64,000 bases of DNA from an uncultured bacterium. Lineage in GTDB: Bacteria > Fidelibacterota > Marinisomatia > SCGC-AAA003-L08 > TS1B11. The position numbers and the translations under genes are program-made. Below are positions 1 to 64,000 of the stretch, piece after piece. The notes under the pieces were generated by a model. That model ran no database searches. It saw nothing but the letters and a program-made list of their open reading frames with translations, and had not been told where the DNA came from. The stretch is taken from NCBI GenBank assembly GCA_965372015.1, contig CBDVAP010000002.1, positions 568-64,567 of the forward strand, in the 5' to 3' direction. The first letter of the stretch is position 1, and every line of letters begins with the position of its first letter.

Positions 1-2110
1 TGGAATCGTACTTAACCGGTGTCCAGGGGAATCCGCTGCCACGGCTGATCCTCCAATCCATAGACCACCGGCCGAACGGTTTCAAGCGCACCACGGTGTT
101 CAACGTATGCCGTTGGTCAAAGTCGCGATAGTAGAAGGCCTCCAACGGTCCTTTCTCTTTGGTAACGCTATAGGAATAGCTTACCCAACCGTACAGCCTG
201 GTTCCGGGGGCCGGGTCTCTTTTCAGGAACAGCTCGAAACCCCGGACGAACCCCACTCCGTCATTGTTGGGCACATTGTTATGTGTTGAATCGGTGGGCA
301 TCACCAGTCTATCCAAGTCCTTATAGAACCACTCCACACTGGCGCTGTAGGCCGGATTCGGCTGCCATTCGAGGCCTGCCAGGTAATGAATGGCCCGCTC
401 GGTTTTTAGCCGAATGGTTTCGAATACGTTCCAGGCGATCTCCTGTTCGAACCTTTCGTAGAGAGAAACAAAGTTCGGCGCCTGGTAAAAGTGACCCCAG
501 CCAGCCCGTAATGCCAGCACGGGCGTCAGCATGAAATTGCCGGCCAGCCGAGGGCTATAGACCCACTCGCCGGTAAAGGTGGAATGGTCCGCCCGCAACC
601 CCAGCGATACGCCTAGCCGTGGTGGGAGCAACTTCCATTCGTCCTGGACGTAATAGGCGGTGGTAGTAGCGGCATTCTGAAAACGGAATTCCCGCTGCAC
701 GTACGCCAGGGTGTCTTTCGGCTGGTGGTCGCCGGGATTGTCCTGATAGTAATTAGTGGAATCGAGGGTCAATGCTACCGTGATATCTGTGATGTAATCG
801 GCCACGCTCATACCCGCTTTCACGGTATGTGCCCGGGTGAAAATGAGAGTTATATCTTCTTTGATCTCCAGTTTGCGCATATCAATATCGAAGCGGATTT
901 TCTGGTTGTCCGTCCTCACCTCGAATGATCGGGTGTCATTGTATCTGGATAACGTCAGGTTAGAAAGGGTTACATCACTGATGGCATTAATCCAGCCCAC
1001 ACTGAAGAGGTCATTATCGGTCTCGTTGGTGATACTGAATAAACTATCCTCTGAAAGGAAATCATCCCCATCCTCCGGCTCCAGGTCCTTGAGCTCCAAT
1101 CCTTCGAGGGAATTAGTAAAATTGATCCTCAGCTTCTGGGTCGGGGATAAGTCATAAGCAATCTTCCCCTGAAAGTCCTGGAAGAATGGAAATATTGTGC
1201 CCCGGGGCATATCCACCAGCCGGTTCAACAGTAGATCGTAGTAGGTTCTGCGGGCCGAAAATAGCCAGGAACCTTCCTCCCCCACAGCCGGCAGCGGTCC
1301 CTCGCCAAAGGCCTTCATATCGATGAGGCTGGCCCCGGCACTATAATTATTGTCAAAGCGGTCACCCTCCTTGTTATGGATCACCAGAACAGCCGACAGC
1401 TTATCGCCGTACTCGGCCGGGAATCCACCGGGCAGTAGCTCCACCGATTCCACGTTATCGGGATTGAACATGCTCACCGGTCCGCCAAACATTTTCAAGC
1501 GGTAGGGATTGAACACCGTCACATTATCGACGATAATCAGGTTCTGATCGGGGGTCCCCCCGCGGACATAGAATTGACTCGAGAGGTCGGAACGGGCCAC
1601 CACACCAGGCAGGGACTGGATAGCCCGAAACAGATCGCCGCCGGCTCCCGCCAACGACTCCACTTCTCCAATCCTGAGCTGTCTGACACTCGTTTCCAAC
1701 CGCTCATGCATCGCCTTTTGCCGCTGGCCGATCACCGTAACGGCTTCCAGATCGATGGGTTGGGCGTCCAGGGCTATGGTCACAGTCGTGATGGAATCGG
1801 ACGCCACCTGAATCTGTCTGATAATCTTCACCCGGTAGCCGATCATTTTTGCATTCAAACGGTAGGTCCCCGGTGGTACGTCGGCGATCCGGTAATTACC
1901 TTCCAGGCCCGTAGCGGCCCCCAGGCGGGTCCCGTCGATAATCAGGTTTACCCCGGCCAGCCCTTCACCGGTTTTGGAGTCGCTGACCCGGCCGCGGATG
2001 ATTCCTCCGGACGCAGCACTGGAACGGTAATTCTGGGCAGGCAGGCCTAGGATTCCTAGCTGGAACAGTACTACTAACGATATTAGGGGAAATTTCCTTG
2101 GCGGACTCAC
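1..2110 (-). CDS. TonB-dependent outer-membrane receptor (C-terminal end runs off the window)
   Basis: Own reverse-strand translation; the ORF is absent from the track because it is open to the window edge. GTG at 2110 gives VSPPRKFPLISLVVLFQLGILGLPAQ (signal peptide). This is followed by a carboxypeptidase-regulatory-like domain (GRVSDSKTGEGLAGVNLIIDGT...GNYRIADVPPGTYRLNAKMIGY), a plug-like segment (DLFRAIQSLPGVVARSD..FYVRGG) and a long barrel-like region. Confidence 0.8.
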   Translation of the reverse strand, partial: MSPPRKFPLISLVVLFQLGILGLPAQNYRSSAASGGIIRGRVSDSKTGEGLAGVNLIIDGTRLGAATGLEGNYRIADVPPGTYRLNAKMIGYRVKIIRQIQVASDSITTVTIALDAQPIDLEAVTVIGQRQKAMHERLETSVRQLRIGEVESLAGAGGDLFRAIQSLPGVVARSDLSSQFYVRGGTPDQNLIIVDNVTVFNPYRLKMFGGPVSMFNPDNVESVELLPGGFPAEYGDKLSAVLVIHNKEGDRFDNNYSAGASLIDMKAFGEGPLPAVGEEGSWLFSARRTYYDLLLNRLVDMPRGTIFPFFQDFQGKIAYDLSPTQKLRINFTNSLEGLELKDLEPEDGDDFLSEDSLFSITNETDNDLFSVGWINAISDVTLSNLTLSRYNDTRSFEVRTDNQKIRFDIDMRKLEIKEDITLIFTRAHTVKAGMSVADYITDITVALTLDSTNYYQDNPGDHQPKDTLAYVQREFRFQNAATTTAYYVQDEWKLLPPRLGVSLGLRADHSTFTGEWVYSPRLAGNFMLTPVLALRAGWGHFYQAPNFVSLYERFEQEIAWNVFETIRLKTERAIHYLAGLEWQPNPAYSASVEWFYKDLDRLVMPTDSTHNNVPNNDGVGFVRGFELFLKRDPAPGTRLYGWVSYSYSVTKEKGPLEAFYYRDFDQRHTLNTVVRLKPFGRWSMDWRISRGSGFPWTPVKYDS

Positions 2111-2319
2111 CGGCCATCCTGTGTTTGTACATGCAATATTACTATCAACGTAGCGCCTGGTATCATGTTTCCCGCGGCTTAGGGATTTCTATCTGGGGAA
2201 ATTCCACTGATACATCATTGCAGATCCTGGGGAACCTATGAATTACTGACGCCCGATACCATGGAAACTGATGGCCGATGGCTCCGGTCTAACGGCCCCT
2301 TCGTGCAACGCGCGAATAC

Positions 2320-2464
2320 CCCCCCTGATGTCATTGCGAGGAAGTCCCGAAGTTTCGGGACGACCGTGGCAATCTCTCTCTCCGCCTGATCGCTGACCAG
2401 TCTACCACGCCAAAGGCGCAGGGCGCACCCAGCGATCGCTGATGGGATTATAGGCCCCCCTGAT
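2320..2464. repeat. Hairpin-rich 125-nt segment flanked by 10-nt direct repeats (cccccctgat at 2320-2329 and 2455-2464)
   Basis: The direct repeats were read directly. The interior contains a perfect palindrome, gtcccgaa/ttcgggac, at about 2343-2360, inside an imperfect longer inverted repeat (cattgcga...ggcaatc). Confidence 0.4.
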
Positions 2465-2927
2465 AGAGTCGGTCTGCCATGCCCGGTAGTCGCCCATCTA
2501 GTCGGAGAAAAGGGTTGCCGCTTAGAGCCTGCGCTAAGGTATGCAATGAAACAGAGTGCGTCAATATATTATCCTGATTGCCGCCACCGGCCGGGCGTTA
2601 CAGATACTCTCCGGCAATCCTAAATTCAGGCTAACTGGAGTTTTACATCAGGCCAATTATCTGCTTGCACTCTTTCACATATTGGCGTAACCTCCGACGG
2701 CTCGAATTTTGGGATCTTTGTTTGATTAATGTCGCTGGCAGTATTACCCTTCCCGCATCATTCCCTTTGACAAAGAAATCTAAGTAACATTGAGCACGAG
2801 TAACCTCATTGCCGAAGTGCATCTTCCCAGGCAACGGGGTCTGGATTAAATCGCAGTGGTTCCTGACGGGGGACAGCCTATGCTGAAACACCTTTCGGAA
2901 CCGTGCAAGTAAGAGGAATCAATCAAC

Positions 2928-3182
2928 GTGAAGAAAATCTACGTTGGAAACCTGCCTTTTAGCGCCACTGAAGGCGAAGTAAAAGAGCTGTTTGAGCAAC
3001 ACGGATCAGTGACTTCTGTCAATCTGATCACCGATCGGGATACCGGGAGATTCCGGGGTTTCGGATTTGTCGAGATGGACGAAGCCGATGCCGATTCTGC
3101 CATCAAAGCGCTGAATGACCAGGATTTTGGTGGCCGTCCCCTGAGAGTCAATGAAGCCAGGGACCGTCAACCAAGACCCTGA
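2928..3182 (+). CDS. RRM-type RNA-binding protein
   Basis: 84 aa with RNP-2 (IYVGNL) and RNP-1 (RGFGFVEM) motifs. GTG start preceded by aagagga. Confidence 0.9.
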   Translation: MKKIYVGNLPFSATEGEVKELFEQHGSVTSVNLITDRDTGRFRGFGFVEMDEADADSAIKALNDQDFGGRPLRVNEARDRQPRP

Positions 3183-3238
3183 GTACCAGGCTCATTGGTT
3201 TAACAAACGTCAGGCTCCGGCCTGATATCTAACTGTCA

Positions 3239-3270
3239 GGGGGCACAATTAATAGTTGTGTCCCCTTTAT
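3239..3270 (+). terminator. Hairpin plus T-run between convergent genes
   Basis: gggggcacaa / ttaatag / ttgtgtcccc followed by tttat. It lies between the RRM gene (+) and the kinase-family gene (-). Confidence 0.5.
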
Positions 3271-3338
3271 CATTTAACCAATCGAAATCCCTAGTCGGAG
3301 CAACTCACCACAGTACCGGGCAATCCAGTTGAAACCCG

Positions 3339-4814
3339 TTAATACTCGAATACGCTCCCGCCGATAAACTCCCGCAGAATGGAGTCCCGGGGGATGGGCT
3401 CCAGGGGAACAGGCGCTACCAGTGACAGAAACATAAGCAGTCGTTGAGCCTTTCCCCAAGCGGGACTGCTCTTTGATACGGCCCGCAATACCAGCTCCGC
3501 CTGGCTTCGCAGCACCCCCAGTTCGAAGACCAGGGCCGAGTTGAACATAAAATCGGCCGCCTCCTGGTACGTGAATACGTGCTTACCCTCACCTCGGCGC
3601 ACTGCAGGCCAGCGTAACAGGGTTTCCTCGGCGTTATAGCCCCTGAACTGGGCGTCGCGCACCAACCGCCGGAGCAGTCGGTTGTCGGAGCTGGAGACCC
3701 TGTGCTCATTATCGATGTTCAGCTGAGTGATGGCACTGACGTAAATGCGCTGGATCCTGTCCGTTCCCAGTTCGTCGGCAAATATGGGGTTCAGGCCGTG
3801 TAGGCCTTCCACCACCAGTAGCTGGTCCGGCCCCAAGCAGATTGTCTCGTCATTGTCGTAGCCCTGTCCGCGCTTAAAGGAGAACCGCCGCCGGGGTATG
3901 GTTTCGCCCGCCAGCAGCCGCTTGATAGTGCTCACCAGCCGCGGGACATCCACTGCCTCAAGTGCTTCAAAATCCAGGCTGCCGTCCGGTTGGGGCGGCA
4001 TATCCGCCCGGTCCAAGAAGTAATCGTCTAAGGAAATTGAAATCGAGTTTAACAGATTGGCCTGCAGCTGAATGGCCAGCCGCTTGGCGAAAGTAGTCTT
4101 TCCCGAGGAAGACGGCCCCGATATAAATACTACTCTTTTACTGGGGTGGTCAGCGGCCAGGCCGGCGGCGATCTCAGCAATCGTCTTTTCGTGGAGCGCC
4201 TCAGCCACCAGGATCAACTCCCGGTCCAGGTTTCCCTCCAGGCGTTGATTGAGCTGTCGCAGGTTGTTAACGTGTAACACCCGGCCCCAATCGTGTCGTT
4301 GCTGGATCACCCGGTACAGCTTGGGACTGTCGCGCATAGGTTCCAGGGGGCCAGGGGTGGGAAAACGCAACACGAATCCGCTGTCGTAAGGTTCCAACCG
4401 AAAACCCTGCAAGGCGGCCATATCGGTAAGCATCGGTTCCAGGCGGTAATCCAGGTAGTGCCCATAGCGGGCGGCGGGCACTTCTGCACGGCCCAGGCGC
4501 TCCAGGATCTCCAGCTTATCGGCTCGCTTCTGCCGCCGGAACCGCTTAGACAGTTTCTCCCGATCCACTGTATCCAGCACAAGCGGGCGTTCCCCGGTCA
4601 GATACTCCCCCATCCTGGCCTCCAGCCGCCCGATAGCCTCGGGATCGTGCTCGTGGTGGATTCCGAAATGGCAGTAGTAGCCCCCGATGAACGAATGCTC
4701 GATGTAGAATTCAAGCTCCGGCAACAACTCCTCTACGGCTGCCGCCAGCAGGAAACCCAGGGTGGCATGCTGAGCACTGGGATCGATGTGGCTGTTGTTG
4801 GGAGGCGCTGTCAT
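3339..4814 (-). CDS. Uridine kinase/phosphoribulokinase-family nucleoside kinase with an N-terminal ThrRS/AlaRS-SAD-like domain
   Basis: 491 aa. P-loop GPSSSGKTTFAKRL in the middle of the protein; C-terminal half is typical of long 'uridine kinase'-annotated proteins. The family call is from recollection of the architecture, not a search. Confidence 0.6.
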   Translation of the reverse strand: MTAPPNNSHIDPSAQHATLGFLLAAAVEELLPELEFYIEHSFIGGYYCHFGIHHEHDPEAIGRLEARMGEYLTGERPLVLDTVDREKLSKRFRRQKRADKLEILERLGRAEVPAARYGHYLDYRLEPMLTDMAALQGFRLEPYDSGFVLRFPTPGPLEPMRDSPKLYRVIQQRHDWGRVLHVNNLRQLNQRLEGNLDRELILVAEALHEKTIAEIAAGLAADHPSKRVVFISGPSSSGKTTFAKRLAIQLQANLLNSISISLDDYFLDRADMPPQPDGSLDFEALEAVDVPRLVSTIKRLLAGETIPRRRFSFKRGQGYDNDETICLGPDQLLVVEGLHGLNPIFADELGTDRIQRIYVSAITQLNIDNEHRVSSSDNRLLRRLVRDAQFRGYNAEETLLRWPAVRRGEGKHVFTYQEAADFMFNSALVFELGVLRSQAELVLRAVSKSSPAWGKAQRLLMFLSLVAPVPLEPIPRDSILREFIGGSVFEY

Positions 4815-4932
4815 AAGACTAGGAAATTAAGGCCCAGATTATACCAGGCGATAAAGTTTTCAGGCTGTTGCCAAGCACCTTATACCGGGGAGATATTGCA
4901 TCGTAATTTCTATCCCGGAGAAAGTCCCCCTG

Positions 4933-6318
4933 ATGGCCCCCAGCAAATCGAACCACCGCGGTTATCGCGGTTTCCCTACCCGCTTCCTAATGCGCCTTTC
5001 AACGGTTGAAGGGGGCTTTTCGCAGGGTCACCAGATCCTCACGGCCGGTATGTTCCTGACTATCCTGGCGCTGGCCTTGGGGGCCCGACCCTGGCAGATC
5101 GGCTTCCTAGCGGCCATACCTCACATGACCCAGGTTTTCCAGCTTATCGGCGCTTACCTGGTGGAGGCCACCGGTCGCCGGAAACTGGTGGCTTTGTGGG
5201 GATCAGCCCTGTCCCGCCTGCTATGGCTGGCTGTGCCGTTGCTGTTTGTGGCCGCGAACCGTTTCGATGTGATCCTGCTCTTCCTGGCCTTGGTGACGGT
5301 CGCCTCAGCCTTGGAACTCATGGCGGGCAACGCCTGGACCACCTGGATGGCGGACCTGATCCCCGAGACCTTGCGGGGACGCTATTTCGGCTACCGCCAC
5401 GCCGTGATGGCCGCTGTGACCATTGCCGTTACCCTCGCCGGTGGACTATGGCTGGAATGGGGCCGGGACAGAATCAGCGAGGCCTGGACATTAAGCTGGG
5501 TCTTATTCGTCGCAGCTATCGCCGGTATGACCGGCTTGGTCCTGCTCACCCGCCAGCCCGACATCCCCCGGCCGCGAGAACGCCAGGCCCCCAAGCTAAA
5601 TGAGCTGATCCTGAGGCCCATGCGTAGCATGGAGTTCCGCCGGGCACTGCACTTCTTCCTGGTATGGAACCTAGCCGTAGGTTTCTCGGCTGCCTTCTTC
5701 CAGGTGCACATGATCCGGGTACTGAGCATGTCATACTTGACCATCGGCCTGTTCCAGTCCATCAAACCGCTGGTGGCCATGTTCATCTACCGCCGCTGGG
5801 GCCTGATCCTGGACCGTTTCGCCGTTAAACCGGTCCTGCTGCTGTCGGGAGGCTTGATTACCATCCTACCGCTACTGTGGTTGTTGCCTACCGAGGGGCA
5901 TATAGGCTGGCTGTGGGTCATCGCCACTATCAGTGGCATCGCCTGGACCGGTTTCAATCTGTCAGCCTACATCTATCCCATGCAGCATTCACCCCGCATC
6001 GGGCGGTCTTACTTCCTGGCGTTTTTCTCCATCGTCAGTGGGATGGGATTCGTGGTAGCCGCCATCGCCGGCGGTCTGGTGGTCGATTATCTGGGTGATT
6101 GGCAGGCAGTAGTGGGCGGCCGGGTATACATGGCCCACCATGTATTGTTCGTCATCACCAGTATCGGGCGTTTGGCCGCCCTGGGCATGTTGTTGCGGCT
6201 GCCCGATGTGGAGGCCCCCGGCGCCATGGCCCTGATCACCCGCATCGGCGCCGGCATCTGGCGCACCGCTTCCCTGGGCCGCCCTTTCCCACGCTGGATC
6301 AAGCGGCGGGATAAATAG
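4933..6318 (+). CDS. MFS-type transporter (start codon uncertain)
   Basis: 461 aa, about 12 hydrophobic segments, with Arg-rich loops between TM2 and TM3 (EATGRRKL). Confidence 0.65.
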   Translation: MAPSKSNHRGYRGFPTRFLMRLSTVEGGFSQGHQILTAGMFLTILALALGARPWQIGFLAAIPHMTQVFQLIGAYLVEATGRRKLVALWGSALSRLLWLAVPLLFVAANRFDVILLFLALVTVASALELMAGNAWTTWMADLIPETLRGRYFGYRHAVMAAVTIAVTLAGGLWLEWGRDRISEAWTLSWVLFVAAIAGMTGLVLLTRQPDIPRPRERQAPKLNELILRPMRSMEFRRALHFFLVWNLAVGFSAAFFQVHMIRVLSMSYLTIGLFQSIKPLVAMFIYRRWGLILDRFAVKPVLLLSGGLITILPLLWLLPTEGHIGWLWVIATISGIAWTGFNLSAYIYPMQHSPRIGRSYFLAFFSIVSGMGFVVAAIAGGLVVDYLGDWQAVVGGRVYMAHHVLFVITSIGRLAALGMLLRLPDVEAPGAMALITRIGAGIWRTASLGRPFPRWIKRRDK

Positions 6319-6445
6319 CACGACCTTAGATGCCGAGTCCAAATAACATGTGCGATCCTTTTACTGGTGAATACGGCCTATAGTTACTAAACTTATCCGT
6401 TTAACGCCTTTATTACCTAATACTTCGAAAGCAAAAGGCATCTAT

Positions 6446-9316
6446 ATGCGATTTGCTATCCTGACACCCTTTTTTTGTTTCGTGTTGATTTTCAGTCCCC
6501 TGTGCGCTGCCGATCCCGGCAATTCTCCATCTGACACTGTCAGAACTGCAACTGTACCATTCGCCTCGACCACCGGTAAGGCCCGATTCACCTTGCAGGA
6601 TATCCTGCGCCTGCCAGTTGATAACTATATAGGCGTCCTGAGCCTGGTACCCACTGCCACCCTGGAAGACGACGGCGTGCGATTCCATAATGGCCGGGCT
6701 GACGAAACCGTTTACCAGCTGGATGGCCTTACGCTGATTAGCCCCCATTTCCGGCAACGACCTATTCCATTGCCCCTATTTGCGCTGGATAACGTTGTTG
6801 CTAAATTGAGCCCCAGCGACGACCAATATTCCTTTGGGGCCTTCGGGGCTGTGGCAATGACCACCTTGGAAGGGGGCGGGAACTTTCAGGCCCAAGCCCG
6901 CTATTCCACCAGCGCACTGGACTTCAGCCGGGGTAATTCCCCGATCAGGCCTGATGAAGTGACGGAGGACCTCCAACGATTGGAGATTGGGCTGAGTGGA
7001 CCGGTGCCGCTCGCTTCCAGGTGGCTCCCGGGGCGCCTTTCGTACCTACTGGCCGGCGATTACCGTGCCACTCAAGGCCGCTTCCTGAATGAGGACGGCC
7101 TGTTTGGCACGGCTTATGGCAAACTTACCTATCGACAAAAGAACTTTAAGCTGCAGATCTTCGGCCTCAACGACCAGGGAAAATACAATTACTTCGATAA
7201 CCTTTGGAAACAGACGGTACGCGAAGACGATCTTTATAGTGGACGTGAGGGATTCGAGAGCTGGGCCGGAAACGGTATCCTGGACACCGAGGATATCGGT
7301 CTTGATAACGGTACTGGTATTATTATCGGCGCCGGCAACGGGCGGATCGACTATATAGATTTAAATGGCAACGGTGAATGGGATGATTATGAGCTCACCG
7401 AGGATTTGAACTATAACGGTCGGGTGGATAGCGAGGACCTGAACCACAACGGCCAGTTGGATACCCATAATATGCTGGACCACCTTGCCGACCTGGAATC
7501 CAAGACCACGCTCACCGGATTTTCCCTGACCCATCGGCTCTCGGACCGCACCTGGTACCAGATCAGCCTGGCCCGGCACAGCACACGGGATTTTCGTAAT
7601 GTGAAAGAAATCATCAATGAAGATTTGGATGGCGACGAGCGGCTGGACGACCAGGATGAATGGGTGCGGAATTTGGATGGTAGTTACTATTGGAGCGATC
7701 TGGACGGCGATGGCTATTTCGACCGCGGCCGTGAGGACTTAAACGGTAATGGCAGCCTGGATGAGTTCGGCTCAGACTTGTTCACCGACCACAATCACAA
7801 CGGTTTCGTGGACGCATCAGAGAATGGGCCATCGCCCCGCAACTATTTCCTCCGCATGGGTTATGACGATCCCGAAAGCGACTGGATGCCCTGGTCTGGT
7901 ATCCCTTACCTAGGGCAAAAGGATCACAACGGATTTTATTCTTACGGAGCAGGCATGACCTGGGACCGTAATGCCTGGGAATTAAATACCAGTTCAGATG
8001 ATCAGGTTCGTTTCCTGCTATCCAGCCGGGCATTACCCCTTCAGCACCTCCTGCTGGGCTTTGATCTGGATCGCTACCGGCTCTTCCATTACCGGGCTGT
8101 AGATCGGTATGGGTATGGCTTCGAGTATGAACGCCACCCATCCGGATGGGGAGTATTCCTCGATGACCGGATTTCGTTCGCCAACGCTTGGATGAAAGTG
8201 GGCTGGCTATATCAATCATTTGATTTTGATTATTCTGCCGCCGCCAACCCTCGTGACCCAACATGGGATTGGGGTGAGGTCTATTTTAGTGGGGATGAAG
8301 ATACCAACAGTAACGGCCGCCTGGACCCCGGCGAAGACCTGAACGGGAACGGTTTTCTGGACCAGGACTGGATACCCGAGAAGTACCAGGTAGGCATTGA
8401 TGGAGATGGCTTTCCAGTGTACTCCGTCTATCCTGGTGATATCAAAGACCCGCGCAGGAGTACAAACTATGCTTCACACAATCCCCGGCTGGCCTTGGGC
8501 GTTAGATTCCTTGGGCGGCACGAGCTCAGGGCTTCCTATGGAGTATATCCCTTGCATCCTTTATCGGCTGGATTCTACAGCGCATACTTTAACTTCAATC
8601 ACCCTTCAATCAATCTGAAGGTACATCGCGAGGTTGTCTATGAGGTCGCTTACCTATACTCTATATTGAAAGGCCGCGGTTGGATAGAATTCAAATATCG
8701 AGCCAGTGAGTGGGCGCAGGATGATACACTTAGAAATGACCGCATTGAAATAAATGAAGGGCAAAACCTTTCGAACATAGACTTCGGTACCGGAGAGTAC
8801 GAAGATTATACGGCGATCTTGATATTACCGAGCCTTAATGTCGGACCGCTGAACCTGAACGGCCGGGGGGTGTATGCTCAGCGGAAATCCGCCAATCCTA
8901 TCGATGGTCGGACGCAAACATTGGCATTGCATGTAGGGGTTGCCACCCTAGAGCGCTTAGGACCAATTCTGGGTGGTTTCAAGTTGAATGCATTTTATCG
9001 TCATACCAGCCAATCCCCAATCCACTTTCATGGGCGGATTGCAGTCGATAGTCTTTCCATGCCGCCCATCGCCACGCTGGATGTCCGTTTGGGCAAAAGT
9101 ATCAGCTTGGGCAGCTCAGTGGCCGAGCTGTTCCTGGATATACGCAACCTGCTCAATCGTAAGAATCTACTCACTCTCGCCGATGAGGAATGGTATGCGC
9201 TTTACGACGGGGACGGCGATGGTGAGCCTGATTACGATCCGATGGGCAAGTACCAAGATCCCAGAGTATATGATCACGGCCGGTTGGTACGACTAGGGTT
9301 GCAGGTCAGTTTTTAG
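6446..9316 (+). CDS. TonB-dependent-receptor-like outer-membrane beta-barrel with Asp/Asn-rich calcium-binding-type loop insertions
   Basis: Signal peptide [22 protein letters not shown]. Plug-like [12 protein letters not shown] region. C-terminal [10 protein letters not shown] ends in an aromatic residue. Multiple DxNxNGxxD / DxDGDG motifs. Confidence 0.7.
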
Positions 9317-11441
9317 CCTGTGAGCCCTGCCCCAACGCCGCCAGCATCTCCTCACTGTCGGTAGTAGGCGCCCGGCAGGCGAAGTTCCGGCAGACATAGG
9401 CCGTGGCCCGGCCGTCAAGGGCGACCTGGGTGGCCGTGAACGGGGCCAGGCGAGCGATTTGCGACCCCGCCTCCCCCTGCGGGTGTAGCAGGACAACCTT
9501 GTTGGGATGATAGGTCCCGCGCAGGGCCGCCAGCATGTCAAGGGTACTCCTAGCTCCCGGCTCCCCGGCGATCACCACCTCGTATGCCGGGCCTACTGCA
9601 AAATCGACGGCACATAACAGCTGACTATGGGCGCTGGGCGCCTGGTTTACCTGCCCGGAAAAGGCTCGCAGCAGGGCAGCGGCGGTCTGCTCGTATCCCG
9701 GCTCGCCGGTTATGCGCCCCAGTCGCAGCAGGTTCAGGGCGGCCACCGAGTTGCCCGAGGGCACCGCCCCGTCGTAGACCAGCTTGCTGCGCACGAGTAG
9801 TTGTTCACTATCAGTAGCGGTGAAATAATAGCCGCCATCCTCCCCGTCCCAGAACTGCCCGGCCAGTATAGCCTGCAGCTGTATAGCGTCCTCCAGGTAA
9901 TGCACCTTAAAAGTGGCCTCGTATAGGTCCAGCAAGGCCGCGATCATGAAGGCGTAATCATCCAGGTTACCGGGAATACCGGCCTGGCCCTGGCGATAAC
10001 GATGCAGCAGGCGCCCTGACTCGGTGCTCAACTGGACCATGATAAAGCGGGCTGCCTCCTCGGCCGCCATAACGTACCGGGGTTGGTCCAGGGCCTGCCC
10101 GGCGCGGGCCAGGGCACTGATCATCAGGCCGTTCCAGTCGGTGAGTACCTTTTCGTCCCGCATCGGCCGGACCCGTTGCTCCCGCGCCTTTAGCAGGCGC
10201 TCGCGCACCGGTCCCCAGGTCTCCGCCTGCTCCACTGCTAACATGGTTTTCAGATGCAAGATATTGCGCCCGGTGACCTGGCCGCCGGCTTCATCCGCGA
10301 AATTTCCCTCGGCCGCCAAATTAAAGGTCTCCTTAACAAAGGCTGCCTCTGACGGATCAAGGACGGCCTCGATCTCATCGGTAGTCCACAGGTAGAACTT
10401 GCCTTCCTCACCTTCGCTGTCGGCGTCTTCGGCTGAGTAAAATCCTCCTTCAGGGGCAGTGAGGTCGCGCAGCACATAGGTGGCGATCTCGTCCACCGTG
10501 GCGGCGTAGTCGGCCTTGCCGGTGATCAGCCAGGCCTCGGTATAAGCCATCAGCAGCAGAGCCTGGTCATAGAGCATTTTCTCGAAGTGGGGCACCAACC
10601 ACTGTGCGTCGGTCGAATAGCGATGAAAGCCGAAACCGACCTGATCGTAAATCCCACCCAGGCGCAGGGCGGACAAGGTTTTCTCCACCATTTCCAGCGT
10701 CTGTGCGTCGCCGCTACGGTGATAGGACCGCATTAGCAGCAGCAGCTGGTGGGGCGTGGGGAACTTGGGTTGTGAGCCGAAGCCGCCATGGACCGGGTCG
10801 TAGCGCCGCTGGAGGTCATCGTGGGCCCGCTGCAGGGTTTCCGCCCCCAGTTCGCCGCCGGGGGTGCTTTCCTGGCCCTGCCGCAACGCCGCCATGACCG
10901 TTTCCACCGAGCCGCTGATACGCTGCCGGTCGGTTTCCCAGACAGCCCTGATGCGCGGCACCAATTCCAGTAAGCCCGGCCGGCCAAACCGGCTCTCTTT
11001 CGGTATATAGGTAGCCGCGAAGAACGGCTCCCCCTCGGGGGTCATGATAATGGTCAGGGGCCAGCCGCCGGAGCCGGTCATCATCTGACAGACGGCCATG
11101 TAAATATGGTCGATGTCCGGGCGTTCCTCCCGGTCCACCTTGACACAGATAAAGGCCTCGTTGAGCAAGGCCGCCACCGAGGAATCCTCGAACGATTCGT
11201 GAGCCATGACATGGCACCAGTGGCAGGTGGAATAGCCGATGGAGAGGAATATGGGTTTGTCGGCTGCCCGGGCCGCCGCGAAGGCTTCTTCGCCCCACGG
11301 GTACCAGTCCACCGGGTTGTGGGCGTGCTGTTGCAAATAGGGACTGGCTTCATGCGCCAGGCGGTTGGTGGTGGGTTCCATGGTCACTCCTGAACCGGGT
11401 AACATGCTCATCAGCACAACCACCAATACAGCTGGGACCAT
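9306..11441 (-). CDS. Thioredoxin-domain protein of the YyaL/DUF255 (SSP411-like) family
   Basis: [22 protein letters not shown]...[22 protein letters not shown]-terminal signature followed by a long alpha/alpha-toroid-like region. The N-terminus is hydrophobic (possible signal peptide). Confidence 0.85.
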
Positions 11442-11482
11442 CGGCTTTTTCAGTTCCGCTAGTCGTAGAGCGCTGGGCGTGG

Positions 11483-11866
11483 CTAGAACTTTCCCTTGAG
11501 TTCATCCAGCCGGCGGCGCTGCCGCTTGGTTGGCCGGCCCGCACCTCGCTGCCGTTGGAAAAAGACGCTATCCTGGGTGCGCCGGAGGCGCAGCTGTTCC
11601 AGCTCTTCGGGTGGTGTGTGATCCTCGTACATATCGGCCGCTAGCTTAGCGCTCACTCGCTTCTCCTGCAGGCCGGTCACCAGCAGTTCCTGCCGGTAGG
11701 CCTGCCGGGTGATGGCGACCCTATCGCCGGAGCGTACCAGGTGGCTGGCCTTGACTGCCCGGCCATTGAGCTTCACTCTCCCGGCCTGGCAAGCAGCTGT
11801 GGCGCTGCTGCGAGTCTTGTGAAACCGCGCTGCCCAGAGCCACTTATCGATGCGCACTTCATTCAT
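11483..11866 (-). CDS. hslR: S4-domain RNA-binding heat-shock protein Hsp15-like
   Basis: 127 aa. [38 protein letters not shown] matches the Hsp15/S4 pattern. Confidence 0.75.
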
Positions 11867-11924
11867 GGCGTTGTTCGCATTTTAGGCTGGCAAAGTTCAT
11901 TAGGCGGGCGGTCCGGTAACCGGA

Positions 11925-12848
11925 TTACCAGGGTGGGGGCCGGCGGAAACCAACGGTAAAGCCCAGCTGCAGAAGGGTGAGTGCTTCCTGGTCCCTGGCG
12001 GCCGGTAGGTGTAAGCCTCCGATCCGCAGGGCAACCTGGGTACCGATGCGTGAACTATCTCCCGGCCGGCCCAGAATTGACAGTGTCAACGCGCCGTTCA
12101 GGCCCATCCGGGAAGGGCCCGCCAGTCCGCTTGTGAGGGAATACTGGCCTGCTCCGATTGTCAGCAGTAACCGCCCCAGCCCGGGACCCAGGTGGACACC
12201 GGTGCCCCCCAGCCTCCCGGGCCGGCTGTCGGCATGTTTGGCCGGCAGCTTTAGCTCAAAATAGTCCAGTCCGGCGATGATCGGCAAGGGGCCCAGTTCC
12301 AGTAGACGGACTTGCAAATTTGCGCCGATTCCCAGCCCGCGGTCGTGGGTAATGGACAGCGGTTCTACCAATGGCATTGAGATGCCGGTTCGGACGGTGG
12401 TGTGGTCTGTAGTCCAGCGAATGCGTAAAGCCAGGGCCTCCCACCAGGTTGGTGGGGGTGGTCGCTCCTCGTGAAAGTCCAGTGAGGCGGCAATCGCGGC
12501 GCGTAGGTCCTCCTGCTCGCGGCGCAGGGTTACCAGGTAGCTATGTCGCTGCTCCAAGGTACGCTCAGCACAGCTGATCGCCCGGCTATAAAGCGAATCA
12601 GCCGGCGTCAGGTCCCCCATTAGCATGCGCGCCTGGGCCAGGTTACGATAGGTGGTAGCCCGGCGCAGGTCGTGGACCGGATACTTGGTGGCCACCTCCC
12701 AGGCACGGTCGAAATGCTTTTTTGCCTCAGCAGGATTGCCGGCCGCCAAGGCTTGGTTACCCTGTTCTATGAGGGATTCCCATAGACCCTGCTGGCCGGC
12801 TGTGCTCGCGGCCAACAGTAGCAGTGCCAGGCCCACCCGAACGAGCAT
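11925..12848 (-). CDS. Exported TPR-containing protein with a beta-strand-rich C-terminal half (possible small OM barrel)
   Basis: An internal Met gives the signal peptide MLVRVGLALLLLAASTAGQQ. One or two TPR-like helices follow. The C-terminal half has an alternating pattern ending GFTVGFRRPPPW. The track ORF extends to 12920, but that extension lacks signal-peptide logic. Confidence 0.45.
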   Translation of the reverse strand: MLVRVGLALLLLAASTAGQQGLWESLIEQGNQALAAGNPAEAKKHFDRAWEVATKYPVHDLRRATTYRNLAQARMLMGDLTPADSLYSRAISCAERTLEQRHSYLVTLRREQEDLRAAIAASLDFHEERPPPPTWWEALALRIRWTTDHTTVRTGISMPLVEPLSITHDRGLGIGANLQVRLLELGPLPIIAGLDYFELKLPAKHADSRPGRLGGTGVHLGPGLGRLLLTIGAGQYSLTSGLAGPSRMGLNGALTLSILGRPGDSSRIGTQVALRIGGLHLPAARDQEALTLLQLGFTVGFRRPPPW

Positions 12849-13193
12849 TGGTCCCCCGGGCTGTTGATGGGAATAGCGCCCTGTAGTGATATTAATCCAC
12901 CACTGTTCGGGAAAAATCAATCAAAACTCCACACTGCGTTCGAAATTTGCCCGATACCGGCATGAAACCGCGCATATACAGGCCTCTAGGAACATTTGAA
13001 TGTAGCACCGTAACTGGTGTATATTTCAATAGGTTTGATTGCGCTTTGGGGGATATCTGATACTAGCAGGTTTTTAGCGAATGGTTTCGGATGAGCGGCG
13101 CCTCCGGCCGGTGATGCGGCCCATGAAAACGCCGGTCCTAAAACCACAGACTAGTCCCCAGGGGAGGAATGTTATTAAAGGTCGGCACCACCT

Positions 13194-14123
13194 ATGAAAG
13201 CTATAATACGAGGCGATATGGACGGCATCGTCTGTGCAGCCCTGCTTACGGCCACCGGTCTGGTGGATACTGTGGAGATGGTCAATATCAAGGATATTTC
13301 GGACGGCAAGGTACGGATCACCGATAACGATATCATCTGCAACCTGCCGTTCCATCCTGATGCTTATCTTTGGTTTGATCACCATTCCAGTGAAACACGT
13401 CGTACCCCGCCCATACCGCCTGATTATCGAGGAGCTTTTAATCTGGCCCCCAGCACCGCCGGGGTGGTATACCAGTATTTTGTTCCATTCCATCCGCAGC
13501 TGCAGAAATTTGAGGGTTTGGTGCGGGACACCGATATTCTGGACGGCGCCGATCTCACCAAGGAGGAAGTTCTGAATCCCCAGGGCAACATCCTCCTCGG
13601 TCTCCTGCTGGATCCTCGAACGGGTATCGGGAACGATGTAGCTCACAGGGAGGAGTATGAAGTTTGGAAAGCCCAGATGCCCGACCTGCTCTGCGAGCAC
13701 TCCACTGACGAGATCCTGGCCATGCCGCTCGCACAAAAGTGGCGTCAGATCTATCAGGACAACCTGGAACAGGCCATCGAAGTGCTGCTGGAATGCTCGC
13801 GCCTTGATGACAATGTGATCATCAGTGACTTCAGGGGGGTCCAGGTGCCGCCGGTGAGCCGCTTTATCCTCTATACTCTACCGGATTTGGCAGCCGGTAA
13901 TATTTCAGTTCAAATTTCCTATGGGGAACAGGGGGTCTGGAACGAGATTGCAGTGGGACACTCCATCTTCAACCGCTCTTCCATGGTGGATGTGGGTGAC
14001 CTGTGCGCCTGGTATGGCGGAGGCGGCCATCGCACCGTGGGAGTATGCCGCCCCAGTGAGGAAGACACCGAGCAGGTCCTGCGCGAAATAATCCACGCCT
14101 GTAAGGAACAGCCTACCTCTTGA
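13194..14123 (+). CDS. DHH-motif phosphoesterase-like protein (family assignment tentative)
   Basis: 309 aa. N-terminal RGDMDGIVCAALL and FDHHSSE motifs resemble DHH-family motifs I and III. Confidence 0.4.
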   Translation: MKAIIRGDMDGIVCAALLTATGLVDTVEMVNIKDISDGKVRITDNDIICNLPFHPDAYLWFDHHSSETRRTPPIPPDYRGAFNLAPSTAGVVYQYFVPFHPQLQKFEGLVRDTDILDGADLTKEEVLNPQGNILLGLLLDPRTGIGNDVAHREEYEVWKAQMPDLLCEHSTDEILAMPLAQKWRQIYQDNLEQAIEVLLECSRLDDNVIISDFRGVQVPPVSRFILYTLPDLAAGNISVQISYGEQGVWNEIAVGHSIFNRSSMVDVGDLCAWYGGGGHRTVGVCRPSEEDTEQVLREIIHACKEQPTS

Positions 14124-14202
14124 GGCTTCCCCGGTCACCTCGCCATCACAACAGCTGATAACTATTCCCTAAAGTTTTCTCCGTCGATTTATGATCTAAA
14201 AA

Positions 14203-14230
14203 CCCCTTCCCGGCCGTGGCCGGGAAGGGG
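14203..14230. terminator. 12-bp GC-rich hairpin between convergent genes
   Basis: ccccttcccggc / cgtg / gccgggaagggg, with flanking aaaa on the + strand. Confidence 0.6.
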
Positions 14231-14257
14231 TAATACTCAGCCGCTGTTTCGCTGTAG

Positions 14258-17200
14258 CTAGCGGATCAAGGTCATCTTGATGGTATGCGTATAGTCCGCC
14301 GTTACTAATCGGGCAAAATAGATTCCGGTGGGTACCGGTCGCCCCATGTGGTCGCTACTGTTCCAGCTGACCTTTTTAAATCCGGCGCTTTCATAGCGCT
14401 CCACCAGTCGGATGACTTCCCGTCCCCGCATATCATAGATCACCAGCCGCACGTGTGACTGCATGGGCAGCTCATAGTGCACCGTGGTCACCGGGTTGAA
14501 CGGGTTGGGATAATTCTGGTGTAGCGCGAACAATTGCGGCAAGTGCGAATCATCCACCACGGCCAGCGTGCTCAGGTCGATCTCCAATGAGGATGGTCCG
14601 TCGGTGTTCCAAGTGGTATCCGAACCCGAAACGGCCCCCACCTCCCACCGGAAGGTTTCCCTCTCCACACCGTTATCTAGCATGAATGTAACCACCAGTT
14701 CCCGCAGCAAGTGTAGCTCTGGTTCAGTTACCGGTTGGGTTATTTCAAACTCGGAGTCTTCCTGCCAGAGGGCGAAGATATAAGTGATCGCATCACCGTC
14801 AGGATCACTGGAAGGTTCCCAGGTGAAAAGGATACTGGTATCGGGATCGTCGGCCTGTATAACCAGGCTGCTGCCACTGGCCGGGCCCACCAACTCAAAG
14901 CCTGTCGGCAAATCATTGACCGGAAGGATGGTCAGGGTAAAGGTGTCCTGGGCTGTGGCCTGTCCATCCATTACGGTCACCACAATCTGGGCCTTTCCAT
15001 TCCAATTGGCTGCCGGGGAGAATGCCATGCTGGTATCTCCCATTGCCACAGTTACCGCTGATGTATCGCTCACGGCGCTGAAGCTCAGTGCATCACCATC
15101 TACATCAACGACGGCTGCCGCAATATCCGCCAGAGAAATCTGGGCGATTACATCTTCAGGGATAAAGAGATCGGGAATAAGGGCAATGAACTGCGGCGCG
15201 TCGTTCACCGGCAGAATCTCAAGTACCAGTGTCTCCTGGACAGATGCCCCAGCCGGGTCTGTGGCGGTCACCTCGATATTTACTGTGCCGTAATAGTTCG
15301 GTGTGAGTACCACGATCAGTTTTTGCTCACTTAAACCGAAAAACCCTTCCAGTCCCGCGTCCGCCGTGGTGGCAGCGAAAGTCAATTGGTCCCCATCCCG
15401 GTCAGTGAAATATTCACCGAGATCGGGAATCAGGGTATCAATGTACGTATCCTCAGAGATCTGCAGATCCGGTAGAGACATCAAACTGTAGGGCGACTGG
15501 TTGGCTGTCAGGCCCGCTGCAAAGCCGGAGAAGTGGGTGATCCAGCCGGTTAAGGTAAGTGCTACCTCATTCACTTCATTGGAATCGGCCACCGACCATT
15601 CACCGGTCCCTTCATTGTAGATCAACAACACCAGGTCAGCAGGTGAGGACCCGTCTGGAATCACGTCCGGATTGTAAGGTACAGTTACTGCCACCGGCAT
15701 GTTGAACTGGAGACCGGTAGGGCCATAGAAGTACAGCACGCCGGCCAGCTCCGGTCCTTCCGGCGACGCGGCGAACTCACCTATTATAATGGTAACTGTA
15801 TCATCTAGAGCACCAGCCGGGATGTTGATGGAGGTTCCCAACCCCGTGCTGACCTCGCCACCTTCCGGTCCCACCTCTTCATTGACGGTTTCATCACCTA
15901 AGTCCACCAGCACAGTCACAGTGGCGGAAGCGCTTCCTCCCTGCCCGTCGCTGATCGTATAGTCGAAAATGTCGGCGCCGCTGAAATCATCCTCGGGCGT
16001 GTAAACGATGGCGTCCCCGAAAATCTCTGTTTCGCCATGGGCCGCCATATCAACGGAAGTGATCGACAGGTCGTTGCCGTCGATATCATCGTCATTGGCT
16101 AGCACCGGGATTGTTACCGGCGCGCCGTCGCCGGTGGTAGCCTGATCATCCAGGGCCACCGGGTCGTCGTTAACCGCCTCGACTGTCACGCTCACACCAG
16201 CGGAGGCCGAGCCGCCCTGGCCGTCGCTCACGTGGATCGTAAAGGTAGCGTCGCCGTCCCCCTCGCCCGGGGTGCCGGAGACCGTGGCCCCGTCGGCCGA
16301 CAGCCATCCGGGCAGGCCGGTGAATGAGAAGGTCAAGTCATCGCCGTCCGCATCGGTGGCAGTGGCGGTATAGCTGAAAGGTACATCCTCGGTGGCGTCG
16401 GCCGAGGTAGCCGAAGTGATTACCGGATCGTCGTTAACCGCCTCGACTGTCACGGTGACCTGTGCTTCATCTTCGACACCCTCAGCGTCCCGGATGGTGT
16501 AAAAGAAAATATCATCACCCGAGAAATTGGGCGTCGGTTCATAGGACAGGCTCTTGCCACCGTCGATGATATGCAGAACGCCGTTAGCCTGCCTGAAGTT
16601 GGTGATGATCAGATCATCTCCGTCTACATCGATATCATTGGCGAGCACATCCAGGGTGCTGACCGGGGAATCTTCGGAAACGGAGAAAGCGTCTGCCACC
16701 GCCACCGGGGCGTCGTTCACCGCGCTGACCGTGAAGGTGGCCGGGTCGCTGTCGCTCAAATCGGACGGATCGGTGGCAGTGAAGGTGATGGCCTCACTAC
16801 CTGACCATTCGGCATCAGGAATGCCGATGGTTGCTATCCGGCTGCCATTGATAGAGACGGTCAACGCGCTGTTCCCGCCGTATGTCCACGTGATCTCGCT
16901 ATCGGCATTGTCCAGGTCGCTTACGTACTCGTCCAGTGCGATGGTGGCAAAGGAGCCGCCCTCGCCAATTGTCTGGTTGGGGATATCCGCCACCACCGGC
17001 GCATCGTTCACCGCGCCGACCGTGAAGGTGGCCGGGTCGCTGTCACTCAAGCCGGACGGATCGGTGGCAGTGAAAGTGATGGCCTCACTACCTGACCATT
17101 CGGCATCAGGAATGCCGATGGTTGCTATCCGGCTGCCATCGATGGAGACGGTCAACGCACCATTCCCGCCATATGTCCAAGTGATCTCGCTATCGGTATT

Positions 17201-18559
17201 GTCCAGGTCGTCTACGTACTCGTCCAGTGCGATGGTGGCAAAGGAACCGCCCTCATCAATTGTCTGGTTGGGGATATCCGCCACCACCGGAGCATCGTTC
17301 ACGCCGCCAACCGTAACCGTGACCTGTGCTTCATCTTCGACACCCTCGGCGTCCCGGATAGTGTAAAGGAAAATATCATCACCCGAGAAATTGGGCGTGG
17401 GTTCATAGGACAGGTGTTTTCCACCGTTGATGATATGCAGCTTACCGTTGGCCTGCCTGAAGTTGGTGATGATGAGATCATCTCCGTCTACATCGATATC
17501 ATTGGCGAGCACATCCAGTGTACCGACCGGGGAATCTTCGGAAACGGAGAAAGCGTCTGCCACCGCCACCGGGGCATCGTTCACCGCGCCGACCGTGAAG
17601 GTGGCCGGGTCGCTGTCGCTCAAGCCGGACGGATCGGTAGCAGTGAAGGTGATGGCCTCACTACCTGACCATTGGGCATCAGGAATGCCGATGGTTGCTA
17701 TCCGGCTGCCATCGATAGAGACGGTCAACGCCCTGTTCCCACCGTATGTCCAGGTGATCTCGCTATCGGAATTGTCCGGGTCGCTTACGTACTCGTCCAG
17801 TGCGATGGTGGCAAAGGAGCCGCCCTCATCGATTGTCTGGTCGGTGATATCCGCCACCACCGGCGCGTCGTTCACCGCGCCGACCGTGAAGGTAGCCGGG
17901 TCGCTGTCGCTCAAGCCGGTGGGATCGGTGGCGGTGAAGGTGATGGCCTCACTGCCTGACCATTGGGCATCAGGAATGCCGATGGTTGCTATCCGGCTGC
18001 CATCGATGGAGACGGTCAACGCACCATTCCCGCCATATGTCCAAGTGATCTCGCTATCGGTATTGTCCAGGTCGTCTACGTACTCGTCCAGTGCGATGGC
18101 GGCAAAGGAGCCGCCCTCATCAATTGTCTGGTTGGGGATATCCGCCACCATTGGCGCGTCATTAGTCCCACTAACCGTGACGGTGATGGTGCCGGTGGCG
18201 GTGTTGCCTTGATCCCCGTCATCTTGGCCCTGGTCTTTGCGCAGGGTATAGGTGAAACTGTCGACGCCATAGAAACCGGTGCTGGGGGTATACGTGAGGG
18301 TGCCGTCTTCGTTGTCGATAACCGTACCATTGGCTGGAGTCGAAAAACCATCCAGATGGATCTCTTGCCCTTTCTTCTTACCCTTGCCTTTGTCCTTGCC
18401 TTCATCGTCGTCGTCATCAGCTATCACGGTAATCGTCACCGGTGTACCTTCGTCCGTGCTGACCTCCATATCGGGCGCGGTCAGCTTATCGGCCCGCAGT
18501 ACCTGAAAGCCCAGGAAAAATACCAGCAACTGTAAAGTGATTGTCCTATTGATCTTCAT
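14258..18559 (-). CDS. Giant (1433 aa) cell-surface repeat protein with a T9SS C-terminal sorting domain
   Basis: Signal peptide MKINRTITLQLLVFFLGFQVLRA. Many ~95-97-aa VNDAP-bounded cadherin-like/tandem-95-type repeats. C-terminus NYPNPFNPVTTVHYELP...GIYFARLVTADYTHTIKMTLIR. Confidence 0.85.
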   Translation of the reverse strand: MKINRTITLQLLVFFLGFQVLRADKLTAPDMEVSTDEGTPVTITVIADDDDDEGKDKGKGKKKGQEIHLDGFSTPANGTVIDNEDGTLTYTPSTGFYGVDSFTYTLRKDQGQDDGDQGNTATGTITVTVSGTNDAPMVADIPNQTIDEGGSFAAIALDEYVDDLDNTDSEITWTYGGNGALTVSIDGSRIATIGIPDAQWSGSEAITFTATDPTGLSDSDPATFTVGAVNDAPVVADITDQTIDEGGSFATIALDEYVSDPDNSDSEITWTYGGNRALTVSIDGSRIATIGIPDAQWSGSEAITFTATDPSGLSDSDPATFTVGAVNDAPVAVADAFSVSEDSPVGTLDVLANDIDVDGDDLIITNFRQANGKLHIINGGKHLSYEPTPNFSGDDIFLYTIRDAEGVEDEAQVTVTVGGVNDAPVVADIPNQTIDEGGSFATIALDEYVDDLDNTDSEITWTYGGNGALTVSIDGSRIATIGIPDAEWSGSEAITFTATDPSGLSDSDPATFTVGAVNDAPVVADIPNQTIGEGGSFATIALDEYVSDLDNADSEITWTYGGNSALTVSINGSRIATIGIPDAEWSGSEAITFTATDPSDLSDSDPATFTVSAVNDAPVAVADAFSVSEDSPVSTLDVLANDIDVDGDDLIITNFRQANGVLHIIDGGKSLSYEPTPNFSGDDIFFYTIRDAEGVEDEAQVTVTVEAVNDDPVITSATSADATEDVPFSYTATATDADGDDLTFSFTGLPGWLSADGATVSGTPGEGDGDATFTIHVSDGQGGSASAGVSVTVEAVNDDPVALDDQATTGDGAPVTIPVLANDDDIDGNDLSITSVDMAAHGETEIFGDAIVYTPEDDFSGADIFDYTISDGQGGSASATVTVLVDLGDETVNEEVGPEGGEVSTGLGTSINIPAGALDDTVTIIIGEFAASPEGPELAGVLYFYGPTGLQFNMPVAVTVPYNPDVIPDGSSPADLVLLIYNEGTGEWSVADSNEVNEVALTLTGWITHFSGFAAGLTANQSPYSLMSLPDLQISEDTYIDTLIPDLGEYFTDRDGDQLTFAATTADAGLEGFFGLSEQKLIVVLTPNYYGTVNIEVTATDPAGASVQETLVLEILPVNDAPQFIALIPDLFIPEDVIAQISLADIAAAVVDVDGDALSFSAVSDTSAVTVAMGDTSMAFSPAANWNGKAQIVVTVMDGQATAQDTFTLTILPVNDLPTGFELVGPASGSSLVIQADDPDTSILFTWEPSSDPDGDAITYIFALWQEDSEFEITQPVTEPELHLLRELVVTFMLDNGVERETFRWEVGAVSGSDTTWNTDGPSSLEIDLSTLAVVDDSHLPQLFALHQNYPNPFNPVTTVHYELPMQSHVRLVIYDMRGREVIRLVERYESAGFKKVSWNSSDHMGRPVPTGIYFARLVTADYTHTIKMTLIR
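16455..18165 (-). repeat. Two tandem 864-nt (288-aa) near-identical units inside the adhesin gene, each built from two 291-nt A repeats plus one B repeat
   Basis: gtgacctgtgcttcatcttcgacaccctc occurs at 16455 and 17319 (offset 864). Long by-eye alignment shows only scattered substitutions. The antisense track ORFs 16554..17366 and 17427..18212 are shadows of the same duplication. Confidence 0.85.
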
Positions 18560-18642
18560 GCTGCCTTACCTACCTTGCTTGGTTGAACTTGATTTTTTCA
18601 TTCAACCGGATATTTCACGATGGGCCACTAAGCCCGGGGAAA

Positions 18643-18660
18643 AAGGGCTGCCGAGCCCTT
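18643..18660 (-). terminator. Candidate intrinsic terminator between the selenoprotein candidate and the adhesin gene
   Basis: On the minus strand, AAGGGCU-CGGC-AGCCCUU followed by UUU. It lies about 290 nt after the upstream stop and about 85 nt before the adhesin ATG. Confidence 0.4.
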
Positions 18661-18952
18661 TGTTGCGTGTGATAGAATAACCCCTTGCCGTATATATTAC
18701 CGTGATTAATGTCACAGAACTTCAATGGCTGTGATATTTCTCACAAGTACTTCTTCAACCCATTGACTGAGTGCCGGGTTCCATAAATCCCTTATCGGTG
18801 TTTGCAGGTAACAATTAAGCCAACCGGCTTCGATATGTGATGTTCTTCACATCTGGTGGTTTCCTGCCCGGTCCGGAACTATTAGCCATCGGTATTAACA
18901 GGGGAGCGGTATTGACGGGAATCGAGCCTATCGGCCCCCAATACATGATCCG

Positions 18953-20011
18953 TCAAGCGGCCGGACGGGAAGCCTCGAATTTGGCTTTCTGCTCCTGGAA
19001 ATAGTTGTCCTCCGGCTGCAGTTTGATGCACACTGTGATCACTTCCAGGGCCTCGTCCACCCGTCCCAGCTTCCATAATACCTCGGCCTCGGTGTCCAAT
19101 ATTCCCGCCCGGCTCTCCGCCTCATCCTTTGCAGCCAGTTCCACACCCAACCGGACCCGCTCCAGGGCGTCCTCCAGGTTCTGTTCCAACTGGGTCATGC
19201 GCCAGGCATAGCTGTTCAACAGTCGCGGGGTGGCCGCCTCGATCTGAATACTGTAGTTCACCAGCTGCTTAAAACTGGCCGCTTCCGCCAGGATATCGCG
19301 CCGGGACCGGTAAATTTGAACCACCCCCTGCATCGCTTGGGCGGCGTACTCGCCCTCAGGTACAGCCTCCAGATAGGCGTCCAAGGGGTCGGTGATACTG
19401 TCCGTCAGGGCCAAGGCTTCGGCCACCTTGAATTCGCCCAACCGGCCTTCAGGTGAGTTGTCCTTGGATAGCAGCTGAACGCTGCGCCACACGTCAAACG
19501 CCTGGGCGTATGCCCCCCGATCATCCAACTTCCAGCCGTAACGCAGGAAAGCGTCCAGGTCGTGCGGATTCTTCTCGACATCCGCCCGAATACTTTCCAG
19601 TGTATTTTTGCCACTGGTAATGCGGTTTAATTCCTCCAGGAATCTGTCCGGCGGCAGATAGCCGATGATCCGATCCACCTCGCCACCCGTGGCCCGGGCG
19701 AAAACAACAGTGGGATATCCCGTGATATGATACCGCTCAGCCAGGTCCACACCCTCGCCCTTCTCGGCGTCAATCCTCATGCTCAGGAAACTATCCTCGG
19801 CGAAGGCCATCACCCGCTGGTCAGGGAACGTAACGGCATCCAGCCGTTTGCACCATACTCACCACTCGGTGTAGAAATCGAGCATAATCATATTTTCCCC
19901 GGCGGTGGCCCGGGCCTCGGCAAAGGTCCCTTGAAACCATTTGAAACTGGGCTGGGAGCCACAGCCCCACATCATGGCAGAAAGGGCGAATATTGAAAGC
20001 GTTCGTTTCAT
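18953..20011 (-). CDS. Exported thioredoxin-fold + TPR protein with an in-frame UGA (candidate selenocysteine) at codon 51
   Basis: The track ORF 18953..19813 is extended in the same frame to the ATG at 20011. This gives MKRTLSIFALSAMMWGCGSQ (lipoprotein-like signal) ...MIMLDFYTEW-[TGA 19859-19861]-VWCKRLDAVTF..., so the TGA sits at the first Cys of WCxxC. The downstream part has the thioredoxin-fold GYPT motif and then TPR-like repeats. Confidence 0.7.
19832..19848 (-). promoter_or_regulatory. SECIS-like hairpin
   Basis: AACGGC-UGGAU-GCCGUU, 17 nt. It begins at the 11th nt after the UGA. The loop contains GG. Confidence 0.55.
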
Positions 20012-20185
20012 CTTTAGGATATCCAATCGGTAGCTATTAGATCAGGGGCAATTCCGTCACAAAACATTCCGAAATCATCTTTGGTCCTACCCGGCGGAGT
20101 TTAAGGGGGAACTTCCCGGCCTGCAAACAGCTTTAAGGTCTGGAAACCACCTGGACTGAAACAAATTTGATAACGAGGGCCTCAA

Positions 20186-21037
20186 ATGAGTGCTGCAAAC
20201 ATCAGGCAAGTCAGTGCCGGGATCTCCGGTCAACCCACCACCGACGGCGCCGGGGTAAATCTCACTCGCTTCATCGGTTCCCCGGAGCTCCTTAACCTGG
20301 ATCCATTCCTGCTACTGGATGAGTTCCGTAGCGCCGACTCTGGCGATTACCAGGCCGGTTTCCCGAACCACCCCCATCGCGGCTTCGAAACGGTCACCTA
20401 TCTTAAGGCCGGGCGCTTCCGCCACCGCGACTCACAAGGCAACCAAGGGCTCCTCACTCCCGGTGGCGTCCAATGGATGACTGCCGGCCGGGGCATCATC
20501 CACAGCGAAATGCCGGAAACCACCGAGGGTCTGGTATGGGGCTACCAGTTGTGGGTCAATCTACCCGCCGAGCACAAGTTCGCGACGCCCCGCTACCAGG
20601 ACATCCCGCCCGAACAGGTGCCGGAAGTGTCCGATAACGGCGCCAAGGTAAGGTTGATAACCGGGGATTACGGGGGCCAATCAGGTCCGGTCCAAACCTG
20701 GATTTCCACCCTTTATTTCGACATCGAACTGGAACCCGGCGCTGTATTCACCCACCCGGTACCGCCGGACCTGAGCGCTTTTGTGCACTTGTATTCGGGG
20801 AGCCTGACAGCCGGTCCAAAGACTGAACCTCAAGTGGCCCAGGCCAGCCGGTTGCTTGTACTGGGCGCGGGTGACACTGTTCGCCTCCAGGGGGGACCGC
20901 AAGGGGCCGGCTGTCTGCTGGTGGCCGGTGAGCGCCTGGATGAGCCTATCGTCCGGGCGGGACCGTTTGTGCTCAACACCCGTGAGCAGCTGGAACAGGC
21001 TTTCCGCGATTACCAGGCCGGGGTGCTGGACCGCTAA
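20186..21037 (+). CDS. Pirin-family protein
   Basis: GFPNHPHRGFETVTYLKAGRFRHRDSQGN cupin metal-binding signature; 283 aa. Confidence 0.9.
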   Translation: MSAANIRQVSAGISGQPTTDGAGVNLTRFIGSPELLNLDPFLLLDEFRSADSGDYQAGFPNHPHRGFETVTYLKAGRFRHRDSQGNQGLLTPGGVQWMTAGRGIIHSEMPETTEGLVWGYQLWVNLPAEHKFATPRYQDIPPEQVPEVSDNGAKVRLITGDYGGQSGPVQTWISTLYFDIELEPGAVFTHPVPPDLSAFVHLYSGSLTAGPKTEPQVAQASRLLVLGAGDTVRLQGGPQGAGCLLVAGERLDEPIVRAGPFVLNTREQLEQAFRDYQAGVLDR

Positions 21038-21078
21038 GCTGCTGGTCGATTCGACCCCTTGGCCCCGCCGCCGCCCCC

Positions 21079-22305
21079 CTATCTACCCCGACCGCTATCC
21101 GCCCAGCGGAAGTCCTCTCCCGTTTCTCGCTGGAACACGCTCAGCCCAAACTCCGGCGCCACCGCCAGGATATGGTCGAATATGTCGGCCTGAATGGCTT
21201 CGTATTGCTCCCAGCGGGTGTCGCTGATGAATAGGTAAATCTCGATGGGCAGTCCTTCCGACCTGGGGGGTAGTTGCCGCACTATCAGGGTCATGTCCTG
21301 CCGGATCTGGGGATGGTGGCGCAGGTAGCCCTCCAGGTAGGCCCGGAAGGTGCCCACATTGGTCAGCCGCCGCCCGTTGATCAATTCGCTGGCGTCCACA
21401 CCCCGCTCCTGATTATACCGGGCCACCTCATCCCGCTTCCGGCGGATGTAGTCGGCTATGTAGTCGAATTTCTCGAACCGCTCCAGCATTTGCTCGTCGC
21501 ACAACCGGATGCTGGACACGTTGATGGATATCGACCGCTTGATCCTCCGGCCGCCGCTCTGGAACATTCCCCGCCAGTTCTTGAACGAGGTCTCCAGCAG
21601 CTTATGGGTGGGGATCATGGTAATGGTCTTGTCCCAGTTCTGCACCTTGATGGTGTGCAGGGCAATATCGATTACGTCGCCGTCCGCATCGAACTCGGGG
21701 ACTTCTATCCAGTCCCCCACCCGCATCAGGTCGTTGGAGCTGATCTGCAGGCTGGCCACGAAGGAGAGCAGGGTATCACGGAATACGAGCAGCAGCACGG
21801 CAGTAAGGGCCCCCACGCCACTGAGCAGTACCCAGGGCGAGCGGCCCATCAGCAGCGAAACCACCATGATCATCCCCAAGATATACAGCCCCAGCTTGAT
21901 CACCTGCAGGTAGCTTTTCAGCCCCAACCGTTGAGCGAACTCGGTGTGCTCGAAAATGTCGTGTCCGGCATTCAGCAGGGCGCTGATCACCAGTACCACC
22001 AGCCAGGCGATCATCGCCGAGAGCAGTCGCTCCAGCGGTGTAGCGTAGGCTGGCAACAGCGCCGTAAAGTAAAACAGTACCAGCACCGGAATAATGTAGG
22101 CCAACCGGTGAAAGACCTGCCGCCGCAGCAGAATGTCGTCCCACTGGGTGGCACTGCGCTTGATCAGACTGGTCAGAGTGCGCCGGATGATCACCCGGGT
22201 CGCCAGGTACGAAAGAATGCTGAGAGCCAGCACCCCCGCCAGGGCCAGGTAACGGCCCCAGTCAAGTTGTCCCGGTAACCAGCTGGTTATATCATTAGGG
22301 GACAT
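21079..22305 (-). CDS. MscS-family mechanosensitive channel
   Basis: N-terminal TM helices followed by VGDWIEV...GDVIDIALHTIKVQNWDKTITMIPTHKLL, a typical MscS beta-domain. Confidence 0.85.
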   Translation of the reverse strand: MSPNDITSWLPGQLDWGRYLALAGVLALSILSYLATRVIIRRTLTSLIKRSATQWDDILLRRQVFHRLAYIIPVLVLFYFTALLPAYATPLERLLSAMIAWLVVLVISALLNAGHDIFEHTEFAQRLGLKSYLQVIKLGLYILGMIMVVSLLMGRSPWVLLSGVGALTAVLLLVFRDTLLSFVASLQISSNDLMRVGDWIEVPEFDADGDVIDIALHTIKVQNWDKTITMIPTHKLLETSFKNWRGMFQSGGRRIKRSISINVSSIRLCDEQMLERFEKFDYIADYIRRKRDEVARYNQERGVDASELINGRRLTNVGTFRAYLEGYLRHHPQIRQDMTLIVRQLPPRSEGLPIEIYLFISDTRWEQYEAIQADIFDHILAVAPEFGLSVFQRETGEDFRWADSGRGR

Positions 22306-22448
22306 CGCAAGCCTGCCTTTCAGTCATTTTCATGCTCATCATTAATCCGCCCGGTCCGTCGCTCACCAAGGTCAGGCTGCCAGCTCACGGTCCACGTTCT
22401 CAAATTTATCCGACTTTACCCCCCAATGTTGAACAATAATTGGCTCGT

Positions 22449-23768
22449 CTATCTCTCGGCCGGTATCCCCGCCTTACGGTTCTGCCGCCGCCAATACAGC
22501 CGATAATAAGCTAGCGCTCTGCGCCCCAACGGTATATCCTGCAACCTTGCGAGCCACTCCTCCCGAGCGCTATCGGCCCGGGCAAAGGCTGACTGGGTGC
22601 ACCCCCAGGGGTCGGTAGCTTCCTTGGCTTGGCTCATGAATTCCTCCTCCAGACGATCCCGGTCATCGCAAAAAGCAGCCAGCCGGGCCGAAAAATCGAA
22701 CAGCACCGCCCGGTGCAACCGCTCGTGCCGCCACCACAGGCTCTCTCCATCAAATTTACCAGTGGGCTCGCCCTGGGTAGCTAGCACTGCCCCCTCGAAC
22801 CACAGTGGCTTGAACACCCCCGTGCAGGGAGCCGATGTGCCGGTCACCCAGTAGGTATGGCGCCCAGGGGCCAGGTGGGCGATGAGCGATCCGGTGGACT
22901 GGGTTGCATGGCGGCTCACCGGGTTGGCGGCGTGGGCGCACAGCCGGTCGATCAACAGGTGGCGATCAGGGCGGTAGTTTGCCGTGCCGTGGTCCCGCAA
23001 TAAACCCATGGCCGCCCGCAGGTTAAACCGGCCAGGTTGTTCTCCCAACCTCTCAAGCGTCCGCCCACGCCGCTTCCGGCAGGCCGTGAAGGTGTGGTAG
23101 AACCAGTCGGCATAGCAGCGGGCGAAGTGGAACGTCTCGCCGCGCTTGAGCCAACCCTTTCGCCGGGCGGTCTCGATCAGGTCCGGGTGCTGTTCATCTA
23201 TCTGCTCCCCGATGGTCAAGCCGTTGCTGATGGCATACATATCCCGCACTTTGATGGCCGCCCACAAAGGCCCGGCGATCTCCAGTACCCAGGCCTCATT
23301 GGGATCAGCTATAATGTAGCTGTTGTGGTAGGTGGCCTTTTTATCCTCATAGCCGCAGATGCCGCCTTGACCGTGGTCAGCCAGCAGTTGCACCATGACC
23401 TCCAGAGCCGCCGGGGCAGTTTTCGCCCGCTCCAGCGCCAGCCGCAGCAAGTCCATACCGGTCAGGGCCGCCCCCCGGTTGAGTGGCATCCGGGACCAGA
23501 CTGCTTCATTCCCGATCACCACCCCATGCTCGTTAGCCCCCATTTCCGCGCCCCACATCCAGAAGGGCCGGCTCAGTAGCACCCCATTAGTCGCGGAGGT
23601 CTGGGGAATCTCAATGTAGGTGCATCGTACTTTGGCGCCACGAGAATGATCGGCGGCAGGATGGTACTCCAGGACTTGGGCTTCATTGGGCTCCCGGTCG
23701 CTGTTCTTGCCGAAGATCAGGGCGCCGTCGGCAGTGGCTGAGGGCAGTGCCACGAATATATCACACAT
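22449..23768 (-). CDS. Peptidase C69 / secernin-like Ntn-hydrolase
   Basis: MCDIFVALP...DGALIFGKNSDREPNEAQ has a nucleophile Cys at position 2 and matches the secernin/C69 N-terminal pattern. Confidence 0.7.
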   Translation of the reverse strand: MCDIFVALPSATADGALIFGKNSDREPNEAQVLEYHPAADHSRGAKVRCTYIEIPQTSATNGVLLSRPFWMWGAEMGANEHGVVIGNEAVWSRMPLNRGAALTGMDLLRLALERAKTAPAALEVMVQLLADHGQGGICGYEDKKATYHNSYIIADPNEAWVLEIAGPLWAAIKVRDMYAISNGLTIGEQIDEQHPDLIETARRKGWLKRGETFHFARCYADWFYHTFTACRKRRGRTLERLGEQPGRFNLRAAMGLLRDHGTANYRPDRHLLIDRLCAHAANPVSRHATQSTGSLIAHLAPGRHTYWVTGTSAPCTGVFKPLWFEGAVLATQGEPTGKFDGESLWWRHERLHRAVLFDFSARLAAFCDDRDRLEEEFMSQAKEATDPWGCTQSAFARADSAREEWLARLQDIPLGRRALAYYRLYWRRQNRKAGIPAER

Positions 23769-23999
23769 GGGTCACCTGCCGATCATACCTTGCAGGGGAG
23801 ATAATCCTCTGCGCTGTGGTCCCACAATAAGCCTTTGTCCGCCCGCAATTAATAATTCCCCCAAGTTTAAAGGTCACTTCTCATGCCCCTCAATTGTCCA
23901 AATTACCTTTTTTATAGGTGCTGGTACTCACTAATATATTACTTCGTGAAATTCAACTCAACATCACTAAATAACTACTGATCAAAGTCGGAGTGGTAT

Positions 24000-24125
24000 A
24001 TGCAGGAAATCAGCCGGGAAGAACTAAAGGGAAAAATTGACCGCAAGGATAACTTCAAGCAGGTAATTACCTTGAGTAAAGAGGCAGTAATCCCTTGGTC
24101 CATCAATGTTACCTCGCCTGAATAG
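24000..24125 (+). pseudogene. Possible rhodanese-domain remnant (41 codons)
   Basis: MQEISREELKGKIDRKDNFKQVITLSKEAVIPWSINVTSPE resembles the start of single-domain rhodaneses (ELK.K.D....F.LI ... IPGSINIP) but is truncated and lacks the active-site loop. Confidence 0.2.
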
Positions 24126-24322
24126 GCCCGGAGTCTGCTTACTGTTGATGATGAAGTGGTGGTATCAGGTTATCCCCTTGAATGTGAGGCAGTCTGATTT
24201 TAACCCAAAATGTCCAAAAAGCTCTAAACCAGTACGCTCGATAACAGGATTCAACGGGCCGCTGTATTACTTCATAAATGATAATTAGCAGATGTATATA
24301 GGAAGGAATCCAACAATTAAAA

Positions 24323-25069
24323 ATGAATAAGAGTAAATTTAAAATAGGATACTCGGACATTGGGGGCGTATACATCGGGAAGAATATACAAGCGGATTTT
24401 CATAAACAGCATACCATAACAATTGTTCTAACTCTTGGTGAACCCTTCAAAATAGCTCTTAAGAACAATAGCGCGAAGACATACATGGTTGTTGTCGTTC
24501 AAAAAGATGTTTGTTACAATTTCTTGAGTAGCAGTAAGAGTTATGAAGTATTCATACACCTTGACCCCTACTCTGAAAGCGGGATCAGTCTGACCCAGAG
24601 TACAAACCTAATACAGGAACTTAGTATTAAACCATTTTCAGAAGTATTGAAGGAATTCCAAGATTGGTTTAGAAGTTCGGAAAATGACGAGAACCGGACA
24701 GAGTTTCTTATAAATAAAGTTTCCTCCATTGCAGCTAACAAGAACCCCGAATCCGTGAATATTGATGATCGCATCAAAAGAAGTATGCAACTGATTAAAC
24801 AAAGTGATACCGATAAATTATCCATAAGCCAAGTAGCCAATGCCGTCAATTTATCACCAAGTCATTTTGCTCATTTATTTAAGGAAGGAACCGGTCTGCC
24901 ATTCAGAAAATTCGTGCTTCATTGCAAACTCATTAAATCGTTACTGGCAATGTACAAACAAAGCAGTTTGACAAAAGCATCCTATCACGGCGGGTTTTCA
25001 GACCAACCACATTTCAGCAGGACATTCAAAAGCGCCTTTGGCATGAAGCCTTCATTGAGTCGCAAATAG
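24323..25069 (+). CDS. AraC-family transcriptional regulator
   Basis: C-terminal double HTH: ISQVANAVNLSPSHFAHLFKEGTGLPFRKF...GFSDQPHFSRTFKSAFGMKPS. The gene is AT-rich. Confidence 0.85.
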   Translation: MNKSKFKIGYSDIGGVYIGKNIQADFHKQHTITIVLTLGEPFKIALKNNSAKTYMVVVVQKDVCYNFLSSSKSYEVFIHLDPYSESGISLTQSTNLIQELSIKPFSEVLKEFQDWFRSSENDENRTEFLINKVSSIAANKNPESVNIDDRIKRSMQLIKQSDTDKLSISQVANAVNLSPSHFAHLFKEGTGLPFRKFVLHCKLIKSLLAMYKQSSLTKASYHGGFSDQPHFSRTFKSAFGMKPSLSRK

Positions 25070-25188
25070 TCAGTTTATTCAAGTATTGGACAGAACTCCT
25101 TAGGAAATTTGCGGTGCTAGATACTATTAGGAGATGAAAGTGATCTTTATTAACGAGCACAATAGAGTTGAGCACGAGGGGTAATTCC

Positions 25189-25599
25189 ATGGACAAGAGA
25201 TTCTTATTCAGCTTTCTGGGGGCATTCATGGTTATGTATGTCCTTGCCTTCTTTTTCCATGTGATCATTGCCGACGGCTATATCCACACGGTATTTGAGA
25301 ATGTTGTCAAACCGGGTGCCCATCATGAGGAATTGTGGGGTATTCTTGTCAACTATTTGATCGTAGCACTGGCAATGGCCTGGATATATCCAAGGGGATA
25401 CGACGGCGGTAGCCCCGTTACGGAAGGCTTTCGCTTTGGCCTGGCCATAGGGATTCTCGTGCATATATCAGCTGCTTTTGCGCTATCCGCTACAATGGAT
25501 ATTTCCTTGAGTGGAATCCTTGGAGACAAGCTATGGCATGTAGTTGAAACAATCTGTGGGGGGATAACAATCGGTCTCATCAGAGGAAAAATGAATTAA
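25189..25599 (+). CDS. Small integral membrane protein (about 4 TM), family unknown
   Basis: MDKRFLFSFLGAFMVMYVLAFFF... with hydrophobic segments throughout. The ATG at 25189 is preferred over the TTG at 25168. Confidence 0.5.
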   Translation: MDKRFLFSFLGAFMVMYVLAFFFHVIIADGYIHTVFENVVKPGAHHEELWGILVNYLIVALAMAWIYPRGYDGGSPVTEGFRFGLAIGILVHISAAFALSATMDISLSGILGDKLWHVVETICGGITIGLIRGKMN

Positions 25600-25623
25600 G
25601 AAAGTATTGGAACGGAGAAAATT

Positions 25624-26271
25624 ATGCAAAAGTTTAGTACCCAGGCAGTTAAGGAAATATACGCAGGCAAAATGGCCAAAAAATATGATTTATCAATGTC
25701 GCACATATTCGGAAGATTCAAAAGGCTGGCATTTGATGACTCATCTTTAAAAAGCGGTGATAGAGTTTTAGTATTTTGCTGTGGAACAGGTTTGGATTTT
25801 CCTCATATTTTAAAAATAATTGGTAAAGATGGAAGAATTACCGGCGTTGACTATTCCCCTGAAATGCTGGCAATAGCAAAGAAGAAAATAAAAAAGTATC
25901 AATGGGATAATATTGAGTTAATCGAAGCAGACACCACTAAATTCAAGGATAAACTTGACAAGGAATTCGATGTTGGTATTTGTACTTTAGGAATGTCAAT
26001 AATACCAGAATACAAATCAGCATACTATAACTTACTTTCTTATATTAAGAAACAAGGAGAAATGATTATTGGCGATGCGCAGCTAGCATCTGGTTGGCTC
26101 GCTCGTTTTAATCCTTTTACCATATTTCTTGCAAAAAGGTATGGTGGAACATATCAAGGTCATCAAAATAGCTTGGTGTTATATTCTATGATGAAAAAGG
26201 AATTAACCGAAGTAAGAAAGAGGGAATTCTTCTTCAAGTCATACTATTACTGTATCGGGAAAACCAATTGA
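25624..26271 (+). CDS. Class I SAM-dependent methyltransferase
   Basis: Motif I VLVFCCGTGLDF, motif II GVDYSPEML; 215 aa; AT-rich. Confidence 0.8.
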   Translation: MQKFSTQAVKEIYAGKMAKKYDLSMSHIFGRFKRLAFDDSSLKSGDRVLVFCCGTGLDFPHILKIIGKDGRITGVDYSPEMLAIAKKKIKKYQWDNIELIEADTTKFKDKLDKEFDVGICTLGMSIIPEYKSAYYNLLSYIKKQGEMIIGDAQLASGWLARFNPFTIFLAKRYGGTYQGHQNSLVLYSMMKKELTEVRKREFFFKSYYYCIGKTN

Positions 26272-26348
26272 AGAAAGATGATGCCCTCACAAATTGCAGT
26301 TGCCCTTTTCCCAAGATGTGACGATGATTCTTTCGTGTATGGCCCGGA

Positions 26349-26882
26349 GTGAAGCATGATAGACCGATTCATGCTATGCCGTTGAAGACTGCCCTACATT
26401 GGGTCATGGTCGGCGTACTGCCCCTGTTGGCGCAGGATACAAGGCTAATAGATTTTTCTATTGAGGACCAATTCGGGTCAATACATATTCGCGCAGAGTA
26501 TAATGACCGATTGGTGGTTGTTATCGGTAGCGACCAGGGCGGTAGTCAGTTTAACCCTCTCTGGGGTGCCGCGATTCATGACGCACTGGGCTCCCATCCC
26601 GATTACGCGAGCATAGGATTCCTGGCCGTGGCTGATGTCAGCAGTGTACCCTTTTTTCTCAAAGGTATTGTCGTGAAAAGGATGTTCCCTTCAGAACAGG
26701 ATCGTTGGGTACTCATGGACTGGGACGGATTGTTTGCCGATACATACGATTTCAGGCCGGACTCAACAAACATTCTCGTTTTTAACCGTCTAGGCCGCCT
26801 CGTGCTCCATGAACAAGGCCGGGAAGTGCAGGTGCACACCATACAGGCCATTGTCAAGGTTCTGACCGATTTACTATACTAG
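26349..26882 (+). CDS. Exported hypothetical protein
   Basis: A signal-like MPLKTALHWVMVGVLPLLAQ lies inside the ORF. No catalytic motif was recognised. Confidence 0.4.
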   Translation: MKHDRPIHAMPLKTALHWVMVGVLPLLAQDTRLIDFSIEDQFGSIHIRAEYNDRLVVVIGSDQGGSQFNPLWGAAIHDALGSHPDYASIGFLAVADVSSVPFFLKGIVVKRMFPSEQDRWVLMDWDGLFADTYDFRPDSTNILVFNRLGRLVLHEQGREVQVHTIQAIVKVLTDLLY

Positions 26883-26910
26883 AATCCCGGCGGCGACGTT
26901 ACCGGAACCT

Positions 26911-27834
26911 TCACCTGTTAATCCTACCCGGCAGGATGAATTCGTACTGGCGCCGTAGCAGGACGGTTTTCAGCCAGCGGTCCAGTCGCCTAAAAGCCAG
27001 AAACAGTGTCCAGATCAGTTTGTCCTCCCGGTAGTATTTATTCGCGTCTTTTACGGTGAGCGGTTGCGAGTCTGCCGGCAAGTGCTGATTAATGACCTCC
27101 AACGCCAGGGGGACTAGTTCGGGCAGCTGCTCCTTGAACAGGTTGGCCGCCAAGTCGATATACACCTGTCGCGGATCGTAGTAGCGTTCCAGCACATCCT
27201 TCAGGAACAGCCAGCGGATGATCCAGCGCAGGAAGGAAGGCGCGCTCTTGAGGAACAACTCCGGGTCAAGCTGTTCCTGGCCGCCCAGCCGCATCAATGG
27301 GGTACTGGTATCGATATAATACAGAGCGGGGCCGCTGTCGTCCGGCCGCCACACCCAGTTGGACAGTTGCCCATCGATAGCCAGCTCCACCTCGGGTGCC
27401 TGCTCGCGATTGAATTGCCACACCTTGGCAATTTCGGCCACCACCGCACCCAGCATCTCCCGCAACTCCTCGTCCGGTAACCGGTGAATGAGCTGGTGGC
27501 AGAACCGCTTATTAGGCAATTGCTCCTGGGCAATGTAGAACACCACCGGCCGCCCGGGCATTTCCACAACGGCGGTATCATCCGCCGGCAGCGTCAGGCC
27601 CGCTACAGTCAGCCGGCGGCAATAGTCATGGTATTGAAGGCGGTATCGTTCCGCCGTGGCCCGCTGATCGAACAACGGCATGCGTTTATAAGCGATACTG
27701 CTGTCCCCCCTGATCTGGAAAACGGTGGAGATCTCGCCGTACCCCAACACAGTAGCCGGCACAGCCGAAGTCTCCAGGTTTAGAGGATCTAGCCCGGCTT
27801 CAAAGGTGGTCAGCAGTTTCTGGTCGATATTCAT
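26911..27834 (-). CDS. Protein-kinase-like-fold (aminoglycoside/choline-kinase-like) hypothetical protein
   Basis: GYGEISTVF...AYKRMP (Gly-loop plus Lys), IDGQLSNW and YYIDTS (catalytic-loop and DFG-like positions). The ATG at 27834 is preferred over the TTG at 27843. It starts about 10 nt after the upstream aminotransferase stop. Confidence 0.4.
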   Translation of the reverse strand: MNIDQKLLTTFEAGLDPLNLETSAVPATVLGYGEISTVFQIRGDSSIAYKRMPLFDQRATAERYRLQYHDYCRRLTVAGLTLPADDTAVVEMPGRPVVFYIAQEQLPNKRFCHQLIHRLPDEELREMLGAVVAEIAKVWQFNREQAPEVELAIDGQLSNWVWRPDDSGPALYYIDTSTPLMRLGGQEQLDPELFLKSAPSFLRWIIRWLFLKDVLERYYDPRQVYIDLAANLFKEQLPELVPLALEVINQHLPADSQPLTVKDANKYYREDKLIWTLFLAFRRLDRWLKTVLLRRQYEFILPGRINR

Positions 27835-27843
27835 TGGCCCCAA

Positions 27844-29046
27844 TCAGCCCTGGCCGGTAATCCAATCGAGGCCGCGCTTTAATCTGGCCGCCGGTTTGAG
27901 CTTGCGGGCAGCGGCCAAGGCCCGGCCCAGCCGTTCCAGTACCTCGTCCACTTGATCGGCTTCCATCGTCAAGGGCGGTAGCAACTGGCACACGGAGGGG
28001 TCGTTATTGGCATAAATCAGCAGTAAGTCCTGGTCATAGGCGGTCTTGGTGAGTAGCGGCCCTGAGATTTCGCCTTTGAGCTTCAGTCCCATCATCAGAC
28101 CCAGCTGGCGCAGTTCCAACAGGAATCGGGAGTGCTTGCGCTGCAACTCTACCACCCCGTCCCGGAACTGCCGCGCCAGGTAATTCACCTGCTCGAGAAA
28201 ACCGGCCTCCGACGATATTTCCAGCACCCGCTGGGCTAGCCGGCAACCAATCTCTGCGCCACCGAAGGTGGAAATGTGAATAAAGGGATCGGCATGGAAC
28301 ACCGCCTCCAGCGGTTCGCGCAGGACCGTGGCCGATATGGGATACAGCCCGCCCGATAGCCCTTTGCCCACAACTACAATATCAGGGAGCAGTTCAAAGT
28401 GTTCAAAGCCCCACAGTTTGCCGGTGCGCCCCAATCCGGTCTGCACCTCGTCCATGATCAGCAACACACCTCGTTCCCGGCAGAGGGTCTGCACCGATTG
28501 AAAATACCCTTTATCTGGGATCACCATCCCCAAGGTGGCCGGCACCGGCTCCAGGATCACGGCGGCGGTGTCTTCATCCATAGCGGCCGCCAAGGCATTG
28601 ATCCGGCCGAAAAGTACCTGCCGGAATCCCGGCGCGGTCGGTCCGAACACTCGCCGGTAGCGCAGGTCACCGGCTGCCAGGGCCAGGCCCGTATGGCCAT
28701 GATAACCCCCGTAGGCCGAAATGATGGTGCTGCGGCCGGTGTGGGCCCGGGCCACCTTGATGGCCAGGTCCACCGCTTCACCACCGCCCACCCCGAAAAC
28801 GGTGTAGTTCAGGTCGCCGGGCAACGACTTTGCCAGCGCCCTGGCCAGGTCCGCCCGGGCAGCACTCATCAGATGGTGATTGCCGATATCCAGATCATCG
28901 AGCGTGGACTTGAGCAGCTCGACCAGCTCGGTGTTCCGGTGTCCCAGGTTGAAGACACCGCCGTTGCAGTGCAGATTGAACAGCCGTTTTTTGCCGTCCA
29001 AGTCCCACAGCCAGGGTCCCTCCCGGCGGCCCATCACAAAGTCCAT
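27844..29046 (-). CDS. Class-III (PatA/ArgD-like) PLP aminotransferase; true start probably upstream of 29046
   Basis: GVFNLGHRN, GGYHGHT, LIMDEVQTGLGRTG and VVGKGLSGG (PLP Lys). The conserved-looking sequence LDAFRRHVSSGKADFFQRYG continues in frame upstream, without a canonical start codon. Confidence 0.85.
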   Translation of the reverse strand: MDFVMGRREGPWLWDLDGKKRLFNLHCNGGVFNLGHRNTELVELLKSTLDDLDIGNHHLMSAARADLARALAKSLPGDLNYTVFGVGGGEAVDLAIKVARAHTGRSTIISAYGGYHGHTGLALAAGDLRYRRVFGPTAPGFRQVLFGRINALAAAMDEDTAAVILEPVPATLGMVIPDKGYFQSVQTLCRERGVLLIMDEVQTGLGRTGKLWGFEHFELLPDIVVVGKGLSGGLYPISATVLREPLEAVFHADPFIHISTFGGAEIGCRLAQRVLEISSEAGFLEQVNYLARQFRDGVVELQRKHSRFLLELRQLGLMMGLKLKGEISGPLLTKTAYDQDLLLIYANNDPSVCQLLPPLTMEADQVDEVLERLGRALAAARKLKPAARLKRGLDWITGQG

Positions 29047-29546
29047 GCCGTAGCGCTGGAAAAAATCGGCCTTGCCAGAAGATACGTGCCGCCGGAATGC
29101 GTCCAGGGCAGCGGCCTTGGTGGGGGAAGGTGGGGTAGTTATTTCAGCCTCGGTGTTTGGTTTTAGTGCTAATAAGGCGGCTGGAAACTAAGATAGCGGC
29201 TCCCGGCGGCACAAGCAGCTCGGCCACCGGTAAGAATCTATAGAAATAAAGCACAGCCCCCAATGGCCGATAAGGAATGTCGTGGATGCTCAGAGCAAGA
29301 AGTATTTGAACGCTTTAATGCGGTTGGGGCGCAGAAAGAGCGCTGAACGGGAGCGTAGTCTTTCCGCTGCTGCAACGCATTTCTGCGATGCCATGCTGGC
29401 GGAACTCCAGGCTTCCTCCAGCCTGAGGACCGAGCCCGATGTGCTGAATTTCCCCGGCAACCTTATCCAACACTTTCGCTCCGGCGAACTACACTAAACT
29501 CAATCCGCATCGGTTACGGGCCAACGGGGATTCGTCTCTAGGAGGC

Positions 29547-31658
29547 CTACGGTTCCGCCTTCTCGGTGGGAATCAGGTGGATGCTGAAGGTGGTCCCCAC
29601 GCCCACCTCACTGTGGACTCCAATCTCGAAACCCATCGCCTGGCACAACGAGCGGGAAATAGCCAGCCCCAGGCCGGTGCCGCCGTATTTGCGGGCGGTG
29701 CCACTATCGGCCTGCAGAAACGCACCGAAAATCTTTTCCAGCCGGTCGGCCGGGATACCCACACCGGTATCCACCACATCGATCCGTTCCGGGCTGGCGT
29801 TTTCCGGGCCGGTATGGACCCTGATGGTGATATTGCCCTTTTCGGTAAACTTGATGGCATTTCCCACCAGGTTGATCAGCACCTGCTTCAGGCGAAACTC
29901 GTCCGCCGCCACCGGCGTCAATTCCGAAGGAATTTCAGATTCGAGCTTCAGCGGCTTGTGTTTTACCTGGCCCTCCATCTGGGCAATCACGCCGCCAATA
30001 ACCACGTCCAGGGAAACGGGCGCCATCTCCAGTTGCATCCGGCCGGCTTCGATCTTGGACAAGTCCAGGACATCATTGATCAGGTTCAGCAGGTGCCGGC
30101 CGTTTTCGGTGATGCGCTCGATGAAGGTTAGGTCCTTTGCCTTTAGGTGGCCGCCCTTGTTCTTAGCCAGGACATTGGCGAAACCGATCACCGAATTGAG
30201 CGGGGTCCGCAGCTCGTGGCTCATGTTGGCCAGGAACTCGCTCTTGGCCCGGGTGGCTTCCTCGGCTTCTTGCAGAGCTCCCTCTAAAACCATGGCGTTC
30301 AACTCCAGTTTCTGGGCATAATCGCTGAGCTTCTCCTCGGCTTTCACCCGCTCGCTGATGTCCATAAGAAACCCAACGAAAAGCACCCTATCCTCAAGAC
30401 GGATCTCGCTGACCGAAAGGTGTAGCGGCACCGTCGAAGAATCCCGGCGCACACCCAGAATTTCCCGTCCGATACCGATGATGTGGGCTTCGCCGGTTTT
30501 TAGGTAGCGCTGTAAGTAGCCGCGATGCTCCCGGCCGATATCAGCGGACATCAGCTGGGTTACATTCCGGCCGATAATCTCCTGGGCCTGATATCCGAAG
30601 ATCGCCTCCGCCCCCTGGTTGAACTCCTCGATAAGGCCCTCTTCATCGATTACCAGGATGCCGCTTACGGCAGTGTTCACAATCGCCCGGCTGCGGGCTT
30701 CGCTCTCGGCCAGGGCTTTTTCGAACTCGCGGCGTTCGGCCACCTCGGTGGTGAGTCGGTCCACCGCTTTCTCAGCTGTCCGGTAGGTGGTAATGTGATC
30801 CAGGACCAACCCCACGAAGGGCACCAGGTAAGCCATGATTTTAAGGAAATGGGCGATGTTGAAGTGGTTATCGAACAGCATGCTGGAACCGAAGGCCATA
30901 TGCGCCTGGGTGGTTACATGCGGAATTATGCTGATGATCAATGCGTGAGAGAACACTGACGGTACCCGCTGGTAAAAGCGGGGATAGATATACAGCCCCA
31001 GGAACAGGTAAAGCACCAGTGGGACCACGTCATACGGCCGGGTGATGAAACCCAGTAAGGGGTTATCGTGGAACTGGGTATTCGGCAGAATGGCTTGAAC
31101 GGCGGAGTAATGAATGATGGCATAGGCGATCAAGCCGATAACTACACTGGTGACCACCAGGAACCGTACACCTTCACCTCTGGGCTTGATCCGCCCAACC
31201 AGCAGCAGCCCTACGCCGGCGATCATGATCAGGGCGTTGAACAACCGGCAGATGGCCCAGGTGAAGGGGATCAGGTTGCGATTGTCCGCCACAGTCTCGA
31301 TCAGCCGGTCCGCCGCCAGGGTATGGAAAGCATCCATGGCCCCGGAAAAGAGCAGGGCCACCCCGATGATAGCGGTGGTGTAATTCCCGGTGAGCCGGTA
31401 GTGGTTCAGCGCTAGAAAGAAGATGAAGATGGCCGTCATAAAGGCGCTCCATTCCAGGAGCGTGTGGACAAAAGCGCCCGAGAGGGAATAAAAAAGCGCA
31501 TCAACCAGCTCATGGTCGGCCAGCAGCCCCAGGTCCCCGCTGGCCAGGGGCTCGGAATAGGTGCCGAAATCCACCCCCAAAAGGGTCAACAGTAGTGGCG
31601 TGATGCAGATAATCACAACCGCCAGTTGCAAGGGACGAGAAAGTTTCGTAACGACCAA
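29547..31658 (-). CDS. Sensor histidine kinase (multi-TM N-terminal domain, PAS, HisKA, HATPase)
   Basis: H-box MSHELRTPLNSVIGF, N-box NLVGNAIKFT, G-boxes DTGVGI and GGTGLGLAIS. About 8 hydrophobic helices at the N-terminus. TTG start. Confidence 0.85.
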   Translation of the reverse strand: MVVTKLSRPLQLAVVIICITPLLLTLLGVDFGTYSEPLASGDLGLLADHELVDALFYSLSGAFVHTLLEWSAFMTAIFIFFLALNHYRLTGNYTTAIIGVALLFSGAMDAFHTLAADRLIETVADNRNLIPFTWAICRLFNALIMIAGVGLLLVGRIKPRGEGVRFLVVTSVVIGLIAYAIIHYSAVQAILPNTQFHDNPLLGFITRPYDVVPLVLYLFLGLYIYPRFYQRVPSVFSHALIISIIPHVTTQAHMAFGSSMLFDNHFNIAHFLKIMAYLVPFVGLVLDHITTYRTAEKAVDRLTTEVAERREFEKALAESEARSRAIVNTAVSGILVIDEEGLIEEFNQGAEAIFGYQAQEIIGRNVTQLMSADIGREHRGYLQRYLKTGEAHIIGIGREILGVRRDSSTVPLHLSVSEIRLEDRVLFVGFLMDISERVKAEEKLSDYAQKLELNAMVLEGALQEAEEATRAKSEFLANMSHELRTPLNSVIGFANVLAKNKGGHLKAKDLTFIERITENGRHLLNLINDVLDLSKIEAGRMQLEMAPVSLDVVIGGVIAQMEGQVKHKPLKLESEIPSELTPVAADEFRLKQVLINLVGNAIKFTEKGNITIRVHTGPENASPERIDVVDTGVGIPADRLEKIFGAFLQADSGTARKYGGTGLGLAISRSLCQAMGFEIGVHSEVGVGTTFSIHLIPTEKAEP

Positions 31659-31873
31659 ATGGGTTCCTTTACTCCTGGCTACCGGTATTACCCGTTGTCC
31701 CCGGTAAAGATTGTATCAGGCCGAGAATGGACGGGTATACATCGGATATGATTTCGTTGGCAGGACTGGAGACCACCCGGTTGATCATTCGGACGAACCT
31801 GGCGGATGTCTTCTTGCAGCTGGAACGCGATTGGACCGCATGGTTCACGGCCCGGGCTGGTCACCCCACGGTT

Positions 31874-32248
31874 TCAGGCCTTACCCAGGAGTCGCTCGAT
31901 CTTTTCGATCAGTTCATCCTCGTCCATGATCGGCTTGGATTGGTACTCATCGAATCCCAGGGCCAGGTATTTATCCCGGTCGCCCGCCATGGCGTGGGCC
32001 GTGAGAGCAATCACCGGCAGGCTCTGTAGGTTCGCATCCGCCCGCAGGTGTTGTAGCACCTCCGGGCCATCCATCTCCGGCAGGGAAATGTCCAGCAGCA
32101 CGAGGTCCGGCCGCTCCCGTTTCATCCCCTCCAGTGCCTCCTTGCCGTCGGCATATTCCTGGATGTCGTAGATATCATCCAGCAAGGCCCGCACCAGCAA
32201 CCGGTTGTCCGGGTTATCCTCTACCACACAAACTTTTTTCATTGCCAT
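31874..32248 (-). CDS. Single-domain response regulator (CheY-like receiver)
   Basis: VCVVEDNPDNR...PDLVLLDISLPEMDG...ALTAHAM...KP. Confidence 0.9.
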   Translation of the reverse strand: MAMKKVCVVEDNPDNRLLVRALLDDIYDIQEYADGKEALEGMKRERPDLVLLDISLPEMDGPEVLQHLRADANLQSLPVIALTAHAMAGDRDKYLALGFDEYQSKPIMDEDELIEKIERLLGKA

Positions 32249-32376
32249 GATAATGCTCCCCTCAATCCCGGTTCCGGGAAAAGATTTTCCCTTTTTGGCC
32301 CGGAATGCTTACCAGGTTCCCCCCGGCCGGCAGAACTGGCTTCTAAACTTACGCGCTCATCGGCCGTGCAGTCCCA

Positions 32377-32562
32377 TCACCAGACGATGCCCTGTTCGCG
32401 GGCCTCCTTAAGGCATTCGGTTACCGCCTGCTTCAAGGGCACTGCCCCGAGCTCCTTGGCCGAAACACAGACCACTATTTTATCGGTATGATACTTGGAT
32501 ACTATGTCGCGCCGGAAGCCTTGGGCTAGCATTTCAACAAGTATTTCGGCCCTGGTAATCAT
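32377..32562 (-). CDS. Small hypothetical protein (61 aa)
   Basis: The ATG is preceded by aaggagga 5 nt upstream on the minus strand. The gene lies between the two receiver genes. No family was recognised. Confidence 0.4.
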   Translation of the reverse strand: MITRAEILVEMLAQGFRRDIVSKYHTDKIVVCVSAKELGAVPLKQAVTECLKEAREQGIVW

Positions 32563-32684
32563 TGATCCTCCTTGCCGAGCGGGGAAAATTTCTCCGGTTG
32601 CAGTTACTGGAATCTAATAATAATGATACCGCCAGGGGAAATTCTTTTGCGCTCCTGGCCGGTTTGTTACCAGTACTGGAGGTC

Positions 32685-33152
32685 TCAATTGAGCTTGACC
32701 GGAGATGGCAGCCCATTATAACCCAACCAGTAGTCGCCCAGGGCTCGCATCATTTTCGAGAATCCGTCGAAGGTAGTGGGTTTCACCAGGTAACCGTTGG
32801 CATAGTGATCATACGCCCGGCGCAGGTCGCTTTCAGCTTCGGATGTGGTCAGGATCACCACCGGAATCCAACGTGTGCTTCGCGAACCCTTCAGCCGTTG
32901 CAGTACTTCCAGCCCATCGATTCTGGGCAGTTGCAGGTCCAGGAGTACCAGGGAAGGCAGCCGCTCCTCACCACCGTTTGGCTCAAGAGCTGCGGCAATA
33001 TATTCCAGTGCGGCCTCACCGTCGAGCAGGTGAATCATTTGGGGCCTCGGTACGATCGTGGAAGCTGCCTTCATTATCAGTTCGGCGTGCGCAATATTGT
33101 CCTCGACCAGCAGTACCGGGCCTGAACGTTTCAGGTGATTATCGATGATCAT
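32685..33152 (-). CDS. Single-domain response regulator (receiver)
   Basis: LLVEDNIAHAELI...LVLLDLQLPRIDGLEVL...ILTTSEAESD...YLVKP. There is a 4-nt overlap with the upstream kinase gene. Confidence 0.9.
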   Translation of the reverse strand: MIIDNHLKRSGPVLLVEDNIAHAELIMKAASTIVPRPQMIHLLDGEAALEYIAAALEPNGGEERLPSLVLLDLQLPRIDGLEVLQRLKGSRSTRWIPVVILTTSEAESDLRRAYDHYANGYLVKPTTFDGFSKMMRALGDYWLGYNGLPSPVKLN

Positions 33153-35317
33153 TGCCCACCTCCTGCTTTGACCGGTAATAATACATAGAATCGGCTGCCT
33201 TCCCCAACCTCGGATTCCAGCCTGACTTGCCCTCCATGGCGATCGATAATCTTCTTGATCAGGGTCAGGCCTACCCCTTCACCGGCGGTAACAGAGGGGT
33301 TCATACGGTGGAACAGTTGAAACACTCGGTCGTTGTCCTCGGACGCTATGCCGATACCATTATCTTTCACGCAATACTCCACCAGCCCGTCGATCTGTAG
33401 ACCGCTAATCCTGATAACGCCGGACCGCTCGACGTCCAGGTACTTGAGGGCGTTGTCAAACAAGTTTGAAAACACCTGCCCGATCTGCAGCCGGTCGCCA
33501 TAACAAGATGGCAAATCCCCGATTTCTACCTTAACCCCCGCCTGTTCAATCCGGTAGGAAAAGCTGTGCATTATTTCACCCAGCAAGGCGCTCATATCCA
33601 ACTGCTGGATTTCGATGTCCATCTTGCCCAGGCGCATCAAACGCAACAGGCCGGAGATGAGCGATTCCATCCGACGGGCGCCCTTGCTGATATGCTCCAC
33701 GGCTTTACGGGTATCGATTTCCAGCAGGTGCTGCAATTGCCCGAGTGCCGCGTCCTTCTTACCCAGGCCACTGAGCGTTTCCACGGCCTGCTCGATGTTC
33801 CGATCGATCACACCGGCAAATCCGGCTATATTGACCAGTGGTGACCGCAAATCATGTGAACTGATGTGCACTATCTGCTCCAAGTCGGAATTCTTCGCCT
33901 CCAGGGATGTTAACAATCTTTCCCGTTCCTCTTCAGCCTCAAAACGTTTGGTAATATCCCTTGCTATGGATAATACAGCCGTGCGGCCGTCCAACGCGAA
34001 TAGATTGGCGTTTACCTCTACCGGTATTTCTCGGCCATCCTTAGTTACATGGACGGTTTCTAGATTGATCTGTTTTTTATGGAGCAGCCGTTTAAATCCC
34101 GCCTTAAGGGCTGCCGGTTCCAGTTTACTGATATCTGCAACTGTCAGGTTCAGCAACTCCTCCCGTGAATATCCCAGTCGCTGGCAGACAATATCATTGA
34201 CCTCGATAAATTTGCCGGGATCTTTCTCAGTAAGATGATAGACAAACAGGGCATCGTTGCCAATATTGAACAGCAGGCGATATCTGTTTTCGCTTTCTTT
34301 GAGAGCATTATCAGCATGTTTATGTTCGGTAATATCCCGCACGATTCCCAGCACCTCATTGTTACCCATTCGAACTTGCCGCGACTCGAAATATTTTTCC
34401 TCGCCGTCCAACGGCAGCATATATTCAAAAATCGCCGGCTCACCGGTAATAAGTGCTTCCTTCAATTTCCCCAAGGAACGGTCGGCAATATCCTCGGGTA
34501 ATATTTCGCGGATATTGCGGCCCAGGAACTGTTCCGGCGGGATCGGGGTTTCGAACTCGCCGCCAGGCTCGAATTCCAGGAATGTACCTTCTTTATCGAA
34601 GGTAAACAACCCATCAGGAATCGCATTTATCAAGGCCCGGTTCTTGGCCTCGCTCTTTTGCAGCCGGGCTACCGACCCTTCCAACCGGGCAATTATCGGA
34701 TTACTGACCTTAAGAAAGACCCAGCCCCCCAAGGCTATCACCAGCATAGCGATCACAGCGACGACCATACCTGCTCGCCAGAACGGTGCCCGTATCTCGG
34801 CCATGTCGATTTTGGCCACAATACCCAAGTCCAACTCGCCCACAGGCTCATAGGCCGCCAACACCAATTGGCCGCGATAATCCAGCCCCATCAGGGTACC
34901 GGAGGCCCCCGACAGCGCTAGCCGCATAGGCTCAGCCAATTCAGTATCAAAAGGCAGCGACCGGGGATATTCCAGGTCATAGTGCCGGTGACTCAGTAGA
35001 AATACAATCGAGTCGGCCGCCAGCTGCGCCAAGGTAAACTCTCCGGTCTCACCATATCCTTCGTGTTGGCTGTGGGCGTCCACAATCTGACTGATGGTGG
35101 CCTGGCGGGCGCCGGCCGGATAGTCGTGGCTATAGATCGCATCGAACCGGGCCACTGCTTCGATCAGCCGGGCTTGGGTCTGGGCCGTCTCTACCAAGTG
35201 GCGTTGTTCTTCAGTCACAGCCGCCATGTATAAAATACGGATGGCCGTAGCGGTGGTGATTATGGCAACCGCCACCATGATTGCTATTAAGACCAGGAAT
35301 CTTCTGCGTTCACTCAT
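33149..35317 (-). CDS. Sensor histidine kinase (TM, periplasmic sensor, TM, two PAS, HisKA, HATPase)
   Basis: SSHDLRSPLVNIAGF H-box; NLFDNALKY, DNGIGI and GEGVGLTLIKKI boxes. Confidence 0.85.
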   Translation of the reverse strand: MSERRRFLVLIAIMVAVAIITTATAIRILYMAAVTEEQRHLVETAQTQARLIEAVARFDAIYSHDYPAGARQATISQIVDAHSQHEGYGETGEFTLAQLAADSIVFLLSHRHYDLEYPRSLPFDTELAEPMRLALSGASGTLMGLDYRGQLVLAAYEPVGELDLGIVAKIDMAEIRAPFWRAGMVVAVIAMLVIALGGWVFLKVSNPIIARLEGSVARLQKSEAKNRALINAIPDGLFTFDKEGTFLEFEPGGEFETPIPPEQFLGRNIREILPEDIADRSLGKLKEALITGEPAIFEYMLPLDGEEKYFESRQVRMGNNEVLGIVRDITEHKHADNALKESENRYRLLFNIGNDALFVYHLTEKDPGKFIEVNDIVCQRLGYSREELLNLTVADISKLEPAALKAGFKRLLHKKQINLETVHVTKDGREIPVEVNANLFALDGRTAVLSIARDITKRFEAEEERERLLTSLEAKNSDLEQIVHISSHDLRSPLVNIAGFAGVIDRNIEQAVETLSGLGKKDAALGQLQHLLEIDTRKAVEHISKGARRMESLISGLLRLMRLGKMDIEIQQLDMSALLGEIMHSFSYRIEQAGVKVEIGDLPSCYGDRLQIGQVFSNLFDNALKYLDVERSGVIRISGLQIDGLVEYCVKDNGIGIASEDNDRVFQLFHRMNPSVTAGEGVGLTLIKKIIDRHGGQVRLESEVGEGSRFYVLLPVKAGGGQ

Positions 35318-35564
35318 TATCCGTCCTTCGCCTTCGCAAATGGTTGCATTGGAGGAGATTTACTTTACCTCCAACCCAGGCATAATGTAAGCAACTTTTC
35401 GGGTTCCGACTGCCAAGTAGAGCACATTCCACCGGTTTAACGCCAGCTTGCTTTTCCCAGCCTGATTTGTTACCTTCGCCCAACAGTCCTAAATTTAAGA
35501 AAGCATACGATTTTCCGCCATGCGATTATCAGTAGTAAGCCTAAGTCATGGAGCCGTGGAAATA

Positions 35565-37115
35565 ATGAATAAGCAGTATCTTATATTTATCAAGAGCTTA
35601 TTAATCGTTAGCGCTGCTTTCTCCCTGCTTTCCGCTGAGTCAAAGGTGTTGTTCTTAAAGTATTTTGATAGTGTGGGATCAGTAAATGTTTTCCAGATAC
35701 AGAAGCTCGAGAATGGTTGCATCATTCTCGGACACAAATCCCTTTCTGAAGGTGAGCATATGGGTTACTGGCTGGTGCGGACGGATGCGAACGGCGACAC
35801 CCTCTGGAGCAGCTTCCAAGGTGGTATCGGAGAGATAGCCGGTTATGACCTCCGCCAGACCCAGGACGGCGGCTTCGTGATTGCCGGGGTCACAACCGCT
35901 GATAGTGGTCAAACCCTGGATGTCTGGTTGGTGCGGACAGATGAGCACGGGACCCTACTTTGGTCTCGCAGCTACAGCCGTAGCGAGGATGACGAGGGCC
36001 TGGCGGTGATAGAAACCATTGACGGGAACTATATTGTCGCCGGGTTTACCATGAATGCTGAAATGGGGAGAGATCTCTGGCTACTAAAAATGAACTCGTC
36101 AGGCGATAGCTTGATGTCACGTATTTATGGTTTTGATGGTGTGCCCAGCCAACGGATTCTTTATCCCCAAAAACTTACGGTCACGGAAGCAGGCTTTCTC
36201 GTAGCCGGTTCAGCAGGCGGTAGTACCTTCATGACGGAGTTTGACGCGAACTTGGACACACTTTGGTCCCAAGTATTTTCGGGTGTCAGCACTCAGCATT
36301 TAGTTGGAACTGAAAATGGTTATTTGAGTTACGGGAGCTACTATAATGATCTTGACCATGAAACTCAGATTCACCTGGTATATATTGATCAAAATGGTAT
36401 GGAATTGCAGCGCTATTCACATTGGTTCCAAAATTCGCACCTGAATGTCTCAACCGCCTCTCTTGGTGACTTAATGTTCGGCGGTTATGTAACCACTTAT
36501 TTCAGAGATGATGGTCCCCTCATATTCATCCGTGTTGATCAGTATGCCAGCCCGATGTGGGAATTCACAGTTCAAACCGATCTAGCCCTAAAACCCGGTG
36601 CAATGGTTGAAACTGGCGTAGATACATTCATGGTGGCCGGTTACATATGGGATGAAGAAATGTCAAAAGGTATGTGGCTGATATCTTTTCGATATGACAG
36701 TACCCAAGCGGGCTTCGATACTACCATCATCGACACAACCATCATCGATACCACAATTATTGACACAACTATCATCGATACCACTTTGACAATTTATTAT
36801 CGGCCTAATCAGAACAAAGTTGCTCAATTCGCCCCCGTCCAATATCAGCTCTACCCCGGTCATCCCAACCCCTTCAACCCAACCACCACCCTCGGTTTCG
36901 ACTTGCCGGCAGCGACTTCCGTCACCCTGATGATCTACGACCTCACCGGCCGGGAGGTAGCCCGGCTGGCAGACGGTGGCTATCTGCCCGGCTATCACCA
37001 AGTGGTCTGGGATGGGAGAAATGCTTCCGGCCGGCTGCTACCCTCCGGGATATATATCGCCCGGTTGATAACACCCGAATACACCAAATCCATCAAGATG
37101 TTGCTACTGAAATAG
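35565..37115 (+). CDS. Secreted repeat (propeller-like) protein with a T9SS C-terminal sorting domain
   Basis: Signal MNKQYLIFIKSLLIVSAAFSLLSA. Recurring TDxxGDTLWS-type repeats. C-terminus HPNPFNPTTTLGFDLP...GIYIARLITPEYTKSIKMLLLK. Confidence 0.8.
   Translation: MNKQYLIFIKSLLIVSAAFSLLSAESKVLFLKYFDSVGSVNVFQIQKLENGCIILGHKSLSEGEHMGYWLVRTDANGDTLWSSFQGGIGEIAGYDLRQTQDGGFVIAGVTTADSGQTLDVWLVRTDEHGTLLWSRSYSRSEDDEGLAVIETIDGNYIVAGFTMNAEMGRDLWLLKMNSSGDSLMSRIYGFDGVPSQRILYPQKLTVTEAGFLVAGSAGGSTFMTEFDANLDTLWSQVFSGVSTQHLVGTENGYLSYGSYYNDLDHETQIHLVYIDQNGMELQRYSHWFQNSHLNVSTASLGDLMFGGYVTTYFRDDGPLIFIRVDQYASPMWEFTVQTDLALKPGAMVETGVDTFMVAGYIWDEEMSKGMWLISFRYDSTQAGFDTTIIDTTIIDTTIIDTTIIDTTLTIYYRPNQNKVAQFAPVQYQLYPGHPNPFNPTTTLGFDLPAATSVTLMIYDLTGREVARLADGGYLPGYHQVVWDGRNASGRLLPSGIYIARLITPEYTKSIKMLLLK
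36717..36789 (+). repeat. 15-nt (pentapeptide TTIID) tandem repeat, 4-5 copies, inside the CDS
   Basis: gat act acc atc atc gac aca acc atc atc gat acc aca att att gac aca act atc atc gat acc act. The copies differ only at synonymous positions. Confidence 0.9.
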
Positions 37116-37228
37116 TCAAGCGCATAATCCGCCGCAGGCGGGACTGCTGAAATAGGCCTGCCCTAAGCTTGACGAAGGAGGCTGGAGACTTGAGGCTAAG
37201 GACTGGGGGCTGGGGCGGCCGGCGAGTC

Positions 37229-38488
37229 TCAGGCCCGCACTTTGCGCCGCACCAGGGCAGGCTGCTTGTCCCCGCTGACCACCTCCTTGGTGATCACGCA
37301 GCGCTCCACCCCTTCCATGGACGGCAGGCGGTACATGACGTCCAGCATGGCCCCTTCCAGGATGGACCGCAGCCCCCGGGCGCCGGTCTTGCGCTTGGCG
37401 GCCTGGCGCACCACTTCCTTGAGCGCCGCCGGCTTGAACTCCAGGGCGATATCCTCCATGGCGAACAGCTTCTGATACTGCCGTACCAGGGCATTGCGCG
37501 GCTGGGTAAGGATAGCCAACAGGGCCTCTTCACTAAGCTCTTCGAGGGCACAGGTCACAGGCAACCGGCCCACCAGCTCCGGGATGAAGCCGAACCGTAC
37601 CAGGTCCTCCGGCTCCACCTGTTGCAATAGGCGGGTGATATCCAGCGAGTGCTTGCTTTTAACCTGGGCCTTGAAGCCCATGGCCGAGGACTGCACCCGC
37701 TTCTGGATGATGGTCTCCATCCCCTCGAAGGTGCCGCCGCAGATGAACAGGATATGCTTTGTGTCGATATTCAGCAGGTTCTGCTCGGGGTGTTTGCGGC
37801 CCCCCTTGGGCGGCACGGACGCGACGGTGCCCTCCAGGATTTTGAGCAGCGCTTGCTGCACCCCCTGGCCCGACACGTCCCGGGTGATGGAAATGTTCAC
37901 TTCCTTACGGCTGATCTTGTCCAGCTCGTCGATGTAGATTATGCCCTTTTCGGCCCGCGAGAGGTCAAAATCAGCCGCCTGTAGCAGCCGTAGGATGATG
38001 TTCTCCACATCCTCGCCCACGTAGCCTGCTTCGGTGAGGGCAGTCGCGTCGGCGATGGCGAAGGGCACGTCCAGAAAGCGCGCCAACGTCTGGGCGATAA
38101 GGGTCTTACCGGTGCCGGTGGGACCGATCAGCAGGATGTTGCTCTTCTCGATCTCCACGTCATCGTCGTCATCTACCTTGGCGGTAATCCGCTTGTAGTG
38201 ATTGTAGACCGCCACCGCCACGGTCTTCTTGGCCTGTTCCTGACCGATGATGTAGCGGTCCAGCTCGGCTTTGATTTCGGCGGGGCTGGGCAGCCGCTCT
38301 AAGACGAATTCTTCACTTTGACGGCGGGTCTGCTGCACCACCTTGGCCGAGGCCCACACGCATTCCTCACAGATTTGAATCCCTCGGGGGCCGGCCACCA
38401 TCACCGGCACTTCCTGGCGGGTGCGGCCACAGAAAGCACACACTTGGGCCGTATCATCCCCTGGCGTCTGTGAGTCCGAATCGGGCAT
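37229..38488 (-). CDS. clpX: ATP-dependent Clp protease ATP-binding subunit ClpX
   Basis: Zinc ribbon CAFCGR...CEEC; Walker A GPTGTGKT; [10 protein letters not shown]; standard length. Confidence 0.95.
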
Positions 38489-38490
38489 GA

Positions 38491-39093
38491 TCAGTCGCGG
38501 GTTACCAGGATCTCGTCGATAATACCGTAGGCCTTGGCTTTCTCCGCAGACATGAAAAAGTTGCGGTCGGTGTCCTTCTCGACCTTACGCAGATTTTGCT
38601 TGGTAAGACCGGCCAGTAACCTGTTCAAGTCCTTCTTCAGCTTAATGATCTCCGTGGCCTGAATCTCAATATCCGAAGCCTGACCTTCTACGCCCCCCAT
38701 AGGCTGGTGGATCATGATCCGAGCGTTGGGCAGGGCGGAACGCTTACCCGCAGCGCCGGCCGCCAGCAGTACAGCCCCCATGCTGGCCGCCTGGCCCATA
38801 CAGATGGTGGCAATCTCCGGTTTGACGAACTGCATGGTGTCCAGGATCGCCAGCCCTGCGGTGACCGTCCCGCCGGGAGTGTTAATATATAAGAAAATGT
38901 CTTTCTCCGGTTCCTCCGCCTCCAGAAATAGCAACTGGGCGATGATCAGGCTGGCCACTGTGTCATCGATGGGAGTGCCCAGAAAGATGATCCGTTCCTT
39001 CAGCAGCCGGGAGTAAATATCATAGGCCCGCTCCCCACGGGAACTCTGCTCTACAACCATCGGCACCAGGACACTGCCATGCTCATTCATCAC
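38491..39093 (-). CDS. clpP: ATP-dependent Clp protease proteolytic subunit ClpP
   Basis: [19 protein letters not shown] (catalytic Ser), MIHQP (His). The GTGATG start overlaps the tig stop. Confidence 0.95.
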
Positions 39094-40376
39094 TTGCCAC
39101 CAACCTTCCTGAGTTCATTCGAGGATTTATGCACTACCTTGATTTTGGCATGCTCCTTCAGCCGGGCCATCAACCGGCTGGTACGTAGTTCTTCCTTGAG
39201 ATTGCGCCGGTTTTCCGGGCGCCGGTAGAAGTTTCTGATCCGCTGGGTCTCCTCACCGTTGCCGGCGGCCAAGTCCTCTATCCGCTGCTTCAGGGCATCA
39301 TCGTCCACGGTGATGTCCTCTTCCTGCAACAACCGGGTCCGCAGCAGGAACCACTTGATGTTCCAATTGATGGAGGCCCGATGCTCATCCCGTACCGCTT
39401 CCCGGTCGATCTCCTCCGGCCGTATTCCGTCCTGTTGGATCTCATTGATAACATTATCGAGATAGTTCTCGAACATTGATGCCGGTGCTTCTAAGTCGGC
39501 GTTACGGACAAAGTGATCAGCGATCTCCCGGGTGAGACGTCGCTCGGCGTCCCGCTCGAAGGAGGCCTGGATGCGTTGACGCAGGTTTTGGCGCAGCTGC
39601 GCCACGTCTTCCGCGCCGGGGTCCGCCTGCCGAGCGAAAGCGTCATCCAGATCAGGCAGGATGCGCTCGGTTACTTGCCGGACGGTCACCTCGTAGTGGG
39701 TGGGCGGCCCAGCATCTGATGGAATGGTCACCCGGCGCGTATCGCCGCTCCGGGCGCCACTCAGCCGTTGCAGGTTCTCACCGCCGAAGGGACCGTCGGC
39801 ATTCAGCTGGATGTACTGGTTCTCCGCTTTCCGACCGATGAGGGGGGTGCCGGCCTCGTCCACCTCCTGCAGGTCCGCCAGGACGAAGTGATCCTCGGAG
39901 GCCCCATCATCAACGGTTTTGAGAGTGGCCTGCTGGCGCCGTAAATCCTCCACGGCCCGTTCCACGTCATCATCTTCTACATCGAATATGATCTGCTGGA
40001 ATTTCAGGCCCTTGGTATAATTGGGCAACAGCACTTCAGGTTCCACTTCGAAAGTGGCCTCAAATCGCAGGCTTTCCCCCTCGTGGAAATGCACCTCCCG
40101 GATAGTTGCCTGGTTGATCGGTTTCAACCCCGATTCATCCAGACCGGCCACGTAATATTCCTGAACGGCCGTTTCGGCGAAATCGGCTTCGGCCACCGGG
40201 CCGTACTGCCGCCGGATGATTTGCGGAGGCACCTTGCCCTTCCGAAAACCGGGCAGCTTGACCTTCTTGGTGAACTTGCGCAGGAAAGCCGCATATTTCC
40301 CTTCCAGCTCCTCCCAGGGCACCGCCACAACCAGCCGCCTGGTGTAATCGTTTATGACGGTAGCGTCACACTGCAT
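39090..40376 (-). CDS. tig: Trigger factor
   Basis: The Met at 40376 gives [20 protein letters not shown]...[15 protein letters not shown] (ribosome-binding signature). The 78-codon extension in the track is not trigger-factor-like. Confidence 0.9.
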
Positions 40377-40589
40377 TTGGATAGATCGACCTGCTTTGGA
40401 TTCCCAACATAACGGCCGAAACTTACCATGTCCGGCCACCAAGATACAGTCCCATTCGTGGCCATTGCTCGGGCCGTCCATCAGGATCGGGGCGGGAACG
40501 CATTGCTTGTTTATGTACCGGTAGTGCTTGTAACCTAACTGGTGGCCGCAAAGGCGAAGGTATCCCGAAAACAAATACGATGGCCTGAT

Positions 40590-40886
40590 ATGGAAACTCA
40601 CACACCCCAAGAGCCGTCATTGACCCAGCTGCGCACTGAAATCGACCGAATCGATCGCGAGTTGTTCTCTCTGATCGCCCGGCGGATGACGCTGGCCAGA
40701 GTGATCAGAGACCATAAACGAGCCCGGGGATTGCCCATCAGGGACCCGGTGCGGGAGGCTCAGCTCAAAGCGCGCCTGAAGGAATTCGCCACCGGTGTGT
40801 TGGAACCTAGACACGTGGAGGAATTGGCCGCTGTGCTGATCAGAATTTCGCGGGACCTGCAAGCGCCGGCCACCGAAGGTCGATAG
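40590..40886 (+). CDS. AroQ-class chorismate mutase (monofunctional)
   Basis: LTQLRTEIDRIDRELFSLIARRMTLARVIRDHKRARGLPIRDPVREAQ is the typical CM type II helix 1-2 pattern. The Met at 40590 is preferred. Confidence 0.8.
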   Translation: METHTPQEPSLTQLRTEIDRIDRELFSLIARRMTLARVIRDHKRARGLPIRDPVREAQLKARLKEFATGVLEPRHVEELAAVLIRISRDLQAPATEGR

Positions 40887-41257
40887 GGCTGGTCATTTTG
40901 CCCCCTCACTCAAGAGGAGAAATTACCGACTCAAGCAGCTTTAAAAACCGGTTGCCATCCGGTATCACTGATACTAAAATTGCCGCTGAGTGCCAGTTTA
41001 ATACAGCCTTCAAGGAGTAACCATGACCGAAGCACAAACAAGGCCCGTGTAACGTGAGGATGATGGACGTCGGAAGAAATGAAGAACGCCGCAATGCCGA
41101 ATTAAAGGTAGAGGCCGACCGCCGGTTAGAAAATAGCTAGCCCCTTCGTCCGGTTTCAATCCCGATCGAGGATTCGGCCCCTAGCCGGTTGAGTCCTAAA
41201 CCACCCTGTCTAAAAAAAAGATGACTGCGGCTGCAATGCTGCCTAAATTCGGTCGTC

Positions 41258-41320
41258 ATGATTTCAACCCGCTTGGTTCGATTTTACTTTTATTATTGGT
41301 GGCAGCCCCCACAGGGTTAA
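41258..41320 (+). CDS. Candidate leader peptide of the aromatic supraoperon (MISTRLVRFYFYYWWQPPQG)
   Basis: 20 codons, not in the track. Seven consecutive aromatic codons: TTT TAC TTT TAT TAT TGG TGG (41282-41302). It is located 100 nt upstream of trpE. Confidence 0.6.
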   Translation: MISTRLVRFYFYYWWQPPQG

Positions 41321-41369
41321 CCTGGCGCCCGTAACACTAGTAATTGAGACCCAGCGCGAGTGACCCTGT
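41311..41369 (+). promoter_or_regulatory. Candidate antiterminator helix
   Basis: ACAGGGTTA (41311-41319, overlapping the leader stop codon) is complementary to TGACCCTGT (41361-41369), giving 9 bp with one G-U pair. It shares its 3' arm with the terminator. Confidence 0.5.
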
Positions 41370-41392
41370 TCAAAGTGGACGGGGTTTTTTAT
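41363..41392 (+). terminator. Attenuator terminator upstream of trpE
   Basis: ACCCTGT-tcaaagtgg-ACGGGGT followed by TTTTTATTATTA. It ends about 30 nt before the trpE ATG. Confidence 0.6.
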
Positions 41393-41422
41393 TATTACGG
41401 CAACTAAAAGGCCTGAATCTTG

Positions 41423-42886
41423 ATGGACTTCGAACAATTTGCCGCCTTGGCCGGAAAGCATACGGCCGTCCCGGTGTATCGCAAGGTGTTGGCGGACCTG
41501 CTGACACCGGTGTCGGCCTACATGCGCTTAGCCGAGGTCTTCCGGCCCACGGTGTTGTTGGAGTCGGTGGAGGGCGGCCGCCAGTTCACTCGCTATTCGT
41601 ATATTTGCCTTGAGCCCCGCCTGCGCTTGACTCATGCCCATGGTGAGACGTTCCTTGAAGACCAGGCCGGCCGTCACAAAACCGGCGATCCTTTGTTGGT
41701 GGCCATGAAGAAAGTACTGGCGGAATACCAACCCCCCGAGTTGGAGGAAGTGCCCAGCTTTTGCGGCGGTTGGGTGGGTTATTTGGGTTATGAGACGGTA
41801 ACCTGGACAGAGGACATTCCTGTGCACCCGGCCGGGGAAAAGGACATCCCGGACGCCGTTTTCCTGCTGTTCGAAACGGTCATGGCCTTCGACCATCTCA
41901 AACAGGAAATCATAATCTGCCACACGACCCGTATAGACCGGGACCGGCCGCTGGAAGAACAATATAAAGAGGCCCTGGCCGTGGTGGACCGGGTGGGCGA
42001 GAACCTGCACACCGACATCGACTATCAGACCCCCAACAAAACCGCAGCCTCGGAGCTGACCGCCAATATGACCAAAGGACAGTTTATGGCAGCGGTGCAA
42101 CAGGCCCGGGAATATATTTTCGCCGGGGACGTATTCCAGCTGGTGTTGAGCCAGTGTTTCCAGCGGGTTAGCGCAGTGGAACCCCTCACACTCTACCGTG
42201 CCCTGCGCAACATCAACCCGTCACCCTACTTGTTCTGTCTGCAGCTGGAGGATTTCGCTGTAATCGGGGCTTCACCGGAGCTGTTGGTGAAAGTCGAAGA
42301 TAATGAGATGATCATTCGTCCGATTGCCGGCACCCGCCCCCGGGGCAAGAATCGGGTAGAGGACGGCCGGCTGGCAGAGGAACTTCTGGCCGACGAAAAG
42401 GAACGGGCCGAGCACCTGATGCTGGTGGACTTAGGGCGCAATGACGTCGGTCGAGTCAGCCGGCTGGGGTCGGTTGAGGTGCACAGATTCATGACCGTGG
42501 AAAAATATAGCCATGTGATGCATATCGTCAGCGATGTCCGGGGGCAGCTGGAAGCAGATAAGGATATCTTCGACGCCCTGCTCTCCGGTTTCCCGGCGGG
42601 GACCCTCACGGGAGCACCCAAGATTCGGGCCATGGAACTGATCAACGAGCTGGAGCCGGACCGCCGGGGAATCTATTCCGGCGCCTTGGGTTACGCCGAT
42701 TTTCATGGCAACCTGAACACCTGTGTGGTCATCCGGACCCTGCTCCACCAGGATAATGTGATCAGTTTCCAGAGCGGGGCAGGCATTGTGGCCGATTCCG
42801 ACCCCCAAACTGAATACGACGAGTCCATGAGCAAAGCTATGGCTATCATGCGGGCCATCGATTTTGCCGAAAACGGTTTGCAATGA
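41423..42886 (+). CDS. trpE: Anthranilate synthase component I
   Basis: LLESVEGG N-terminal motif; C-terminal chorismate-binding GAPKIRAMELI..LE..RRGIYSGALGY. Confidence 0.95.
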   Translation: MDFEQFAALAGKHTAVPVYRKVLADLLTPVSAYMRLAEVFRPTVLLESVEGGRQFTRYSYICLEPRLRLTHAHGETFLEDQAGRHKTGDPLLVAMKKVLAEYQPPELEEVPSFCGGWVGYLGYETVTWTEDIPVHPAGEKDIPDAVFLLFETVMAFDHLKQEIIICHTTRIDRDRPLEEQYKEALAVVDRVGENLHTDIDYQTPNKTAASELTANMTKGQFMAAVQQAREYIFAGDVFQLVLSQCFQRVSAVEPLTLYRALRNINPSPYLFCLQLEDFAVIGASPELLVKVEDNEMIIRPIAGTRPRGKNRVEDGRLAEELLADEKERAEHLMLVDLGRNDVGRVSRLGSVEVHRFMTVEKYSHVMHIVSDVRGQLEADKDIFDALLSGFPAGTLTGAPKIRAMELINELEPDRRGIYSGALGYADFHGNLNTCVVIRTLLHQDNVISFQSGAGIVADSDPQTEYDESMSKAMAIMRAIDFAENGLQ

Positions 42887-43452
42887 TTCTGGTGCTGGAC
42901 AATTACGACTCGTTCACCTATAACCTGGTGCAGTTTATCGGCCTGATCACGGCGGACATTAAGGTGGTGCGCAATGACTCGCTAACGGTGGAGGAGATCG
43001 CGGTGCTGGCCCCGGAACGGATCGTAATTTCACCTGGCCCCGGCCGCCCGGAGGATGCCGGTATCTCCATCGCCCTGGTGCAGCGCTGGGGAGCGGAAAT
43101 CCCGATCCTGGGCATCTGCCTGGGGCACCAGGCCATCGCGGCGGCTTTTGGCGGGCAAGTCGTTCGGGCGCCGGAAGTGGTGCACGGCAAAGTGTCGACC
43201 ATCAGCCATGACGGCGACCCGATCTTCGCCGGCCTCGACAGTCCCTTCCAGGCCACCCGCTACCACTCACTGGTGGCCGATGAGGCCAGCCTGTCGCCCG
43301 ACCTGCAGGTAACAGCCCGCACGGATAACGGACTCATTATGGGCTTGCGGCACCGCCACTTCCTGCTGGTGGGCCTGCAGTTCCACCCTGAATCGATTAT
43401 GACCGACAATGGACCACGGATGATAGCTAATTTTATCAAGGGGATTAAATGA
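42883..43452 (+). CDS. trpG: Anthranilate synthase component II (glutamine amidotransferase)
   Basis: ILGICLGHQ catalytic Cys, LQFHPES. 4-nt overlap with trpE. Confidence 0.95.
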   Translation: MILVLDNYDSFTYNLVQFIGLITADIKVVRNDSLTVEEIAVLAPERIVISPGPGRPEDAGISIALVQRWGAEIPILGICLGHQAIAAAFGGQVVRAPEVVHGKVSTISHDGDPIFAGLDSPFQATRYHSLVADEASLSPDLQVTARTDNGLIMGLRHRHFLLVGLQFHPESIMTDNGPRMIANFIKGIK

Positions 43453-44447
43453 AGGATATCCTTAATCAATTACTCGGTCACCGGGACCTGTCGATGGATC
43501 AGGCCCGGGAGGCCATGTACCGGATCATGTCCGGTGAATTCAGCGACCTGCAGATCGCCGGTTTTTTAGTCGCGCTGCGGTCTAAAGGGGAGACCTCCTC
43601 CGAGATTGCCGGCTTCGCCCAGGCCATGCGGGAGAAGATGATCAAGGTGCCCATAACCGTAGAGGCCATCGACGTGTGCGGCACCGGCGGCGACGCCAAG
43701 GGTACTTTCAACATATCCACCGCCGCTTCCTTTGTGGTAGCCGGGGGGGGGGTACCGGTGGCCAAACATGGCAACCGTTCCATAACCAGCAAGTCCGGGT
43801 CGGCCGATGTGTTGTCGGCCCTGGGCGTGGACATCACCAAGCCGCCGGAGGAGGTGGCCCGCGCGGTGGACACTATCGGGATCGGGTTCATGTTCGCCCC
43901 CTCCCTGCACCCCGCCATGAAACACGTCATGCCGGCCCGCCAAGCCCTGGCCATCCGCACCGTATTCAATATACTCGGGCCACTGTGCAACCCGGCCGGG
44001 GTCAAGCGGCAGGTGATGGGTATTTTCGATGGCACCCTCACAGATATCCTGGCGAAGGTATTCAAGAAGTTGGGCGCCCAGCAGGCCTACCTGGTGCACG
44101 GCGAGGATGGGCTGGACGAGATTACCACCACCACGGCCACCAAAGTCAGCCACCTGCTGGAAACCGGTGTTATCAAGTCCGGAGTAGTAAGTCCCCGCAG
44201 CCTCGGTCTGTCGCCGGCCAAAATGTCGGACCTGCAAGGCGGCACCCCAAAGGACAATGCCCGGCTGATCCGGGAAATCCTGTCAGGTACGGCCGGACCG
44301 CCACGGGACATCGTAGTACTCAATGCCGCCGCCGGCCTGCTGGTGGGGGGTAAGGTTGCGGACCTACAAACCGGTATCGCTTTGGCCCAGGAGAGTATCG
44401 ACAGCGGGCGGGCCCTCAAGGTGCTGGATAAACTGATTGCCTTCTAA
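43449..44447 (+). CDS. trpD: Anthranilate phosphoribosyltransferase
   Basis: CGTGGDAKGTFNIST, KHGNRSITSKSGSADVL. Confidence 0.95.
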   Translation: MKDILNQLLGHRDLSMDQAREAMYRIMSGEFSDLQIAGFLVALRSKGETSSEIAGFAQAMREKMIKVPITVEAIDVCGTGGDAKGTFNISTAASFVVAGGGVPVAKHGNRSITSKSGSADVLSALGVDITKPPEEVARAVDTIGIGFMFAPSLHPAMKHVMPARQALAIRTVFNILGPLCNPAGVKRQVMGIFDGTLTDILAKVFKKLGAQQAYLVHGEDGLDEITTTTATKVSHLLETGVIKSGVVSPRSLGLSPAKMSDLQGGTPKDNARLIREILSGTAGPPRDIVVLNAAAGLLVGGKVADLQTGIALAQESIDSGRALKVLDKLIAF

Positions 44448-44456
44448 TAACCAAAG

Positions 44457-45248
44457 ATGACGATTCTAGACGAAATAGTAGCCTATAAACGGGAGCAGGT
44501 GCGGGAGCTGTGCCGGCGGCATCCATTACCAATCCCGGCCCAACGCCCGGACCCGGCCCGCGACTTTTCAAGCGCGCTGGCACGTCCCGGCCTACAGGTG
44601 ATCGCCGAGATCAAGCGCCGCTCACCTTCCCGGGGGGCTATCCGCCCGGATATCGATCCAGCCGACCTGGCGCGACAGTACCAGGCCGCCGGGGCCGCCG
44701 CCATATCAGTCTTGACCGACGACAAATATTTCGGCGGCAGCTTGCAACACTTGCAGATGGTCCGGGCCGCCGTGGACCTGCCGGTGCTGCGCAAGGACTT
44801 TATCATCGATCCCTACCAGGTGCATGAATCGGCGGCGGCCGGGGCGGATGCCATTCTGCTGATCGCCGACTGCCTGGATGAAACTGTTTTGGCCGAGCTG
44901 TATGAGCTGGCCGGTTCGGTGGGACTGCAAGTGCTGGTGGAGGGTTACTCGGACCACAGTCTGGCGGCCATCCGCCGGCTGGCTCCCCAGGTCGCCGGGA
45001 TCAACTCCCGCGATTTGGCTACTATGCAGGTGAATCTGGCGGGAATGCTTGAACGCCGTTCGCTATTGCCGGAGCAGGCAATCCAGGTGGCCGAATCGGG
45101 AATCGCCTCCACTGATGACCTGCGAGCTGTTGCCTCAGCAGGCTTCGATGCCGCCTTAATCGGGACGACCCTGTTGCTTACGGGTGACCCCGGTGCTAAC
45201 CTGAGAGCCCTGTTGGCCGGAAGGCCTCTTCCTGAGGAGGCGGTATGA
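44457..45248 (+). CDS. trpC: Indole-3-glycerol-phosphate synthase
   Basis: VIAEIKRRSPSRG, ISVLTDDKYFGGS, LRKDFIIDPYQ. Confidence 0.95.
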   Translation: MTILDEIVAYKREQVRELCRRHPLPIPAQRPDPARDFSSALARPGLQVIAEIKRRSPSRGAIRPDIDPADLARQYQAAGAAAISVLTDDKYFGGSLQHLQMVRAAVDLPVLRKDFIIDPYQVHESAAAGADAILLIADCLDETVLAELYELAGSVGLQVLVEGYSDHSLAAIRRLAPQVAGINSRDLATMQVNLAGMLERRSLLPEQAIQVAESGIASTDDLRAVASAGFDAALIGTTLLLTGDPGANLRALLAGRPLPEEAV

Positions 45249-45880
45249 TCCCGGTCAAGATTTGCGGTCTCACCAACACCGAGGATGCGCAGTTGGCGGT
45301 GCGGCTGGGAGCGGCCGCCGTCGGGATGATCTTCTTTGAGGCCAGTCCCCGTTGTGTCGCCCCCGCCCAAGCCCGAGCGATCACCGCCGGGTTGGATAGC
45401 GCCGTGACTAAGGTGGGGATATTCGTCAACGAGCCGCCGGAGCAGGTCAACGCCGTGGTATCTGCGGTGGGATTGGACCTGGTACAGCTCAGCGGTGACG
45501 AGTCGCCGGAGGACTGTACTCGCATTACCGTTCCGGTGATCAAGACCCTGCATGTTGGCCAAGATTTTGATGCTGCGTTGGCCTCCGGTTACGATGTCCG
45601 GGCGCTGCTGCTGGACACTCACCGGCGCGGTAGCTACGGCGGCACCGGCCAGTCTTTCGATTGGCAGGCCATTGATCGCGGCGCCCTCCACCGACCGGTG
45701 GTTCTCTCCGGCGGGCTGCACGCCGGTAATATCCTGGAGGGGATCGCAACACTGGCCCCGGACGCGGTTGACCTTGGCAGCGGCGTGGAAGCGGCGCCCG
45801 GCCGGAAAGACCCGGAAAAATTGGCGGCCCTGTTCGCCGCCTTGAAAAGTACTCGAGCCACCGATGCCGTCCTCTTCTAA
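45245..45880 (+). CDS. trpF: Phosphoribosylanthranilate isomerase
   Basis: [27 protein letters not shown]. Confidence 0.9.
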
Positions 45881-47078
45881 GCCACAGCGCTACTCGCAGC
45901 CCGACGACCACGGTCACTTCGGGGTCTACGGCGGCCAGTACGTCCCCGAAACATTGTTGCCGGCCCTGAAGGAACTGGAGGCCGCCTACCGCGCAGCCGG
46001 CCAGGATCAATCTTACTGGAAAGAGCTTAACCAGCTGGCGTCCCACTATGCCGGTCGCCCCACACCGCTGTATCATGCTCGCCGGATCAGTGCCCAGCTG
46101 GGTGTGGAGGTCTACCTCAAGCGGGAGGACTTAAACCACACCGGCGCCCATAAAATCAATAACGCCCTGGGGCAGGTATTGCTGGCCCGGCGGATGGGCA
46201 AGAGCCGAATCATCGCCGAGACCGGTGCCGGCCAGCATGGGGTGGCCACCGCCACCGTGTCCGCCCTGTTCGGCCTGGAGTGTGTGGTATATATGGGCGA
46301 GGAAGACATGCGGCGCCAGGCGTTGAACGTCTTCCGCATGGAGTTGCTGGGAGCCCAGGTCCGACCGGTGGGGTCCGGCAGCCGTACGCTGAAGGACGCC
46401 GTTAACGAGGCCATCCGTGATTGGGTAGCCACCGTGGAGCATACTCACTACCTGATCGGCTCGGTGGTGGGCCCTCACCCCTATCCCCTGCTGGTGCGCG
46501 ATTTCCAGGCGGTGATCGGGCGGGAGGCCCGGGAGCAATATTCAAAGCAGGTGGGCGGCGTACCCGACCTGTTGCTGGCTTGCGTAGGCGGCGGTAGCAA
46601 TGCCATCGGCCTATTTCACCCCTTTCTTGATACTGACGTCCGGATGGTAGGTGTTGAGGCCGCCGGTCACGGCCTGGACTCCGGTGAGCATGCCGCCACT
46701 TTGACTAGGGGCACACCGGGAGTGCTGCACGGCTCGGCCGGTTACCTGCTGCAGACCGGCGACGGCCAGGTACGCCTGCCCCATTCCATCAGCGCCGGAC
46801 TGGATTATCCCGGCGTGGGGCCTGAGCACAGCCTGCTCAAGGACCTGGGACAGGTGGAATACCTCACCGCCACCGATGAGGAAGCACTAGCGGCCTTTGG
46901 GTGGCTATCGGAACTCGAGGGAATTATCCCGGCCCTGGAGGTAGCCCACGCCCTGGCGCTGCTCCAGCAAAACCGGCTAGGACTGACGGACGGCAGCAAG
47001 GTCGTGGTTTGCCTGTCAGGACGAGGCGACAAGGACGTACAGACCGTGGCCCGGGCACTGGGCAGGGAATTGCCATGA
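45864..47078 (+). CDS. trpB: Tryptophan synthase beta chain
   Basis: [15 protein letters not shown] (PLP Lys), GGGSNAIG. Confidence 0.95.
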
Positions 47079-47848
47079 GGCGTATTCCCCAGGTGATGGC
47101 CGCCCCCGGCAAGAAACTGGTGCCGTTCATCACCGCCGGCTACCCGCAGCTGGAGAGTACCGTCCCCCTGGTGCTGGCCGCGGAGCGGGCCGGAGCTCAG
47201 CTGGTGGAGTTGGGCATGCCCTTTTCGGACCCGCTGGCCGATGGCCCGGTGATCCAGCAGAGCAGCCAGACCGCCCTGGAAAACGGAGTAACCGTCCCGT
47301 GGATATTGAAGACCGTGGCGCTCATTCGGGAGCAATCGCAGGTCCCCATTATCTTGATGGGGTATATCAACCCCATCCGACGGATGGGGGCGGTAAATTT
47401 CCTGCATCAGGCTGCCGGGGCCGGCGTGGATGGATTGATCATCCCCGACCTGCCGCCGGAAGAGGACCCGGGATTCTTTGAGCAGGCCCGGGCAGCGGGG
47501 CTCAGCACTATCTTCCTGGTGGCCCCCAATACCAGCAACGAGCGGATAGTCCACCTGGGGCGGGAAGCCCGGGATCTGCTTTACGCCATTTCCATCATGG
47601 GCGTCACCGGTACGGCCTTGAGCGCCCGACGACAGCTCACAGACTATTTAAAGCGCGTCCGGCTCAACGCGCATGTGCCGTTTGTAGTGGGCTTTGGGAT
47701 CGCCACAGCGCAGGATGTGCGCCGGGTAGGCAGCCTGGCCGATGGGGTGGTGGTGGGCAGCGCCCTGTTGAAGCGCCTAGCCCGGGCCACCGATCCGCCG
47801 GCCGAGGCCTATAATTATCTGCAATCACTGGCGGCCGCACTGCCATAG
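47075..47848 (+). CDS. trpA: Tryptophan synthase alpha chain
   Basis: The ATG at 47075 overlaps the trpB TGA (ATGA). [24 protein letters not shown]. The track ORF from 46901 is an upstream out-of-context extension. Confidence 0.9.
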
Positions 47849-47868
47849 ACAAGGAAGAATCAACACGT

Positions 47869-48444
47869 ATGATGGCCAAAAAGAGCATGAAAATCGGCGT
47901 CCAGGGAGCCGAGGGGAGTTTCTGTGAGGAAGCGACCCTCGATTTCTGCCAGCGGCATAGTATCGGTAACTACCGGATGGACTACCTGATAACCTCCGCA
48001 AAAGTCATGGACGCTGTTGAACAGGGAACGGTTCAATTGGGTATTATGGCCATGGAGAATGCTCAGGGTGGAGTGGTTATCGAGAGCATGTACGCCCTGG
48101 CCAGCTACAGTTGCGAAATAGTGGAGATGTTCCATATCCAGGTGGAACAGTGTCTTTTGGGCCGGCCCGGTCTAACCATCGGGGACATCACTCAGATCCA
48201 TTCCCACCCGCAGGCTTTGCGCCAATGCCGCAACTACCTGGCGGACCACTTCTGGACCCGGCCCTTGATCGATGAGGAGGACACCGCCGTGGCTGCCAAG
48301 CGGCTGGCCGATGGTGAATTGCCCACTACTGCGGCAGTGGTGGGCAGCCGGCTGTGTGCGGAGCTATATCATCTGGTGGTCCTGACTGAGGGGATTCAAG
48401 ACTTAAAAAATAATCTGACTTTGTTTTTGGGAGTCAAAAAATGA
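47869..48444 (+). CDS. pheA: Prephenate dehydratase, catalytic (PDT) domain only
   Basis: 191 aa. IGVQGAEGSFCEEA, ENAQGGVV, HSHPQALRQC, TAAV.S..CAELY, TLFL. The next gene starts 4 nt before its stop, so there is no room for an ACT domain. Confidence 0.8.
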   Translation: MMAKKSMKIGVQGAEGSFCEEATLDFCQRHSIGNYRMDYLITSAKVMDAVEQGTVQLGIMAMENAQGGVVIESMYALASYSCEIVEMFHIQVEQCLLGRPGLTIGDITQIHSHPQALRQCRNYLADHFWTRPLIDEEDTAVAAKRLADGELPTTAAVVGSRLCAELYHLVVLTEGIQDLKNNLTLFLGVKK

Positions 48445-49196
48445 CCACGGAAAAACCGGCCCCTCTGGTGGGCATCGTCGGTTTTGGCCGCTTCGGCCCG
48501 GTGCTCGCTCGCATGCTGACCCCGGTCCACCAGGTGCTGGTATACGATATTGCCGATGTCAGCCAGCGGGCTAGTGCCGCGGGAGCCCGGGCGGTATCGT
48601 GGCAGGAGATTACCACCGCTGAAACCCTCTTCCTGGCAGTGCCTATCCGGCACTTCAAAGAGGCGGCGGCTCGCTTGAATGAGACCGTGCGACCGGGCAC
48701 CACCGTGATCGATGTCTGTTCGGTCAAAGTCTACCCCGCCACGGTGATGCGGGAACATTTCGCTCCGGAGATCACTACCATCGCCACCCACCCACTATTC
48801 GGCCCTGACTCCTGTCAGGAAGGCTTCTCTGGATTGAAACTGATGATGGCCCCGGTTTCCCCCCGGAACGAAATCTTCACCTATTGGGAACACCATTTCA
48901 AGGGGCTAAAGATCGAAACTCTGGTCATGACACCGGAAGAGCACGACCGGCTGGCCGCTAACAGCCAGGGAATTACCCATTTCCTGGGCCGGGTGCTGGA
49001 GCAATTCGGGATTACCCCCACAGCCATCGACACCGAGGGTTTCGTGGACTTGCAGGCGGTGGTGGAACAAACCTGCCACGATACCTTGGAGCTGTTCCAG
49101 GACCTGCAGAACTTCAACCCCTACACCATGGGTATGGTGGATGGTCTTTTAGCTGCGGTGGAGCAGGTGAAACAGAAAGTTCAACGGAGAGATTAA
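48441..49196 (+). CDS. tyrA: Prephenate (or arogenate) dehydrogenase
   Basis: GIVGFGRFG Rossmann motif, DVCSVK, HPLFGP; 251 aa with no ACT domain. Confidence 0.8.
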   Translation: MTTEKPAPLVGIVGFGRFGPVLARMLTPVHQVLVYDIADVSQRASAAGARAVSWQEITTAETLFLAVPIRHFKEAAARLNETVRPGTTVIDVCSVKVYPATVMREHFAPEITTIATHPLFGPDSCQEGFSGLKLMMAPVSPRNEIFTYWEHHFKGLKIETLVMTPEEHDRLAANSQGITHFLGRVLEQFGITPTAIDTEGFVDLQAVVEQTCHDTLELFQDLQNFNPYTMGMVDGLLAAVEQVKQKVQRRD

Positions 49197-50243
49197 ATGT
49201 TGGTAATAATGGATGCCCGTGCTACGGAGGCAGAGATCACCCGCGTCCAGGAGCGAATCAAGGAGCTGGGATATCAACCCCATCCCATTCCGGGGGCCAA
49301 TCAGCTGGCCATCGGCGTAACCGGCAACCAGGGTACCGAGGATCGCATTTACTTAGAAGGTCTGCCCGGTGTCCTGCAGGTTATACGGGTCACCAAACCC
49401 TATAAGCTGGCCAGCCGTGATACCAAGCCGGAAAGCACGGTAGTGGACGTACGCGGCGTGAAATTTGGGGCGGGCAACATCGTGATGATAGCCGGCCCCT
49501 GCGCGGTGGAGAGCCGGGAACAGACCCTGCGGATCGCCCAGCTGGTGGCGGACAGGGGCGCTTTAATGCTGCGAGGTGGCGCCTACAAACCCCGCACTTC
49601 GCCCTATGCTTTCCAGGGAATGGGCGAGAAGGGGCTGCAAATTCTGGCCGAAGCGCGCGAGAAAACCGGCTTGCCAGTGGTAACCGAGGTCGTGGATCCC
49701 GCCACTGCCTCGTTGGTGGCCCAGTATGCCGACATGCTCCAGATCGGTACCCGCAACATGCAAAACTTTACGCTTCTAAAAGAAGTTGGTAAATTGGGGT
49801 TGCCGGTATTAATGAAAAGGGGAATGAGCGCCAATCTGGATGAAACTCTGATGTCGGTTGAGTACCTGATGTCCAACGGCACCAACGAGGTGGTGGTGTG
49901 CGAACGGGGTGTGCGCACTTTTGGCAGCCACGCTCGTAATACCCTGGATGTGAGCATAATCCCGGCCTTCAAGAAAGTTAGCCATCTACCGATCATTGTG
50001 GACCCCAGCCACGCCGGCGGCCACAAATACGCTGTGCTACCGCTGGCCCTGGCCGGGGTGGGCGCCGGCGCCGACGGGTTGCTGGTGGATGTCCACGACG
50101 ATCCCGACCATGCGCTGGTGGATGGGCCCCAGGCGCTACTGCCGGCCGATTTCGAGGAGCTCATGGCGGTGCTGGGACGTATAGCTGAGGCCCTCGGAAA
50201 ATCGCTGGGAGCACCGCTGGCCGTTGCCGGTGAGAGCGCCTGA
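49197..50243 (+). CDS. 3-deoxy-7-phosphoheptulonate (DAHP) synthase, type I-beta, with an N-terminal ferredoxin/ACT-like domain
   Basis: GPCAVES, YKPRTSPYAFQG, DPSH. About 75 N-terminal residues (MLVIMDARATEAEITRVQERIKELGY...) precede the barrel, as in Thermotoga-type enzymes. Confidence 0.9.
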   Translation: MLVIMDARATEAEITRVQERIKELGYQPHPIPGANQLAIGVTGNQGTEDRIYLEGLPGVLQVIRVTKPYKLASRDTKPESTVVDVRGVKFGAGNIVMIAGPCAVESREQTLRIAQLVADRGALMLRGGAYKPRTSPYAFQGMGEKGLQILAEAREKTGLPVVTEVVDPATASLVAQYADMLQIGTRNMQNFTLLKEVGKLGLPVLMKRGMSANLDETLMSVEYLMSNGTNEVVVCERGVRTFGSHARNTLDVSIIPAFKKVSHLPIIVDPSHAGGHKYAVLPLALAGVGAGADGLLVDVHDDPDHALVDGPQALLPADFEELMAVLGRIAEALGKSLGAPLAVAGESA

Positions 50244-50247
50244 CCTG

Positions 50248-51492
50248 ATGAAAATTTCCATTCCCGGCGACAAGTCTATCTCGCACCGCGCCCTGATGCT
50301 GGCGGCCATAGCCGATGGCGTCACCGAACTGCGTAACCTGCCGCAAGGTGCGGATGTCACCAGCACCCGCAACTGCCTGGGCCAATGCGGCATCGAGTTT
50401 ACCGATAAAAAAGGTGTGGTTCTGGTCCAGGGCCGTGGTGGCTCTTTTTCTGGGCCGTCTCATGATCTTGACGCCGGTAATTCCGGCACTACCGCCCGGC
50501 TATTGATGGGATTGCTGGTAGGCCGGGGAATTCAGGCTCGCTTGGTAGGTGACGTTTCCTTGTCACGCCGTCCTATGGCCCGGGTGGTGGAGCCGTTGCG
50601 GCAGCTGGGCGCACACATGGAAATTGCCGCCCGTAAGACCCTGCCGGTAGTTATCAGACCTTCCCAGCTGGGATCACTCAATTATATTCTACCGGTAGCC
50701 AGTGCCCAGGTCAAATCTGCCCTACTGTTAGCGGGGCTGGTAAGTGAGGGAGTCGTCCGGGTAACCGAGCCGGTCGCCACCCGCAACCATACCGAACTGA
50801 TGCTGGCGGACCTGGGCGTCGATATCAAAGTTGCCGGCAATGAAATCACCATCGGAACTGGCGTTCAGGTAATCAACGGTTTTGACCTGGACATACCTGG
50901 CGATCCATCTTCGGCCGCGTTCCCGGCCGCCCTGGCTACCCTGGTACCCGAAAAGGACGTCACTTTCCCCGGCTTGCTGCTCAATCCTACCAGACTGGGA
51001 TTCTTTCGGGCCTTGAAGCGCATGGGGGCCCAGGTGGAGTGGACCGTCGAAAAACGAGTACTGGGGGAGGAAGTGGGCCACCTCAGGGTAAGATCTTCCA
51101 CCCTTAACGGTATCAAAATCCGGGGTGATGAAATACCCACCCTGATCGACGAAATTCCCATCCTGGCAATCCTGGCCTGTAACGCCCGGGGCGAGACAGT
51201 GGTCCGGGATGCCGATGAATTGCGGCTCAAGGAATGTGACCGGATCAAGGCGATCGTGGAGAACCTGCGTCGGATGGGGGCGCGGATACAGGAACTGTCC
51301 GATGGGTTCCGGATCCTGGGATCCTCCCGGCTGCGGGGCGCCACCATCAGTACTCATTCCGATCATCGCATTGCCATGGCCTTCACCGTGGCCGGGAAAA
51401 TCACCCGGGAGAAAACCACCATCGACGACCCGGATTGCGTGGAAATCTCTTTCCCGGGCTATCATAAACTCATCAGCCGATTGAAAGCATGA
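50248..51492 (+). CDS. aroA: 3-phosphoshikimate 1-carboxyvinyltransferase (EPSP synthase)
   Basis: PGDKSISHRALMLAA, LDAGNSGTTARLL, DHRIAMAF. Confidence 0.95.
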   Translation: MKISIPGDKSISHRALMLAAIADGVTELRNLPQGADVTSTRNCLGQCGIEFTDKKGVVLVQGRGGSFSGPSHDLDAGNSGTTARLLMGLLVGRGIQARLVGDVSLSRRPMARVVEPLRQLGAHMEIAARKTLPVVIRPSQLGSLNYILPVASAQVKSALLLAGLVSEGVVRVTEPVATRNHTELMLADLGVDIKVAGNEITIGTGVQVINGFDLDIPGDPSSAAFPAALATLVPEKDVTFPGLLLNPTRLGFFRALKRMGAQVEWTVEKRVLGEEVGHLRVRSSTLNGIKIRGDEIPTLIDEIPILAILACNARGETVVRDADELRLKECDRIKAIVENLRRMGARIQELSDGFRILGSSRLRGATISTHSDHRIAMAFTVAGKITREKTTIDDPDCVEISFPGYHKLISRLKA

Positions 51493-52400
51493 AAACCCTG
51501 GCGGTAATTGGTTTCCCCCTGAAGCACACCCTCAGCCCGCTGCTGCACAATCACCTGTTTGGCCTGCTGGGGATCGACGCCCGCTACCAGGCGCTGGAGA
51601 CCCCGCCGGCGGATCTGGCGCAGGTGGCGAATCGGTTGCGTGGCGGCGATTTGGACGGTCTTAACATCACCCGCCCACACAAGATTGCCTTTCGCGAGTA
51701 CCTGGACCGGGTGGCCCCTGATGCCGCCATCGCTGGGGCGGTGAATTGTGTTTGTGTCGACCGAGTGGGGCTGCACGGCCATAACACCGACCTGGCCGGG
51801 ATCACGCATGCCTTCGATGTAGCCGGCCACGATTGCTCGGGTCAGCAAGTCCTGTTGCTGGGGGCCGGCGGAGCTGCCCGGGCAGCTGTAGTAGCCTTGC
51901 AGAGACTTGGTGTGGCCGGGATAACAGTAGCTGCCCGGCGTTTAACCGCCGCAGACGAGCTTATAGCCGCCCTGCCAGCCAAACAGCGCCCCGCCAATTT
52001 CCGGGCAATAAAATTGACTCCCGACCTGGACTCACGCCCATTCGGGCTGCTGGTGAATGCCACACCGGTGGGCCAGTGGCCGCGGGTGGATGAAGTCCCG
52101 CCGGGCGCCGGGCAATTGCACCCACAGCAGGCGGTGTTTGATATGGTCTATCATCCTGATGATACCCAGCTTCTGCAGCGGGCCCGCTCGCTGGGGTGCC
52201 GGGTGATATCCGGCCTGGACATGTTCGTGGGCCAGGCCCTGGCCTCCCTGGAACTGTGGTTTCCCGGCAGCACCGGTTTTGGCAGCGGCTCACTACAGCC
52301 AGGCATCGATCCGGCCGCCCTGAGGGAATTATTGCGCATAGGCAGCTTGGAATCCACTAACCGGACGCCGACGGTCGAAACGCCTGAGGCCTCGGTATGA
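51489..52400 (+). CDS. aroE: Shikimate dehydrogenase
   Basis: SPLLHN, LNITRPHK, LLGAGGAARA. Confidence 0.9.
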   Translation: MKTLAVIGFPLKHTLSPLLHNHLFGLLGIDARYQALETPPADLAQVANRLRGGDLDGLNITRPHKIAFREYLDRVAPDAAIAGAVNCVCVDRVGLHGHNTDLAGITHAFDVAGHDCSGQQVLLLGAGGAARAAVVALQRLGVAGITVAARRLTAADELIAALPAKQRPANFRAIKLTPDLDSRPFGLLVNATPVGQWPRVDEVPPGAGQLHPQQAVFDMVYHPDDTQLLQRARSLGCRVISGLDMFVGQALASLELWFPGSTGFGSGSLQPGIDPAALRELLRIGSLESTNRTPTVETPEASV

Positions 52401-53560
52401 TGCGCCGGCTACGGTGGCTCACGGCGGGGGAATCCCACGGCCAGGCCCTGATTGGAATTCTCGAGGGTCTGCCCGCCGGCCTGGAAATCGACAATGAATA
52501 TATCGCCGCGCAACTGGTCCGTCGACAGCTGGGTCACGGGCGTGGCCGGCGCATGAAAATCGAGCAGGACCGGGCAGAGATTATCTCTGGTGTGCGCCAC
52601 GGTCTGACACTGGGCTCTCCCATCGCCCTGATGATACCCAATAACGACTGGGAAAACTGGCGTGGGCGCATGTCGGTTGAGCCACCAAAGAAAGAGATCC
52701 AGCCGGTAACCTTACCCCGTCCGGGACATGCCGACCTGGCCGGTGTGAAAAAGTTTGGCTTCGGCGATATCCGCAACGTCCTGGAGCGGGCCAGCGCTCG
52801 GGAAACAGCCATGCGGGTGGCTCTGGGTTCTATGGCCCGCCGGCTGCTCGCTGAGGTGGGCATGGAAGTGGGCAGCCGGGTGGTGGCGATCCATACGGCC
52901 CGGGACGAGCAGCCCTGGCCCGGCGAGCAGTCTCCCGATGCAGTCAACGCCCGGGCTGACCAGTCTCCGGTCCGTTGCCTGGATGGTAAAGCGGCGAAAC
53001 AGATGATGGCGGCCATTGATAAAGCCCGCCAGGCGGGCGACAGCGTTGGGGGCCTGTTCGAGGTGGTGGCCACCGGGTTGCCTTACGGGCTGGGCAATTA
53101 CATCCAATGGGACTTGAAATTGCGTTCGCGTTTGACCGAGGCGGTCATGTCGATCAACGCCATCCAGGGGCTGGAAGTAGGCCTGGGATTCGCCGGTAGC
53201 CGGCAGTTGGGCAGCCAATTCCATGATGAAATATTGCCCGGCAGCTCAGGCCGCGTGCAGCGTCCCACCAATAACGCCGGGGGCCTGGAAGCCGGTATGA
53301 GCAATGCTCAGCCGGTGGTACTCAGGGCGGTGATGAAGCCCATTCCTACCCTGGTCAAACCTTTGCGCTCTGTAGATATTGCCACTGGCAAAGTGGGCCT
53401 GGCCCACCAGGAACGCACTGACTCCTGCGCGGTGCCGGCCGCCTCGGTGGTGGCCGAGAGCATGGTCTGCCTGGTGTTGGCCGATGCCTTACTCGAGAAA
53501 TTCGGCGGCGATAGCCTGGCGCAGTTACGGGCGCACATGGAATCCTCCGCTAAATATTAA
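52397..53560 (+). CDS. aroC: Chorismate synthase
   Basis: TAGESHGQAL, RPGHADL, SARETAMRVA, GGLEAGMSN. Confidence 0.95.
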   Translation: MMRRLRWLTAGESHGQALIGILEGLPAGLEIDNEYIAAQLVRRQLGHGRGRRMKIEQDRAEIISGVRHGLTLGSPIALMIPNNDWENWRGRMSVEPPKKEIQPVTLPRPGHADLAGVKKFGFGDIRNVLERASARETAMRVALGSMARRLLAEVGMEVGSRVVAIHTARDEQPWPGEQSPDAVNARADQSPVRCLDGKAAKQMMAAIDKARQAGDSVGGLFEVVATGLPYGLGNYIQWDLKLRSRLTEAVMSINAIQGLEVGLGFAGSRQLGSQFHDEILPGSSGRVQRPTNNAGGLEAGMSNAQPVVLRAVMKPIPTLVKPLRSVDIATGKVGLAHQERTDSCAVPAASVVAESMVCLVLADALLEKFGGDSLAQLRAHMESSAKY

Positions 53561-53571
53561 GGTCGACATCG

Positions 53572-54114
53572 ATGTTCAAGGACGGGCCGGCGAATATCTG
53601 CCTGGTAGGCCTCATGGGCAGCGGTAAATCTACGGTGGCCCCTCTGCTGGCCGGCCGCTTGGGCCGGGAGCACATCGACCTGGATAAAGAGATCGCCCTG
53701 CGGCTGGGGCGCACTATTATGATGATCTTCGCCGACCCGGGGGAGGAATCTTTCCGGCGGGAGGAGCAAGTGGTTTTGCAGCACTATTGCAGCCGGGATG
53801 GCCTGGTTATCGATTGTGGCGGTGGGATAGTATTAGCCGCCGATAATCGGCCCTGCCTGAGGGACAACTTCACCGTCTACCTTCAAACCACTCCGGAGAC
53901 CCTGGCGCTCCGGGTGGGCTCAGCCACTGGGCGGCCTCTGCTTCAGGGAGCTGAGCCGATCCAGGATCGACTGGCAGCCTTGCTGTCCGAAAGAGAACCT
54001 TTCTACCGGGAATGCGCCGCTTTGACCGTCACCACTGATGACCGTACCCCTATCGAGATAGCCGGCGAGATCATTGCCCACCTGCCCGCCAGTCTGAAAC
54101 CGGCTGCTCTATGA
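53572..54114 (+). CDS. aroK: Shikimate kinase
   Basis: P-loop GLMGSGKSTV, FRREE, GGG. Confidence 0.9.
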   Translation: MFKDGPANICLVGLMGSGKSTVAPLLAGRLGREHIDLDKEIALRLGRTIMMIFADPGEESFRREEQVVLQHYCSRDGLVIDCGGGIVLAADNRPCLRDNFTVYLQTTPETLALRVGSATGRPLLQGAEPIQDRLAALLSEREPFYRECAALTVTTDDRTPIEIAGEIIAHLPASLKPAAL

Positions 54115-55205
54115 CCACCATCACCGTCGATCTGGGGGCTCGTAGCTACCCGCTGCATATCGGCGCCGGGCTGCTCAGCTCGCTGAGTGAGTTGCTGACC
54201 CCGCTGGGGGTGGCCGGCCGGATCGGGCTGGTTAGCAGCGCCCCAATTCACGACCATTATGGCGCCGCGGTTATCGCCACGTTGGAAGCTGCCGGTAACC
54301 AAGTCATTACCACCTTGATTCCTGACGGTGAACAGGCCAAGAATCTTGAAACCGTCGCCCGGCTTTACGACACTTTCCTGGAGGCCGGCCTGGACCGCTC
54401 CTCCACTTTGGTGGCCTTGGGAGGCGGCGTCGTGGGTGATCTGACCGGTTACGTGGCGGCCACCCTTTTCCGGAGCATCGGCCTGGTGCAGATCCCCACC
54501 ACCCTGCTGGCTATGGTGGACTCCTCCATCGGTGGCAAGACCGGTGTCAATCACCCTCTGGGGAAAAACCTGATTGGGGCCTTCCACCAACCGTTGGCGG
54601 TGATCATCGATCCCGCGGTGCTGGGCACCCTGCCAAAGCGGGAGTTGACTTCAGCCTTCGCGGAGCTGTTGAAGGCTGGGGCTATTGCAGAGCTTCCCTT
54701 CTTCCGATTCCTGGTGGCTAACGCCCGGGTTATCCTGGATCTAGCCGATGCTGACCTGGTACTGCAAGCCATTGCCAAAGCTTGCCGCATCAAGGCCGAT
54801 GTGGTATCTGCCGACGAGCGCGAGGGCGACCGCCGCCGGATTCTCAACTTCGGGCATACCTTTGGCCACGCCCTGGAGGCCACTTTGGGTTACGGGGTAA
54901 TCCGACATGGCGAGGCGGTGGCAATGGGGATGGCGGGCGCCGGTTACCTCAGCCGGCAACTGACCGGCCTGAGTGAGCATGACTATCAGGAATTGCTGGC
55001 CTCCCTGGAACCGCTGGACCTGCCGAAACTGCCGCCCCTGGATCGGGAAGCGATGCTGAAATACCTGTACCACGACAAGAAAGTGAGGCGTGGGAAGCTG
55101 CATTTCGTATTGCTGGAGGCGCTGGGACGGCCGGTGATCACCAGCACGGTCGATGACACTCTCATATCGGCGGCCCTGGACGAAATCGAACGGAGGTTTG
55201 GATGA
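54111..55205 (+). CDS. aroB: 3-dehydroquinate synthase
   Basis: GGGVVGDLTGY, DSSIGGKTGVN, FGHTFGHALE. Confidence 0.95.
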   Translation: MTTITVDLGARSYPLHIGAGLLSSLSELLTPLGVAGRIGLVSSAPIHDHYGAAVIATLEAAGNQVITTLIPDGEQAKNLETVARLYDTFLEAGLDRSSTLVALGGGVVGDLTGYVAATLFRSIGLVQIPTTLLAMVDSSIGGKTGVNHPLGKNLIGAFHQPLAVIIDPAVLGTLPKRELTSAFAELLKAGAIAELPFFRFLVANARVILDLADADLVLQAIAKACRIKADVVSADEREGDRRRILNFGHTFGHALEATLGYGVIRHGEAVAMGMAGAGYLSRQLTGLSEHDYQELLASLEPLDLPKLPPLDREAMLKYLYHDKKVRRGKLHFVLLEALGRPVITSTVDDTLISAALDEIERRFG

Positions 55206-55636
55206 TCTTTCTGGTTATCAACGGCCCTAACCTGAACCTTTTGGGTAAGCGCGAGCCGGAACTGTACGGCAGCGAGACCCTGGCCGACATTCAGGTCTGG
55301 TTGCAGTTCCAGGTGGAAACTAAGGGGGATAAACTCCAGTTTTTTCAGAGCAACCACGAAGGTGCCATTATCGACTACCTGCACGGCGAGATCGGTGTGG
55401 CTGACGGGGCGGTGATCAATCCCGGCGCCCTGACACATTACAGTTATGCCCTGCGGGATGCCATCGCCGCCGTGGACTTCCCGGTGGTGGAAGTGCACCT
55501 CACGGACATCCATAGCCGGGAGGAATTTCGACGCCATTCGGTCACCACGGAGGTGTGTATCGAGCAGATTTCAGGTCAAGGGAAAAAGGGATACCTGGAG
55601 GCTATCGAGCTGCTGCGTAAGCATAAGGCGGGCTAG
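55202..55636 (+). CDS. aroQ: Type II 3-dehydroquinate dehydratase
   Basis: INGPNLNLLGKREPELYG, SNHEGAIID, INPGALTHYS. Confidence 0.95.
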   Translation: MIFLVINGPNLNLLGKREPELYGSETLADIQVWLQFQVETKGDKLQFFQSNHEGAIIDYLHGEIGVADGAVINPGALTHYSYALRDAIAAVDFPVVEVHLTDIHSREEFRRHSVTTEVCIEQISGQGKKGYLEAIELLRKHKAG

Positions 55637-56379
55637 TTTTCCTCCTCCTCGGCTGGGACGAACAGCTCGTCCGGCAGCCCCTGATTGACCCGGTAGTTGC
55701 TGAACTCGATGACCGCCTCACCGACGCCACCGGGGCCTTCCTGCGGCTGATGATCATCGTCCCCCCGATGCTTCCGCCGCCGGCGAGGGCCATGCGGCAG
55801 GCGCTGGATAAAGCGCTCATCAAAATTGAAGTGTATCGTGGTGCGTACCGGCAGAAAGATACCGGCCGTAATCTCCTCGTAATCGATATTCAGCCGCAGC
55901 AACTCCAGGGTACCGCTATAAGAGACTGCCCCCAGAATGACCCACCGCTGCCGGTCTACCAGCACTTTCGCCCGCAAGGATTGCCCCTCGATCTCGCTTT
56001 CACCCTGTAGCACCAATACCGGCCGACCCTCCACCAGGGTGTCACCGGCCAGTCGCAGTTCCCCCAGACCTGCGAGCAGAGAATCGGGCGATAGCAGCAA
56101 TCCCCGCCGGGGCACCATGGCAAAACCCCGGGCCTTGAGTGCCAGTTTATCCGGCTGCTTGAACGATAATTTCATCCGCTTGCGGGGCAGGCGCAGCCGG
56201 GGCATCTTTAGCCGCACCTTCAAGTCCACCTGGTAGTCCTGGATCCGACTGAACCGCGCCCGCAGGGAATCCCTTACTGTGGATAATGTTACCACGCTAC
56301 CCGCGTCCATGGGAGTTTGGGCGGCCAGCTGGGCCGACAGGCAGATGAAAAGGGACAGTATTGCCGAGCGAAAAATCAT
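55633..56379 (-). CDS. LolA-like / outer-membrane lipoprotein-sorting-domain protein (tentative)
   Basis: The Met at 56379 gives the signal MIFRSAILSLFICLSAQLAAQ. C-terminal ...IEFSNYRVNQGLPDELF pattern. The track start at 56535 adds a non-signal extension. Confidence 0.45.
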   Translation of the reverse strand: MIFRSAILSLFICLSAQLAAQTPMDAGSVVTLSTVRDSLRARFSRIQDYQVDLKVRLKMPRLRLPRKRMKLSFKQPDKLALKARGFAMVPRRGLLLSPDSLLAGLGELRLAGDTLVEGRPVLVLQGESEIEGQSLRAKVLVDRQRWVILGAVSYSGTLELLRLNIDYEEITAGIFLPVRTTIHFNFDERFIQRLPHGPRRRRKHRGDDDHQPQEGPGGVGEAVIEFSNYRVNQGLPDELFVPAEEEEN

Positions 56380-56596
56380 GGTTTCCTTGGTAGAGTGAAA
56401 AGTGAAATTAGGAGTGGCGGGGTACTTTAGAAAAGGAGCAATCGTCGCCGAGGACTCGATACTCGAGGCTAGATACTGGAAACTCGATATTGGATACCGG
56501 ATGGGGCCCCGCCAGCGGCGGGGCAATGCCGACAACTAGAAACTCGTTACATGGAACTAGGATTCCAGGGCTGAGGACTATGCTGGTATTAATGTA

Positions 56597-56619
56597 AAAG
56601 CCCCCGGCCGGGGGCTTTT
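56597..56619 (-). terminator. Palindromic GC hairpin flanked by A/T runs; likely terminator of the tmRNA/GIY-YIG transcript
   Basis: aaaa gcccccgg ccgggggc tttt. Confidence 0.6.
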
Positions 56620-56620
56620 A

Positions 56621-57015
56621 GTTGGTGTGGAGGCGGGGGGAGTCGAAGTCTCGCCGGACTCCCCGTAGGGCGGGTACGCCCAGGGTAGGCGTAGCCTCCG
56701 GCTACGACGAGGCCCCCCGTCCATCTGAATTGGCAAACATGGCAAGCCTATTACGAGGGAACCTCGCAATCAAATCACGCTTATGTTTACCAAGTGTGTG
56801 TGATTTAAGCAATTTTTCACGGAGACGTGCATCGATCAGGGTAGTGTGCTCCTCATAATAGACCAGCCGGAGTGGTCTGCGATATCGTGTACTCTTGCTG
56901 TACCCCAAGTTATGCTCCTTGATCCTGCGACGTAAATCGGTCGTCGAGCCGGTGTAGAGCTGACCGTCCTTTGCAGATTCAAGTATATATACGAATGCCA
57001 TGGGGAAGTAAGGAT
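56621..57015 (-). mobile_element. Mini-cassette (GIY-YIG gene + 66-nt structured segment) bracketed by duplicated tmRNA 3'-end sequence
   Basis: tggaggcggggggagtcgaa occurs at 56628-56647 and 57019-57038. cccccgtcc occurs at 56714-56722 and 57039-57047. Confidence 0.45.
56702..57001 (-). CDS. GIY-YIG nuclease-family protein (short YhbQ/UPF0213-like)
   Basis: FVYILESAKDGQLYTGSTTDLRRRIKEHN...RPLRLVYYEEH...AR.REK.LK. The ATG is 14 nt after the tmRNA CCA end. Confidence 0.8.
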   Translation of the reverse strand: MAFVYILESAKDGQLYTGSTTDLRRRIKEHNLGYSKSTRYRRPLRLVYYEEHTTLIDARLREKLLKSHTLGKHKRDLIARFPRNRLAMFANSDGRGASS

Positions 57016-57376
57016 TGGTGGAGGCGGGGGGAGTCGAACCCCCGTCCGAAAAGGCGACCTGAGCTGCTTCTACGTGCGTAGTCTGTTGCTGAGTCTCACC
57101 GCCCGGGCGCCGGCAGACAAACTACCGGGCGGCCAGCCCGCAAAGTCTTATCCCGTACCTGCGGGCAATGTACGGGACCAGTCCACTAATATGACGCCGG
57201 CACCTGGGGAAATGGACACTCCTCAGGGCGACGAGCTGCCTAACTGTTAAGCGGCAGCCAGATAACCGTAGTTATCGGCATTTGTGTTGAATTGCCCGGA
57301 TGATTCACGAGGTAACCAGACATCCTCGGCACGCCACGGCTCTCATCGTCCAATCCGTCGAAGCCGTTTCGCCCCC
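57016..57376 (-). ncRNA. ssrA: tmRNA (SsrA)
   Basis: 5' GGGGGCGAAACGGCTTCGACGG and 3' GGACGGGGGTTCGACTCCCCCCGCCTCCACCA form an acceptor stem with a G3-U pair. Tag reading frame GCC GAT AAC TAC GGT TAT CTG GCT GCC GCT TAA (ADNYGYLAAA) at 57247-57279. Confidence 0.9.
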
Positions 57377-57514
57377 TTTTCAAAGAGCTGCAACCTATCA
57401 ACCCTAAAGGCTGTTTTCGGTCACCTGGATAATATAACTTGTTTCCCGCTCAATCCCAAGGATTTGCGCGGCTCGATCTTAATCCTAATCGGTCGATAGT
57501 GAAAGATATTTAAT

Positions 57515-58723
57515 ATGATCAAGATCACCTCGGAAACGCTGCCCCAGTTCCAAAAGTTCCTGCGGGACCGGGAACTGGATGGTTGGCTGCTCTACGACTT
57601 CCACCACCTCAACCCTTTCGCTTACCTGTTCCTGCCCTTGGACAATGGCGTTTTCACCCGCCGTTGGTTCTATTTCCTGCCGGCCAAGGGCGCTCCGCAA
57701 ATAATGGTGCACCGCATTGAGCAGCACCATTTCACCCATCTGACCGGCGAGCACCATCCCTACAGCGGTTGGCGCGAGCTGGAGGCCGGCCTGGGGGACC
57801 TGCTCCAAGGCAGCGAAAAAATCGCCATGGAATACTCCCCCGGCGGGGCCTTGCCGTACGTGAGCATGATCGACGCCGGTACCCTGGAGCTGGTGCGCAG
57901 CAAAGGGGTGCAGGTGTTCTCCTCGGCGGACATTATCCAGTACTTTCATTCCCGTTGGACCCCCACTGGTTACCAGGCTCATAAGGCCACGGTACCAGTG
58001 GTGCACGAAATTCGCGAAAAGGCGTTTAAAGCCATCGCCCAGGCCATCCGGAATGGCCAGGCGATTACCGAGTACCACATCCAGCAACAGATCGTGGCCG
58101 ATTTCACTGCCGCCGGCCTGAAGTTCGATCATCCACCTATCGTCGCGGTGAACGACCACGCCGCCCAACCCCATTACTCGCCCAGCGCCCAGTCCAGCGC
58201 GCCCATCAAAAAGGGCGATCTGGTGCTCATCGACATGTGGTGCAAACAGGCCGACGATCCCGAGGCCACTTACGTAGACATCACCTGGACCGCTTTCGTT
58301 GGTGAAAAGGTGCCTGAGAAAATCGCCCGGGTCTTCGATATCGTCCGCCAGGCACGCGATACAGCCGTGGCCTTCGTTACCGAACAGCTGGCCAGTGGAC
58401 AACCAGTCATGGGCGGCGAGGTGGACGACGCCTGCCGGCAGGTGATCGAGCGGGCGGGCTACGGGGAGTACTTCACCCACCGCACCGGCCATTCCATCGA
58501 TACCGAGGTGCACGGCGCCGGGGTGAATATCGACCACATGGAGGTGCGCGACGACCGCACCCTGATACCCGGGGTGGGCTTTTCCATTGAACCGGGCATC
58601 TACCTGCCGGGTGAGTTCGGCATTCGCAGCGAGATCGACTGCTACATGGGCGAAAGCGGCGTGGAAGTAACCACCGCCCCCTCCCAGGAGGAGGTGCTGC
58701 CGCTGCTGGCGCTCTGGCAGTAG
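57515..58723 (+). CDS. M24-family Xaa-Pro aminopeptidase
   Basis: DLVLIDMW...D, HRTGHSID, GFSIEPGIY..GEFGIRSE metal ligands. Confidence 0.85.
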   Translation: MIKITSETLPQFQKFLRDRELDGWLLYDFHHLNPFAYLFLPLDNGVFTRRWFYFLPAKGAPQIMVHRIEQHHFTHLTGEHHPYSGWRELEAGLGDLLQGSEKIAMEYSPGGALPYVSMIDAGTLELVRSKGVQVFSSADIIQYFHSRWTPTGYQAHKATVPVVHEIREKAFKAIAQAIRNGQAITEYHIQQQIVADFTAAGLKFDHPPIVAVNDHAAQPHYSPSAQSSAPIKKGDLVLIDMWCKQADDPEATYVDITWTAFVGEKVPEKIARVFDIVRQARDTAVAFVTEQLASGQPVMGGEVDDACRQVIERAGYGEYFTHRTGHSIDTEVHGAGVNIDHMEVRDDRTLIPGVGFSIEPGIYLPGEFGIRSEIDCYMGESGVEVTTAPSQEEVLPLLALWQ

Positions 58724-58868
58724 CCCGCGGCAAGTGGCGGCCGTCACCAGGTCGCAGCATGATCCAGGACGTTAGCCAAGGTCCCGGTTATGATATTCAT
58801 CATTGATTTCTATAGTTTTTCTTAGTAGACTGCGACCAACTCCGCTCTATCAATATTAGGAGACCAAC

Positions 58869-61800
58869 ATGCATCAGCTGTATTACTCCCGTAAGTGCTG
58901 CACTCTCACTTTAATGGTTACCTGTCTAGTGCTGGCCTCGCAACTGCATGCCCAGGCACCAGACACTCTCTGGACAAAATCCTTTGGCACTGAATTTGAG
59001 GTGATGTTCAACTCAATAGAACAGCTGCCTGGTGGGGGATACATTTTAGCTGGACATAGGGAATTCTCCAACGATCCGGACAGAGAAGTTAGATTAGCTA
59101 CCCGTGCATATTGGTTGGTCCGCCTGAATAGTGCCGGGGATGACACCGTATGGACAGAAGCTTTCCCCGCTGGTGGTACCGAAGGCCGCATGGCCATAGC
59201 CACATCCGATAGCGGTGCTGTGATCGTAGGTACCGGAGATCCCAGGATCATCAAAACCAATGGTGATGGTGTTCTTCAGTGGCAACTTGGAGAAACCGAA
59301 CTAGATGGGGGTATCCTTGGGATTGAAGAAACCGCTGATGGCGGTTTTATAGCCTGCGGGTATAATGATTCTGGCCCAACTGGTGGTGCCAGCATCGCAA
59401 GAATTACTGCTGCCGGAGCCGTCACTTGGCAAAAAGCATATGGGCCAGCGTATGACTCCTACCTGTTCTCGATTACTGAACTAAGCAATGGAGATTTTGC
59501 TGCGGCTGGTCTTCATGGCACATTCTCGGAGGGTAACAGCGGTGATGGGTGGCTATTTATGATATCCGCCGCCGGCGATTCCTCTTCATCGGTTTTTTAT
59601 GGTGTTCAAACAGTTAGTAATCACGAATATTTTTCTACCATCAGGTCTACGAGTGATGGTGGATTCATCCTCCTAGGTAACCAAGAGCTGGACGGGCAAA
59701 GCAGGACACCATACCTGGTCAGAACTAATGGCGCAGGTGTGGAGCAATGGGCAACAACACTGAGCAGTACAGTGGTGGGTGAACTGCTTGATGTCATTCA
59801 GACAAGTGATGGAGGATTCACACTGACGGGATATGGCGATCTGACTTTAGCCGATGGCTTCGAGATGGTGCTAATCCATACCAATAATGCGGATGGTACC
59901 ACCGCTTGGACCAAGCAGGTAAATACTCCTGCTGGGGCAGCTGGCTTGGGATTGGTAGAAATATCCGCCGGTGAATATCTAGCTGCGGGAGTGATAATTC
60001 CGGAAACGGACGCTCCCATGGACGGTTGGATTGTGCGCCTGGGAGTAAGTGCGGCTAACTTATTTGAACAAGACTCCCTGGCCCTGGTGGACATATACAA
60101 CACCATGGACGGTGCCAACTGGAACAACCCCTGGACACTTACGGATCCCGTCATCACCTGGGATGGCGTGACCATCTACAATGGCAGAGTTACACAACTG
60201 AGCTTCTATAACAAAAACTTGTCCGGCTCGATTCCGCCCTCGATTGTTGACCTCACCGCAGTATGGAATCTATCGTTCAACGGCAATCCGGGTCTCGATT
60301 CAATCCCCGCTTTTATAGGGCAGATGACAAATCTGTATACACTGGATTTATCGTTTTGTAGTCTCACCACTGTACCCACGGAGCTAGGTAATCTGGAAAA
60401 TCTGGAAACTTTGTACCTCCAAAACAATTCGCTGACGGGCGTCTTCCCTGTCTGGCTTGCTGACCTTTCAAACTTGATGACTTTGCGGATCGATAACAAC
60501 CAATTTACCGGGCCTATCCCAACGGCTGTCACGACTCTGGCGAACCTCACCACGTTTTGGATCAACAACAACCGTTTCAACTTTGCTGATATCGAACCAC
60601 TGATTCAGGCCGGACTGCCCGTGACCTACGCACCCCAGGCGGATGTGGGCACACCGGTAGATACGACTGCCTACCTGGGGCAGCCTTTCAGTATCGAGTT
60701 CACGACGCCTGGAACGGCCAATACGTACCAGTGGCAGAAGAACAATGTAAATATTACCGGAGAAATCGATCCCGTTTTGAGCTTTACCGCCATCGCCTAC
60801 ACGGATTCAGGCAGCTATGATGTCACCATCGAAAACACCATCGCGATTGCCCTGACTCTTTCCAGCGAGGATATATTTATCCATGTCGTTCTGCCGCCCA
60901 TTCATTTCGATTCTCTCGCCCTGGTGGCTCTGTATAATAGCACCGATGGTGCCAACTGGACCAACAGCACCGGGTGGCTCCATCCGGATTCTACGCTATC
61001 CACCTGGTACGGCATCACCATCTCAGGGGACCGGGTCACGGGTCTGGAGATGTCCTCTAACAATCTTTCGGGCACCCTCCCCACCGAGATTGGTAACCTC
61101 ACCAGTTTGTTGCATTTGACGCTTTCCAGCAACCAATTGACCGGCGCTATTCCCGCTGAGATCGGTAGCCTCACTCGCCTGTTCACACTGGAGCTTTATT
61201 CCAATCAACTGACCGGTTCTATTCCCCCCGATATCTGGAACCTGGATAATTTGACGATCTTGTCCCTTGGCGGGAACCAACTAACCGGAGCTATTCCAGT
61301 CGAGATCGGCAATCTCATTAATTTGGGCAGTTTGAACCTTTCCAATAGCCAACTCACCGGAACCATTCCCAATGAGATCAGCGCTCTAACCGCTTTATGG
61401 GCCATAGAACTGGGCGGCAACCAATTATCCGGTCCTATTCCCACGGGGATTGGCAACCTCACGAATCTGTGGAACCTAAGTCTTACAGGGAATCAGCTAA
61501 CGGGTTCTATTCCTTCCGGGATTGGCAACCTCACGAAACTGACTTTCCTGCGGCTTGCATACAATCAACTAACCGGTGCCATCCCAGCCGGAATAGGCAA
61601 CATGCCTGCTCTGACAATCCTGACAATGGGAGGCAATCAACTAACCGGTCCGATTCCCCCGGAGATCGGCAAAGACACCAGCCTGACCTGGCTTGACCTG
61701 TCCGATAATAAGCTCACCGGCCCCATCCCTGCGGAGATGGGCAAACTGACCAAACTGGATAACGTATACCTGAATATGAACCAGTTATCTGGTACTATTC

Positions 61801-62699
61801 CCGCTGAACTGGGAAACCTGACTAATTGCACTTATTTATATATGCACGCCAACCAACTCACCGGTGCAGTCCCGCCTGAGATTGGCGGCCTGGCCAGCGT
61901 GACCTCTCTGCAATTGGGACACAACCTATTGACATCAATCCCAGCGGAAATCGGAAATCTGTTGGCTCTTAACACCCTGAATCTAGATTTCAATCGGTTA
62001 GCGGACTTGCCAGATCTCAGTACTCTAACTTCATTATCCCTGCTACAGATAAATGACAACATGCTCACCTTCGGTGATATCGAACCTCTTATGGGTTTGT
62101 CTATCGGATATATACAATATGCGGGGCAGGATTGTGTAGGTACCGAGATAGATACTACCGTAGATATTGGAACCCGGCTGGTTATGTCGGTATCAACAGA
62201 CGGCGACTCTAACCATTACGCATGGTGGCAGGTGACTGGTATGTACCCGCGCGGCACCGACAGTGACACCCTGGTCATTGAATCAGTAAGTCCCTCGGAT
62301 TCTGGTGCTTACGTCTGTTACATTGGAAATACCCTCGCCGACCAGCTCACGCTTATCAGCCGGCCCGTCTACGTCACCGTAATCGGAGGCCTGGCAGTTT
62401 CGGAAAATGAGGGTATCCCGGCTGAATTCGCCCTGCATGCCAACTATCCGAACCCCTTCAATCCCAGTACGACCATCCGCTTCGATCTGCCCCAGGCCTC
62501 GGAAGTCCACCTGGCGGTCTACGATATCCTTGGCCGGGAGGTGGTGCGGCTGGTGGACGAGAGGCTGGAACCGGCTTATCACCAAGTCACCTGGAACGGC
62601 AGGACCGCCCACGGTATGGATGTACCTACCGGTATCTATATTGCGCGGTTGGTTACGCCCCAGTACACCAGGTCCATCAAGATGCTTTTATTGAAATAG
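58869..62699 (+). CDS. Large secreted protein: propeller-like repeats, then two [LRR cap - 24-aa LRR array - Ig-like] modules, then a T9SS C-terminal sorting domain
   Basis: Signal peptide; xGDxxW repeats; LxxLxLxxNQLTGxIPxxIGNL repeats (about 16 in the second array); YQWQKNNVNI...DSGSYDV Ig-like; C-terminus NYPNPFNPSTTIRFDLP...GIYIARLVTPQYTRSIKMLLLK. Confidence 0.85.
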   Translation: MHQLYYSRKCCTLTLMVTCLVLASQLHAQAPDTLWTKSFGTEFEVMFNSIEQLPGGGYILAGHREFSNDPDREVRLATRAYWLVRLNSAGDDTVWTEAFPAGGTEGRMAIATSDSGAVIVGTGDPRIIKTNGDGVLQWQLGETELDGGILGIEETADGGFIACGYNDSGPTGGASIARITAAGAVTWQKAYGPAYDSYLFSITELSNGDFAAAGLHGTFSEGNSGDGWLFMISAAGDSSSSVFYGVQTVSNHEYFSTIRSTSDGGFILLGNQELDGQSRTPYLVRTNGAGVEQWATTLSSTVVGELLDVIQTSDGGFTLTGYGDLTLADGFEMVLIHTNNADGTTAWTKQVNTPAGAAGLGLVEISAGEYLAAGVIIPETDAPMDGWIVRLGVSAANLFEQDSLALVDIYNTMDGANWNNPWTLTDPVITWDGVTIYNGRVTQLSFYNKNLSGSIPPSIVDLTAVWNLSFNGNPGLDSIPAFIGQMTNLYTLDLSFCSLTTVPTELGNLENLETLYLQNNSLTGVFPVWLADLSNLMTLRIDNNQFTGPIPTAVTTLANLTTFWINNNRFNFADIEPLIQAGLPVTYAPQADVGTPVDTTAYLGQPFSIEFTTPGTANTYQWQKNNVNITGEIDPVLSFTAIAYTDSGSYDVTIENTIAIALTLSSEDIFIHVVLPPIHFDSLALVALYNSTDGANWTNSTGWLHPDSTLSTWYGITISGDRVTGLEMSSNNLSGTLPTEIGNLTSLLHLTLSSNQLTGAIPAEIGSLTRLFTLELYSNQLTGSIPPDIWNLDNLTILSLGGNQLTGAIPVEIGNLINLGSLNLSNSQLTGTIPNEISALTALWAIELGGNQLSGPIPTGIGNLTNLWNLSLTGNQLTGSIPSGIGNLTKLTFLRLAYNQLTGAIPAGIGNMPALTILTMGGNQLTGPIPPEIGKDTSLTWLDLSDNKLTGPIPAEMGKLTKLDNVYLNMNQLSGTIPAELGNLTNCTYLYMHANQLTGAVPPEIGGLASVTSLQLGHNLLTSIPAEIGNLLALNTLNLDFNRLADLPDLSTLTSLSLLQINDNMLTFGDIEPLMGLSIGYIQYAGQDCVGTEIDTTVDIGTRLVMSVSTDGDSNHYAWWQVTGMYPRGTDSDTLVIESVSPSDSGAYVCYIGNTLADQLTLISRPVYVTVIGGLAVSENEGIPAEFALHANYPNPFNPSTTIRFDLPQASEVHLAVYDILGREVVRLVDERLEPAYHQVTWNGRTAHGMDVPTGIYIARLVTPQYTRSIKMLLLK

Positions 62700-62941
62700 G
62701 CCTGTGTATGGTCCCGCAGAATGCGGGGCTGCTCTTGAAATAGTCTCTAATAATACCGAAGGGCCTGCCCCTGCGGCGTAGCACAACCCTGACCATCCCG
62801 ACCACGGGGAGGGCGGGCCTGAGCACTTCAACATGGTTTATCCTGAGCAAAGCGCAGGGCTCCGCACAGGCTTGTCGAAGAATCTCCCTTACCTGCCGAC
62901 TTTTCTCCGGCGACTCCCGGTGGTAAATTTGCCCGCTATTG

Positions 62942-63014
62942 GCGCCATTAGCTCAAATGGTAGAGCAGCGGACTCTTAATCCGAAGGTTGAAGGTTCGAT
63001 TCCTTCATGGCGCA
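62942..63014 (+). tRNA. tRNA-Lys (anticodon CUU)
   Basis: Hand-folded cloverleaf: acceptor gcgccat/atggcgc, anticodon loop cuCUUaa, T-loop ttcgatt, discriminator a. Confidence 0.85.
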
Positions 63015-63048
63015 CAACAGGGTACCAAGGGTGGTGCCCACTGTTTGC

Positions 63049-63121
63049 GACACGGTAGCTCAGTCGGTAGAGCAGCGGCCTTTTAAGCCGTTGGTCGTGG
63101 GTTCGATTCCCACCCGTGTCA
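63049..63121 (+). tRNA. tRNA-Lys (anticodon UUU)
   Basis: Acceptor gacacgg/ccgtgtc, anticodon loop cuUUUaa, T-arm gtggg-ttcgatt-cccac. Confidence 0.85.
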
Positions 63122-63941
63122 CAACGTCAAGACCCTCTATTCCCGACGGGACTAGGGGGTCTTCTGTTGCCTGGTGTGTAGTTGCAGGTTGGGCAGGCTT
63201 AGGCAGCTCAGAGGGGGGGTCTAGGCGCGTTTTGGGCGCGTTTTTTGGGCGCGTTTTTAGCAAGCTGTCAATATTGGTATCGGATAGCCGCCCGGTGAAA
63301 TGATCCCCCAGGTCTGTCAACATCTTTCGCCTTCGTTCCTCGAGTTGCTTGTAGTAATATTTCTCGGTGATTTTGATTGTGCTATGCCCGGCAATCTTGG
63401 ATACGTCCTCCAAGGGATAGCCAAGGTAAATCAGGTGGGATACAAAGCTGTCCCGCAAATCGTGAACCGTTGCATCTATCCTGGCGCTGTTGAGAATCGC
63501 CTTGATTTTATGCCCTATATAGGCTGGAGTAAACGGAAAGGGGTAAAGCGAATCCGCTGGCTCGATGTATCGAGCCTTGCGATACGGTTTCATCCTTAAT
63601 TCCCTAAAGATTTCTAGCAAGACTGTATCCAAGGGAAACTCGGTGGATTTGTGGCCCTTGCGGATCGGTAGCGTCAGAATTTCATTCTCGAAATCTATGC
63701 CCTTCCAAGTGAGCTTGGGCTTGAGCACTTCCGAAAGTCGCGCACCAGTCAAGAGGTAAACCATAATTAAGGGATACCACCGGTTGCCGGGTGGACATTT
63801 CTTGAAAAGCCGCTCGAGTTCGGCGGGGGTCAATGGCCTTGGTCGGCCTGTATCGGCTGGGAATAGTTCAACGGCAGCAAAAGGATTGGAGGAAATGTAG
63901 TCTTTTTTCCAGCCTGACCTGCCCCCCAAAAGCTGTACCAA
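63060..63941 (-). CDS. Tyrosine recombinase/integrase (catalytic domain intact; N-terminus short; 3' end of the ORF reads antisense through tRNA-Lys)
   Basis: TGARLSE (Arg), HDLRDS (His-x-x-Arg), GHSTIKITEKYY (His, Tyr). TTG start with an in-frame TGA two codons upstream. The last ~20 codons (VTRVGIEPTTNGLKGRCSTD) are the tRNA complement. Confidence 0.7.
   Translation of the reverse strand: MVQLLGGRSGWKKDYISSNPFAAVELFPADTGRPRPLTPAELERLFKKCPPGNRWYPLIMVYLLTGARLSEVLKPKLTWKGIDFENEILTLPIRKGHKSTEFPLDTVLLEIFRELRMKPYRKARYIEPADSLYPFPFTPAYIGHKIKAILNSARIDATVHDLRDSFVSHLIYLGYPLEDVSKIAGHSTIKITEKYYYKQLEERRRKMLTDLGDHFTGRLSDTNIDSLLKTRPKNAPKTRLDPPSELPKPAQPATTHQATEDPLVPSGIEGLDVVTRVGIEPTTNGLKGRCSTD
63224..63258. 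repeat. Three tandem copies of g(g)gcgcgtttt(tt)
   Basis: ggcgcgtttt gggcgcgtttttt gggcgcgttttt, read directly. Confidence 0.8.
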
Positions 63942-64000
63942 TGTTCAAGTTAGGATTGAGGCCAGAATGAAGGAGACCGGAAAATGCCCAGGACGGGCTT

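Follow-up and report, generated by a model that had tools for sequence, protein, structure and literature searches.

A gene on the minus strand of the 64,000-nucleotide stretch of DNA that we analysed (the window) is very probably a real, mis-annotated gene for an exported selenoprotein of a Marinimicrobia bacterium, in which an in-frame TGA would encode selenocysteine (Sec) in the active site. The predicted product of 352 residues would, with an equally high likelihood, be composed of a lipoprotein-type signal peptide, a DsbD-gamma-like thioredoxin domain bearing Sec51-Val-Trp-Cys54, and a TPR-like domain. Comparison with its relatives lends this selenocysteine reading strong support. The parts of the gene on which it depends are the following, in coordinates of the window:

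18953..20011, minus strand: predicted full selenoprotein coding sequence of 352 codons, with the presumed Sec at codon 51 and a terminating TGA at 18955-18953; the frame is open but for one TGA, and relatives match residues 1-352 across it.
18953..19813, minus strand: the ORF of the ORF finder and of public annotation (286 aa, GTG start, taken from the ORF list), probably an artefact of UGA51 being read as a stop.
19859..19861, minus strand: predicted Sec codon UGA51, which opens the U-V-W-C redox motif and would supply its nucleophile; 59 loci and the window have TGA here.
19850..19852, minus strand: Cys54 (TGC), the putative resolving cysteine of UxxC; the codon at +3 is TGT or TGC in 74/74 loci scored.
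19961..20011, minus strand: predicted signal peptide with a lipobox-like M-W-G-C (Cys17 codon at 19963-19961), recognised from the sequence and its conservation among relatives.

The 352-codon frame starts with an ATG at 20011-20009, and its single interruption is the TGA at 19861-19859, around which the translation reads ...MLDFYTEW*VWCKRLDAVTF.... In the ORF list the minus-strand ORF starts only at GTG 19813 and begins MMAFAED... The earlier note had claimed that this track omits the N-terminus of the protein, and all that it stated about the sequence holds, the frame being open from ATG 20011 except for the TGA. The upstream segment is also kept in homologues, in which 50-90 codons 5' of the TGA are open and conserved (signal peptide, FPW, LDFYTEW). 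Public databases contain dozens of entries of 265-287 aa for this gene, named 'hypothetical' or 'TPR repeat' proteins. One of them, a 285-aa call (P0001), is 100% identical to the window protein and spans 81% of the 352-aa query; among the best 61 representative clusters, 34 start right after the Sec column. The truncated calls in Marinimicrobia/Fidelibacterota, that is essentially all public ones, thus conceal the signal peptide and the redox centre. No family-specific model exists in NCBIfam, where partial profile matches alone were obtained, and the annotation error will therefore persist.

The relatives were compared at 80 species-level representative loci from Marinimicrobia/Fidelibacterota MAGs, two of which are cut by contig ends at the column in question. 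At the first-Cys column of CxxC, TGA is found 59 times and TGT/TGC 19 times, while TAA/TAG does not occur. A SECIS-independent TGA/Cys screen likewise paired this column solely with '*' or 'C'; in one Logan contig, P0012, the codon there is TGG (Trp). The proposal that the UGA occupies the place of the first redox Cys of a W-C-x-W-C motif is therefore well founded: full-length homologues align only Cys there, and in the 19 Cys-type loci this residue sits directly opposite the TGA. Exclusive alternation of TGA and Cys, with repeated TGA-to-Cys replacement, is a classic signature of selenocysteine. Sec forms outnumber Cys forms in the relatives by about 3:1, and the Sec form appears to be the ancestral one in the family, within which Sec-to-Cys replacement took place repeatedly. 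Two Cys-type loci with an intact hairpin stem (L002 and L031) adjoin Sec-type sisters, as expected of recent replacements that left fossil hairpins behind. Both halves of the gene, 5' and 3' of the TGA, are under purifying selection. Published criteria for selenoproteins (PMC1088965) include TGA in at least two sequences together with at least two Cys homologues at the site, for which we counted 59 and 19 loci. Conserved coding sequence flanks the in-frame UGA on both sides. Another published criterion is a stem-loop whose small apical loop contains G (PMC1088965), and such a structure lies directly 3' of the UGA:

19832..19848, minus strand: SECIS-like hairpin AACGGC-UGGAU-GCCGUU of 17 nt, starting exactly 10 nt past the TGA, identified by pairing and covariation.
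19834..19846, minus strand: family-wide core of this hairpin, CGGC-UGGAU-GCCG, beginning 12 nt past the UGA, or 15 nt when counted from its U.

The 4-bp core was paired in 236/236 cells from 60 Sec-type sequences, and every TGA-type gene retains the 4-bp stem and the UGGAU loop. Three of the four core pairs have undergone compensatory changes (GC 55, UA 3 and GU 1; GC 51, GU 4, AU 3 and UA 1; CG 57 and UA 2), and the observed covariation score of the core was matched by 0/500 shuffles. The Sargasso Sea reads published in 2005 add the stems CGCU..AGCG and CGGU..ACUG, and two loci (L060 and L071) form the identical hairpin from other codons, CGT TTG GAC AAC. Among Cys-type genes, 52.8% of core cells were paired, and the same peptide is specified by scattered synonymous codons, the hairpin being mostly absent. 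An intact stem was found in 60/60 Sec-type versus 2/19 Cys-type genes, Leu+6 is CTG in 56/59 versus 8/19, and Arg+5 is CGG in 51/56 versus 4/13, in tests which all ignore phylogeny. Taken by itself, the hairpin is unremarkable: the fold of 50 nt gave z = 0.32 against dinucleotide shuffles, which it thus resembles, and we therefore dropped thermodynamics as evidence. On the other hand, a filter demanding a TGA, a frame open on both sides and, 12-25 nt further downstream, a GC-rich stem of 4 bp closed by an xGGxx loop returned the 55 genes of the family and nothing else from about 2.6 Mb of sequence, both strands counted. It is the combination of TGA, open frame and hairpin that exceeds chance, and not the hairpin by itself.

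The suggestion of the earlier note that this element resembles the SECIS of E. coli fdhF stands in part. The 17-nt hairpin and its spacing are as described, and the hairpin covaries, whereas the outer A-U pairs are kept in about half of the sequences, only the inner four base pairs and the loop being family-wide, and no Rfam SECIS family matched the hairpin region at the gathering threshold or at E <= 10. In E. coli fdhF the SECIS lies 11 nt from the UGA; here too a small hairpin within the coding sequence follows it, at 10 nt, and has a small apical loop with G. Unlike in fdhF, only a 4-bp stem with a UGGAU loop is conserved family-wide, and the sequence of the loop is different; the bulged U of the fdhF element is absent from the hairpin here. 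Bacterial SECIS elements have been described in the literature as too diverse for a single model, and this compact, strongly covarying in-frame hairpin could serve as the starting point for a covariance model of a SECIS type that Rfam lacks.

The conserved stem of 4 bp is short for a SelB-binding element, and this counts against the selenocysteine reading. One might envisage that the hairpin merely slows termination and that a near-cognate tRNA inserts Trp or Cys at the UGA, with no involvement of selenium. Such a selenium-free read-through would agree with the short stem and with the Trp of P0012, and a Cys-tRNA misreading UGA would also yield an active CxxC. We consider it improbable, however, as it is opposed by a column that alternates strictly between TGA and Cys and has repeatedly passed from the former to the latter, and by the fixed register of the hairpin, whose 5-nt loop contains G as in bacterial SECIS elements. 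Moreover, SelD occurs in the phylum, and the family is accepted as a selenoprotein by the standard criteria of the field.

A true UGA stop, giving a 50-residue exported peptide and a separate 286-aa protein from GTG 19813, would match all public annotation, with its dozens of 265-287-aa entries. The downstream product would nevertheless be devoid of strand beta-1, helix alpha-1, the whole thioredoxin active site and the signal peptide; the annotated starts are unconserved, M/V/L codons being scattered over about 40 codons, and the Cys-type orthologues are single full-length proteins. Two separate products are thus very unlikely. To the possibility that the TGA is a sequencing or assembly error, or marks a recent pseudogene, we attach hardly any weight. 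A corrupted TGC/TGT in a gene of the Cys type, or a dead gene, might be suspected, as one base separates these codons from TGA, the window comes from a metagenome-type assembly and P0012 carries TGG at the column; yet 59 species-level assemblies, independent of one another and produced in many studies, share the identical TGA, TAA or TAG never occurring, selection is purifying on both halves, and the constraint on the hairpin accompanies TGA specifically. Genome-wide reassignment of TGA (to Trp, code 4, or Gly, code 25), which sometimes explains in-frame TGAs of uncultured bacteria and would make the site an ordinary sense codon, is next to impossible, since TGA ends more of the window's long ORFs than any other stop (18/36), the present gene among them, neither the window nor 1.22 Mb of sequence from relatives contains another convincing in-frame TGA, and the column aligns with Cys, not with Trp or Gly.

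If UGA51 is read as selenocysteine, the restored protein has two domains:

19616..19942, minus strand: thioredoxin-fold domain of the DsbD-gamma/DsbH/2KUC kind (residues ~24-132), assigned by Pfam, partial NCBIfam and structure matches.
18962..19603, minus strand: C-terminal all-helical TPR-like domain (residues ~137-350), assigned by the hallmarks LNSYAWRMTQLE and DTEAEVLWKLGR, invariant columns, TPR matches and 14 helices.

A lipoprotein-like signal peptide followed by a Thioredoxin_7/DsbD-gamma-like domain and TPR repeats had been proposed in the earlier note, and each of these three parts was recovered. A basic N-terminus, a hydrophobic stretch and the Cys are kept in at least 52/75 relatives; the signal peptide is of the lipoprotein type by prediction, and the protein is probably exported. 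With the stop read as Cys, Pfam gave Thioredoxin_2 at 2.8e-13 over residues 39-128, and the Thioredoxin_2, Thioredoxin_7, Thioredoxin and DsbH profiles all scored above their gathering values and all spanned codon 51 (50.5 bits for PF13098 and 33.7 bits for PF13899, the cut-off being 27 for either). 2KUC was matched at 1.5e-26 and DsbD-gamma at about 1e-17, and the C-terminal half gave TPR matches. As a structure we used the AlphaFold model of a Cys-form homologue (P0008), 52% identical to the window protein, with a pLDDT of 93.9. In this model the CxxC-type motif opens helix H51-60, at the N-terminus of helix alpha-1, and the C-terminal domain comprises 14 helices with pLDDT above 90. Its thioredoxin domain superimposes on 2KUC with a TM of 0.83, on DsbD-gamma with about 0.75 and on DsbH with 0.67, at 27-34% identity, and its TPR domain matches consensus-TPR and OGT TPR structures.

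The fold and the position of the active site are shared with DsbD-gamma, DsbH and the Bacteroides 'putative disulphide-isomerase' 2KUC, all of them envelope reductase-type thioredoxins. Identity with full-length DsbD was rejected, as NCBIfam NF001419 reached 66 of the 330 bits required, through the gamma domain alone; unlike DsbD, the present protein would be a free-standing lipoprotein with Sec and a C-terminal TPR domain, and not a part of a membrane electron transporter. The comparison with CnoX/YbbN made in the earlier note is correct as regards the order of domains, thioredoxin and then TPR, but does not extend to global superposition or to cellular location. Among solved structures, E. 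coli YbbN/CnoX (3QOU) alone has the thioredoxin-plus-TPR composition, and it was the top Foldseek match (E 4.8e-7); its global TM is nevertheless only 0.26-0.32, with an RMSD of 21 A and 15% identity. The thioredoxin domain of E. coli CnoX is not known to carry a CxxC. CnoX is cytoplasmic, whereas the present protein has UxxC/CxxC and, judging by the conserved signal peptide and lipobox, would be exported. In view of the poor superposition and the export we rejected membership of the CnoX/YbbN family and regard the resemblance as an architectural analogy.

The family itself is already known, since fragments of it were predicted as selenoproteins in 2005, and was not newly found here. [quoted passage not shown] Two of those reads, AACY01546613 and AACY01592196, belong to the present family; in BLASTP the two were matched at 5e-50 over 261 aa, a stretch that takes in the TPR hallmark LNSYGWRMSELEMNLDDALE, and at 2e-20 over 56 aa. 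They have U at the same UxxC position and the same hairpin in the same register. Unlike the present gene, they are fragments of 57 and 253 residues whose source organisms were unknown and which had been given no COG or Pfam assignment, and in that publication they were grouped with two unrelated TlpA-like reads (PMC1088965). The signal peptide, the TPR domain, the Marinimicrobia origin, the predominance of Sec and the covariation of the hairpin are absent from the 2005 description. A 'thiol:disulfide interchange protein' UxxC selenoprotein with PF13098 (Thioredoxin_2) is also a family listed in reviews (PMC13188914, PMC9312934), and in the GOS data a 'Trx-like 2 (cd02953)' family was reported with 22 Sec and 2,098 Cys forms (PMC2398784). 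These PF13098/cd02953 selenoproteins share with ours the best Pfam domain, the DsbD-gamma-like subfamily and the Sec-first UxxC; compared by description, they (reference WP_011366075.1) differ in that no TPR fusion is mentioned. The GOS family is dominated by Cys (about 100:1), whereas the present one is dominated by Sec (about 3:1). No matching sequence strings were found in the GOS supplement.

A separate question is that of the machinery for Sec insertion. Searches of the 64-kb window and of all 80 loci revealed no tRNA-Sec, and E. coli SelA, SelB and SelD used as tblastn queries gave no match to selA, selB or selD in the window and 1.22 Mb of relatives' flanks. We regard this lack as uninformative rather than negative. 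SelD has been reported in SAR406 single-cell genomes as 'orphan SelD', and beyond that listing we found nothing in the literature on selenoproteins in Marinimicrobia/SAR406/Fidelibacterota. Neither the hairpin filter nor the SECIS-independent TGA/Cys screen revealed a second selenoprotein gene in the window and the relatives' sequence; the other matches of the screen were rejected as off-frame or gene-boundary artefacts. Pfam annotation of about 30 ORFs of the window showed no Sec or DsbD/CcdA genes, and the conserved neighbours are all housekeeping genes (thioesterase, AccA, GT2, RmlD and DUF4837), which give no functional clue. No redox partner of the DsbD or CcdA type is linked to the gene in the window or in conserved neighbourhoods, and it is thus homology alone that points to the enzymatic role.

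By the established bacterial mechanism, UGA51 would be recoded as selenocysteine in the course of translation. The mRNA hairpin 10-12 nt past the UGA, the core of which itself codes for R-L-D-A, would bind SelB carrying Sec-tRNA(Sec), and SelB would bring this tRNA into the A site of the ribosome, where it would compete with release factor 2. The exported protein could then act as a thiol-disulfide oxidoreductase of the periplasm or envelope, to judge from domain homology most likely a reductase or an isomerase, in which Sec51 would make the nucleophilic attack and the resulting selenylsulfide would be resolved by Cys54, while the TPR domain may hold a client or partner protein. We infer in this way SelB dependence and selenium incorporation, as well as redox direction and substrates.

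Among the selenoproteins of marine bacteria, those with a thioredoxin fold and UxxC are the most frequent, and our finding, sound but ordinary and of modest interest, does not overturn current understanding. One may speculate, and we regard this as rather unlikely, that the protein is a phylum-wide, ancestrally selenium-dependent envelope 'chaperedoxin', an exported analogue of CnoX with a Sec-Cys redox centre coupled to a TPR domain for binding clients, and that its 13-nt core is among the smallest natural bacterial SECIS elements and is served by a divergent SelB. If this were true, an abundant phylum of the dark ocean and oxygen-minimum zones would be constitutively dependent on selenium, and some nine independent Sec-to-Cys replacements, some with a fossil SECIS, would offer material for studying why Sec is kept. 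On the reading that we favour, that of a mis-annotated exported selenoprotein, a widespread and mostly uncultured marine phylum would use selenocysteine in an envelope redox protein, with an unusual predominance of the Sec form.

The minus-strand frame that opens with ATG at 20011 runs to a terminating TGA at 18955-18953, and its sole break is codon 51, a TGA at 19861-19859 (...IMLDFYTEW*VWCKRLDAVTF...); in the ORF list the gene starts only at a GTG at 19813 and encodes 286 aa (MMAFAED...). The single in-frame TGA, the upstream ATG and the late start are all present as the earlier note had described them, and the 17-nt hairpin which it placed 10 nt after the UGA was found as well:

19848-19832, minus strand: hairpin AACGGC-TGGAT-GCCGTT, beginning 10 nt past the TGA

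The homologues found by protein search fall into two groups, full-length proteins (340-385 aa) and a larger set of 265-287-aa calls, which span only ~76-81% of the query at identities from 100% down to ~35% and come from Marinimicrobia, Neomarinimicrobiota and Fidelibacterota MAGs. Cys occupies the TGA column in the full-length homologues (TDWCxWCKRL), and two of the short calls begin at the Met immediately past it (MWCKRL...). Of the 899 clusters that a representative library of 1.84 billion proteins yielded at E <= 1e-30, the best 61 include 34 that begin just past the Sec column. One full-length homologue from a Logan assembly contig (P0012) carries Trp at this column, TEWWSWCKRL, i.e. TGG for TGA as read from the protein; a sequencing error would explain this, as would a natural inactivating change from Sec to Trp, and it may also hint at read-through with Trp.

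It is very probable that this is a genuine, mis-annotated selenoprotein gene. The selenoprotein interpretation put forward earlier is supported by the TGA/Cys column, by conservation upstream of it and by a covarying hairpin, and the remaining doubt concerns how short the conserved stem is and whether this genome encodes Sec machinery. In DNA of 80 species-representative relatives (GTDB genomes), the first CxxC position is TGA at 59 loci, TGT or TGC at 19 and cut by a contig end at 2, with no TAA or TAG among the 80. In the comparison with Cys homologues that the earlier note had suggested, a Cys aligns with the TGA. The upstream ~50 residues, whose conservation it had also made a point of, are likewise kept in the relatives: the frame 5' of the TGA is open for 50-90 codons in every case, and its translation has, besides FPW and LDFYT[DE]W motifs, a conserved signal peptide of the basic-hydrophobic-Cys type. 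When all TGA-bridged open frames in 1.28 Mb (window and relatives' loci) were screened independently of SECIS, the site paired only with '*' or 'C' (~59:20) for every family query, and no further credible selenoprotein candidate appeared in that sequence. A reassigned genetic code is excluded, because TGA is the most frequent ordinary stop codon, closing 18 of the window's 36 long ORFs, and it also ends the gene itself.

By itself the hairpin is not beyond chance, and the evidence for it is comparative. The 50-nt fold from the UGA scored z = 0.32 relative to dinucleotide shuffles, and Rfam gave no SECIS match at gathering level or at E <= 10. Across 60 aligned Sec-type sequences (those with TGA in the first-Cys column; 59 loci and the window), the core CGGC-UGGAU-GCCG starts 15 nt from the first base of the UGA and forms standard pairs in 236 of 236 cells, with double (compensatory) substitutions at three of the four pairs (GC55/UA3/GU1, GC51/GU4/AU3/UA1, CG57/UA2). 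The covariation score was matched by none of 500 column shuffles, and sliding the hairpin register lowered pairing to 5-72%. Of the proposed 17-nt element, the inner 4 bp and the loop hold family-wide, whereas only about half the sequences have the outer two A-U pairs. Two Sec-type genes (L060:968-1021 and L071:10151-10204) build CGUU-UGGAC-AACG from other codons, CGT TTG GAC AAC (R-L-D-N), with an Ala-to-Asn change; their close Cys-type relative (sister), L079:10145-10198, has CGTT TGGAT GAGG, which is unable to pair. In ~2.6 Mb of both-strand sequence, only 55 genes, all of this family, combine a TGA and an open frame on both sides with a GC-rich stem of 4 bp that carries an xGGxx loop and lies 12-25 nt downstream.

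Core-cell pairing amounts to 52.8% in 18 aligned Cys-type genes (TGT or TGC in the column), where scattered synonymous codons spell the same R-L-D peptide. The codon for Leu+6 is CTG in 56/59 Sec-type versus 8/19 Cys-type genes, Arg+5 is CGG in 51/56 versus 4/13, and the stem is intact in 60/60 versus 2/19 (Fisher tests, in which kinship among genes is ignored); nearby codons, e.g. Thr-3, are free to vary in both types alike. The two Cys-type genes with an intact CGGC-UGGAU-GCCG (L002:10127-10180, TGT; L031:4848-4901, TGC) adjoin Sec-type sisters in a quick NJ tree, and judging from sequence their stems are apparent fossil SECIS elements from recent Sec-to-Cys replacement. Parsimony on that tree places Sec at the root, with ~9 Sec-to-Cys replacements.

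UxxC thioredoxin-fold proteins are the commonest marine bacterial selenoprotein class, and the present family is previously published, in fragments. The supplement of Zhang, Fomenko & Gladyshev 2005 (PMC1088965) contains four 'Thiol-disulfide isomerase-like' selenoproteins from the Sargasso Sea; two of these four reads belong to the same family as the window protein, their U falling on the window TGA column in BLASTP:

AACY01592196: MVLVDFETDWuTWCDRLD..., BLASTP 2e-20 against the window protein
AACY01546613: MLDFYSPWuGACNRLD...LNSYGWRMSELEMNLDDALEK..., BLASTP 5e-50 against the window protein

The hairpins of these reads, CGCU-UGGAU-AGCG and CGGU-UGGAU-ACUG, are additional compensatory variants. 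The published group is heterogeneous: AACY01075364 and AACY01523057 (WFWSPNuGQC / WFWAPWuGGC) resemble TlpA/ResA-type proteins and, by their sequences, look unrelated to the other two reads and their Trx-TPR family. That study asked of a new selenoprotein that the TGA be conserved in two or more sequences, that two or more homologues carry Cys, and that a stem-loop whose small apical loop contains G follow downstream; the window family provides all of these many times over. Beyond that account, the family can now be placed in Marinimicrobia and its proteins described at full length, with a signal peptide and a TPR domain; also new are that the Sec form predominates and appears to be ancestral, that the hairpin covaries, and how widely the gene is mis-annotated.

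With codon 51 read as Cys, Thioredoxin_2 matches residues 39-128 (Pfam, 2.8e-13), and this profile and those of Thioredoxin_7, Thioredoxin and DsbH score above the Pfam gathering cut-off, each spanning codon 51. NCBIfam holds no model for this Trx-TPR family; its best partial matches, the DsbD gamma domain and the DsbD-like end of selenoprotein TsoB, are both far under cut-off. Judged by sequence, 2KUC (Bacteroides 'putative disulphide-isomerase'; 1.5e-26) and DsbD-gamma (~1e-17) are the closest solved structures, and the C-terminal half has sequence matches to TPR proteins. In the AlphaFold model of P0008, a Cys-form homologue (52% identical; pLDDT 93.9, pTM 0.85), a thioredoxin fold at ~24-132, whose helix alpha-1 begins at the CxxC, is followed by 14 helices; the Trx domain superposes on 2KUC (TM 0.83), DsbD-gamma (~0.75) and DsbH (0.67), and the helical domain on consensus TPR and OGT TPR structures. 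Because of these profile, structure and superposition matches, the protein is predicted to be an exported DsbD-gamma-like thiol-disulfide oxidoreductase fused to a TPR domain, which agrees with the Thioredoxin_7/DsbD-gamma-like domain recognized earlier. The suggested kinship with E. coli CnoX/YbbN holds for domain composition only (Trx and TPR) and not for the global fold, since 3QOU, the top Foldseek match of the P0008 model, gave TM 0.26-0.32 and RMSD 21 A. The protein is probably lipid-anchored; the lipoprotein-like signal peptide already noticed is lipobox-like in at least 52 of 75 relatives. In a small Sec-type clade (L005, L011, L012, L017, L035) the lipobox Cys is missing from the signal peptide, a plain one that ends ...LIGQQQ/AQAQQ, and therefore the lipid anchor seems to have been lost there, with export retained.

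In the window the gene neighbours a pirin, an MscS-type channel, a C69 peptidase and a 1433-aa repeat protein, and in about one third of relatives it comes after thioesterase, AccA, GT2, RmlD and DUF4837; no linked DsbD/CcdA-type partner or Sec gene was found in the neighbourhoods examined. The remaining window content includes trp and aromatic amino-acid genes, ClpXP, trigger factor and histidine kinases, and the following features:

9306-11441, minus strand: 711-aa protein with DUF255/Thioredox_DsbH (5e-78) and Thioredoxin_7, a second thioredoxin-fold member of the same superfamily, 8 kb off, of ordinary Cys type
14258-18559, minus strand: the 1433-aa protein, immediately 3' of the selenoprotein gene; it contains several almost identical repeats (...VNDAPVVADIPNQTIDEGGSF...), which give long spurious opposite-strand ORFs, and a C-terminal segment that looks like a secretion-sorting domain
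24001-26000: low-GC island (GC 0.397 versus ~0.57 elsewhere in the window), probably horizontally acquired
24323-25069, plus strand: AraC-type regulator, in the island
25624-26271, plus strand: SAM-dependent methyltransferase, in the island
57016-57376, minus strand: tmRNA, tag ADNYGYLAAA
62942-63015 and 63049-63122, plus strand: two adjacent tRNA-Lys (CTT, TTT)

Neither the 64-kb window nor 1.22 Mb of relatives' flanks contained selA, selB, selD or tRNA-Sec, as would be expected if the Sec machinery is unlinked; the sole phylum-level evidence of Sec that we found is SelD in three SAR406 single-cell genomes (PMC5029168). We consider it rather unlikely that the protein is an ancestrally selenium-dependent envelope chaperedoxin with an unusually minimal SECIS, common to the whole phylum; if this were true, an abundant marine phylum as a whole would depend on selenium.

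Follow-up and report, generated by a model that had tools for sequence, protein, structure and literature searches.

The window, i.e., the whole 64-kb stretch of DNA analysed, carries on its forward strand a cluster of genes for aromatic amino acid biosynthesis, which were identified with NCBIfam models, those of the trp genes matching above the curated cut-offs.

40542..40886, + strand, AroQ-class chorismate mutase, upstream of the attenuator proposed below
41423..47848, + strand, trpE, trpG, trpD, trpC, trpF, trpB and trpA
47869..49196, + strand, prephenate dehydratase (191 aa) and prephenate dehydrogenase TyrA
49197..55636, + strand, DAHP synthase, aroA, aroE, aroC, aroK, aroB and aroQ

The 16 genes from trpE to aroQ were found to cover the Trp, Phe and Tyr branches together with all seven steps of the common (shikimate) pathway. 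As the genes of the operon overlap or lie at most 20 nt apart (at most 9 nt among the trp genes) and are followed by an ORF in the opposite orientation, they likely form a single 14-kb transcription unit. The prephenate dehydratase (PDT) matched profile positions 2-183 of 284 only, that is, the catalytic part without the ACT regulatory domain, and the enzymes of the relatives described below similarly matched PF00800 only. Transcriptional control of the Phe branch would thus be useful because this enzyme is devoid of the feedback domain. The chorismate mutase gene, the true start of which is probably an ATG near 40590, precedes the attenuator and would therefore fall outside its control; its place in the gene order is the same in five relatives (L161, L162, L163, L167 and L177).

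Between the chorismate mutase gene and trpE, the following elements of a putative leader RNA were recognized.

41258..41320, + strand, leader peptide ORF, with homologous short ORFs in L161-L167, L170 and L177
41282..41302, + strand, putative regulatory codon run, unique among the frames of the window and altered only synonymously within the codons shared with L161 and L162
41267..41308, + strand, segment 1, leader-coding strand predicted by MFE folds to pair with 41314-41361 when no ribosome is present
41311..41319, + strand, segment 2, antiterminator 5' arm ACAGGGTTA, overlapping the TAA stop and forming nine pairs with 41361-41369
41325..41357, + strand, inner helix P_b (GCGC at 41325-28 with GCGC at 41354-57) and its loop, from RNAalifold on alignment A1
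41361..41369, + strand, segment 3, shared strand TGACCCTGT, serving as antiterminator 3' arm and terminator 5' arm
41362..41397, + strand, intrinsic terminator consisting of an 11-bp hairpin (41362-41386), T6 and ATTATTA, from the terminator scan and folding

The leader ORF comprises 20 codons from the ATG at 41258 to the TAA at 41318-41320, encodes MISTRLVRFYFYYWWQPPQG, and ends 102 nt before the trpE ATG (41423). Its codons 9-15 (41282-41302) read TTT TAC TTT TAT TAT TGG TGG, corresponding to Phe Tyr Phe Tyr Tyr Trp Trp, and both the coordinates and the letters matched base for base those given in a preliminary description of this DNA. These seven consecutive Phe/Tyr/Trp codons specify the end products of the operon itself, which makes Trp, Phe and Tyr. 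Across the six frames of the window, no other aromatic run of six or more codons was present, and a run of seven was reached in none of 200 composition-preserving block-wise shuffles, in which the maximum was six (3 of 200). The sole other run of at least five codons (five codons, at 7312) lies off-frame within a 956-aa gene and was regarded as a chance occurrence. An alternative ORF at 41221-41334 was also discarded, as it is not conserved, a stop ahead of the aromatic region breaking it in L162.

The hairpin at 41362-41386 consists of 11 pairs and a 3-nt loop, with ACCCTGT (41363-69) and ACGGGGT (41379-85) in its two arms, and is followed by T6 (41385-41390) and then ATTATTA, the T-run ending 33 nt before the trpE ATG. 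An independent terminator scan returned it as the sole terminator-like site in 40500-41700, and the folding energy of the isolated hairpin was -14.3 kcal/mol, which confirmed the terminator arms and T-run previously noted upstream of trpE. The alternative pairing noted over the leader stop codon was likewise verified, in that ACAGGGTTA (41311-19) is complementary to TGACCCTGT (41361-69) over nine pairs, one of them G-U. The resulting antiterminator hairpin (41311-41369), composed of the 9-bp outer helix and the inner GCGC/GCGC helix, was calculated at -21.6 kcal/mol, and the MFE fold of the entire region 41250-41400 gave z = -2.2. The inner helix P_b, which stacks under the antiterminator, could also coexist with the terminator.

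Since the scan gave no other terminator-like site in the interval from the chorismate mutase gene to trpE, this hairpin could also be supposed simply to end an upstream transcript containing chorismate mutase and the small ORF, the aromatic ORF being fortuitous or non-regulatory, and the lack of a visible ribosome-binding site before the leader ATG would be in line with such a view. The shuffling result given above argues against it, as do the recurrence of the ORF, its aromatic content and its complementarity to the terminator arm at loci without an upstream chorismate mutase (L164, L165, L166 and L170), the presence of the same features in lineages having unrelated helix sequences, and the restriction of ORF indels to multiples of three, so that we consider an upstream-transcript terminator highly improbable and a leader-peptide attenuator the preferred reading.

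In order to locate the switch point of this attenuator, a ribosome footprint extending from -18 to +12 of the first A-site nucleotide was masked at each codon, and the transcript was folded up to the terminator loop. All nine antiterminator pairs were retained with the A-site on any of codons 2-14, seven with the A-site on codon 15 (the last Trp), four on codon 16, and none from codon 17 to the stop; without a ribosome, the antiterminator did not form. In these models, the productive stalling zone thus ends exactly at the end of the aromatic run, and the antiterminator behaves in silico as a position-dependent, mutually exclusive structure. Masked folding of 15 relatives placed the switch boundary at the same position, at or just past the aromatic run. 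The logic put forward in the preliminary description, in which a ribosome at the stop codon allows termination and a stalled ribosome prevents it, was therefore reproduced by constrained folding and found to be conserved in nine clade relatives, with the antiterminator forming for A-site positions at codons 2-15 but no longer from codon 16 onwards to the stop. Its caveat that a ribosome on the second Trp codon might partly cover the antiterminator arm was correct to the extent that two of nine pairs are lost, but proved minor, as the other seven remain free and the earlier aromatic codons leave all nine.

In the full-length RNA, the terminator state was always the thermodynamic minimum, and the antiterminator must consequently win kinetically. 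The E. coli trp antiterminator likewise prevails as a kinetic trap. The pairing of segment 1 was predicted in the window and L161 and partly in L162, and was absent from the rest of the clade; its presumed role as an anti-antiterminator, which would leave the terminator free, is the least secure part of the model.

For comparison with related loci, TrpE-based scans were run against genome and metagenome contig collections; these yielded TrpE relatives of at most 50% identity, which were used for the wider survey. Close relatives were retrieved one by one. The relatives overall, mostly Marinimicrobia MAGs, have TrpE 58-93% identical to that of the window, and the closest TrpE sequences (up to 93% identity) belong to MAGs labelled Candidatus Marinimicrobia, Neomarinimicrobiota or Fidelibacterota, which assigns the window to this phylum (SAR406). 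The nine members of the close clade (TrpE 65-93% identical) are as follows.

L161, TrpE 93% identical, leader MISTRLSLFYFYYWWQPPQG
L162, TrpE 79% identical, leader MITHSRIRFYFYYWWWQP
L164, TrpE 71% identical, leader MATDNQLAYYYYWFMRTG
L165, TrpE 70% identical, leader MVTDSRQYFYYYWFMRTG
L163, TrpE 70% identical, leader MIAVRKHNYFYVWFTGAG
L167, TrpE 68% identical, leader MNSFVPTFFYYWWFRSTG
L177, TrpE 68% identical, leader MVISPISNYHYLWFIGAG
L166, TrpE 66% identical, leader MLLMCVYYYQWFTGTG
L170, TrpE 65% identical, leader MAANGYTNYYHWFWGAG

The relatives keep the short Phe/Tyr/Trp ORF, its stop in the antiterminator arm, the terminator and the supraoperon, the ORF immediately preceding trpE in all nine close relatives. 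Their leader cores (FYFYYWW, FYFYYWWW, YFYVWF, YYYYWF, YFYYYWF, YYYQWF, FFYYWWF, YYHWFW and YHYLWF) have in common with the window nothing but the aromatic content, with at least one Phe, at least two Tyr and at least one Trp in 10 of 10 clade leaders; neither the N- nor the C-terminal residues show conservation within the clade. Among the window, L161 and L162, the aromatic codons differ only by synonymous changes (TTT/TTC and TAT/TAC), except for one additional in-frame TGG in L162, and where alignment A1 covers the ORF, every indel measures 6, 9 or 12 nt, a multiple of three. The stop codon is situated within or beside GGGTTGA/GGGTTAA in every clade relative, this motif and the terminator being nearly invariant, and GGGTT is identical in all 10 sequences (the window and nine relatives).

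The helices were also well supported by this 10-sequence alignment. The terminator was 100% paired, as opposed to 27-62% when the partner strand was slid by 1-3 columns, and the antiterminator together with the inner helix was 86% paired versus 25-45% upon the same displacement; P_b was 90% paired, and RNAalifold on A1 independently recovered both the terminator and the inner helix. Covariation within the close clade was sparse, the helices being mostly invariant with one double change each, namely a compensatory G-C to A-U change in the terminator and the antiterminator closing pair (columns 62/106), which is A-U in the window and in L161 but G-C in the remaining eight sequences. Of the features that the preliminary description had proposed to look for in relatives, the ORF with its aromatic codons was found, together with one compensatory pair per helix.

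We also considered whether the leader acts as a nascent-chain arrest peptide or a functional aromatic peptide, either TnaC-like or in trans like peTrpL, rather than as a sensor of tRNA charging. TnaC-type logic consists of induction by the free amino acid, which is of the wrong sign for a biosynthetic operon. The window peptide ends in WWQPPQG and thus contains a Pro-Pro motif, but this motif is confined to the window and L161, and arrest at Pro-Pro was rejected on this ground. Trans functions of trp leader peptides are documented for Sinorhizobium (PMC7298713), which lends some precedent to a functional peptide; what the clade conserves, however, is aromatic content at the peptide level and the antiterminator arm at the nucleotide level, not the peptide termini. 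An arrest or functional peptide was therefore considered highly improbable, and attenuation through tRNA charging is retained in what follows.

Beyond the close clade, the switch layout was kept with unrelated helix sequences in at least four further lineages (L172, L173, L001/L081 and L003/L004/L007). The distant Marinimicrobia L172 (..NNYWFWWRY..), L173 (..KYFWWY..) and L001/L081 (..FYSWFWFYF..) have mixed leaders with different helix sequences, and mixed leaders also occur in MAGs labelled Cytophagia or unclassified, i.e., L003 (..NYWYYWYWY..), L004 and L007 (..YFWRFWFWYWYYF..). In 12 of 12 loci tested, the 30 nt past the last aromatic codon hold a complement of the terminator 5' arm, with duplex energies of -11.7 to -18.3 kcal/mol and individual shuffle p values from <0.0005 to 0.06. 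Masked folding gave a switch dependent on ribosome position in these lineages as well. This conservation of layout despite changed sequence provides, as judged from the sequences compared, the strongest comparative support for the predicted alternative helices.

The operon content of these loci was assessed by tblastn with the 16 proteins of the window and by gene calls. Eleven distinct mixed-leader loci (the window, L001, L081, L003, L004, L165, L166, L167, L170, L172 and L173) carry trp+aro/phe/tyr supraoperons, in which the operon runs from trpA into PDT, tyrA, DAHP synthase or aro genes. Nine loci with WWWW leaders (..LNNWWWWNL.GR..RR; L011, L018, L029, L091, L096, L099, L100, L128 and L148), which are Syntrophales, Smithella and Aminicenantes-like, have trpEGDCFBA only, and most of them remain trp-only with approximately 10 kb of downstream sequence present. 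The exception is L115, whose Tyr/Trp leader ..FQGYYYWYWC.. precedes an operon ending at trpA and shows that operon content cannot be predicted from the leader in every case. Considering that the WWWW set is essentially one lineage, so that the contrast does not consist of independent events, the comparison is suggestive of leader composition tracking operon content rather than statistical proof of it. The match noted previously between the Phe/Tyr/Trp run and an operon for chorismate, Trp, Phe and Tyr enzymes was borne out by both the gene content and the clade leaders. Such a correspondence across lineages may offer a natural experiment on how the inputs of an attenuator evolve upon operon fusion.

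These data also bear on the number of amino acids sensed. The locus might be an attenuator responding to one amino acid alone, with Trp as the likeliest candidate or, by analogy with AroR, Phe, and with the other aromatic codons as passengers. The Phe-Tyr-Phe leader AroR of Corynebacterium glutamicum is described as responding to Phe and not to Tyr (PMC11802643), and hence the presence of a codon does not prove that its amino acid is sensed; moreover, L115 bears a Tyr/Trp-rich leader on a trp-only operon, and a ribosome on the last Trp codon is the one nearest to the switch point. Against a single sensor, all 10 clade leaders keep at least one Phe, two Tyr and one Trp despite the divergence of the rest of the peptide, stalls at Phe or Tyr codons free the antiterminator fully, and thus better than the last Trp codon, and trp-only operons of other lineages carry pure WWWW leaders. 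We accordingly regard sensing of one amino acid as unlikely, although deserving more weight than the upstream-terminator and arrest-peptide explanations, and favor a leader reading all three.

As for how the leader ORF is initiated, no Shine-Dalgarno sequence was found upstream of its ATG. A strict SD core was present in only 12 of 36 crude gene proxies of the window, and with SD use being low across the window this absence carries little weight against translation of the leader. Two further elements upstream of the ORF came to light.

41023..41140, + strand, small Arg-rich 'DRR-repeat' ORF, conserved among relatives but decayed here
41221..41251, + strand, possible promoter, -35-like ATGACT (41221-26), 17-nt spacer, TAAATT/TAAATTCG (41244-51)

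The promoter-like element ends 6-8 nt upstream of the leader ATG. It is weak (8 of 12 consensus matches) and absent from the promoter scan list; GATGAC and CTAA(A/G)TTCG are invariant in the window, L161 and L162, and the flanks diverge. This pattern suggests a promoter that would give a leaderless or near-leaderless leader mRNA in these three genomes; leaderless leader-peptide mRNAs have been documented in Deinococcus deserti (PMC4007540). Compared with L161, the DRR copy of the window shows a frame change and a premature stop. The remaining seven clade members have an Arg-rich DRR ORF of 60-66 aa that either stops 1-7 nt ahead of the leader ATG or extends over it. This arrangement points to a possible coupling with the leader through termination-reinitiation in most relatives. 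The DRR-repeat ORF had no family in a Pfam search, and the 64-kb window contained no further copies.

These arrangements raise the possibility that the attenuator is a two-ORF device, in which the DRR ORF would hand ribosomes to the leader and perhaps provide a second input, the window lineage representing a derived state with a decayed DRR ORF and an adjacent upstream promoter that renders the leader mRNA leaderless or nearly so. We put this forward as a speculation of low probability. Were it true, the DRR input could be general translation status or Arg-tRNA charging, or alternatively the DRR ORF could encode an Arg-rich RNA-binding peptide acting on the leader RNA.

From the features, their energetics, the position of the switch, its conservation and the link to operon content observed above, we infer that the ORF is translated, that transcription terminates at the hairpin, and that Phe, Tyr and Trp are all actually sensed. 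In the proposed mechanism, a ribosome would translate the 20-codon ORF as RNA polymerase proceeds through the leader. With Phe-, Tyr- and Trp-tRNAs all charged, the ribosome would reach the TAA at 41318-20 and cover ACAGGGTTA (41311-19), so that TGACCCTGT (41361-69) could pair with 41376-86 to form the terminator, and transcription would stop at the U-tract, 33 nt before trpE. A shortage of any one of these charged tRNAs would cause the ribosome to stall within codons 9-15, and 41311-19 would pair with 41361-69; this antiterminator, extended by the GCGC/GCGC helix, would block the terminator and permit read-through from trpE to aroQ. Without a ribosome, the leader-coding strand is predicted to pair with 41314-41361, which would make termination the default in this genome ('superattenuation'). 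The mechanism is classical multivalent attenuation. All in all, we consider it highly probable that the locus is a functional ribosome-mediated (leader-peptide) transcription attenuator of the 16-gene aromatic supraoperon and, with less assurance, probable that it integrates all three aromatic amino acids.

If so, this would so far be the clearest example of a single leader peptide that responds to all three aromatic amino acids and controls a whole pathway, namely the seven steps of the shikimate trunk, the seven of the Trp branch and the enzymes leading to Phe and Tyr; the absence of an ACT domain from the prephenate dehydratase suggests that allosteric control has here partly given way to control at the transcriptional level. 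Multivalent attenuation, known for the branched-chain amino acids and threonine, would then extend to the aromatic family, and to an uncultured, globally abundant marine phylum (SAR406) whose gene regulation is almost uncharted. In practical terms, the finding could serve regulatory annotation in Marinimicrobia MAGs, and synthetic biology could gain from it a compact sensor with three inputs. What looks undescribed is the combination of a three-way aromatic input with an operon for the whole pathway, as well as its spread through an uncultured phylum. Full-text literature searches yielded no Phe+Tyr+Trp leader on a trp-aro supraoperon, although a prior description is possible. An Rfam search of 40600-41700 up to E = 10 returned three unrelated hits far below thresholds, and no gathering-level match to any family, including Trp_leader, Phe_leader, RF01692 and T-box, was obtained here or in seven related loci.

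Compared with known systems, the window leader resembles trpL of E. coli and Salmonella (Yanofsky) and pheL in having an ORF rich in end-product codons with its stop beside the 5' strand of the antiterminator. It further shares with trpL the overlapping antiterminator and terminator helices followed by a U-tract directly upstream of trpE and, as predicted for the window, a 1:2-type helix giving default termination without translation. Whereas trpL has two Trp codons and pheL seven Phe codons, the window leader has seven codons for three amino acids. Unlike both, it precedes a 16-gene set that takes in the common pathway as well as the Phe and Tyr branches, belongs to a different phylum (Marinimicrobia), and shows no sequence or covariance-model likeness to the Rfam families.

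The multivalent attenuators of enterobacteria are those of ilvGMEDA (Leu/Val/Ile) and thrL (Thr/Ile). The analogy to ilvGMEDA drawn in the preliminary description was judged apt, since in both cases a single leader mixes several end-product codons of a branched pathway; the set of amino acids and the pathway are different, and the window operon additionally holds the whole common trunk. Another point of comparison is TRAP, a protein that binds (G/U)AG repeats. In B. subtilis, the trp genes are located within an aromatic supraoperon, and the trp part is under a leader terminator/antiterminator switch (PMC1173090). The embedded trp genes and the switch are shared with the aro-trp supraoperon of that organism; unlike in the TRAP system, the proposed sensor in the window is a translated ORF, and the gene order is trp, then phe/tyr, then aro.

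Candidate leader or uORF attenuators of trp and aroF outside Proteobacteria include the Bacteroid-trp motif upstream of trp genes (RF01692; Weinberg et al. 2010, PMC2864571) and the Acholeplasma motif uORFC-13-1 upstream of aroF (PMC8632094). The window leader is alike in kind, but these two were described as single-amino-acid sensors, and RF01692 matched neither the window nor the seven related loci. A precedent for a mixed aromatic leader is AroR, located upstream of aroF in C. glutamicum, for which ribosome-mediated attenuation is attributed to Neshat et al. 2014 in PMC11802643. It likewise precedes a DAHP synthase operon; according to the same source, it has three aromatic codons without Trp and a response to Phe only, the trp operon having a separate Trp leader (PMC11802643). 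Unlike AroR, the window leader carries Phe, Tyr and Trp codons ahead of the trp, phe, tyr and aro genes together.

The aromatic leader is directly preceded by a small conserved ORF (hereafter the DRR ORF), which encodes 60-66 aa and carries seven spaced (D/E/G)RR pairs, with the consensus MxxxRxGxDRRxxxGRRxxxDRRxxxxPVxxxRRSGxDRRxxxDRRIGxDRRxxxxF. In seven relatives, the leader ATG either follows the stop codon of this ORF by 1-7 nt or is overlapped by it. All six Arg codons occur in the DRR ORF, which argues for selection acting at the protein or translation level. A Pfam search with the DRR ORF gave no match, and its database relatives comprised only 53 proteins, all annotated as hypothetical and mostly located on short contigs, with a single named near match, from Neomarinimicrobiota.

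DRR ORFs beside the aromatic leader in the window and in related loci (L numbers)
L163 9655-9840, DRR ORF
L164 5697-5885, DRR ORF
L165 9648-9836, DRR ORF
L166 9650-9838, DRR ORF
L167 9670-9870, DRR ORF
L170 1958-2140, DRR ORF
L177 4093-4278, DRR ORF
L161 6304-6453, decayed DRR ORF, 49 aa
Window 41023-41140, decayed DRR ORF, 28-aa remnant
L162, decayed DRR ORF, 21 aa

A further member of the family was located distant from any trp operon, at 6377-6562 of locus L178. Its stop codon overlaps the start of the next gene (TAAAATG), an uncharacterised gene of 111 aa, and a metal-uptake cluster of the ZnuA/ABC-3 type comes after that gene. Since this copy overlaps the next start outside the trp context, the DRR ORF may have a general role in this phylum as an upstream coupling ORF, rather than a trp-specific one.

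No site in the region resembles a sigma-70 promoter more closely than 40952-40980 (TTGCCA-17-TAAAAT, 10/12), which lies between the chorismate mutase gene and the DRR-ORF remnant of the window and whose sequence is kept in the relative L161. The DRR-ORF-leader-trpE unit may ancestrally have been transcribed from this site. The only Rfam matches at gathering level in the window were the following three genes:

57016-57376, minus strand, tmRNA gene (191.5 bits)
62942-63014, plus strand, tRNA gene
63049-63121, plus strand, tRNA gene

At 3719-3811 of locus L115, a leader of mixed Tyr/Trp composition (MEMTTTFQGYYYWYWC...), accompanied by a terminator, lies upstream of an operon whose last gene is trpA and in which no trpD match was found; L115 is an exception to the association of mixed leaders with trp-aro supraoperons. 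In L163, a complete Fidelibacterota genome (CP070787.1), the leader, of the kind seen in the window, and the terminator are intact, and the supraoperon appears to be disrupted, since the operon ends at a truncated trpC of 156 aa (13033-13500) followed by unrelated genes.

The leaders upstream of trpE in the trpEGDCFBA operons of Syntrophales/Smithella/Aminicenantes-type contigs (L011, L018, L029, L030, L091, L096, L098-L100, L103, L104, L128 and L148) form a distinct family that is Trp-only and well conserved, with the pattern ..L(N/S)LNNWWWWNL(T/S/K)GR(L/I)(I/V/F)RR.

As for the Phe branch, the prephenate dehydratase of the window (47869-48444) comprises only 191 aa and is devoid of the Phe-binding ACT regulatory domain, as are its orthologues in the relatives. 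Orthologues of the DAHP synthase (window 49197-50243) possess an N-terminal ferredoxin-like FXD regulatory domain (PF18152). On the basis of these domain compositions, feedback on this branch may be exerted via the attenuator and DAHP synthase, in place of PheA allostery.

Follow-up and report, generated by a model that had tools for sequence, protein, structure and literature searches.

Why does a small nuclease gene lie between a tmRNA gene and its terminator, and why is it bracketed by two copies of the tmRNA 3′ end? An initial annotation of a 64-kb stretch of DNA from a marine Marinimicrobia bacterium (referred to as the window, meaning the whole stretch that was analyzed) had raised this question and left two interpretations side by side, i.e. 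the eroded remnant of an island integrated in ssrA, or a minimal GIY-YIG cassette that uses tRNA-like sequence as its target. Only one of them stood: the results described below favor the minimal cassette, and the eroded island was rejected.

The ssrA locus and its putative transcription unit

The unit consists of the following elements.

57431..57459, minus strand: promoter-like site TTGGGA-17-TATATT, 5′ of ssrA (consensus match only)
57376..57016, minus strand: tmRNA gene ssrA, complete, with encoded CCA (ARAGORN; Rfam RF00023)
57015..57002, minus strand: spacer of 14 nt from the CCA end to the ATG (read from the sequence)
57001..56702, minus strand: GIY-YIG ORF, 99 codons/99 aa (Pfam PF01541)
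56595-56620, minus strand: intrinsic terminator hairpin AAAAGCCCCCGG/CCGGGGGCTTTT, a perfect 13-nt inverted repeat followed by TTTT

ARAGORN and Rfam agreed on a complete tmRNA at the position first described (57376 to 57016), and the RF00023 match (191.5 bits, E = 7e-78) is full length, covering model positions 1-374 up to the CCA end. The encoded tag peptide is ADNYGYLAAA. The initial annotation had also assigned the ORF that begins 14 nt further on the same strand to the GIY-YIG nucleases, and this was confirmed by the PF01541 match (57.7 bits versus a cutoff of 22.6, E = 1.4e-15). The spacer contains neither a terminator nor a Shine-Dalgarno sequence; nothing terminator-like was found from the tmRNA 3′ end to the ORF, and two terminator-like matches (57140..57124) fall within the tmRNA. 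The single terminator of the unit lies 3′ of the leftover tmRNA copy, as first described, at the position of the native ssrA terminator in a relative with an empty site (L085). The promoter-like site 5′ of ssrA is the sole candidate promoter for the whole unit, and such sites were no more frequent than in shuffled sequence. The ORF appears to have neither a promoter nor a terminator of its own, and it is probably expressed by read-through from ssrA. Co-transcription fits the anatomy of the locus as read from its sequence, with a spacer of 14 nt here, an ATG only 1-3 nt past the RNA 3′ end in L093, L100, L101, L110, and L127, and one terminator past the leftover; processing of the tmRNA 3′ end would probably free the ORF message.

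The cassette has a size of about 390 bp (about 0.4 kb), and its sole gene is that of the stand-alone Slx1-like GIY-YIG nuclease; no integrase was found between the repeats, where the ORF stands alone. Within the 64-kb window, neither the GIY-YIG gene nor the palindromic unit described below nor the repeat occurs a second time, and the two tRNA-Lys genes of the window are without a cassette. Apart from the tmRNA, the Rfam scan of positions 55500-58500 yielded chance-level matches only. A group I intron was rejected, with no Intron_gpI match at E ≤ 1 in this region and an insert of 66 nt. A PADLOC search for defence systems gave no match.

A split second copy of the tmRNA 3′ end

The repeat and the insert that interrupts its second copy have the following positions.

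57018..57047, minus strand: copy 1 of the repeat, GGACGGGGG TTCGACT CCCCC CGCCTCCAC, functional T-arm and acceptor 3′ strand
56714..56722, minus strand: leftover copy, 5′ half, GGACGGGGG, T-stem 5′ strand and the preceding 4 nt
56713..56648, minus strand: imperfect palindromic insert of 66 nt, GCCTCGTCGTAGCC…GGCGAGAC (read directly from the sequence)
56627..56647, minus strand: leftover copy, 3′ half, TTCGACT CCCCC CGCCTCC A C (repeat comparison)

The second copy that had been noted initially turned out to be slightly longer than described. Positions 56714-56722 are identical to 57039-57047 at 9/9 nt, and 56627-56647 are identical to 57018-57038 at 21/21 nt, compared to the 20/20 nt (56628-56647) of the earlier description. 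The 21-nt repeat spans the T-loop, the T-stem 3′ strand, the acceptor 3′ strand, and the discriminator plus C. Together, the two pieces make up one whole T-arm, each being one half of it. The insert between them had been absent from the initial annotation; it splits the leftover T-arm where the T-stem 5′ strand ends and the T-loop begins with its first T, exactly between GG and TTCGACTCC of the conserved TΨC motif. By its sequence, the insert resembles a single repeat unit in which a second, degenerate unit is nested. With its last seven codons and its stop, the ORF extends across the leftover T-stem and into the insert, where the stop codon (56704..56702) lies.

Relative to empty sites in related genomes, the locus has two direct copies of the terminal 30 nt of ssrA, which flank the ORF. 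A normal tmRNA is completed by the upstream copy, while the downstream copy retains the terminator and is disabled as a T-arm by the palindromic unit. The leftover 3′ half is without CCA (CTCCA-CAC), like the empty sites, which read CTCCAC-AAA or CTCCAC-TAT (L085, L086, L088). Folding of the leftover-copy RNA gave a modest gain over shuffled sequences (z -1.2 to -3.1), and the palindromic unit shows mainly sequence conservation, including conserved C·C and G·G mismatches and two compensatory changes only; therefore, no structured RNA is claimed for either.

Repeats can mislead assemblers, and the initial annotation had named an assembly artefact as a possible objection. Nothing else speaks for a chance repeat or an artefact. 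About 1e-7 exact 21-mers would be expected by chance in the 1.1-kb region, and the same structure is present in at least 10 independent assemblies, with L001, L097, L098, L082, L089, L093, L096, L100, and L101 in agreement. The repeat is thus real, and the probability of chance or artefact is negligible.

The nuclease

Sequence and predicted structure identify the protein as a minimal Slx1-like/UPF0213 (COG2827) stand-alone GIY-YIG domain without accessory domains, following the classification of prokaryotic Slx1-like proteins (PMC1564403). In an alignment with 30 homologues, Y5, Y16, G18, R26, H30, and E50 were invariant, and thus, the GIY-YIG catalytic residues are conserved. A phmmer search of the PDB retrieved 1zg2 (3.9e-8) and 1ywl (1.4e-5). 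The AlphaFold2 model (pLDDT 87) has the GIY-YIG alpha/beta fold, and Foldseek ranked 1zg2 before Slx1 (7cq3, 6sei, 4xlg) and these before I-TevI (1ln0). Short helices are predicted for residues 68-91 and disorder for residues 94-99. A C-terminal DNA-binding domain with linker is absent, as the ORF ends at residue 99, and the match to the group I intron endonuclease family TIGR01453 covered residues 1-35 only and stayed below the cutoff (23.8 versus 56.05 bits). The dN/dS values of the ORF (0.26-0.47) indicate purifying selection. To our knowledge, neither a cleavage activity nor a target is known for any bacterial UPF0213 member, this protein included.

The family is nearly absent from phages and has no link to them. 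One match was found in 2.9 million viral contigs and 18 weak matches in 50,697 phage records, T4 SegB was not among the phage matches at E ≤ 1e-3, and there is no PHROG family for the protein. A phage origin was rejected on these grounds.

The cassette in other Marinimicrobia

At least eight further Marinimicrobia lineages share the order of tmRNA, GIY-YIG ORF, and split leftover T-arm. The filled loci are L001, L097, and L098, with a protein identity of 90-92%; L082 and L099; L089-92; L093 and L094; L095 and L096; L100 and L251; and L101. The cassette of about 0.4 kb is conserved as a unit, and none of more than 10 related loci contains an integrase or an integrase fragment. Turnover is suggested by tandem cassette arrays in four lineages (L093, L095, L097, L100) and by one frameshifted ORF copy, in L101. 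The halves of the leftover T-arm match the tmRNA T-stem of their own lineage (GGGGG, GGCGG, GGGAG or GCGAG). The ends of the insert are conserved across Marinimicrobia (GCCTCGGCGTAG…CTACGGCGAGCC), and it occupies the same position at lengths of 37 nt in L001, 25 and 28 nt in L089, 38 nt in L093, 37 nt in L100, 40 nt in L101, and 83 nt in L082.

The palindromic unit was also found outside ssrA, in L197 (at least three copies), L202 (same MAG as L001), L229, L238, L205, and L226. The units of L197 flank another small nuclease, DUF559. The survey covers near-consensus short units only because a degenerate pattern gave mostly chance matches in GC-rich genomes. A first search with a tmRNA tag pattern matched only two loci that were already known.

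The initial annotation had suggested a comparison with relatives, and empty ssrA sites were indeed present in four of them (L085, L086, L087, L088). Filled and cassette-free alleles thus exist at the same ssrA locus among related genomes. L085 encodes the same tag peptide, its tmRNA is 78% identical, and its terminator lies 10 nt past the tmRNA end. The tmRNA of L086 is 95% identical to that of the filled L101, and both have a downstream tRNA-Arg in common; however, the spacer to tRNA-Arg also differs, and therefore, the two loci do not differ by a clean insertion alone. Pairwise protein identities of the cassettes roughly follow the tmRNA identities of the hosts and give no direct sign of recent horizontal movement within Marinimicrobia. 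Long residence combined with losses is therefore as likely as recent spread.

Recurrence at tRNA and tmRNA genes in other phyla

The wider family bore out the expectation that other members, too, might neighbor tRNA or tmRNA genes of which parts are duplicated. Of the 174 homologous ORFs, 95 have a tRNA or tmRNA gene on the same strand within 400 nt, compared to a control rate of 0.46%, and two have one on the opposite strand; these family counts include some near-duplicate metagenome loci. About 45% of the family members have no tRNA within 400 nt. Roughly 43% of the RNA-adjacent cases have a significant partial copy of the RNA gene across the ORF, namely 17 of 47 with the RNA gene upstream and 26 of 52 with the RNA gene downstream. 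The partner genes represent many tRNA species, each with its own partial duplication, and 5′-side duplications also occur at tRNA genes. GC-rich hairpins are fivefold enriched near the ORF ends, and in loci that were read by eye, such a hairpin breaks the leftover copy of the RNA gene. Hairpins of one family, CCCTCCGARTCGGAGGG, are found within the leftovers of tRNA-His, tRNA-Phe, and tRNA-Lys genes, which they interrupt, in different genomes. Two leftover copies have an intact T-loop (L074 and L110).

The recurrence next to tRNA and tmRNA genes across many bacterial phyla suggests a class of mobile gene cassettes that has apparently not been described before; in the literature, bacterial GIY-YIG cassettes with a tRNA or tmRNA duplication were not found described.

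Possible origins of the arrangement

The empty sites and the family members at tRNA or tmRNA duplications favor, with a probability of roughly 0.6, a selfish nuclease cassette that would reside in tRNA and tmRNA genes, duplicate them in part so that they stay intact, and depend on read-through for its expression. The duplication would allow the element to occupy an essential RNA gene without splicing out. In the inferred mechanism, the nuclease itself would be responsible both for cutting the T-arm and for mobility: it probably breaks the DNA of tRNA or tmRNA genes, by analogy to phage SegB, which acts at the TΨC stem-loop, and through subsequent repair by recombination, empty alleles would receive a copy of the cassette and tandem arrays would arise or collapse. 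The palindrome might prevent the leftover from being a tRNA-like RNA, a target of the nuclease, or a long recombination partner. SegB is said to carry a C-terminal DNA-binding region, and the absence of a domain of this kind, which confers the specificity of SegB and I-TevI, speaks against the favored explanation. In addition, the functional upstream T-arm is intact, and if the T-arm is the target, it would still be cleavable in cells that bear the cassette. The parallel between protein and tmRNA identities, the differing spacers of L086 and L101, the family members that lack a nearby tRNA, and the two leftovers with an intact T-loop likewise weigh against it.

An integrase-type island that had once integrated in ssrA and then eroded, with the repeats as attL and attR, was an obvious candidate since duplicated tRNA or tmRNA 3′ ends are the classic signature of integrase islands. 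The tmRNA gene is also a frequent site of island integration (PMC11915505). However, the repeats enclose no integrase or fragment thereof in any lineage but a single conserved ORF under selection, and dozens of tRNA genes show the same layout, among them cases of 5′-side duplication, which is foreign to integrase islands. This origin is very improbable, and it was rejected on the basis of the missing integrase, the conserved unit, and the dN/dS values. A nuclease that benefits the host in RNA processing, repair or quality control, is inherited vertically, and is co-expressed in tRNA/tmRNA operons would account for the strict same-strand linkage across phyla, for the purifying selection, and for a protein divergence that follows that of the tmRNA, with the duplications as by-products of old rearrangements. 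A fusion of a prokaryotic Slx1-like domain with a TrmH-type tRNA methyltransferase, for which the authors suggested a role in RNA metabolism, points in the same direction (PMC1564403). We nevertheless regard a host function as unlikely because patchiness among very close relatives (such as the empty L086), a frameshifted copy, tandem arrays, and varied partners with their own partial duplications are traits of insertion events and not of a conserved operon.

The primary mobile entities might instead be the palindromic units and GC hairpins, REP- or MITE-like, with the GIY-YIG protein as their dedicated nuclease in the manner of RAYT; the gene would sit among its own repeats, and the leftovers of tRNA genes would be some of the few neutral places for a unit to land. 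Units outside ssrA and the occurrence of the CCCTCCGARTCGGAGGG family in leftovers of three tRNAs are in line with this idea, as is the Slx1-like fold match, Slx1-type enzymes being structure-specific. Yet the 64-kb window contains one unit and one GIY-YIG gene, the L197 units flank a different small nuclease, and neither the RNA-gene duplication nor the strict strand bias is explained, which makes such an origin quite improbable.

The selfish nuclease cassette can tentatively be generalized. It is conceivable that the UPF0213/Slx1-like mini-nucleases are, in large part, the engines of unrecognized, intron-like but non-splicing cassettes that carry hairpins and colonize tRNA and tmRNA genes in many phyla, including Patescibacteria and Marinimicrobia. 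A replacement part of the RNA gene that is carried along would neutralize the insertion, and a GC-rich palindromic hairpin, also carried along, would disable the displaced fragment. The hairpin might also be the structure that the nuclease recognizes, and in this case, DNA structure instead of a DNA-binding domain would govern the choice of the target.

If true, a biological role would be assigned to a very large family of uncharacterized small nucleases (UPF0213, prokaryotic Slx1-like), members of which may be compact structure- or motif-specific DNA cutters. Mobile DNA would have a further way into tRNA and tmRNA genes, beside integrase islands and group I introns, with partial gene duplication in place of splicing or site-specific recombination. 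Leftovers of tRNA and tmRNA genes that bear hairpins can also mislead the annotation of tRNAs, tmRNAs, and genomic islands.

Comparison with known systems

Several known systems share single features with the cassette. In integrase islands at ssrA, foreign DNA likewise lies within a direct repeat of the tmRNA 3′ end, the upstream copy of which makes the gene whole again. In contrast, the cassette has a 0.4-kb cargo of one gene without an integrase, its distal repeat is interrupted by a 66-nt palindrome, and variants at tRNA genes are duplicated on the 5′ side. Group I introns, some with LAGLIDADG homing endonucleases, reside in the TΨC-loop of tmRNA and preserve its function (PMC11915505), and hence, they resemble the cassette as mobile DNA at the tmRNA T-loop; however, here there is no ribozyme, the insert has 25-83 nt, duplication replaces splicing, and the nuclease family differs. 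REP/BIME elements and RAYT transposases combine short imperfect palindromes dispersed in the genome with a small nuclease gene that they flank, which the palindromic unit may parallel, but RAYT has an HUH instead of a GIY-YIG fold, the copy number here is low, and association with tRNA-gene fragments is not a REP feature.

The mobile endonuclease ORFs of fungal mitochondria, which Paquin et al. are said to have described in 1994 and 2000, reportedly insert into a host gene and supply a new 3′ part for it (Allomyces atp6), while the resident 3′ part stays downstream as a remnant and small GC-rich hairpin elements accompany the ORFs. Glomus also has such gene hybrids; gene hybrids and the mobility of hairpins are mentioned in a published study (PMC3787672). 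The replacement 3′ part, the downstream remnant, and the double-hairpin or GC-cluster elements all have counterparts here. The fungal cases are in-frame fusions in protein-coding organelle genes, whereas the present locus is a bacterial gene for a structured RNA, and the hairpin occupies a fixed structural position in its remnant.

By sequence and fold, the protein itself is matched best by BH0048 and EF2693, prokaryotic Slx1-like/UPF0213 proteins that consist of the minimal domain without accessory domains and have no assigned function; the respective study is silent on a linkage to tRNA genes (PMC1564403).

SegB of the phages T4 and T6 is a free-standing GIY-YIG homing endonuclease and, in function, the closest analogue. 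SegB of T4 recognizes GGTTCRANTCC, the DNA of the TΨC stem-loop, and cuts at the 3′ ends of tRNA genes (PMC2330249), and SegB of T6 drives the tandem amplification of tRNA genes together with segB (PMC13096335). Its gene lies among tRNA genes, and SegB promotes its own inheritance; at ssrA, the ORF starts 14 nt past the tmRNA 3′ end, the leftover is split within the GGTTCRANTCC motif, and tandem arrays occur. In contrast, SegB is encoded by phages and is part of the I-TevI lineage, and the group I intron-endonuclease family model TIGR01453 (profile length 215) implies about double the length, compared to a 99-aa Slx1-like catalytic domain on a cellular chromosome. In addition, the two SegB studies describe neither a partial duplication of the target gene nor a palindromic insert (PMC2330249, PMC13096335). 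If the cassette works as proposed, the SegB paradigm of a GIY-YIG nuclease at TΨC-loop DNA and of amplified tRNA segments would extend from phages to cellular chromosomes.

Anatomy of the ssrA locus

The initial annotation had placed a GIY-YIG nuclease gene between the tmRNA gene (ssrA) and a duplicated tmRNA 3' end that is followed by a terminator, and this arrangement was confirmed by ARAGORN, Rfam, Pfam and the exact repeats. The locus consists of the following features:

57376..57016, minus strand: full-length tmRNA gene (ssrA; ARAGORN, tag ADNYGYLAAA)
57001..56702, minus strand: GIY-YIG ORF of 99 codons, ATG 14 nt after the tmRNA
57018-57038 = 56627-56647: repeat 1, 21 nt, exact, TTCGACT-CCCCC-CGCCTCC-A-C
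57039-47 = 56714-22: repeat 2, 9 nt, exact, GGACGGGGG
56713..56648, minus strand: 66-nt insert, GCCTCGTCGTAGCCGGAGGCTACGCCTAC-CCTGGGCGTACCCGCCCTACGGGGAGTCC-GGCGAGAC
56595-56620: terminator hairpin 3' of the second copy, perfect 13-nt inverted repeat, then TTTT

The tmRNA matched Rfam RF00023 with 191.5 bits over model positions 1-374 and has CCA at its end, and the ORF matched the Pfam GIY-YIG domain with E = 1.4e-15. The two exact direct repeats of the tmRNA 3' end flank the ORF on both sides; the chance expectation for exact 21-mer repeats in such a region is about 1e-7. The second copy had been noticed before, without recognition that its two pieces 3' of the ORF are the halves of a single T-arm, with the 66-nt insert in between. 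The insertion point is precisely the stem-loop boundary: the final G of the T-stem 5' strand precedes it and the initial T of the T-loop follows, which places the insert inside the universally conserved GG|TTCGAnTCC motif. The last seven ORF codons and the stop codon run across this leftover T-stem into the insert. No terminator-like sequence was found between the tmRNA 3' end and the ORF, both terminator-like matches being inside the tmRNA, and ssrA and the ORF would be co-transcribed.

In the 64-kb window, the GIY-YIG gene and the insert motif each occur once. Upstream of ssrA, an M24 peptidase gene (57515-58723, plus strand) is transcribed divergently, and downstream lies an uncharacterised gene without a Pfam match. 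A 420-codon ORF antisense to the peptidase gene (57485-58747, minus strand) is almost certainly not a real gene but a chance frame in GC-rich sequence. Two tRNA-Lys genes (ctt and ttt, 62942-63122), which carry no cassette, are situated about 5.6 kb from ssrA, on its promoter side. L085, L087, L088, L094 and L096 likewise have tRNA-Lys on that side, 70-1,420 nt from ssrA: a ctt and a ttt gene in L087 and L088, a single ctt gene in the other three. Downstream of the ssrA terminator, positions 56440-56560 contain many short repeats of the kind ATCGAGTATCC / CTAGTTCC; this stretch is shared with the related loci L001 (1560-1720) and L098, and the gene after it differs, being Ada-like in L001 and an uncharacterised ORF in the window. 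Two sets of long tandem repeats occur within coding sequence, one at 16100-18200 with units of roughly 290 nt and one at 60000-62100 with 72-nt leucine-rich-repeat units. The latter belongs to a 1276-aa ORF (58869..62699) with a putative type IX secretion sorting domain at its C-terminus, as judged by eye.

Conservation and turnover of the cassette in Marinimicrobia

The nearest relatives of the protein are encoded by Candidatus (Neo)marinimicrobiota MAGs. In every relative of 55-92% identity whose context was obtained, a same-strand tmRNA gene directly precedes the ORF, and a leftover T-arm, split at the same position by an insert with identical ends, follows it.

Inserts and leftovers in related loci
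L001, L097, L098: insert 37 nt; protein identity 90-92%
L082, L099: insert 83 nt; two tandem 42-nt units; extra degenerate leftover upstream of the ORF
L089-92: inserts 28 and 25 nt; two leftovers
L093, L094: insert 38 nt
L095, L096: leftover takes in ~100 nt of the tmRNA
L100, L251: insert 37 nt
L101: insert 40 nt

Both halves of the leftover T-arm match the tmRNA T-stem of their own lineage (GGGGG, GGCGG, GGGAG or GCGAG), and therefore the leftover evolves in parallel with the functional copy. Four loci (L093, L095, L097 and L100) contain tandem ORF-leftover-ORF-leftover arrays, which offer a route to concerted evolution of the two copies by unequal recombination. The 886-nt contig L097, a 92%-identical relative, re-enters the spacer and the ORF start past the leftover copy (790-886). 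This points to a tandem array; a circular form is less likely. In the near-identical L098, the terminator follows a single cassette.

Other mobile elements were observed at some of these loci. In L089 (1130-2572), and also in L090 and L091, a group II intron encoding a reverse transcriptase with RVT_1 and GIIM domains directly follows the terminator 3' of the leftover tmRNA end, a placement that fits introns targeting terminator hairpins. The last leftover in the L095 array (600-2070) is truncated and is followed by a gene for a Mu-like transposase (rve, Mu-transpos_C_2). In a different lineage, which is AT-rich (L149/L150, 984-1812), a 49%-identical GIY-YIG ORF lies 140 nt downstream of the tmRNA gene, past the tmRNA's own terminator; no leftover copy was detected there, and the association may be older or have arisen independently.

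A search for empty ssrA sites in relatives had been suggested, and a search with a pattern taken from the tmRNA body yielded four Neomarinimicrobiota ssrA loci that lack a GIY-YIG gene. The empty locus L085 encodes the same tag peptide as the window, and its tmRNA shares 78-81% identity with the tmRNAs of the window and L001. Its gene end, ...CGCCTCCAC-AAACCAAAAAGCCCC and then a terminator, closely resembles the second copy and terminator of the window. The tmRNAs of the empty locus L086 and the filled locus L101 are 95% identical and are followed by the same tRNA-Arg, and the cassette ORF of L101 is frameshifted. Close relatives thus differ in the state of the cassette, which some carry, some lack and some carry in decaying form. 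Pairwise protein identities roughly parallel the tmRNA identities, with no sign of recent long-range transfer; this congruence fits a cassette that has resided for long and been lost repeatedly, or one transferred chiefly between close relatives.

The palindromic unit

The minimal insert, GCCTCGGCGTAG-C-CTACGGCGAGCC, forms an imperfect palindrome whose C·C and G·G mismatches are conserved and whose centre varies in length. It shows two independent compensatory changes (GTAG/CTAC to GGAG/CTCC) and is GC-rich even where the genome is AT-rich. Near-consensus units were also found at sites other than ssrA in Marinimicrobia-type contigs (L229, L238, L205, L226, L197 and L202, the last of these from the MAG that contains L001), and the insert is therefore a member of a dispersed family of small palindromic repeats. 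In L197 (2300-3800; Neomarinimicrobiota contig JAIPJR010000116), several units are embedded in composite repeats of ~250 nt, which hold the window-type unit (GCCTCGGTGGAGCCTACAGCGAGCC) plus the other palindromes CCCCTCTCGAGAGGGG and CCCCTCCAGAGGAGGGG. These repeats flank a 133-aa DUF559 (restriction-endonuclease-like) ORF at 2859-3260, a second kind of small nuclease gene within the repeat family. In L195 (440-630, minus strand), a complete tRNA-Phe is followed after ~70 nt by a leftover T-arm, GGCGG|unit|TTCAATTCCGCC, with no GIY-YIG ORF in between; this is probably a cassette remnant that lost its gene.

Any function assigned to the palindrome is conjectural. Candidate roles in the leftover are that it destroys the nuclease recognition motif there, prevents formation of a second tRNA-like RNA, or shortens the homology that would otherwise delete the cassette. 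The unit could also be the structure that the Slx1-like enzyme recognises.

Linkage to tRNA and tmRNA genes across the family

Homologue-encoding loci (80 genome and 80 metagenome) were surveyed; the metagenome set includes some near-duplicates, so the counts refer to loci and not to independent events. For 95 of 174 ORF copies, the same strand carries a tRNA or tmRNA gene within 400 nt of the ORF; only 2 have one on the opposite strand. Random 270-nt intervals in unrelated loci had a same-strand tRNA/tmRNA gene within 400 nt in 0.46% of trials. The partners include tRNA-Asn, Trp, His, Cys, Phe, Gln, Met, Gly, Glu, Lys, Ser and Ala, in addition to tmRNA.

Two mirror-image layouts were observed. 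In type A, that of the window, the complete RNA gene precedes the ORF and a 3' fragment follows. In type B, a 5' fragment precedes the ORF and a complete tRNA follows, the last ORF codons often overlapping the tRNA 5' end; in the type B locus L131, the fragment's D-loop supplies the ORF start codon. Beyond the ORF, 17/47 loci of type A and 26/52 of type B had a significant partial copy of the RNA gene (p <= 0.01 each). The leftovers examined by eye contain a GC-rich hairpin that breaks up the fragment or takes the place of part of it; the hairpin lies in the D-loop, the 5' strand of the anticodon stem or the 5' half of the TΨC motif. One hairpin family, CCCTCCGARTCGGAGGG, is common to leftovers of tRNA-His (L009), tRNA-Phe (L070) and tRNA-Lys (L110) from different genomes. 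L110 (1040-1830) has a GIY-YIG cassette on both sides of one tRNA-Lys, each including a partial tRNA-Lys copy that a hairpin interrupts; an in-frame stop is present in the upstream ORF, and the downstream ORF starts 2 nt past the tRNA. In the 120 nt nearest the ORF ends, the density of perfect GC-rich hairpins was 2.1 per kb, versus 0.4 per kb farther off, a difference that may partly reflect intergenic versus coding sequence.

The GIY-YIG protein

The gene is under purifying selection (dN/dS 0.26-0.47 between the window and its 90-92% relatives) and, judged from its sequence, is functional. The signature residues Y5, Y16, G18, R26, H30 and E50 are invariant in 30 homologues. Among solved structures, those of BH0048 and EF2693 ('hypothetical UPF0213' proteins) are closest in sequence. 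A confident AlphaFold2 model (pLDDT 87) matched BH0048 best, then eukaryotic Slx1 and, more weakly, the I-TevI catalytic domain. EF2693 has been classed as prokaryotic Slx1-like in the minimal, stand-alone domain form, a class to which that classification assigns no function and for which tRNA-gene linkage is absent from it (PMC1564403). The window protein has no DNA-binding extension, and an I-TevI/Seg-type enzyme was ruled out by the score with the group I intron endonuclease model (23.8 bits versus a cutoff of 56).

Nature of the cassette and comparison with known systems

We rate the cassette as a kind of free-standing homing-type nuclease cassette, with SegB-type, nuclease-driven mobility or maintenance as its putative mode of persistence. 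That it is the eroded remnant of an integrase-encoding island, as the initial annotation had considered, was rejected, as was an assembly artefact. A tRNA-linked nuclease that benefits the host seems unlikely, and a nuclease that serves the palindromic repeats somewhat more so.

The closest known system is SegB of phage T4, a free-standing GIY-YIG homing endonuclease encoded within the phage tRNA cluster. Its 27-bp target has the conserved core GGTTCRANTCC, i.e., the TΨC stem-loop, and the enzyme cuts tRNA genes at the 3' end, often just after CCAR, and secures its own inheritance (PMC2330249). T6 SegB has the cleavage motif RAWTSGAAC, the reverse complement of the T-loop, and its cleavage in tRNA genes leads to recombination-dependent tandem amplification of tRNA-plus-segB segments; phage segB genes are enriched beside tRNA genes (PMC13096335). 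For ssrA, a recent tmRNA database paper lists only T-loop group I introns and integrase islands as mobile DNA (PMC11915505), and no description of a GIY-YIG cassette with tRNA/tmRNA duplication was found in the literature searched.

The window cassette is located where such an enzyme would cut, its leftover is split within the SegB core motif, and arrays occur in relatives. It nevertheless differs substantially from SegB: its protein comes from another GIY-YIG lineage and lacks a DNA-binding domain, and the cassette is cellular, almost absent from viral data, and carries a partial duplication of the host RNA gene plus a palindromic disruptor. In fungal mitochondria, mobile endonuclease ORFs bring a replacement 3' end of the host gene, together with hairpin elements. 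This case is mentioned in PMC3787672. The duplication strategy of the cassette parallels that of these mitochondrial ORFs.
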